Notes: generated by a model from the letters alone, not told the origin. A stretch of 20,000 nucleotides of DNA from an uncultured virus (IMG/VR IMGVR_UViG_3300042691_048960) (IMGVR_UViG_3300042691_048960), one strand, 5' to 3'. Numbered from the stretch's first letter, positions 1 through 20,000 are shown. A program made the numbers and translations.

Positions 1-28
1 AGGGCAGTAGGTTATCTGGTTAATAAAC

Positions 29-57
29 TTGATGTTTCGCGGATTGCGAAATATAAT
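29..57 (+). promoter_or_regulatory. Sigma70-type promoter for the XRE gene at 109, with a palindromic operator-like spacer
   Basis: -35 TTGATG (29-34), 17-bp spacer, perfect -10 TATAAT (52-57). The spacer is itself the palindrome TTTCGC-GGATT-GCGAAA (35-51). Confidence 0.65.
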
Positions 58-108
58 ACCATAATGCGAATTTATGAGTAAAAAACACAAAATATTACCC
101 AATCCGCT

Positions 109-483
109 ATGATCTCAAAACCACCCCATTCTTTGGACATTATGATCGGTCAACAGCTTCGGCTTCGTCGTAAAATGATGGGTATGAGCCAAGCTGAGGT
201 TGCCAAGCGATGCGGCATCACATTCCAACAAATTCAAAAATATGAAAACGGTGCAAGCAGCCTTAGTGCACGCCGTCTATACGAATTGTCGCAGGTGCTA
301 AAGGTGTCTCCGCTCTATTTTTATGCGCCACTTCAAGAAGAAACGTTGCCAGCTGTAGACGCGCTCACGACACAGGCAATTCATCTGGTGCAGGACTACA
401 GTTCCATCCCCTCTGCGAAGGTGCGTAACGGCATCGCCGCCTTCGTGCGTGAAGTCGCTAAGGAGTCAGGCCGTGGGATATAA
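109..483 (+). CDS. XRE/Cro-C1 family HTH transcriptional regulator
   Basis: 124 aa. The motif IGQQLRLRRKMMGMSQAEVAKRCGITFQQIQKYENG is typical of alphaproteobacterial HTH_3 regulators. Confidence 0.9.
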   Translation: MISKPPHSLDIMIGQQLRLRRKMMGMSQAEVAKRCGITFQQIQKYENGASSLSARRLYELSQVLKVSPLYFYAPLQEETLPAVDALTTQAIHLVQDYSSIPSAKVRNGIAAFVREVAKESGRGI

Positions 484-688
484 ACCTTATGGTGATGAGC
501 CTGTTCGCTCACGTGTTGCGGAATTTTGTGAATGGTTTTTCGCGGTATTTATGACTTTCTCTAGCTGCGTCGGCGGTTGGTTGGTACATTTCGGAATGAG
601 TGCTGTTTGGATGCTCATAATAACATTTGTTGTAGCGATAAGTTCCGCATATCTGCTATCCCTTACTCATTCAAACTCAGATAATTAG
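473..688 (+). CDS. Small membrane protein (about 71 aa, two hydrophobic segments), hypothetical
   Basis: In frame with ORF 449..688. GTG at 473 follows AGGAG (461-465) and overlaps the end of the XRE gene. Hydrophobic stretches are WFFAVFMTFSSCVGGWLVHFG and AVWMLIITFVVAISSAYLLSL. Confidence 0.55.
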   Translation: MGYKPYGDEPVRSRVAEFCEWFFAVFMTFSSCVGGWLVHFGMSAVWMLIITFVVAISSAYLLSLTHSNSDN

Positions 689-700
689 CAAGGATGACAG

Positions 701-2122
701 TTGGTTAGTATTGCAGCAAGTGATTCAACGTCATGGCTACATTGCCACGGGCGGGTATGGCTGGATAAAAATCCGCCAGCTGGAGCCGCGACTGTTACGC
801 CAAGCGAATTTGATCAGCTCATCATCACAATGGGGTTACGACACGAATGGGATATCAAGCGCGAACTGGCGCGACAGTATCAGCTTGTCGAAGCCGTTTC
901 CGAAGAGCACACTCGCGCGCTTATGGAAGCCGGGGCGCAGATCATCTACCAAGGGCAGCTATCCGAAGGCGACATTATCGGCAAACCCGATTTTCTTATC
1001 CGCCATGAATCCGGCCAGTATCAGGCTGCCGATGCGAAGCTGGCGCGAAGCGAGGAAAAAAAGGAAATCCAAATCCAGCTTGGCATTTACCGTAAGCTGC
1101 TGGGCAACGGCCTCAACGCGATAGTGTTCCTCGGCAATGGAAGTGTAACCGAAATTGGCGATGAAGCCGACATTGACGTTGAAAAATTCACACTCAGTAT
1201 GCGGGAATTGCTTGCACAAAAAACCATGCCGCAGGTTCGCTACAGCGAAAGCAAATGCCGAGCCTGCAACTATTACGACCACTGCAAAGCCTCGTTCATA
1301 GCCAAAGGCGAATTGACGTTGCTTTATGGCATTGATTCACGCGCTGCGCCTGAATTGGAAAAACAGGGAATCGATACGATTAGGAAACTGGCCGAAGCCG
1401 ACCCCGCCAAAATTGAAGACGTGCCATACCTAAAAGGCTATGAGAAGCGTTACAGAGCCGTTTTACAAGCCAAGTCTTACTTCGATGACAGTATCCACCA
1501 GTTGAAGCCTATAACACTTCCTAATGGCACGTGGATTCATTTTGACGTTGAGGCAAACCCGCTGGCAGAATCCGGTGATGATAACGTTTACCTTTGGGGG
1601 CTTTTGAAGCCACCCTATAACGGTCAAGCATTCGATTACATCTGGGCGGATTCGGAAAAACAAGACCGTGAAGGCTGGGAAGCGTTCTTGACGAAAATCG
1701 CTGAATACCGCGCACAATATCCTGACCTGGTTCTGGCACATTTCTCTGGTTACGAGGTGCAGAAAATCAGAGCCTATGCGGAACGCTACAGTATGCAGGC
1801 GCATCCGATCGTCGAATGGTTGCTTGGCGATAACACGCCGCTCTTTGACCTGCTGGAGACGGTTAGGGATTGCCTCGTATTGCCGGTGGCGAGCTACGGC
1901 CTGAAATATATCTGCAAACATCCGAAGCTGGTAAATTTCCAATGGGATGATACGGATTCAGGTTCGCAGTGGTCAGTCGTGCAATATGTGAATTACCTTG
2001 GCGAACTGCGCCCTGATGACCGCGAACGGCTTAAGCGCAATATCCTGACCTACAATTTTGATGACGTGGTGGGTACGCGCAAGCTAGAGGAATGGCTGCG
2101 CGCGTTGCCGCCTATGCAATAG
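701..2122 (+). CDS. TM0106-family RecB-like nuclease (PD-(D/E)xK domain, Cys cluster, HhH, C-terminal RNase H-like domain)
   Basis: 473 aa, TTG start after AAGGA. Nuclease motif GKPDFL...DAKLA; CRACNYYDHC plus an N-terminal Cys; HhH-like LLYGIDSRAAPELEKQGI; RNase H-like acidic motifs HFDVEA...SYGLK...YNFDDV. Confidence 0.8.
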   Translation: MVSIAASDSTSWLHCHGRVWLDKNPPAGAATVTPSEFDQLIITMGLRHEWDIKRELARQYQLVEAVSEEHTRALMEAGAQIIYQGQLSEGDIIGKPDFLIRHESGQYQAADAKLARSEEKKEIQIQLGIYRKLLGNGLNAIVFLGNGSVTEIGDEADIDVEKFTLSMRELLAQKTMPQVRYSESKCRACNYYDHCKASFIAKGELTLLYGIDSRAAPELEKQGIDTIRKLAEADPAKIEDVPYLKGYEKRYRAVLQAKSYFDDSIHQLKPITLPNGTWIHFDVEANPLAESGDDNVYLWGLLKPPYNGQAFDYIWADSEKQDREGWEAFLTKIAEYRAQYPDLVLAHFSGYEVQKIRAYAERYSMQAHPIVEWLLGDNTPLFDLLETVRDCLVLPVASYGLKYICKHPKLVNFQWDDTDSGSQWSVVQYVNYLGELRPDDRERLKRNILTYNFDDVVGTRKLEEWLRALPPMQ

Positions 2123-3971
2123 GCTCCGGCGCGGGAATGAAACCAGCCCTGCCGAGGGCAGTATCTTTCGTGAATGGGATATAGTTCATCTTGCTCGTCA
2201 CCGCTGCCGGCGGATCGTCGTTCTCTAAAACGATGACTTGCATACCTTGCGGCAAATCGCAGAGTTTCGCGTAAAATTTTTCCTTCATATCGTCTGTAAT
2301 GGCTTCATCCTTTGCCACGTTCTTGTCAGCGCCACGATATGTTACCAACGGAGAATCCAAAACAACGAAGCCTGGATGCGGCATTTTTTTGCTTACGCAG
2401 AATTCCATTAACGAAATTATGAATGCAGCGTGAGTAATGGCTCTATAACCTTTGCCCTGTTCGGCACGGTTTTTATCCCCAATGATAATATCCTGATTCA
2501 CTTCGCTAAAGGCAACGCGCCCTAAGTTCGGATATGACCAGTCAGTAAGTGTTTTCTCGATTATTTTCATTAGCTCGCCGGCTTCTGCCGCTTGTAAGCC
2601 GGTTAAGACAGGCGCAGTTTTAGGCGGGTTTTTCAGGTCTTTCTCTGCGGTGACTTTCAGATCTTCCATCACCTTGATTTGCTCCATCGTGCCAATCATT
2701 ATTTCGACATTCTTTTTCGTTTCAAAAAGCTGTCGCAGATTGTTCCTTAGCACCGAGAGCTGCGGCTCTAGCTGCTTACCCACAACGCTGTCGATGCGCT
2801 TATATTCCTTTTCATTCAACTCCTTGAGCTTCGTGAAATCGTTGAGTTCGCTGCTGACTTGGGTAATCGTTTTGGCGAGGTCATTCTTTTGTGAGTTGAT
2901 TTTCTTTTTCTCGCGCTCGCATGATGCTTTGATTTCAGAAATTTCTTTCTCGCTTATAACGCATTCCGGCTGATGATGCGCAGGCTCGGAACCGCATACA
3001 GGGCAATTCACATCGTTTGAAAGGCTAAGGCCGTTACCCGTTTCTATGATAGCGTCCAGCCTATCCAAATCGGTTTGATAGTGTTGCGCCAGCAATGTAA
3101 AGCGGCTCAAAATTTCGGTTAGCTGGTCGATTTTTGACTCTGCGCCAATAGCCGTATCGTATGCAGCTTTACGTTCCTCGCGCAAATCTTCCATGTCTTT
3201 TTGGTTCTGGAATATCTTGTTGGTATCGCCTTCGATGGTCAGACTCAATTTTTCCAGTTGATCTTCCAGCTCTTCCTTTGTGGTATCTTTTTTAACATCC
3301 ATGCCACCGATGAGTTGCTGCAAAAGATTGATGCGCGCCGTAGCGTCTGCTTTACGAATTTCTGGCCGCTGCTGGACGATGATTCCGCTATAGTCGATGC
3401 CCGTTAGCATGAAGCGGAATAGTGCCTTTTCCTGCGTTTTGTCAGTATAAGGCCCAGTATAAATAGGCGACACATTTTCCTGAATCTTAATCTCATTTAC
3501 CAAGAGAAGATTGCGCAAAATATTAAACGTCAGACTGACCGTTTCATTATGGTCATTTCGCTTTAGCCTCTTCTCTGTAAGCCCAACCAAATCCAAAAGA
3601 AAATGTGAAATATTCTCTTTTTTGGCGTTTGCCGAGCCGTATAGGACCGTACTTTCAGTTTCTGCCGTGATGCTCTCAAAGTCAGCTTTGTAAACCTTCA
3701 TGTCGTGTGAAAGCACACTGCGTTCGAGAGTGAAATCAACGTCACCCGCTGTGACTGTCAGAAAAAGATTTGTGTATCCCTTTGCTTCCGGCGGGTCTTT
3801 TGGCGGATTCGTGCCACCCAATATGTAATTCAAGCACTCAAAAATCAGCGTTTTGCCCGTATCGGATGGGCCGGATATAACGTTAAAGCCCGGTCGGAAA
3901 TCAACAACCGCAGGCTTCTTTTCTGGTATATCGCTCGTGAAAACGAGCTTTTTTAATGTCAGCCTGTTCAT
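2112..3971 (-). CDS. ABC-three-component / Lamassu-type SMC-like (Rad50-like) ABC ATPase, LmuB-like
   Basis: 619 aa. Walker A GPSDTGKT near the N-terminus, long coiled coil with central CPVC zinc hook, signature-like GKGYRA, Walker B FVVLDSP. Confidence 0.85.
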   Translation of the reverse strand: MNRLTLKKLVFTSDIPEKKPAVVDFRPGFNVISGPSDTGKTLIFECLNYILGGTNPPKDPPEAKGYTNLFLTVTAGDVDFTLERSVLSHDMKVYKADFESITAETESTVLYGSANAKKENISHFLLDLVGLTEKRLKRNDHNETVSLTFNILRNLLLVNEIKIQENVSPIYTGPYTDKTQEKALFRFMLTGIDYSGIIVQQRPEIRKADATARINLLQQLIGGMDVKKDTTKEELEDQLEKLSLTIEGDTNKIFQNQKDMEDLREERKAAYDTAIGAESKIDQLTEILSRFTLLAQHYQTDLDRLDAIIETGNGLSLSNDVNCPVCGSEPAHHQPECVISEKEISEIKASCEREKKKINSQKNDLAKTITQVSSELNDFTKLKELNEKEYKRIDSVVGKQLEPQLSVLRNNLRQLFETKKNVEIMIGTMEQIKVMEDLKVTAEKDLKNPPKTAPVLTGLQAAEAGELMKIIEKTLTDWSYPNLGRVAFSEVNQDIIIGDKNRAEQGKGYRAITHAAFIISLMEFCVSKKMPHPGFVVLDSPLVTYRGADKNVAKDEAITDDMKEKFYAKLCDLPQGMQVIVLENDDPPAAVTSKMNYIPFTKDTALGRAGFIPAPEPIA

Positions 3972-4468
3972 ATTGTTCCGTGCTTTAATAATGCTTCTCT
4001 CTCGAATTCACCGCCCCATCTATCAAGATTCTCCTGAAAGAACTTATCGAGCTGTTTATCCGTGTAATCATCGAACACACTGATCACCCACGCAGCACGT
4101 TCCTTGAGCAAGCCAACATAGCGTGATTCCAGTCCATCCATGAACGGTGTGGCATTATCCGACGCCTGATAAACAATACCCGTTTTATCATACTCCCTGA
4201 TGACAAGTTTTCTACTCATCATTAAAAGCAGCCCCTGTTCCAAAATATGACGCTTCACCAGCACTTCACCAGAGCGATGCGGAGTAGCAGGATGGATACT
4301 TTCAGGACCACCAGCATCACCGGAATGCACCAGCAGATAATCGTAAAACACCAAACGTTGTAGGTCGTAATCGCGGGGGAAGGCGTGCTCCAATATAACA
4401 AGTGAGCGTAGGCCGCACTCAATGGCACTATTAAAAGGATGGACGGATTTAACTTTCTTGACTGCCAT
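3968..4468 (-). CDS. ABC-three-component middle component (MC2-like; LmuC position)
   Basis: 166 aa. PFNSAIECGLRSLVIL...LQRLVFYDYLLVHSGD...GPESIHP...RSGE matches my recollection of the ABC-3C MC2 pattern. It lies between effector and ATPase, with a 4-bp overlap to the ATPase. Confidence 0.8.
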   Translation of the reverse strand: MAVKKVKSVHPFNSAIECGLRSLVILEHAFPRDYDLQRLVFYDYLLVHSGDAGGPESIHPATPHRSGEVLVKRHILEQGLLLMMSRKLVIREYDKTGIVYQASDNATPFMDGLESRYVGLLKERAAWVISVFDDYTDKQLDKFFQENLDRWGGEFEREALLKHGTI

Positions 4469-5549
4469 TTGCCCACGATACTTTATTGTTATTGGCGAGT
4501 TGATGACAAATACCAGCTCGATCTCTTGTTTCTAATCTTTCTTTTAGCGGATGTGAATCAATCTGTATTTTGTACGCTTCTTGCACCGCATTTTTTACGC
4601 GTTCAAGGCCGTGACTATGTTCAGAAAGTATTATGTTTTCAATGCCAGTAAAAATCTCATCCTGCAATCGCTCAAACTCTCCCGCTTCCAAATAGTCTCT
4701 TGAAAATTTGTGTAACGATTCAGCGCAATAAAAATGAATGCGGGCATCTCGCAGGTGCTTCTTCAATCCCAAATTTGCATCCACATCACTCATGTTACAG
4801 GTGTCTTTCTGCAAAAATTCAGCATAAGCATCAAAGAGCTTTTGAATATAAACCGCTTCGATCTCAGCATGGTCATCTGGCGGAACTTCATTAGTAGGAC
4901 GCAAAGGCAAGCCGCCGCCGAACCGATGATGATAGTATGGCGTTTTACGGTGAATTTCGAGCATTTGCAAAACCGTTTTGTCCTTCACGATTGAAAAATC
5001 AAACGCCTCAACATATGCCTTTAATTCACCAGTCAGCGGAATTTTTTTAGTAGAGGTGATTGCGTTCTCGCAGTGCTTCTTCCATGCTTTGATGAGCTGT
5101 TTCCTGAGCTCGTCGGGCTTGCCCCCGCGCAGTAGTTTTGACAGCGCAGTGCCGATGCCCAGAGGGGCAACAAAATAATAGTTCTCCGGCACAGAGTATT
5201 CTTTGATGAACGTGTAATAGCAGAGCTTTCCTAACTCAAGCCATACATCGGTCGGGTACAGCGCGTTCTTATAATGCTTACACTGATAATTGTCCCAGCC
5301 TCCTGCAAAGCCCTTATCAGTTTTGAATGCCGCAATATCTATACCTTGATCACCCGCACCACCAGCACGGCTGACGGAGTGATATTCTTTCTTTAAGCTA
5401 TGGGTACATTCCTCCGTATATTGCTCCCACTCCTTATCGTCGTAGAGCTGGATAATTCTTTGCGGCAGGATATTTTGCCCGTTTTTTACCACGTCGCTAT
5501 AGGTCGGTGGCACAGCTGGAATGTCAATATCTTTAAGCTCAATTACCAT
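4449..5549 (-). CDS. ABC-three-component / Lamassu effector (LmuA-like): N-terminal Mrr-like restriction endonuclease fold plus C-terminal ABC-3C domain (CTD6-like)
   Basis: 366 aa. WEQY...GAGDQGIDI...NYQCKHY is a PD-(D/E)xK variant with D..QxK. The C-terminus ends in AGICHQLANNNKVSW. It overlaps the middle-component gene by 20 bp. Confidence 0.8.
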   Translation of the reverse strand: MVIELKDIDIPAVPPTYSDVVKNGQNILPQRIIQLYDDKEWEQYTEECTHSLKKEYHSVSRAGGAGDQGIDIAAFKTDKGFAGGWDNYQCKHYKNALYPTDVWLELGKLCYYTFIKEYSVPENYYFVAPLGIGTALSKLLRGGKPDELRKQLIKAWKKHCENAITSTKKIPLTGELKAYVEAFDFSIVKDKTVLQMLEIHRKTPYYHHRFGGGLPLRPTNEVPPDDHAEIEAVYIQKLFDAYAEFLQKDTCNMSDVDANLGLKKHLRDARIHFYCAESLHKFSRDYLEAGEFERLQDEIFTGIENIILSEHSHGLERVKNAVQEAYKIQIDSHPLKERLETRDRAGICHQLANNNKVSWANGSQES

Positions 5550-5552
5550 GCT

Positions 5553-8264
5553 CTATTTCCCAAACCTCGAAAGAATCCCAGCTAACGTCGCACTTGGCTT
5601 GATCTCGGTGTGAGGGATAAGCACATAGCGCCACGGCTTTCCGCCATGCTGTAGCTCATGTTCCGTTGCAGCCTCACACCAGCGGATAGCAGCTGCGGCT
5701 TTTTCCTTCACTTCTTCGGATTCCACATCTCGTTCGGCTTTAGGCTCACAGATCAGCTTTTCCGTTTTTGTTTCCACCACAAAGTCAGGCTCGTAGGTGT
5801 TTTCACTCGTGTAGAAGATTTTGAAATCTTCGCGCGCGGGCTTAAACCATTTGAGCACTGCGTCCTCATCTTCCAGCATCACAGCGAATTGCCGCTCAGT
5901 GTCGGAGTGGAATTTCTGGATAGGGTATAGGCATTTGCGATAGCCCTGGAAAAGCATCCCACGGATCATCGAGCGTTCATCGACATTATTGCGGAAATAG
6001 CGGGCTTTCTCACCTGCATCATAGGAAACGCTGGCAATCTTCGGACGCTCAAAACCGCGCACTACGGTCACTTCAAACTCTGTCACTCCACGGCGGAAAT
6101 GTGCCTGCATCTGAGCATGAACAACGTTTGCAAGCTCCTTGCGGAAGTATTGCAGGACGTTCAGCACATCATCAGCTTCGGTCAGGTATGAGCGCAGATA
6201 GGCAACCATCTGGCCGGCGAGGTCATATAGCACATCCGCATGGTCATCATACGAGATGTCATCAAAATCCATGAGCGCCGATACGATATAGTTTTCTGGG
6301 CGTTCCTCATCGAAAATGACGTAATCGCTTTGCAACTGCTCACGCTTCGATGTGCGCAGGTGCTGAATCAGAATCTGTTGCTCAACAGGGTTGAAGCGGC
6401 CAATCCCTGCGGTATCCAGCTTGAAGTGCTCAAACGTATAGTTTTTTGAGCCTTTCGGGGTCAGGATGATGCGCGGAATATCAATCGTGTTCTGGATAAA
6501 CGCATCGGTAACTTTTTTCACCAATTCCGCTACGTTCGGCTTTTCAATGATTCCAGTAAGCTCCGCTTGTGCAGGCGCAATGCGTTCTTCTACTTGACGG
6601 ATGATTTCCTGCTGGATTTTTTCTTCGCTCAAATTGCGGGAAGTTGGCAAGCGCTCAAAGGTTTTGATGGCTTCCATCGTGAACTTGGCGACTTCCTTTT
6701 CCGCTTCGTTTAGTACCAATGGCTGCTGAACAGGACGCGCTGGTGCAGCACCAGAGGTCGATGGTTCAAAGAAGTCATCGGGCATGGATGCGGTAGCCTG
6801 GTTGCCCAGAATGGCATCAAGGTTAGAGCGTATCTCAACGGCTTTCTTCGGAGTCAGACTAATATCGCGGCCGATGACGATGCCAGTGCGGATAATCGAG
6901 TGCTTCTCGTTGGATTCCTTAATGATTTCATCGAAGCGGTCATGCGCCACGATGGTCAGGCGATCTACCGCTGATACACCTGTGCGCTTGCCATAAGGCA
7001 GACGCAAACCGCGCCCGATAGATTGCTCCACCAGCGTGCGTGAGTTGGCGGCGCGCAGCGGCACAATCGTGTAAAGGTTGGTTACGTCCCAACCTTCTTT
7101 CAGCATATTCACGTGTACGACGATTTCCGTTGGTTCGTTCGGATCTTCCACCGCAAGCAAGCGCTGCACGGTTTCGTCCTTTTCCTCGCCTGATTGCGCT
7201 GAATGCACCGTAATTACACGGTCACGGTATCTGCCTTGGAAGAAGTCATCGCTCTTAATCATCTCGACGATTTTGCCGGCATGGGTAGTGTCCTGTGCCA
7301 CAACCAGCATAAACGGCTTCACATAAGGCTTATCGTTATTGTCGGCATAGACTTTCAGCTCAGTTTTCACCGTTTCATGAATGCGGATGCCATCTTCCAG
7401 CTTGAGCTGTTCCAGCTGATCTTCTGTATAATTCGCAGCGTTGAAGTTTTCCCGCGTTGCAACGGCTGGCTCTTTCACATAGCCATCTTCCATAGCACGA
7501 TATAGCGGGTAGCTATAAATCACGTTCTTAAACGGTATCGCTTTCTTGCCTTGCTCCACCTGCGGCGTAGCGGTGAGTTCCAGCCCCAGCACAGGTTTGA
7601 GTTCATTCAGAGCACGGATGCCCGCGCTGGCGCGATAGCGGTGCGATTCATCCATAAGCAGCACCAAATCTTCCAACTTGGAAAGATAGTCAAAATAGCT
7701 CTCACCGATATATTCTGACAGCTTGCGGATGCGGGGCGTGTTGCCACCACGGACTTCGCTGTTAATTTTCGAGATGTTGAAAATGTTGATATGAATCGTT
7801 TCTGCCTGTCCCAAAAGGTCGGTGCCGCGCACACCGCGTCCTGTTTCATAGTTGTCGCCAGTGATGATTTCAGGCGGGTTCAGCACAAACTCTGAAATGC
7901 CCTGAAACACATATTTGCGCGTGTTCGGTGTGAAGTCCTCGATCAGCTTATTGTAAATGGTCAGGTTCGGCGCCAGCACGAAGAAATGCTTGATGCCCTT
8001 GGCGAGGTGCAGGTAGCTGATAAATGCACCCATAAGGCGGGTTTTACCCACACCAGTGGCAAGCGCAAAGCACATAGATGGAAACTCACGTTCAAATTCC
8101 TCGACGGTTGGAAACTCAGACTTGATGATTTCCAAATCCTGCTCAAGAGTGCGCTCCTTATTCAGCGGGATGATTTCCGAGATGCGCGACAGGATTTCCA
8201 GCGATTCACGCTGCGGCGTGCGTAAGCTGAGGCGGTTGCTGATTGTGTTAATGTGTTTGTTCAT
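5553..8264 (-). CDS. res: Type III restriction-modification restriction subunit (SF2 helicase plus C-terminal endonuclease)
   Basis: 903 aa. ATGVGKT (motif I), DESH (II), LTATP (III), MLKEGWD, EQSIGRGLR (VI) and C-terminal YEPDFVV...ICEPK nuclease motif. Starts 3 bp after mod ends. Confidence 0.9.
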   Translation of the reverse strand: MNKHINTISNRLSLRTPQRESLEILSRISEIIPLNKERTLEQDLEIIKSEFPTVEEFEREFPSMCFALATGVGKTRLMGAFISYLHLAKGIKHFFVLAPNLTIYNKLIEDFTPNTRKYVFQGISEFVLNPPEIITGDNYETGRGVRGTDLLGQAETIHINIFNISKINSEVRGGNTPRIRKLSEYIGESYFDYLSKLEDLVLLMDESHRYRASAGIRALNELKPVLGLELTATPQVEQGKKAIPFKNVIYSYPLYRAMEDGYVKEPAVATRENFNAANYTEDQLEQLKLEDGIRIHETVKTELKVYADNNDKPYVKPFMLVVAQDTTHAGKIVEMIKSDDFFQGRYRDRVITVHSAQSGEEKDETVQRLLAVEDPNEPTEIVVHVNMLKEGWDVTNLYTIVPLRAANSRTLVEQSIGRGLRLPYGKRTGVSAVDRLTIVAHDRFDEIIKESNEKHSIIRTGIVIGRDISLTPKKAVEIRSNLDAILGNQATASMPDDFFEPSTSGAAPARPVQQPLVLNEAEKEVAKFTMEAIKTFERLPTSRNLSEEKIQQEIIRQVEERIAPAQAELTGIIEKPNVAELVKKVTDAFIQNTIDIPRIILTPKGSKNYTFEHFKLDTAGIGRFNPVEQQILIQHLRTSKREQLQSDYVIFDEERPENYIVSALMDFDDISYDDHADVLYDLAGQMVAYLRSYLTEADDVLNVLQYFRKELANVVHAQMQAHFRRGVTEFEVTVVRGFERPKIASVSYDAGEKARYFRNNVDERSMIRGMLFQGYRKCLYPIQKFHSDTERQFAVMLEDEDAVLKWFKPAREDFKIFYTSENTYEPDFVVETKTEKLICEPKAERDVESEEVKEKAAAAIRWCEAATEHELQHGGKPWRYVLIPHTEIKPSATLAGILSRFGK

Positions 8265-8267
8265 AAA

Positions 8268-9929
8268 TTACTCCCCAGCCTCTTCAAACAGCGGCATCGT
8301 TGTGGCTGGTTTTGATTTTTTGGTGGTTTTCTCTTCTGGTTCTTCCTTCGCCATTGGCAGATTCTGCACATTCAGCGAGTAGTCGTCTTTTCCCCATTCG
8401 CACTTATTCAGCACTGTGCGCGGTATTTTTTTGAGGGTCAGGTTCGGGAACTCATCAGCCTTCACACGGAATGCACCGCAACATATTAACAGACTGCGGT
8501 TATCACCGACTTCCTGTGAAATCGTCGCAAGCTGCGCCTGATCCATCGTCTGCGTGGTGACATAAATGAAATCGGTTTCGGTCGATGCGCCATGAATCCA
8601 GTAATGCTCATCACTCGGCGCATACTTAAAGCCCATGATTTTGCACAGAGCTTCGGAAAGCATCGCAGGGTTAAATTCTTTGCTGATAATCCAGTTACCC
8701 CAGCGGTCTTTCTCCAACATGGAAGGGGCAAGGTTATAATAGCGGAAACCGCCGCCGCCTTTCCATTCCACCGCCTTGCTGATGCCGCCTTGATCTTCGC
8801 CGTCAATCACCTTTTTCAGGCGTGGAGCGATATGGGTATGGCAGTGCTCACCCAGTTCCACCATTATCCACTTGCGTCCCATCTTATGCGCTACTGCACC
8901 AGTGGTGCCTGAGCCGCCGAAGGAATCGAGCACTAGGTCGCCTGGAGTAGTCGCTAGATGGAGTATTCTCTGAATTAACCTTTCTGGCTTAGGAGTAGCA
9001 AAGACATCTGATAATTCAGGGAAAATTAATTTTACTTCCTTTTTGGCTTCATCATTATGGCCAACGTCCTTATATTCCCACCATGTAGTGCTTGGCACAG
9101 AATCTGAAACTTCGTTTAGAAACCTTTTTAAGCGCGGGACATTGTTTCCGCTTTCTCCGAACCAAATTCTGTTCTCGGCGACGAGTTCTTCATATTTCTC
9201 TTTCGTAAATCTCCAGCTGGTGCCTTTAGGAGGCATGTGTGAACGCCCTGAAGGGCCGATTATCGGATAAATTGCATAATCTCTTGCTTCGTTTCTAAGC
9301 AGGTCGCCTGAAGTCCATGGTCCGCGTGGATCATTATCTTGATTCTTATACCTAGCATCTTGAGCGTCTGTTCGAGGAAGACGGTTTAGAACAAATTTTT
9401 CCTTATTTTTTGCATAGATTATGACGTAATCATGCGACTCAGAAAGATACTTTGAATCACTTTTAGCACCGTATTTTTTCTGCCAAAGTGCGGTGGCAAC
9501 AAAATTCATCCTGCCAAACACCTCATCACAAAGCACTTTCAAATAGTGGGCTTCGTTATCATCAATCGTAATCCATATTGAGCCTTCATTCGCCATTAGA
9601 CGTTTAAGAATTTCCAAGCGGTCACGCATCAAACTAAGCCAAATGGAATGCTCAATACCATCGTCATAATGCTCAAATGCCGAGCCGGTGTTGTAAGGCG
9701 GGTCGATGAAAACGCATTTCACTTCACCCGCGTAATCAGCCTCCAATGCGCGCAGGGCAAGTAAGTTATCGCCATGAATCAGTACATTATCAAAAACATC
9801 ATTCTCACTATGACGCTGCTTTGCATGATAGGACAGCTTGGTATCTTCAAGCAGAATGCGCGGCTCCAGCTTCGGCGTTTTTTCTTTGCCAATCCATGTT
9901 AATTCGAGCTTTTGTTTTTTCGCTGCCAT
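8268..9929 (-). CDS. mod: Type III restriction-modification methyltransferase subunit (beta-class N6A/N4C MTase)
   Basis: 553 aa. N-terminal KLELTWIGKE and NVLIHGDNL; catalytic FIDPPYNTG precedes the central TRD; TPKPERLI; SAM-binding DSFGGSGTT; GGGFRYY. Confidence 0.92.
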   Translation of the reverse strand: MAAKKQKLELTWIGKEKTPKLEPRILLEDTKLSYHAKQRHSENDVFDNVLIHGDNLLALRALEADYAGEVKCVFIDPPYNTGSAFEHYDDGIEHSIWLSLMRDRLEILKRLMANEGSIWITIDDNEAHYLKVLCDEVFGRMNFVATALWQKKYGAKSDSKYLSESHDYVIIYAKNKEKFVLNRLPRTDAQDARYKNQDNDPRGPWTSGDLLRNEARDYAIYPIIGPSGRSHMPPKGTSWRFTKEKYEELVAENRIWFGESGNNVPRLKRFLNEVSDSVPSTTWWEYKDVGHNDEAKKEVKLIFPELSDVFATPKPERLIQRILHLATTPGDLVLDSFGGSGTTGAVAHKMGRKWIMVELGEHCHTHIAPRLKKVIDGEDQGGISKAVEWKGGGGFRYYNLAPSMLEKDRWGNWIISKEFNPAMLSEALCKIMGFKYAPSDEHYWIHGASTETDFIYVTTQTMDQAQLATISQEVGDNRSLLICCGAFRVKADEFPNLTLKKIPRTVLNKCEWGKDDYSLNVQNLPMAKEEPEEKTTKKSKPATTMPLFEEAGE

Positions 9930-9937
9930 AATTCCCT

Positions 9938-12904
9938 CTAGTGTATGCTCCAGCTGACCTGGAAAATTTCTGTTACTTCATGCCGCGTGCTTTGCAGCTG
10001 TTTCTCGATCTGCTTAATCAGTGTGTCGCGTTTTTTGTCGATTTCATCCTGGGCGGTGTAAAGCTCATGACGCTTGGCGGTGCGGCGTTTTTCCTGCGCT
10101 GCTTTCTGGCGCTGGAATTCCAGCTTTTCACTTAATGCCACCATTTGCTTAGATTGACGGTCAAGCTCTCGGATGTCCTTATCGAGCTTCTTGATTTCCA
10201 GCTCCAAACCGTTTTTCAGATCTTCCGCCCAGCGGTCGAGCTTATCTAGCTCTTCATTAAAATAGCTGTGATTGTTGATTTCCGCTTCTTGAAGCATTTT
10301 GCCAGTGCGAGAGCGCACATCAGCTTCAATATGCTCGTTGAAAGGGCATGGCTTATGTTTTGTGTTAGTTTCCGCTGGAAGGAAAAAAAGTTTTTCAGCG
10401 ATTTCTGGTTTCAGCAAATTGTCATTTTCATCGCACACCGAGAAAAGCAACTGCGTGGATGTTTCAAAACTCTCGATGGTCAGCTGATGAAGTGAAAGCC
10501 AGCCTGATTTACCGATATAATCTTCCAGCATAGCAATGCGGTGCGGGTTGCCGGTGAGCTTGAAAGCAATGTGAGCGTGCGGCGTTTCCAGATCTTTAGC
10601 TGACTTGCACACCATCTCGCCCTCGATGCTGGATAGGCGGTGCGGGTATCCCGTCACAGGATGTTTCAGATCATCACTGCGGCGTTTGCGGCGCACGGCA
10701 ATAGCCAGTGGGTCGGTTTTCTCGGTAGGGCTTGTATCGACGTAATAATACATCGGCACTTTTTCATTGTCGTTTGCAGCGCGTTTTCCTGCGCTGATAA
10801 ACGCCTCATCGGTGCCAAAAATCATTTGGTCATCGTTAAAATAATAGCGGCTGTGATGATTGCTGTATTTTGACAGATAAACGAATTTCGTCAGTTCCCA
10901 GAACATGCGCGTCACTTCATCCACACGGCGGTCAGTGTTTTCTTTCTGGATTTTTAGGCGCTGATGCACATCTTCATCAAAATGCTCGAACAACATTTGC
11001 TTGGTTTGTGCGATACGCTCCTGAATCGGCTCGTCCAGCTCAACACGAAGTTTAGAGAATGCTTCCTCAATTTCCTCAGGCTTGCGGCAGGTTTCAAAGA
11101 TGTCCAAAATCCGCTTTTCAAAATCGATGCCTGATTCAATGCGACCAAGCACCTCATCGGACGCGCCGAAAACGCCATCAAACAACTGGAATTTTTCTTT
11201 CAGCAACTCATAGATGCGCTGATCTGCCCAGTTGGTTTGGTTCAGGAAGTTAATCACCACCACGTCATGCTTTTGACCGTAACGATGCACGCGGCCGATA
11301 CGCTGTTCCACGCGCTGCGGATTCCAAGGCAGGTCGTAATTCACCAGCAACGAGCAAAACTGTAGGTTTAAGCCTTCCGCTGCGGCTTCGGTGGCAATCA
11401 TAATTTCGCCTTCATCGCGGAAATAATCCACCAGCGCCATGCGCATATCTACGTTCTTTGCCCCAGTGATGCGGCCAGTCTTTTCATTTTTATCCAGCCA
11501 GTCACGATAGATGCCACGCGCCAGATCATCATCATTCGTGCCGTTGAACGTGACAATCTTGCCTTTGTAACCTTTCTCCGTGAGAAATTCTTTCAGGTAA
11601 CGCTGTGTACGGCTGGACTCGGTGAAAATCAGAGCCTTCTTTTCGGCGCCTAATTCCTTCATTCTCTTGAAGCCAATATCCAACGCTTTCAGTAATTCCT
11701 TGGCTTTGGATTCAACCTTTATTGAACGCGCCAGCGCAATGAAACCATCGATTTGCTGGATTTCAAATTGGAGCTTTTTCTGGTCAATCGGTTTGCCCTT
11801 GGCAGTTGGCTTGATAGGCTCAACCTCAGGCTCTTCCTCCAGATATTCGCTATCGAGGTCGTTTGCGGCAACGAATGCCGCGCGGATATTAAGCGGCTTT
11901 TCTTTGCCTGTTTCCGCCATATCTTCAAGGCGCTGCTTAATCGTTTTCAGCGTTCCAATCAGTGCATAGCTCGATGATGCCATGAGCTTGCGGATGATGA
12001 GCACGACGAGTTTGCGCTGTGCCCACGGTATCGCATAAGTGTCCTGTTCCAGCAGGAATGCAGATACCGCATCGTAAAGTTGCTGTTCTTCTTTGGAAGG
12101 AGTGAAGGGCTGCGTGACCGCTTCGCGCTTGGTGTAGCGGATATATTCCAGCACCTGACGTCGCAGGGTGCGTTTGATAAATGGCTGGATGCGGCGTTTC
12201 AGTTCCTCAGTGTTCGGCGTGCCGGCGACGTATGCCGCTTTGAAAGATTCCACACTACCAAACAAGCGGTCATCAATTAGGCTGGCAAGTCCGTAAAGCT
12301 CCATCAGTGAGTTTTGCAGCGGCGTTGCGGTCAACAGTACCTTGCGATAATCTTTGAGCGCTGCCTGAATATTTTTACCCATTTTATTATCAGGCTTATA
12401 GACATTCCGCAGTTTGTGAGCCTCATCGATGATTGCCAAATCCCAGCGCACACGAGCAATCTCATCCTGGAAGCGGCTGGCGAATTGATATGACACGATG
12501 ATGATTCCGTCGAACTCAAGCGGTGAAGCATCGCCTTTCTTGAGTTGGCGGAACGCATCACTTTCGATAATCGTGCTTTTTAGATTGAATTTTTCTTCCA
12601 GCTCTATCGACCATTGGCGGCGCAACGCTGCGGGGCAGATCACCAGCAAGCGGCGTTTATGCTCCGCCCAGAATTGGCAAAGCACAATACCAGCTTCAAT
12701 CGTTTTACCCAAGCCCACTTCATCCGCGAGCACAACGCCCTTTGACAAAGGTGAGCGGATGGCAAATAGAGCGGCTTCAACTTGGTGAGGATTCAGGTCA
12801 ACACAGGCATCGAACAAAGACGTGGACAGGCGATCGGCGTGCGTGGACGGGCCGATTTTCGTTAAATCATACGCATAGTATTTTGCATGGTACGCTGTTG
12901 TCAT
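9938..12904 (-). CDS. SNF2-family helicase/ATPase associated with Type III R-M
   Basis: 988 aa. LNPHQ, LADEVGLGKTIEAG, IIDEAHKLRN, LLTATPLQN, TEAAAEGLNLQ, YDLPWNPQRVEQRIGRVHRYGQ and a C-terminal coiled coil. Confidence 0.92.
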   Translation of the reverse strand: MTTAYHAKYYAYDLTKIGPSTHADRLSTSLFDACVDLNPHQVEAALFAIRSPLSKGVVLADEVGLGKTIEAGIVLCQFWAEHKRRLLVICPAALRRQWSIELEEKFNLKSTIIESDAFRQLKKGDASPLEFDGIIIVSYQFASRFQDEIARVRWDLAIIDEAHKLRNVYKPDNKMGKNIQAALKDYRKVLLTATPLQNSLMELYGLASLIDDRLFGSVESFKAAYVAGTPNTEELKRRIQPFIKRTLRRQVLEYIRYTKREAVTQPFTPSKEEQQLYDAVSAFLLEQDTYAIPWAQRKLVVLIIRKLMASSSYALIGTLKTIKQRLEDMAETGKEKPLNIRAAFVAANDLDSEYLEEEPEVEPIKPTAKGKPIDQKKLQFEIQQIDGFIALARSIKVESKAKELLKALDIGFKRMKELGAEKKALIFTESSRTQRYLKEFLTEKGYKGKIVTFNGTNDDDLARGIYRDWLDKNEKTGRITGAKNVDMRMALVDYFRDEGEIMIATEAAAEGLNLQFCSLLVNYDLPWNPQRVEQRIGRVHRYGQKHDVVVINFLNQTNWADQRIYELLKEKFQLFDGVFGASDEVLGRIESGIDFEKRILDIFETCRKPEEIEEAFSKLRVELDEPIQERIAQTKQMLFEHFDEDVHQRLKIQKENTDRRVDEVTRMFWELTKFVYLSKYSNHHSRYYFNDDQMIFGTDEAFISAGKRAANDNEKVPMYYYVDTSPTEKTDPLAIAVRRKRRSDDLKHPVTGYPHRLSSIEGEMVCKSAKDLETPHAHIAFKLTGNPHRIAMLEDYIGKSGWLSLHQLTIESFETSTQLLFSVCDENDNLLKPEIAEKLFFLPAETNTKHKPCPFNEHIEADVRSRTGKMLQEAEINNHSYFNEELDKLDRWAEDLKNGLELEIKKLDKDIRELDRQSKQMVALSEKLEFQRQKAAQEKRRTAKRHELYTAQDEIDKKRDTLIKQIEKQLQSTRHEVTEIFQVSWSIH

Positions 12905-13083
12905 TTCTTATCGTTTCTTTGTTTTTCAAGCCAATCCTCAATCTCCTTGCGTTTGAATCTCCACGAACCCCCAACTTTGAAGGCTGGAATTTTCCCTTCA
13001 GCAGCAAGGCGATAAATCGTCTTTTCTGCAATATGCAGAAAATCCGCGACCTCCTTGATTGTTATTAGCTCCGGCTTTGCCAC
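12901..13083 (-). CDS. Excisionase-like HTH_17 DNA-binding protein, resembling the MAD1-type regulator that heads methylation-associated defence operons
   Basis: 60 aa, LITIKEVADFLHIAEKTIYRLAAEGKIPAFKVGGSWRFKRKEIEDWL. GTG start; its stop overlaps the SNF2 start (ATGA). Confidence 0.85.
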   Translation of the reverse strand: MAKPELITIKEVADFLHIAEKTIYRLAAEGKIPAFKVGGSWRFKRKEIEDWLEKQRNDKK

Positions 13084-13164
13084 GCAAAAATCTCTTGTGT
13101 TTGCATTGATGCCAATGAAAATAGAGAAAAGTGAGAATTATTCCAGCTAAATCGCTGGCCTACC

Positions 13165-13196
13165 AAAAAATATAGCCGCGACATGGCGCGGCTATA
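13165..13196 (-). terminator. Rho-independent terminator downstream of the 99-aa gene, upstream of the defence operon
   Basis: Perfect 10-bp stem TATAGCCGCG (13171-13180) / CGCGGCTATA (13187-13196), 6-nt loop, followed on the minus strand by T6 (13165-13170). Confidence 0.8.
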
Positions 13197-13227
13197 AAAC
13201 ATCGCTTGCTGCGATTGTGGTCAACAC

Positions 13228-13527
13228 TCAATCCTCATCGCTTTTACCGCCATACATCACGCTCATGTACCGACAGTTTCCGAACTGACTGCCCATCTTG
13301 TTCACATGATCCATGAACATCGCAATGATCTCTGGCACGCTTATCGATTCCAACGATTGACCTGTTCGCCGCTTGTACTTTTCGAGTTTTTTCTTGAACC
13401 CATCGAAGACAGCGTGAATATGAGCATGTGGAAGTGCCGAAGTCATTTCTAACCACGATAGAAAATTCTGATCTGCCATACTTAAACGCTGTTCCTCGGT
13501 AGGTTTTAGTTCATGCACATTTGCCAT
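13228..13527 (-). CDS. Hypothetical protein (99 aa)
   Basis: ATG preceded by a strong SD GGGAGGT (13532-13538, minus strand) and followed by a terminator. No family recognised. Confidence 0.7.
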   Translation of the reverse strand: MANVHELKPTEEQRLSMADQNFLSWLEMTSALPHAHIHAVFDGFKKKLEKYKRRTGQSLESISVPEIIAMFMDHVNKMGSQFGNCRYMSVMYGGKSDED

Positions 13528-13655
13528 ACCGACCTCCCTAAATAACTGTTGTGCAAAGGTTTATAAGCCCCTTATTGTACAAAAAGGGAGGTGCATTCTA
13601 GCAACCTCTGATAGAATTGGCAATCTTTAATTCTAGCTATACGGGCATTATTTGC

Positions 13656-13916
13656 CTAGTTGCGGGATTTTTTCTGTCCGGCTTTATCGGAATCCTGCCC
13701 AAACAAAAGCCACTCAGGGGTAACTTCCAGTACCTTGCAGATTGCTGCCAGCTCGAAGTCTCGAAGCCCGCGCACACCGCGTTCGATTTCAGAGATACTG
13801 GTTTGCGAGATTTCGATACCATGATCGACGGAGAGGGCAGCAGCGAGTTCCACCTGATCGAGTTCCCGATCAATGCGTGATAGTTTTATTCTTTTTCCAC
13901 AAATGTTTGCCTTCAT
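13656..13916 (-). CDS. XRE-family HTH transcriptional regulator
   Basis: 86 aa, NICGKRIKLSRIDRELDQVELAAAL...ISQTSISEIERGVRGLRDFELAAICKVLEVTPEWLL. Confidence 0.85.
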   Translation of the reverse strand: MKANICGKRIKLSRIDRELDQVELAAALSVDHGIEISQTSISEIERGVRGLRDFELAAICKVLEVTPEWLLFGQDSDKAGQKKSRN

Positions 13917-14067
13917 AAGTTCCGCAGCCTACCCTTAGGTGCGGAACGCTAATGCTCATCGGAATTTCGCGTAGCGGGATTCCCAATAAATCAGTATTAT
14001 TTCCATTACCGCATTGTAATTTTATGTTTAATAAGGCTACCCCAATTGGTAGAAGGTACGTTTTATA

Positions 14068-14499
14068 ATGAGAAAAGCAGCGTCTAATAAAACAACAATA
14101 CAGCTGGATGACGTGGATATTCAGGTGGGTTGCCGTATCCGCGAGCGACGCAATGCGCTTGGCATGACACAGGAAGAGCTGGGCAAGGCACTGCGTGACA
14201 GCCTTTCTCACCAACAGATCCAAAAATACGAAAAGGGCGAGAACAGCATCAGCTGCGCGCGCCTGGTGCAAATCGCGGAAGCACTGGGTGTCACCGCTGG
14301 CAGTTTGCTGGAGGGTGTATCGGCCAAGTCAGGCAGTGGCGGGCTACATGAGCCGCCAGCTGCACCGTTTGAACACGAAACCACCTACGACAAGAAGGCT
14401 CTCAACCTAGCGATAGAGTCATTACCCAATGCCGACATGCGTAAGGCGGTCGTCGATTTCCTGAAGATCGTGTCGAATAACACCAAAAAATCAGCCTAA
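14068..14499 (+). CDS. XRE-family HTH transcriptional regulator, same subfamily as 109..483
   Basis: 143 aa, DIQVGCRIRERRNALGMTQEELG...SHQQIQKYEKGENSISCARLVQIAEALGV. SD-like GAAGG upstream. Divergent from 13656..13916. Confidence 0.88.
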   Translation: MRKAASNKTTIQLDDVDIQVGCRIRERRNALGMTQEELGKALRDSLSHQQIQKYEKGENSISCARLVQIAEALGVTAGSLLEGVSAKSGSGGLHEPPAAPFEHETTYDKKALNLAIESLPNADMRKAVVDFLKIVSNNTKKSA

Positions 14500-14515
14500 A
14501 AATCAGGCAAGGTTA

Positions 14516-14887
14516 TTACTTCTTTGTGCCTGTAATGAAGGTGGGCAAGAAATCTGGTTCATCCCAATCAGCAATATATTGCTCGGACAACGCATCGAGA
14601 GACTTTAGAAATTCTGGATCATCGATTCTTACCAAAGCAGTGAACAGTTTATTCACCACCTCTCTCATGAGACGTTTCATCTCATCATTGCTAATGCGCG
14701 ATAAATCATTCCACGCAATTTCTCCTGAGGGTGTAATTACTTTTACATCAGAAAAATCACCCGTCTGAGTGCGCGGCGTTTTACCTGCATGCAAGTCTTC
14801 AAGAAACGTATTTCTGACGCATGTCACAGCCAAGGCTTTTGCTAAAGCAGACTGGATAGAGTGATGATCGTTTTCTGCCTTGCTCAT
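14516..14887 (-). CDS. Hypothetical protein (about 123 aa)
   Basis: The ORF-track start at 14941 lies inside the tRNA, so the ATG at 14887 (MSKAEND...) is preferred. The core CVRNTFLEDLHAG...SDVKVITPSGEIAWNDLSRISNDEMK looks like a conserved proteobacterial hypothetical family. No clear SD. Confidence 0.65.
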   Translation of the reverse strand: MSKAENDHHSIQSALAKALAVTCVRNTFLEDLHAGKTPRTQTGDFSDVKVITPSGEIAWNDLSRISNDEMKRLMREVVNKLFTALVRIDDPEFLKSLDALSEQYIADWDEPDFLPTFITGTKK

Positions 14888-14909
14888 ACATGCCGCGAGA
14901 ATAGTGAGG

Positions 14910-14996
14910 TGGTGCCCCCGGTCAGACTCGAACTGACACATCCGTGAAGATAATGGATTTTGAATCCATCGCGTCTACCAATTCCACCACGGGGGC
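14910..14996 (-). tRNA. tRNA-Leu(CAA), complete, CCA encoded
   Basis: Minus strand GCCCCCGTGGTGGAATTGGTAGACGCGATGGATTCAAAATCCATTATCTTCACGGATGTGTCAGTTCGAGTCTGACCGGGGGCACCA, 87 nt. Acceptor GCCCCCG/CGGGGGC, anticodon arm ATGGA-TTCAAAA-TCCAT, long variable arm, T arm GTCAG-TTCGAGT-CTGAC. Confidence 0.95.
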
Positions 14997-15010
14997 GTTA
15001 TTTTTTGCTC

Positions 15011-15030
15011 GTGCCGACTATGTGCCGACT
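15011..15030. repeat. Tandem direct repeat GTGCCGACT x2 (11-bp period), candidate integrase arm-binding sites
   Basis: GTGCCGACT at 15011-15019 and 15022-15030, about 100 bp inside the putative att junction. The repeat is seen directly; the function is inferred. Confidence 0.5.
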
Positions 15031-15052
15031 GAACAGTTTTTACTCGTTTTTT

Positions 15053-15089
15053 CTAAAATCGGAAGGTCTTTATAACCATCTGATTTTAG
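15053..15089. repeat. Imperfect inverted repeat between the tRNA fragment and the intact tRNA
   Basis: CTAAAATC (15053-15060) / GATTTTAG (15082-15089), with further inner pairing GA/TC and GGT/ACC. Confidence 0.55.
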
Positions 15090-15135
15090 TCTTAAAATTC
15101 TACCCCAGAATACAATCATCTGCGAAGGACTCATG

Positions 15136-15177
15136 GGATTTTGAGTCCGGCGCGTCTACCAGTTCCACCACCGGGGC
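15136..15177 (-). pseudogene. Truncated 5' half of a second tRNA-Leu(CAA), probably the interrupted host gene (att junction)
   Basis: Minus strand GCCCCGGTGGTGGAACTGGTAGACGCGCCGGACTCAAAATCC, followed by unrelated sequence. 37/42 identical to the 5' half of the intact copy. No variable arm, T arm or acceptor 3' strand follows. Confidence 0.85.
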
Positions 15178-15191
15178 ATATGATTTGTGGC

Positions 15192-15219
15192 ACTATAAGC
15201 ATCTGGTCTGGTTGGTCAA
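15192..15219 (-). promoter_or_regulatory. Sigma70 stable-RNA-type promoter upstream of the truncated tRNA
   Basis: Minus strand TTGACC (15219-15214), 16-bp spacer, TATAGT (15197-15192), then GC-rich GCCAC. The -10 box ends 14 bp before the fragment's 5' end. Confidence 0.7.
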
Positions 15220-15257
15220 CCCTTGCCTTTCATCCACGAAAAATTTATGCTGTATGC

Positions 15258-15758
15258 ATGAAGATCTCCTCGCTGCTACCCAAGACAAGGCGTTCGCTGC
15301 TGCTCGCAACGGCGCAGTTTTCGGTGCTCGTGCTTGGTGCGGCGCTGGTGGGGCAGTATGGCTTTGACCTGTACCCTTGCGAGCTTTGCCTTTATCAGCG
15401 TTATCCTTATGTGGTGATTATTCTGGTGGGGCTGTATGGCAGTCTTTTTGCGCGTTCGCCAAAGCTGATATTCATGCTGCTTTTGCTGGTTTCTGCGATG
15501 TTTTTAACCACATCGGGGATTGCTTTTTACCACACGGGGGTGGAATATGGCTGGTTTCAGGGACCTTCTGCCTGTTCCGGTGGCGATAGCAGCAATCTGA
15601 CGCTGGAAGAAATGCGCGCGCAGATCATGAACGCGCCGCTGGTCTCCTGCGCGCAGGCGATGGCCTATATTTTCGGGCTGTCCATGGCGGCGTGGAATGC
15701 GATGCTATCTTTCGCCGCTGCGTGCGGCACATTGTGGCTGATGAGGAAAACGGTATGA
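15258..15758 (+). CDS. dsbB: Disulfide bond formation protein B family membrane protein
   Basis: ATG at 15258 (166 aa). PCELCLYQRYPY redox motif, AFYHTGVEYGW, a second Cys pair (PSAC...VSC), IFGLSMAAWN and four hydrophobic helices. Confidence 0.9.
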   Translation: MKISSLLPKTRRSLLLATAQFSVLVLGAALVGQYGFDLYPCELCLYQRYPYVVIILVGLYGSLFARSPKLIFMLLLLVSAMFLTTSGIAFYHTGVEYGWFQGPSACSGGDSSNLTLEEMRAQIMNAPLVSCAQAMAYIFGLSMAAWNAMLSFAAACGTLWLMRKTV

Positions 15759-16291
15759 CGCTGCCTGGTGATTTGACGCCTGCTCAGAAAACCCAGCGCA
15801 TGATCCGCGTGAATCATGCCGGCGAATATGGCGCGCAGCGTATTTATGCAGGCCAGCTTGCGGTGCTTGGAAAAAGTGACTCAGCACCCACGCTCAGACA
15901 CATGGCCGAGCAGGAGCAGGAGCATCTGGATGCTTTTTCACGCATGATGACGCAGCGCCGCGTGCGCCCAACCATGCTCATGCCACTGTGGCATATCGGC
16001 GGCTATGCGATGGGCGCGGCGACCGCGCTGATGGGCGAGAAAGCGGCGATGGCCTGCACGGTGGCGGTGGAATCGGTGATTGACGAGCATTATGCCGCGC
16101 AGCAAAAAGAGCTCGCCTGCGAGGATGATCATGAGCTTAAGTCTGCCATCGAAAAATTTCGAGCGGATGAAAAAGAGCATCACGATACCGCATTGAATCT
16201 TGGCGCAGAAGCGGCGCCTCTTTACCCAATCTTAACCTCTCTGATTGTATACCAGACCAAGCTTGCGATCTGGCTTTCGACGCGTATTTAA
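15755..16291 (+). CDS. coq7: Demethoxyubiquinone hydroxylase (Coq7 family di-iron protein)
   Basis: ATG at 15755 overlaps the dsbB stop (ATGA). MIRVNHAGEYGAQRIYAGQ, EQEH, AMACTVAVESVIDEHY and DEKEH carry the di-iron motifs. Confidence 0.93.
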   Translation: MTLPGDLTPAQKTQRMIRVNHAGEYGAQRIYAGQLAVLGKSDSAPTLRHMAEQEQEHLDAFSRMMTQRRVRPTMLMPLWHIGGYAMGAATALMGEKAAMACTVAVESVIDEHYAAQQKELACEDDHELKSAIEKFRADEKEHHDTALNLGAEAAPLYPILTSLIVYQTKLAIWLSTRI

Positions 16292-16390
16292 TCACACGAT
16301 GCGGAAGACTGTTGCAATCTACGCTACTATATGTAGTAGTGGTAGGGATGCTATTTCTGGAATGGTTGGTCATGAGTCAAGGCTGTTAAA

Positions 16391-18292
16391 ATGGGTCACG
16401 CAGGACGAGTTTTACCCTTGTGTGTGTGCTTTTTCCTGATAGCCAGCTGCAGTGACAGCGGTATCGGCAGGAAGTATGATCCCGAAAAGAAACACGATGT
16501 CATCGACGCTGACCGAGGGCTTGACCGGCAGGATTTTAAAGATCTGCATAACCTCGGAGCGTATGTTGATCCAAACGCACAGGTCAATGCCAATGTTCTT
16601 GAGCCGCCAATTCCTGACCTTGCAGAGATTCTAGCCGCGCCGCGCCCTCCTAAAATTGCTCAGGCGCAGCTGGTCTCTGTTGCAGTTACAGATGATGTGC
16701 CGCTGAAAGATGTGCTGGTGGAGCTCGCAAGGCTTGCAGATATCGATATTGAGGTGGATCCTGCGATTACTGGTGGCATTATTTTCCGCGCTAAGGATCG
16801 CCCGTTCAATGAGGTCATTGAGCGCATATCCGATCTTGCGGGGCTGCGCTACCGTGTGCAGAATAATGTGCTGCGCGTTGAGCGTGATCTGCCATTCATA
16901 CAGACTTACACGCTCGACATGCTCAATGAAAGAGCGCAGCAGGGCAGCACTCTGACATCTGCAAGCTCGTCAGGGGCTTCATCGTCATCCTCGGGTGGAT
17001 CAGCCTCAGCGGGTGCTTCTGCCGCTGCCGGCTCCAGCGGATCCACGACAGATCCTGCCCGCGAAGAATTCTGGAGAAAGTTTGAAGCTGGGGTGTCGCA
17101 GATTATTGCTTACAAGCCGGTTTCGCTGGTTTCTACCACAGATATGGCAACTCAGCCCACCGCTCCTACATCTGCTGCAAATAATACTGCGGCGCCAGCT
17201 GCCGCACCTGTCATTGCTCCAACGCCCATTCCTGCATCGCCTACCGGGAACAGCAGCAATGATGGTGTGAACTTCACGCTCAATCGTCAGGCAGGCACGC
17301 TCACGGTGCTCGCTACAGACCGCCAGCACGAAATGATCAAGCAGTTTATTCGTGCCGTAGATGCGAATGTTTCATCGCAGGTGTTAATTGAGGCGAAGAT
17401 TGTTGAGGTTTCGCTCAATGATCTTTACCAGACAGGGATTGACTGGAGCAAAATCGGAACTTCTATTAACTTTAGGGGGGATCTTGATCGTGTGCAGCCA
17501 AGCCTGCCGCGTGGAGGAGCCGCACAAATTACTCTTCTGAAAGACAACTTTCTGGGGGGTGCTGATTTGTCAGTGGCGATGAGTCTGCTCAATGAATTCG
17601 GCACTACTCGCGCCCTCTCCAGCCCGCGCCTCAGCGCGATGAACAACCAGAAGGCAGTCCTTTCATTCGTTGAAAACCTGCTTTATTTTGAAGTGGATTG
17701 TGAAGTAACACCTGGCACTGCAGCTACCCAGAATTCTCCAGCACTTCAGCCAACCATTGAGGTCGATAGTGAGAAGCGCGAAGAGCCGCTTGGTATCATC
17801 CTCAACCTACAACCTTCGATCAATCGGGAAACCAACGAGGTGACCCTCGGAATCAAGCCAGTCCTTAGCCGTTTGGTAAAAGTGGTGAGTGATCCTGGGT
17901 TTGAGCTTTGTAAAGCGCAGGCACTATCTCAGCCGGGTGTTTCCAGTGATGTCATTGATGCATTGGTAGGCATTAAAAGCGAATTTCCGCAGGTTGAAAA
18001 GCGCGAGCTGGATTCAATCCTCAAAATCAAAAGTGGTCAGGTGATGGTGATTGGCGGCCTGCTCGAAGACCGCGTTGTGAACAATGATTCCGGTGTTCCG
18101 GGTGTCAGTGAAGTTCCTTATCTCGGTAACTTCTTCAAGACGGTCGAAAAGACCAACCAGAAAAAAGAGCTGGTGATCCTGATCCGCGCGACGATTGTTG
18201 ATTCACAAGGCTATATGGACGCAGCTGATAAAGGCATTTACAAGAAATTTATTCAGGACCCTCGCCCAATTATTTTCCCTGAAGCACAATAA
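16391..18292 (+). CDS. Secretin (T2SS/type IV pilus outer-membrane channel; MshL/GspD/PilQ superfamily), probable lipoprotein
   Basis: 633 aa. Lipobox-like LIASC, N0-like VPLKDVLVELARLADIDI, QVLIEAKIVEV, ALSSPRLSAMNNQKA, GQVMVIGGL, GVPGVSEVPYLGNFF, KKELVILIRATIV. Confidence 0.9.
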   Translation: MGHAGRVLPLCVCFFLIASCSDSGIGRKYDPEKKHDVIDADRGLDRQDFKDLHNLGAYVDPNAQVNANVLEPPIPDLAEILAAPRPPKIAQAQLVSVAVTDDVPLKDVLVELARLADIDIEVDPAITGGIIFRAKDRPFNEVIERISDLAGLRYRVQNNVLRVERDLPFIQTYTLDMLNERAQQGSTLTSASSSGASSSSSGGSASAGASAAAGSSGSTTDPAREEFWRKFEAGVSQIIAYKPVSLVSTTDMATQPTAPTSAANNTAAPAAAPVIAPTPIPASPTGNSSNDGVNFTLNRQAGTLTVLATDRQHEMIKQFIRAVDANVSSQVLIEAKIVEVSLNDLYQTGIDWSKIGTSINFRGDLDRVQPSLPRGGAAQITLLKDNFLGGADLSVAMSLLNEFGTTRALSSPRLSAMNNQKAVLSFVENLLYFEVDCEVTPGTAATQNSPALQPTIEVDSEKREEPLGIILNLQPSINRETNEVTLGIKPVLSRLVKVVSDPGFELCKAQALSQPGVSSDVIDALVGIKSEFPQVEKRELDSILKIKSGQVMVIGGLLEDRVVNNDSGVPGVSEVPYLGNFFKTVEKTNQKKELVILIRATIVDSQGYMDAADKGIYKKFIQDPRPIIFPEAQ

Positions 18293-18300
18293 ATCGGCCT

Positions 18301-19059
18301 ATGAAGACCAATATCCACTATGTTCTGATCACTGCGCTTCGTGACTGGCTGTTTGTCGGTCTGATTGTCGGAGTGCTACTGGCAACTGCTATTTCAGCGA
18401 CTTTAGGCAGCACGGCATTTCTTGAAGAAAAAGAAATGACCATGACATTTGCGGCGGGCGCGTCGCGATTGATATTAATGGTGGGGCTCATTGTGTTTGT
18501 GTGCTTTCACATCCGCAATGCATTTGATACCAAGGAGATTGATGTCATCCTGTCCCGGCCGATTTCCAGGGCAAATCTGGTGGTTGCTTACTGGCTGGGT
18601 TTTTCGCTGGTGGCGTTGTTTCTGGTGCTGCCGGTGATTGCGATTCTGGCGGCGATTCAGCCGGTTCACTGGCTTGGCTTTGCGGGTTGGGCAGCCAGCC
18701 TGTTTCTTGAGGCGGTGCTGGTGGTGGCGCTTGCGCTGTTTAGCGCATTTACGCTGCGTAGCGCAGTGACGTCCGTGCTGGCATGCATGGGGTTTTATGT
18801 GCTCTCGCGCATGATGGCATTTTTTGTATTCACCGTTGAATCACCTATGTTCAATGATGTGAAATTCATTGTGCTTAAATACACCTTGATTGCGATTTCT
18901 TCGGTGGTGCCGAGGCTTGATTTCTTCGCTAAAACCGAGTGGCTTTCTTATGGCTTTTCATCGCCGCAGGATTGGCATGTGTTTGTGCTGCAGGTGCTGA
19001 TTTTTGTGCCGTTGCTGCTGCTGGCAACCATGGTGGATTTCAAGCGTAAGCAGTTTTAG
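18301..19059 (+). CDS. ABC-2-type permease-like integral membrane protein (PilI/XapB-like)
   Basis: 252 aa with about six hydrophobic segments. VILSRPISRANLVVAYWLG is an ABC-2 permease loop motif; C-terminal DFKRKQF. Confidence 0.7.
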   Translation: MKTNIHYVLITALRDWLFVGLIVGVLLATAISATLGSTAFLEEKEMTMTFAAGASRLILMVGLIVFVCFHIRNAFDTKEIDVILSRPISRANLVVAYWLGFSLVALFLVLPVIAILAAIQPVHWLGFAGWAASLFLEAVLVVALALFSAFTLRSAVTSVLACMGFYVLSRMMAFFVFTVESPMFNDVKFIVLKYTLIAISSVVPRLDFFAKTEWLSYGFSSPQDWHVFVLQVLIFVPLLLLATMVDFKRKQF

Positions 19060-19062
19060 CTC

Positions 19063-19782
19063 ATGGTCGGAACCTCCCCGCAGCGCTGGTTAAAAAACTA
19101 TGGCTTGCTGGTATTGTTTCTGGCACTGCAGAGTGCCTTCTGGCTGCAAACCCGAGCAATCAAGCCGGAAATGGGGGTGGTGCCGGATGTTCCCGGCCGC
19201 ACCGCAGTGCATGCGCTGGCGTTTGGTGATGATGAGTTCTTCTTTCGTGTGCTCGCGTTTAATATTCAAAACGCCGGAGATACCTACGGACGGTTCACTT
19301 CGCTGCGCCACTATGATATGCGCAAGCTTTATCACTGGTGGACGCTACTCGATGACCTGAATCCCAAGTCCAACATGCTGCCGGCGATGGCGTGTTATTA
19401 TTTTGCTCAGACTCAGAATGTCGCAGATATACGATATATCGTTGACTATCTCTATGAACACTCGACCCGCGATGTCCCAGCAAAATGGTGGTGGCTGATG
19501 CAGTCGATCTATCTATCACAGCATAAATTGCAGGATATGGATCTTGCGCTTAAAGTTTCACAGCCGATGGTAAACCCCGAAGTGCCAGCTTTTGCGCAGC
19601 AGATGGCGGCGGTGGTGCGGGAAAAGCGCGGCGAGTTTGAAGATGCGCTTTCGATCATGGAAACGATTCGTGACAATGCGAAGCATATCAAGGAATCAGA
19701 CCTTAAATTCATGACCTATTTTATCGAAGAGCGCCTGAAGCGCCTGGATGAAGTGCAGCAGAAATCCGCACCTTCACGGTAA
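19063..19782 (+). CDS. Membrane-anchored helical/TPR-like hypothetical protein
   Basis: 239 aa. N-terminal hydrophobic anchor (YGLLVLFLALQSAFWL) and a helical-repeat-like C-terminus. Starts 3 bp after the permease. Confidence 0.7.
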   Translation: MVGTSPQRWLKNYGLLVLFLALQSAFWLQTRAIKPEMGVVPDVPGRTAVHALAFGDDEFFFRVLAFNIQNAGDTYGRFTSLRHYDMRKLYHWWTLLDDLNPKSNMLPAMACYYFAQTQNVADIRYIVDYLYEHSTRDVPAKWWWLMQSIYLSQHKLQDMDLALKVSQPMVNPEVPAFAQQMAAVVREKRGEFEDALSIMETIRDNAKHIKESDLKFMTYFIEERLKRLDEVQQKSAPSR

Positions 19783-19873
19783 ACCAAAGCCTTACACTGA
19801 GTGGCTGGCGCGTAATAGACTTTCTTGCTAAGCTGGCTGGGCAATATCGCAATTTGCCATTTTTGGAGGTGAT

Positions 19874-20000
19874 ATGTATCCATTGCATTCTCAGATGCGC
19901 GGTGCAGCCCGCTGGCTTTTTTCAGAGCGAAACAAGGCCAAGGCCAAAGCCGCACGCGAGGAAATTGAGCGTGCCTTTACCGAGCACCCGAAGGAAACCG
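19874..20000 (+). CDS. Partial CDS running off the window, DUF6356-like
   Basis: Not in the ORF track. SD GGAGGT (19865-19870), ATG at 19874, open frame MYPLHSQMRGAARWLFSERNKAKAKAAREEIERAFTEHPKET. FTEHP recalls the DUF6356 N-terminal motif. Confidence 0.6.
   Translation, partial: MYPLHSQMRGAARWLFSERNKAKAKAAREEIERAFTEHPKET

Follow-up and report, generated by a model that had tools for sequence, protein, structure and literature searches.

The tRNA-Leu(CAA) locus beside dsbB

The DNA analysed here, referred to as the window, is a stretch of 20,000 nucleotides from an uncultured virus (IMG/VR IMGVR_UViG_3300042691_048960). A scan of the window with ARAGORN gives a single tRNA, a complete tRNA-Leu(CAA) on the minus strand at 14910-14996. 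This copy is 87 nt long and scores 54.4 bits against Rfam RF00005, compared with 54.9 bits for the intact host gene of the related locus L002; its acceptor stem is formed by GCCCCCG/CGGGGGC and its anticodon stem by ATGGA/TCCAT. To the right of it, on the same strand, lies the 5' half of another tRNA-Leu(CAA) (15177-15136; 42 nt, gene positions 1-42), which ends ...CTCAAAATCC and comprises the gene through the anticodon loop plus the first three bases of the 3' strand of the anticodon stem (...GGACTCAAAATCC). Neither ARAGORN nor Rfam calls a tRNA in this fragment at 15136-15177. The half gene is preceded by a promoter-like site, TTGACC-16-TATAGT (15192..15219, minus strand; 10/12 matches in a promoter scan), which would be that of the original host tRNA gene. 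Next comes the host gene dsbB (15258..15758, plus strand; Pfam PF02600, 1.1e-30), the right flank of the insertion discussed below, followed by COQ7 and then by a secretin gene.

The two tRNA copies are separated by 139 bp of non-tRNA DNA (14997..15135, minus strand), and no minus-strand terminator-like site was found between them. The earlier note had described this layout, a 5' half and a full, divergent tRNA-Leu(CAA) 139 bp apart by dsbB, and had held the copies to be distinct alleles. ARAGORN, Rfam and direct reading of the sequence agree with it on both counts: compared with the initial 42 nt of the full copy, the fragment has differences at five places, gene positions 6, 16, 28, 29, and 33. 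Close to the full tRNA, the spacer contains a 19-nt motif, GTCGGCACATAGTCGGCAC (15011..15029, minus strand), which consists of two direct GTCGGCAC repeats spaced 11 bp, or one helical turn, apart. At the other end of the spacer, an inverted repeat, GGACTCA (15148-15142) and TGAGTCC (15133-15127), spans the junction with the half gene.

Genes for tRNAs are repeats common to many organisms, and numerous unrelated contigs add to the depth over 15067-15217, so that a chimera of the metagenome assembly, joining two tRNA-Leu genes, has to be considered. Its probability is negligible. An independent public-run contig (X3, record 12) covers 14762-15178, and the succession of fragment, spacer, and full tRNA is therefore not an accident of assembly; moreover, the same layout is present in 20 independent genome assemblies. 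On the strength of the 20 assemblies and the independent contig, a chimera was rejected.

Native and foreign copies

Relatives of the locus were found through DsbB in metagenome-assembled genomes (MAGs) whose titles give Rickettsiales or Alphaproteobacteria bacterium. Synteny between the window and L001-L004 extends from 15136/15197 to approx. 19750. At three related loci, L002, L004, and L005, one intact tRNA-Leu(CAA) is located upstream of dsbB, and GTCGGCAC is absent; these loci represent empty sites. The earlier note had made its reading depend on island-free relatives having one intact tRNA beside dsbB and not a fragment plus a full copy, which is what these three loci have.

The 5' half in the window is identical to the intact L005 tRNA at 42/42 positions and to that of L002 at 41/42. 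In L002, the distance between the tRNA and dsbB equals that between the fragment and dsbB in the window, and the intact tRNA is preceded by the promoter sequence of the window, with one base differing between the -10 box and the gene. Homology between the window and L002 (78% over 4.6 kb) stops exactly at 15136. In view of the identities to L005 and L002 and the conserved distance to dsbB in L002, the fragment is not a chance match. These identities, the promoter, the distance, and the end of homology at 15136 indicate that the fragment is what remains of the native gene and that the full copy is foreign.

The opposite assignment, in which the full copy at 14996-14910 is the native gene and the 181 bp upstream of it result from a short insertion or from partial tandem duplication of the tRNA 5' region, draws on the close spacing and common orientation of the two copies, as in local duplications. 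It is very improbable, however, as it is the fragment and not the full copy that matches the orthologues in L005 and L002 and keeps the promoter and the distance to dsbB. Moreover, the full copy is identical in hosts with diverged flanks and is followed by variable cargo, and matching 3' halves lie kilobases away in relatives (see below). The orthologue match of the fragment, the diverged flanks, and the distant 3' halves contradict a local duplication.

Recurrence of the split layout

Loci L001 and L003 have a window-like arrangement, with a conserved GTCGGCACATAGTCGGCAC just upstream of a full tRNA. A 22-nt pattern containing this motif was searched, allowing up to two mismatches, in 401 sampled genomes of the order; it occurs in 22 genomes, whereas the reversed control pattern occurs in none (0/401). 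In 21 of the 22 matching genomes, a tRNA-Leu(CAA) gene follows the motif after approx. 12-14 nt. Upstream, at a distance of 105-111 nt (mostly 109), 20 of these 21 genomes carry a tRNA 5' half cut at CTCAAAA, and the contig of the remaining genome starts at the motif. The 5' halves sit behind unrelated host flanks. The 21 genomes contain 24 such motif sites, at which the downstream tRNA is full (20 sites), cut in the anticodon loop (3), or cut by the contig end (1). The spacer itself also recurs: members of the spacer family 'CCATGAGTCC...' are found behind different hosts in G030, G250, G293, G286, G256, G377, and G168.

The near end of the elements thus has a conserved geometry, namely, a 5' half, approx. 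109 nt, the GTCGGCAC repeats, approx. 12 nt, and a tRNA. Among the viral contigs searched for the arm motif, there were no exact matches, and blastn of 14400-15260 against a phage database matched only tRNA-Leu genes of unrelated phages. Along with the far-end geometry described next, the near-end arrangement provides a ready search pattern and a model of attP that is open to test.

Far ends and the displaced 3' half

In genome G052 (L055), both ends of an element lie on one contig. The order is dsbB, the tRNA 5' half (2699-2739), the motif (2847), and the full tRNA (2879-2965), followed by HTH genes, helicase cargo, a lysozyme gene, and a gene for a tyrosine integrase (13053-14324; PF00589, 1e-19). 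At the far end, a second motif (14397) and ...GACTCAAAATC precede a tRNA 3' half that ends at 14602. Genome G013 (L059) carries a 1.75-kb, integrase-less remnant with both halves and the same two junctions as G052.

All eight far-end sites examined have the same structure: the motif, 129-132 nt, GACTCAAAAT, a host-specific 3' half, and CACCA. The prediction of the earlier note that 3' halves would be found at the other end thus holds at 8/8 sites in relatives. An integrase gene lies upstream of the far-end motif in seven of the eight, the exception being the G013 remnant; at the six far ends on separate contigs, the integrase gene stops approx. 40 nt before the motif. The far-end geometry is GTCGGCAC repeats, approx. 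131 nt, core, 3' half. The repeats have equal orientation at both ends, at 105-111 nt from the core at the left junction (attL) and 129-132 nt at the right junction (attR).

In all seven genomes for which both halves are available, pairing is complete for the acceptor strands (7/7) and reaches 4-5 of 5 positions for the anticodon stems, with a mean of 11.6/12; the 153 cross-genome combinations used as a control average 10.25/12, which is not far below the same-genome value because all these tRNAs are similar. In particular, the 3' halves of G052 and G013 fit the respective host 5' halves (GCCCCGG/CCGGGGC) and not the island tRNA. Furthermore, the sequence 3' of the intact L002 tRNA is homologous to that 3' of the displaced halves in G293 and G286. 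Pairing, the fit in G052 and G013, and this homology of host flanks argue that the two halves are parts of one former gene. No 3' halves were found in G001 and G003, whose contigs end soon after the island tRNA.

P4-type integrases usually restore the tRNA gene that they enter (PMC4383910, in the part of that work considered here), which would favour a conventional island whose attP carries the 3' part of the tRNA, the 5' fragment in the window being unrelated debris. The junctions make this a very remote prospect. No hybrid gene is formed, as the sequence next to the host 5' half is not that of a tRNA; identity between attP and target extends over only approx. 9-12 bp; and the far end consists of island DNA and then a 3' half only. 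ARAGORN calls no tRNA at any of seven separate far-end loci (0/7), and in the two complete elements it calls only the internal copy. With no tRNA regenerated at either junction, a conventional restoring island is contradicted. The same counts answer the concern, raised in the earlier note, that the host allele might be rebuilt at the far end and the internal copy be redundant.

Integrase and proposed crossover site

The integrases of the relatives have the domain architecture of P4-type tyrosine integrases: Arm-DNA-bind_3 (PF13356), a SAM-like domain (PF14659), and the catalytic domain (PF00589). The L047 protein matches these at 9.5e-15, 1.8e-10, and 9.4e-19, respectively, and that of L053 is similar; the integrase of the relatives also matches PHROG 1 (integrase, 2e-61). 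Its gene adjoins the right junction in L055, L047, L049, L051, L029, and L053. From their recurrence in front of the tRNA and behind the integrase gene, the GTCGGCAC repeats are putative arm-type integrase sites on both arms of attP, which the integrase would contact.

The identity shared by island and target is limited to GACTCAAAAT(CC), approx. 9-12 bp. At all informative junctions, the bases to the left of TCAAAAT (15138..15144 in the window, minus strand), which comprises the anticodon CAA and its neighbours, follow the target, and those to the right follow the incoming element. As the flanking bases switch partner at this heptamer in attL/attR pairs and nested junctions, the crossover is placed in the anticodon loop, and strand exchange would take place within TCAAAAT. 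The inverted repeat at the attL of the window would point to a crossover somewhat to the right of this position, and the placement in TCAAAAT does not explain it. An anticodon-loop sublocation class of tRNA-targeting islands was reportedly distinguished by Williams in 2002.

The replacement tRNA and its possible expression

The full tRNA of the window is identical at 87/87 positions in G052, G286, and G030, while the host halves of these genomes differ from that of the window and among themselves. Past the host half, similarity of G052 to the window is limited to 60 nt (78%). Thus, the tRNA moves with the island and not with the host flank.

In G052, G013, G030, G293, and G286, the one full-length tRNA-Leu(CAA)-like match is the island copy, the other strong matches being halves; it is likewise the sole full-length match in G001 and G003. 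As MAGs are incomplete, 'sole copy' here means that no other was found in these seven relatives. After insertion, the island copy therefore appears to be the only intact tRNA-Leu(CAA) gene of the cell. As tRNA-Leu(UAA) could read UUG by wobble, the cell may not depend on the island tRNA.

In both the window and L055, the host promoter is the sole strong promoter-like signal upstream of the island tRNA. In the spacer and the other arm, only weak 9/12 matches were found, which are no commoner than in shuffled sequences. One of them in L055, TCGGCA-17-TAAAAT, ends 3 nt before the tRNA and was rejected as the island-tRNA promoter, being too close to the gene for a full transcript. As none of the remaining matches is both strong and suitably located, the island tRNA may plausibly be expressed by read-through that starts at the host promoter. 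The island tRNA may even be promoterless and expressed only from the captured host promoter; if so, imprecise loss of an island would be costly, and its defence or resistance cargo would thereby be stabilised.

Probable disrupt-and-replace integration at tRNA-Leu(CAA)

Very probably, the window leftward from 15177 is the attL end of a site-specific island that disrupts and replaces tRNA-Leu(CAA). A P4-type tyrosine integrase would recombine a short attP core, the approx. 9-12 bp of GACTCAAAAT(CC), with the anticodon loop in the host's gene for tRNA-Leu(CAA). Because attP carries no 3' part of the tRNA, the host gene would be split: its promoter and 5' half would stay beside dsbB, and its 3' half would end up behind the integrase gene, at the opposite end of the island. 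For the host gene of the window, the displaced half is predicted to read ...TCAAAATCCGG... and to end CCGGGGCACCA, as in L005. The island would bring a complete tRNA-Leu(CAA), located 139 bp inside attL and directly after the arm motif, with the 139 bp between core and tRNA as the P' arm of attP. The excised attP would have the order integrase gene, motif, approx. 131 nt, core, approx. 100 nt, motif, approx. 12 nt, and tRNA, and precise excision would rejoin the host halves. This reading is supported by the relatives rather than by the window itself, whose far end was not recovered; their empty sites, far ends, and lack of a rebuilt tRNA bear out the proposal of the earlier note that the element breaks the gene and supplies a whole replacement.

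The design is that of tRNA-dependent lysogeny (PMC10865867, mBio 2024), and the islands are a clear further example of a principle already described. Passages of that paper (Guerrero-Bustamante & Hatfull 2024, PMC10865867) report an experimental demonstration in actinobacteriophages, including Fionnbharth and other K4 phages, Cluster L phages, and Gaia. These phages use a core on the order of 10 bp (approx. 8-17 bp) within a tRNA gene and do not rebuild the tRNA, the loss being made good by a tRNA of equal isotype that the phage encodes; Gaia targets tRNA-Leu-CAA with an 8-bp core (PMC10865867). According to the same passages, the window family shares with the actinobacteriophages a tyrosine integrase with an arm-binding domain, arm sites flanking attP, and a short core, and with Gaia the tRNA-Leu(CAA) target. 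Unlike them, the window family resides in Alphaproteobacteria MAGs, carries defence, helicase, or metal-efflux cargo, and is known from sequence alone; its tRNA lies directly against the attP arm, at 139 bp from the core, and its tRNAs are stacked and serially split, which the passages of PMC10865867 considered here do not describe. Lj965, a prophage of Lactobacillus johnsonii and thus of a Firmicute, unlike the window element, is said there to leave the tRNA unrestored at the junction and to carry the gene for a cognate tRNA (cited in PMC10865867).

An alphaproteobacterial precedent is offered by Sinorhizobium meliloti prophages that sit in tRNA-Leu(UAG) (PMC11476347, PMC12429752). As far as the passages of these papers go, the prophages resemble the window family in their alphaproteobacterial host, in hitting the central part of a tRNA-Leu gene and inactivating it, and in providing a replacement tRNA of the same isoacceptor, theirs resembling genes of unrelated species. 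They are, however, intact prophages in two strains, with the anticodon UAG, and the same passages describe neither a family-wide att architecture nor nesting (PMC11476347, PMC12429752). P4-type islands of the kind mapped by Islander, as presented in part of PMC4383910, share the integrase architecture, the tRNA target, the position of the integrase at one junction, and the occurrence of tandem arrays. They regenerate the gene from the tRNA part in attP and leave one displaced fragment, as presented in PMC4383910, whereas in the window family the two halves are both left as orphans and are replaced by a separate, complete gene. The window family differs from the known cases in being an island and not a phage, in the tight linkage of the tRNA to the attP arm, in its conserved geometry, and in its stacked replacements.

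Disrupt-and-replace integration would thus not be confined to actinobacteriophages or intact prophages but would also be used by an island family in uncultured freshwater-type Alphaproteobacteria. Island finders that expect a regenerated tRNA and one displaced 3' fragment will mis-map such islands, and a tRNA gene found in one of these lineages can be a xenologue that an island brought in.

Cargo and the left side of the window

A conserved module lies next to the tRNA (13228..14887; Pfam HTH_3 and repressor-like PHROGs matches). It consists of a small ORF with no assigned function (14516-14887, or to 14941 if read from an ATG inside the tRNA), two HTH regulators (14068-14499, plus strand, and 13656-13916, minus strand; Pfam HTH_3, PHROGs), and a 99-aa ORF (13228-13527, minus strand). 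Over 15179-13230, the window is 88% identical to G030 (L058), 84% to L003, and, in part, 70% to G052; relative to G030, the similarity is confined to the first 2 kb of the island, beyond which the cargo differs.

The cargo in the window continues with genes for anti-phage systems, all on the minus strand. The first group (5553..12904, in which Pfam domains were also found) encodes a DrmD-like SNF2 helicase (9938-12904; PADLOC DrmD, 5.5e-212), a type III methyltransferase (8268-9929; MTase_III, 6.6e-224), and a type III restriction subunit (5553-8264; REase_III, 6e-232). The second is a Lamassu-type system (2112..5549; Pfam ABC-3C CTD6, MC2, and AAA_23) composed of LmuA (4449-5549; PADLOC 1.9e-115), LmuC (3968-4468; 4e-55), and LmuB (2112-3971; 2.4e-164). 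Two plus-strand genes follow, for a Cas4-like/RNase_H_2 protein (701-2122) and an HTH protein (109-483; Pfam/PADLOC for both), so that the left edge of the window is inside cargo and the element continues past it. The island of G030 carries metal-efflux genes instead, with genes for RecT and a nuclease near the integrase. Anti-phage systems (Lamassu, and type III restriction-modification together with a DrmD-like helicase) and metal-efflux/metal-resistance genes are both moved by the islands.

The 15 kb of island sequence within the window, L060 (see below), and the complete 11.8-kb element of G052 yielded no structural phage genes, capsid, or terminase. Phage-like genes are limited to the integrase, HTH regulators, and lysozyme, plus RecT and the nuclease in G030. 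Judged by this gene content, the elements are better called islands than phages.

The earlier note had proposed looking to the left of the window for the missing 3' half and an adjacent integrase, and neither came to light there. The window encodes no integrase, and a scan for the displaced 3' half matches only the full tRNA, with three mismatches. A metagenome scan that used the window's initial 40 bases gave a single contig, L060, which is 100% identical over 2734 bp and adds 3229 bp leftward. In this extension, an 831-aa ORF and an HTH gene are the only genes, and neither an integrase nor the motif nor a 3' half was found. In another genome, contig G341:C19 resembles the cargo of L060 (77% nucleotide identity over 3.2 kb; its version of the 831-aa ORF is 86% identical in protein sequence). 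The 18 kb of G341:C19 examined, including 12 kb on the expected side, contained neither an integrase nor the motif nor any piece of a tRNA. With the far end absent from L060 and G341:C19, the copy in the window may be large, rearranged, or truncated. Among the public-run contigs (X2, X3, X4, X6), no same-host join of a 5' to a 3' half (restored attB) and no circle junction was found; the loose contig ends at 15136 and 15170-15178 are tRNA-Leu genes of other organisms.

It is possible, though rather unlikely, that the window copy is an immobilised remnant that has lost its integrase or far junction, and that its tRNA is now the fixed gene of the lineage. The lack of an integrase, a second motif, and a 3' half in the window and the 3.2 kb beyond it is consistent with such a remnant, and the 1.75-kb element of G013 offers an integrase-less example. 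In G030:C4, moreover, the left junction leads into metal-efflux cargo and then into GTA-like genes, with no far junction in the 38 kb annotated. However, left ends that are near-identical, and tRNAs that are 100% identical, across several hosts speak for recent mobility of the family, intact integrase genes are present at the far ends in G030, G293, G286, and G383, and the left edge of the window is still within cargo. An immobilised remnant is a refinement of disrupt-and-replace integration and does not oppose it. The window copy may still be mobile.

Serial splitting of tRNA-Leu(CAA)

Since the crossover lies in the anticodon loop, the replacement tRNA would stay a target, and later islands could split it in turn. 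In G377 and G168, the island tRNA is cut at the same point as the host genes and is followed by a second spacer, the motif, and a full tRNA. In G168, an island with a window-type spacer has cut the tRNA of another island. In G377, it is the window-type allele itself that is cut, at ...ATGGATTCAAAATCC|, which contradicts the suggestion of the earlier note that the altered anticodon arm shields the replacement from integration. With the anticodon inside the crossover region, it is hard for a functional tRNA-Leu(CAA) to escape targeting.

Tentatively, it might be proposed that, within this alphaproteobacterial order, islands of one family compete for a single tRNA-Leu(CAA) slot, with each newcomer splitting the current gene, be it the host's or a predecessor's, and becoming the only source of this tRNA in the cell, so that the gene of the lineage is turned over horizontally. 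If this were true, stacked 5' halves would be a readable record of successive takeovers. A third locus with a cut island tRNA is present in G335.

The tRNA locus and its junctions

In hosts whose tRNA-Leu(CAA) has CTAGA as the 5' strand of the anticodon stem, the 3' strand reads TCTTG, which leaves a T-T mismatch at the second pair of the stem. This combination was found in two genomes (G052 and G293), at the far ends of the loci L055 and L049 and at the near ends of L035 and L042. The mismatch looks like a natural feature of the CTAGA host allele rather than a sign of decay.

Repeated cores occur at several junctions. One spacer family, present at the L033, L039, and L045 junctions, starts with part of the core repeated once more (CTCAAAATC GATTCAAAATCGAAG...), and the far end of L053 carries two cores in tandem (GGATTCAAAATAACTCAAAATC). 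The partial second core and the tandem cores may be traces left by past recombination with a tRNA of the window type.

The host sequence that immediately follows the tRNA (CTTCGGAA...GGTTCGAGTCCGC...CAGTCAAAGACTTGGCT) is kept across genomes and includes a T-arm-like piece; it lies at 9740-9835 in L002, an island-free relative locus, and at approx. 1241-1321 in L051. L049 contains two copies of it (approx. 1179-1319 and 8-98), separated by approx. 1.2 kb, as if they flanked another small insertion. Upstream, two relatives with the split layout (minus strand; L001, 3160-3330, and L003, 1050-1225) have approx. 145 bp that are extra compared with the window and L002. This insert separates the tRNA 5' half from the region of the host promoter. 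It contains many inverted repeats (...GCGAACTATTGCGAGAACCGCAGCGCAGCG...) and is possibly a miniature mobile element. In G052, which carries a complete element (L055), a gene for a large serine recombinase with Resolvase, Recombinase, and Zn_ribbon_recom domains (14565-16127, minus strand) is situated immediately past the displaced 3' half, which the longest ORF of this gene overlaps. The same neighbourhood may be in use by another element, unrelated to the first.

Island cargo and a mini-element

In the window, two adjoining defence systems are encoded on the minus strand (2112-12904): a type III methyltransferase and restriction subunit with a DrmD-like SNF2 helicase ahead of them, and a full Lamassu set (LmuA, LmuC, and LmuB). 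Next after them comes a Cas4-like/RNase_H_2 protein (701-2122, plus strand). In L060, a metagenome contig that extends the window leftward, an 831-aa ORF (262-2757, minus strand) has no match in Pfam and PADLOC searches, and its homologues are found in 14 of the 401 sampled genomes of the order (E <= 1e-20). The G030 island (L058; L061, G030:C4; L063, G030:C10) has its first 2 kb in common with the window, past which lie metal-efflux genes (RND, CusB-like, P-type ATPase, and CDF) and an OLD-like nuclease gene. Its integrase end is on a separate contig, where RecT, a PD-(D/E)XK nuclease, and an SMC-like ATPase are encoded ahead of the integrase.

G013 carries a mini-element of 1.75 kb (L059, 1817-3564) with two junctions, two arm motifs, and the replacement tRNA. 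The integrase is absent from it, and the sole ORF (354 aa) has no Pfam match. The mini-element is probably a decayed island that has fixed the foreign tRNA.
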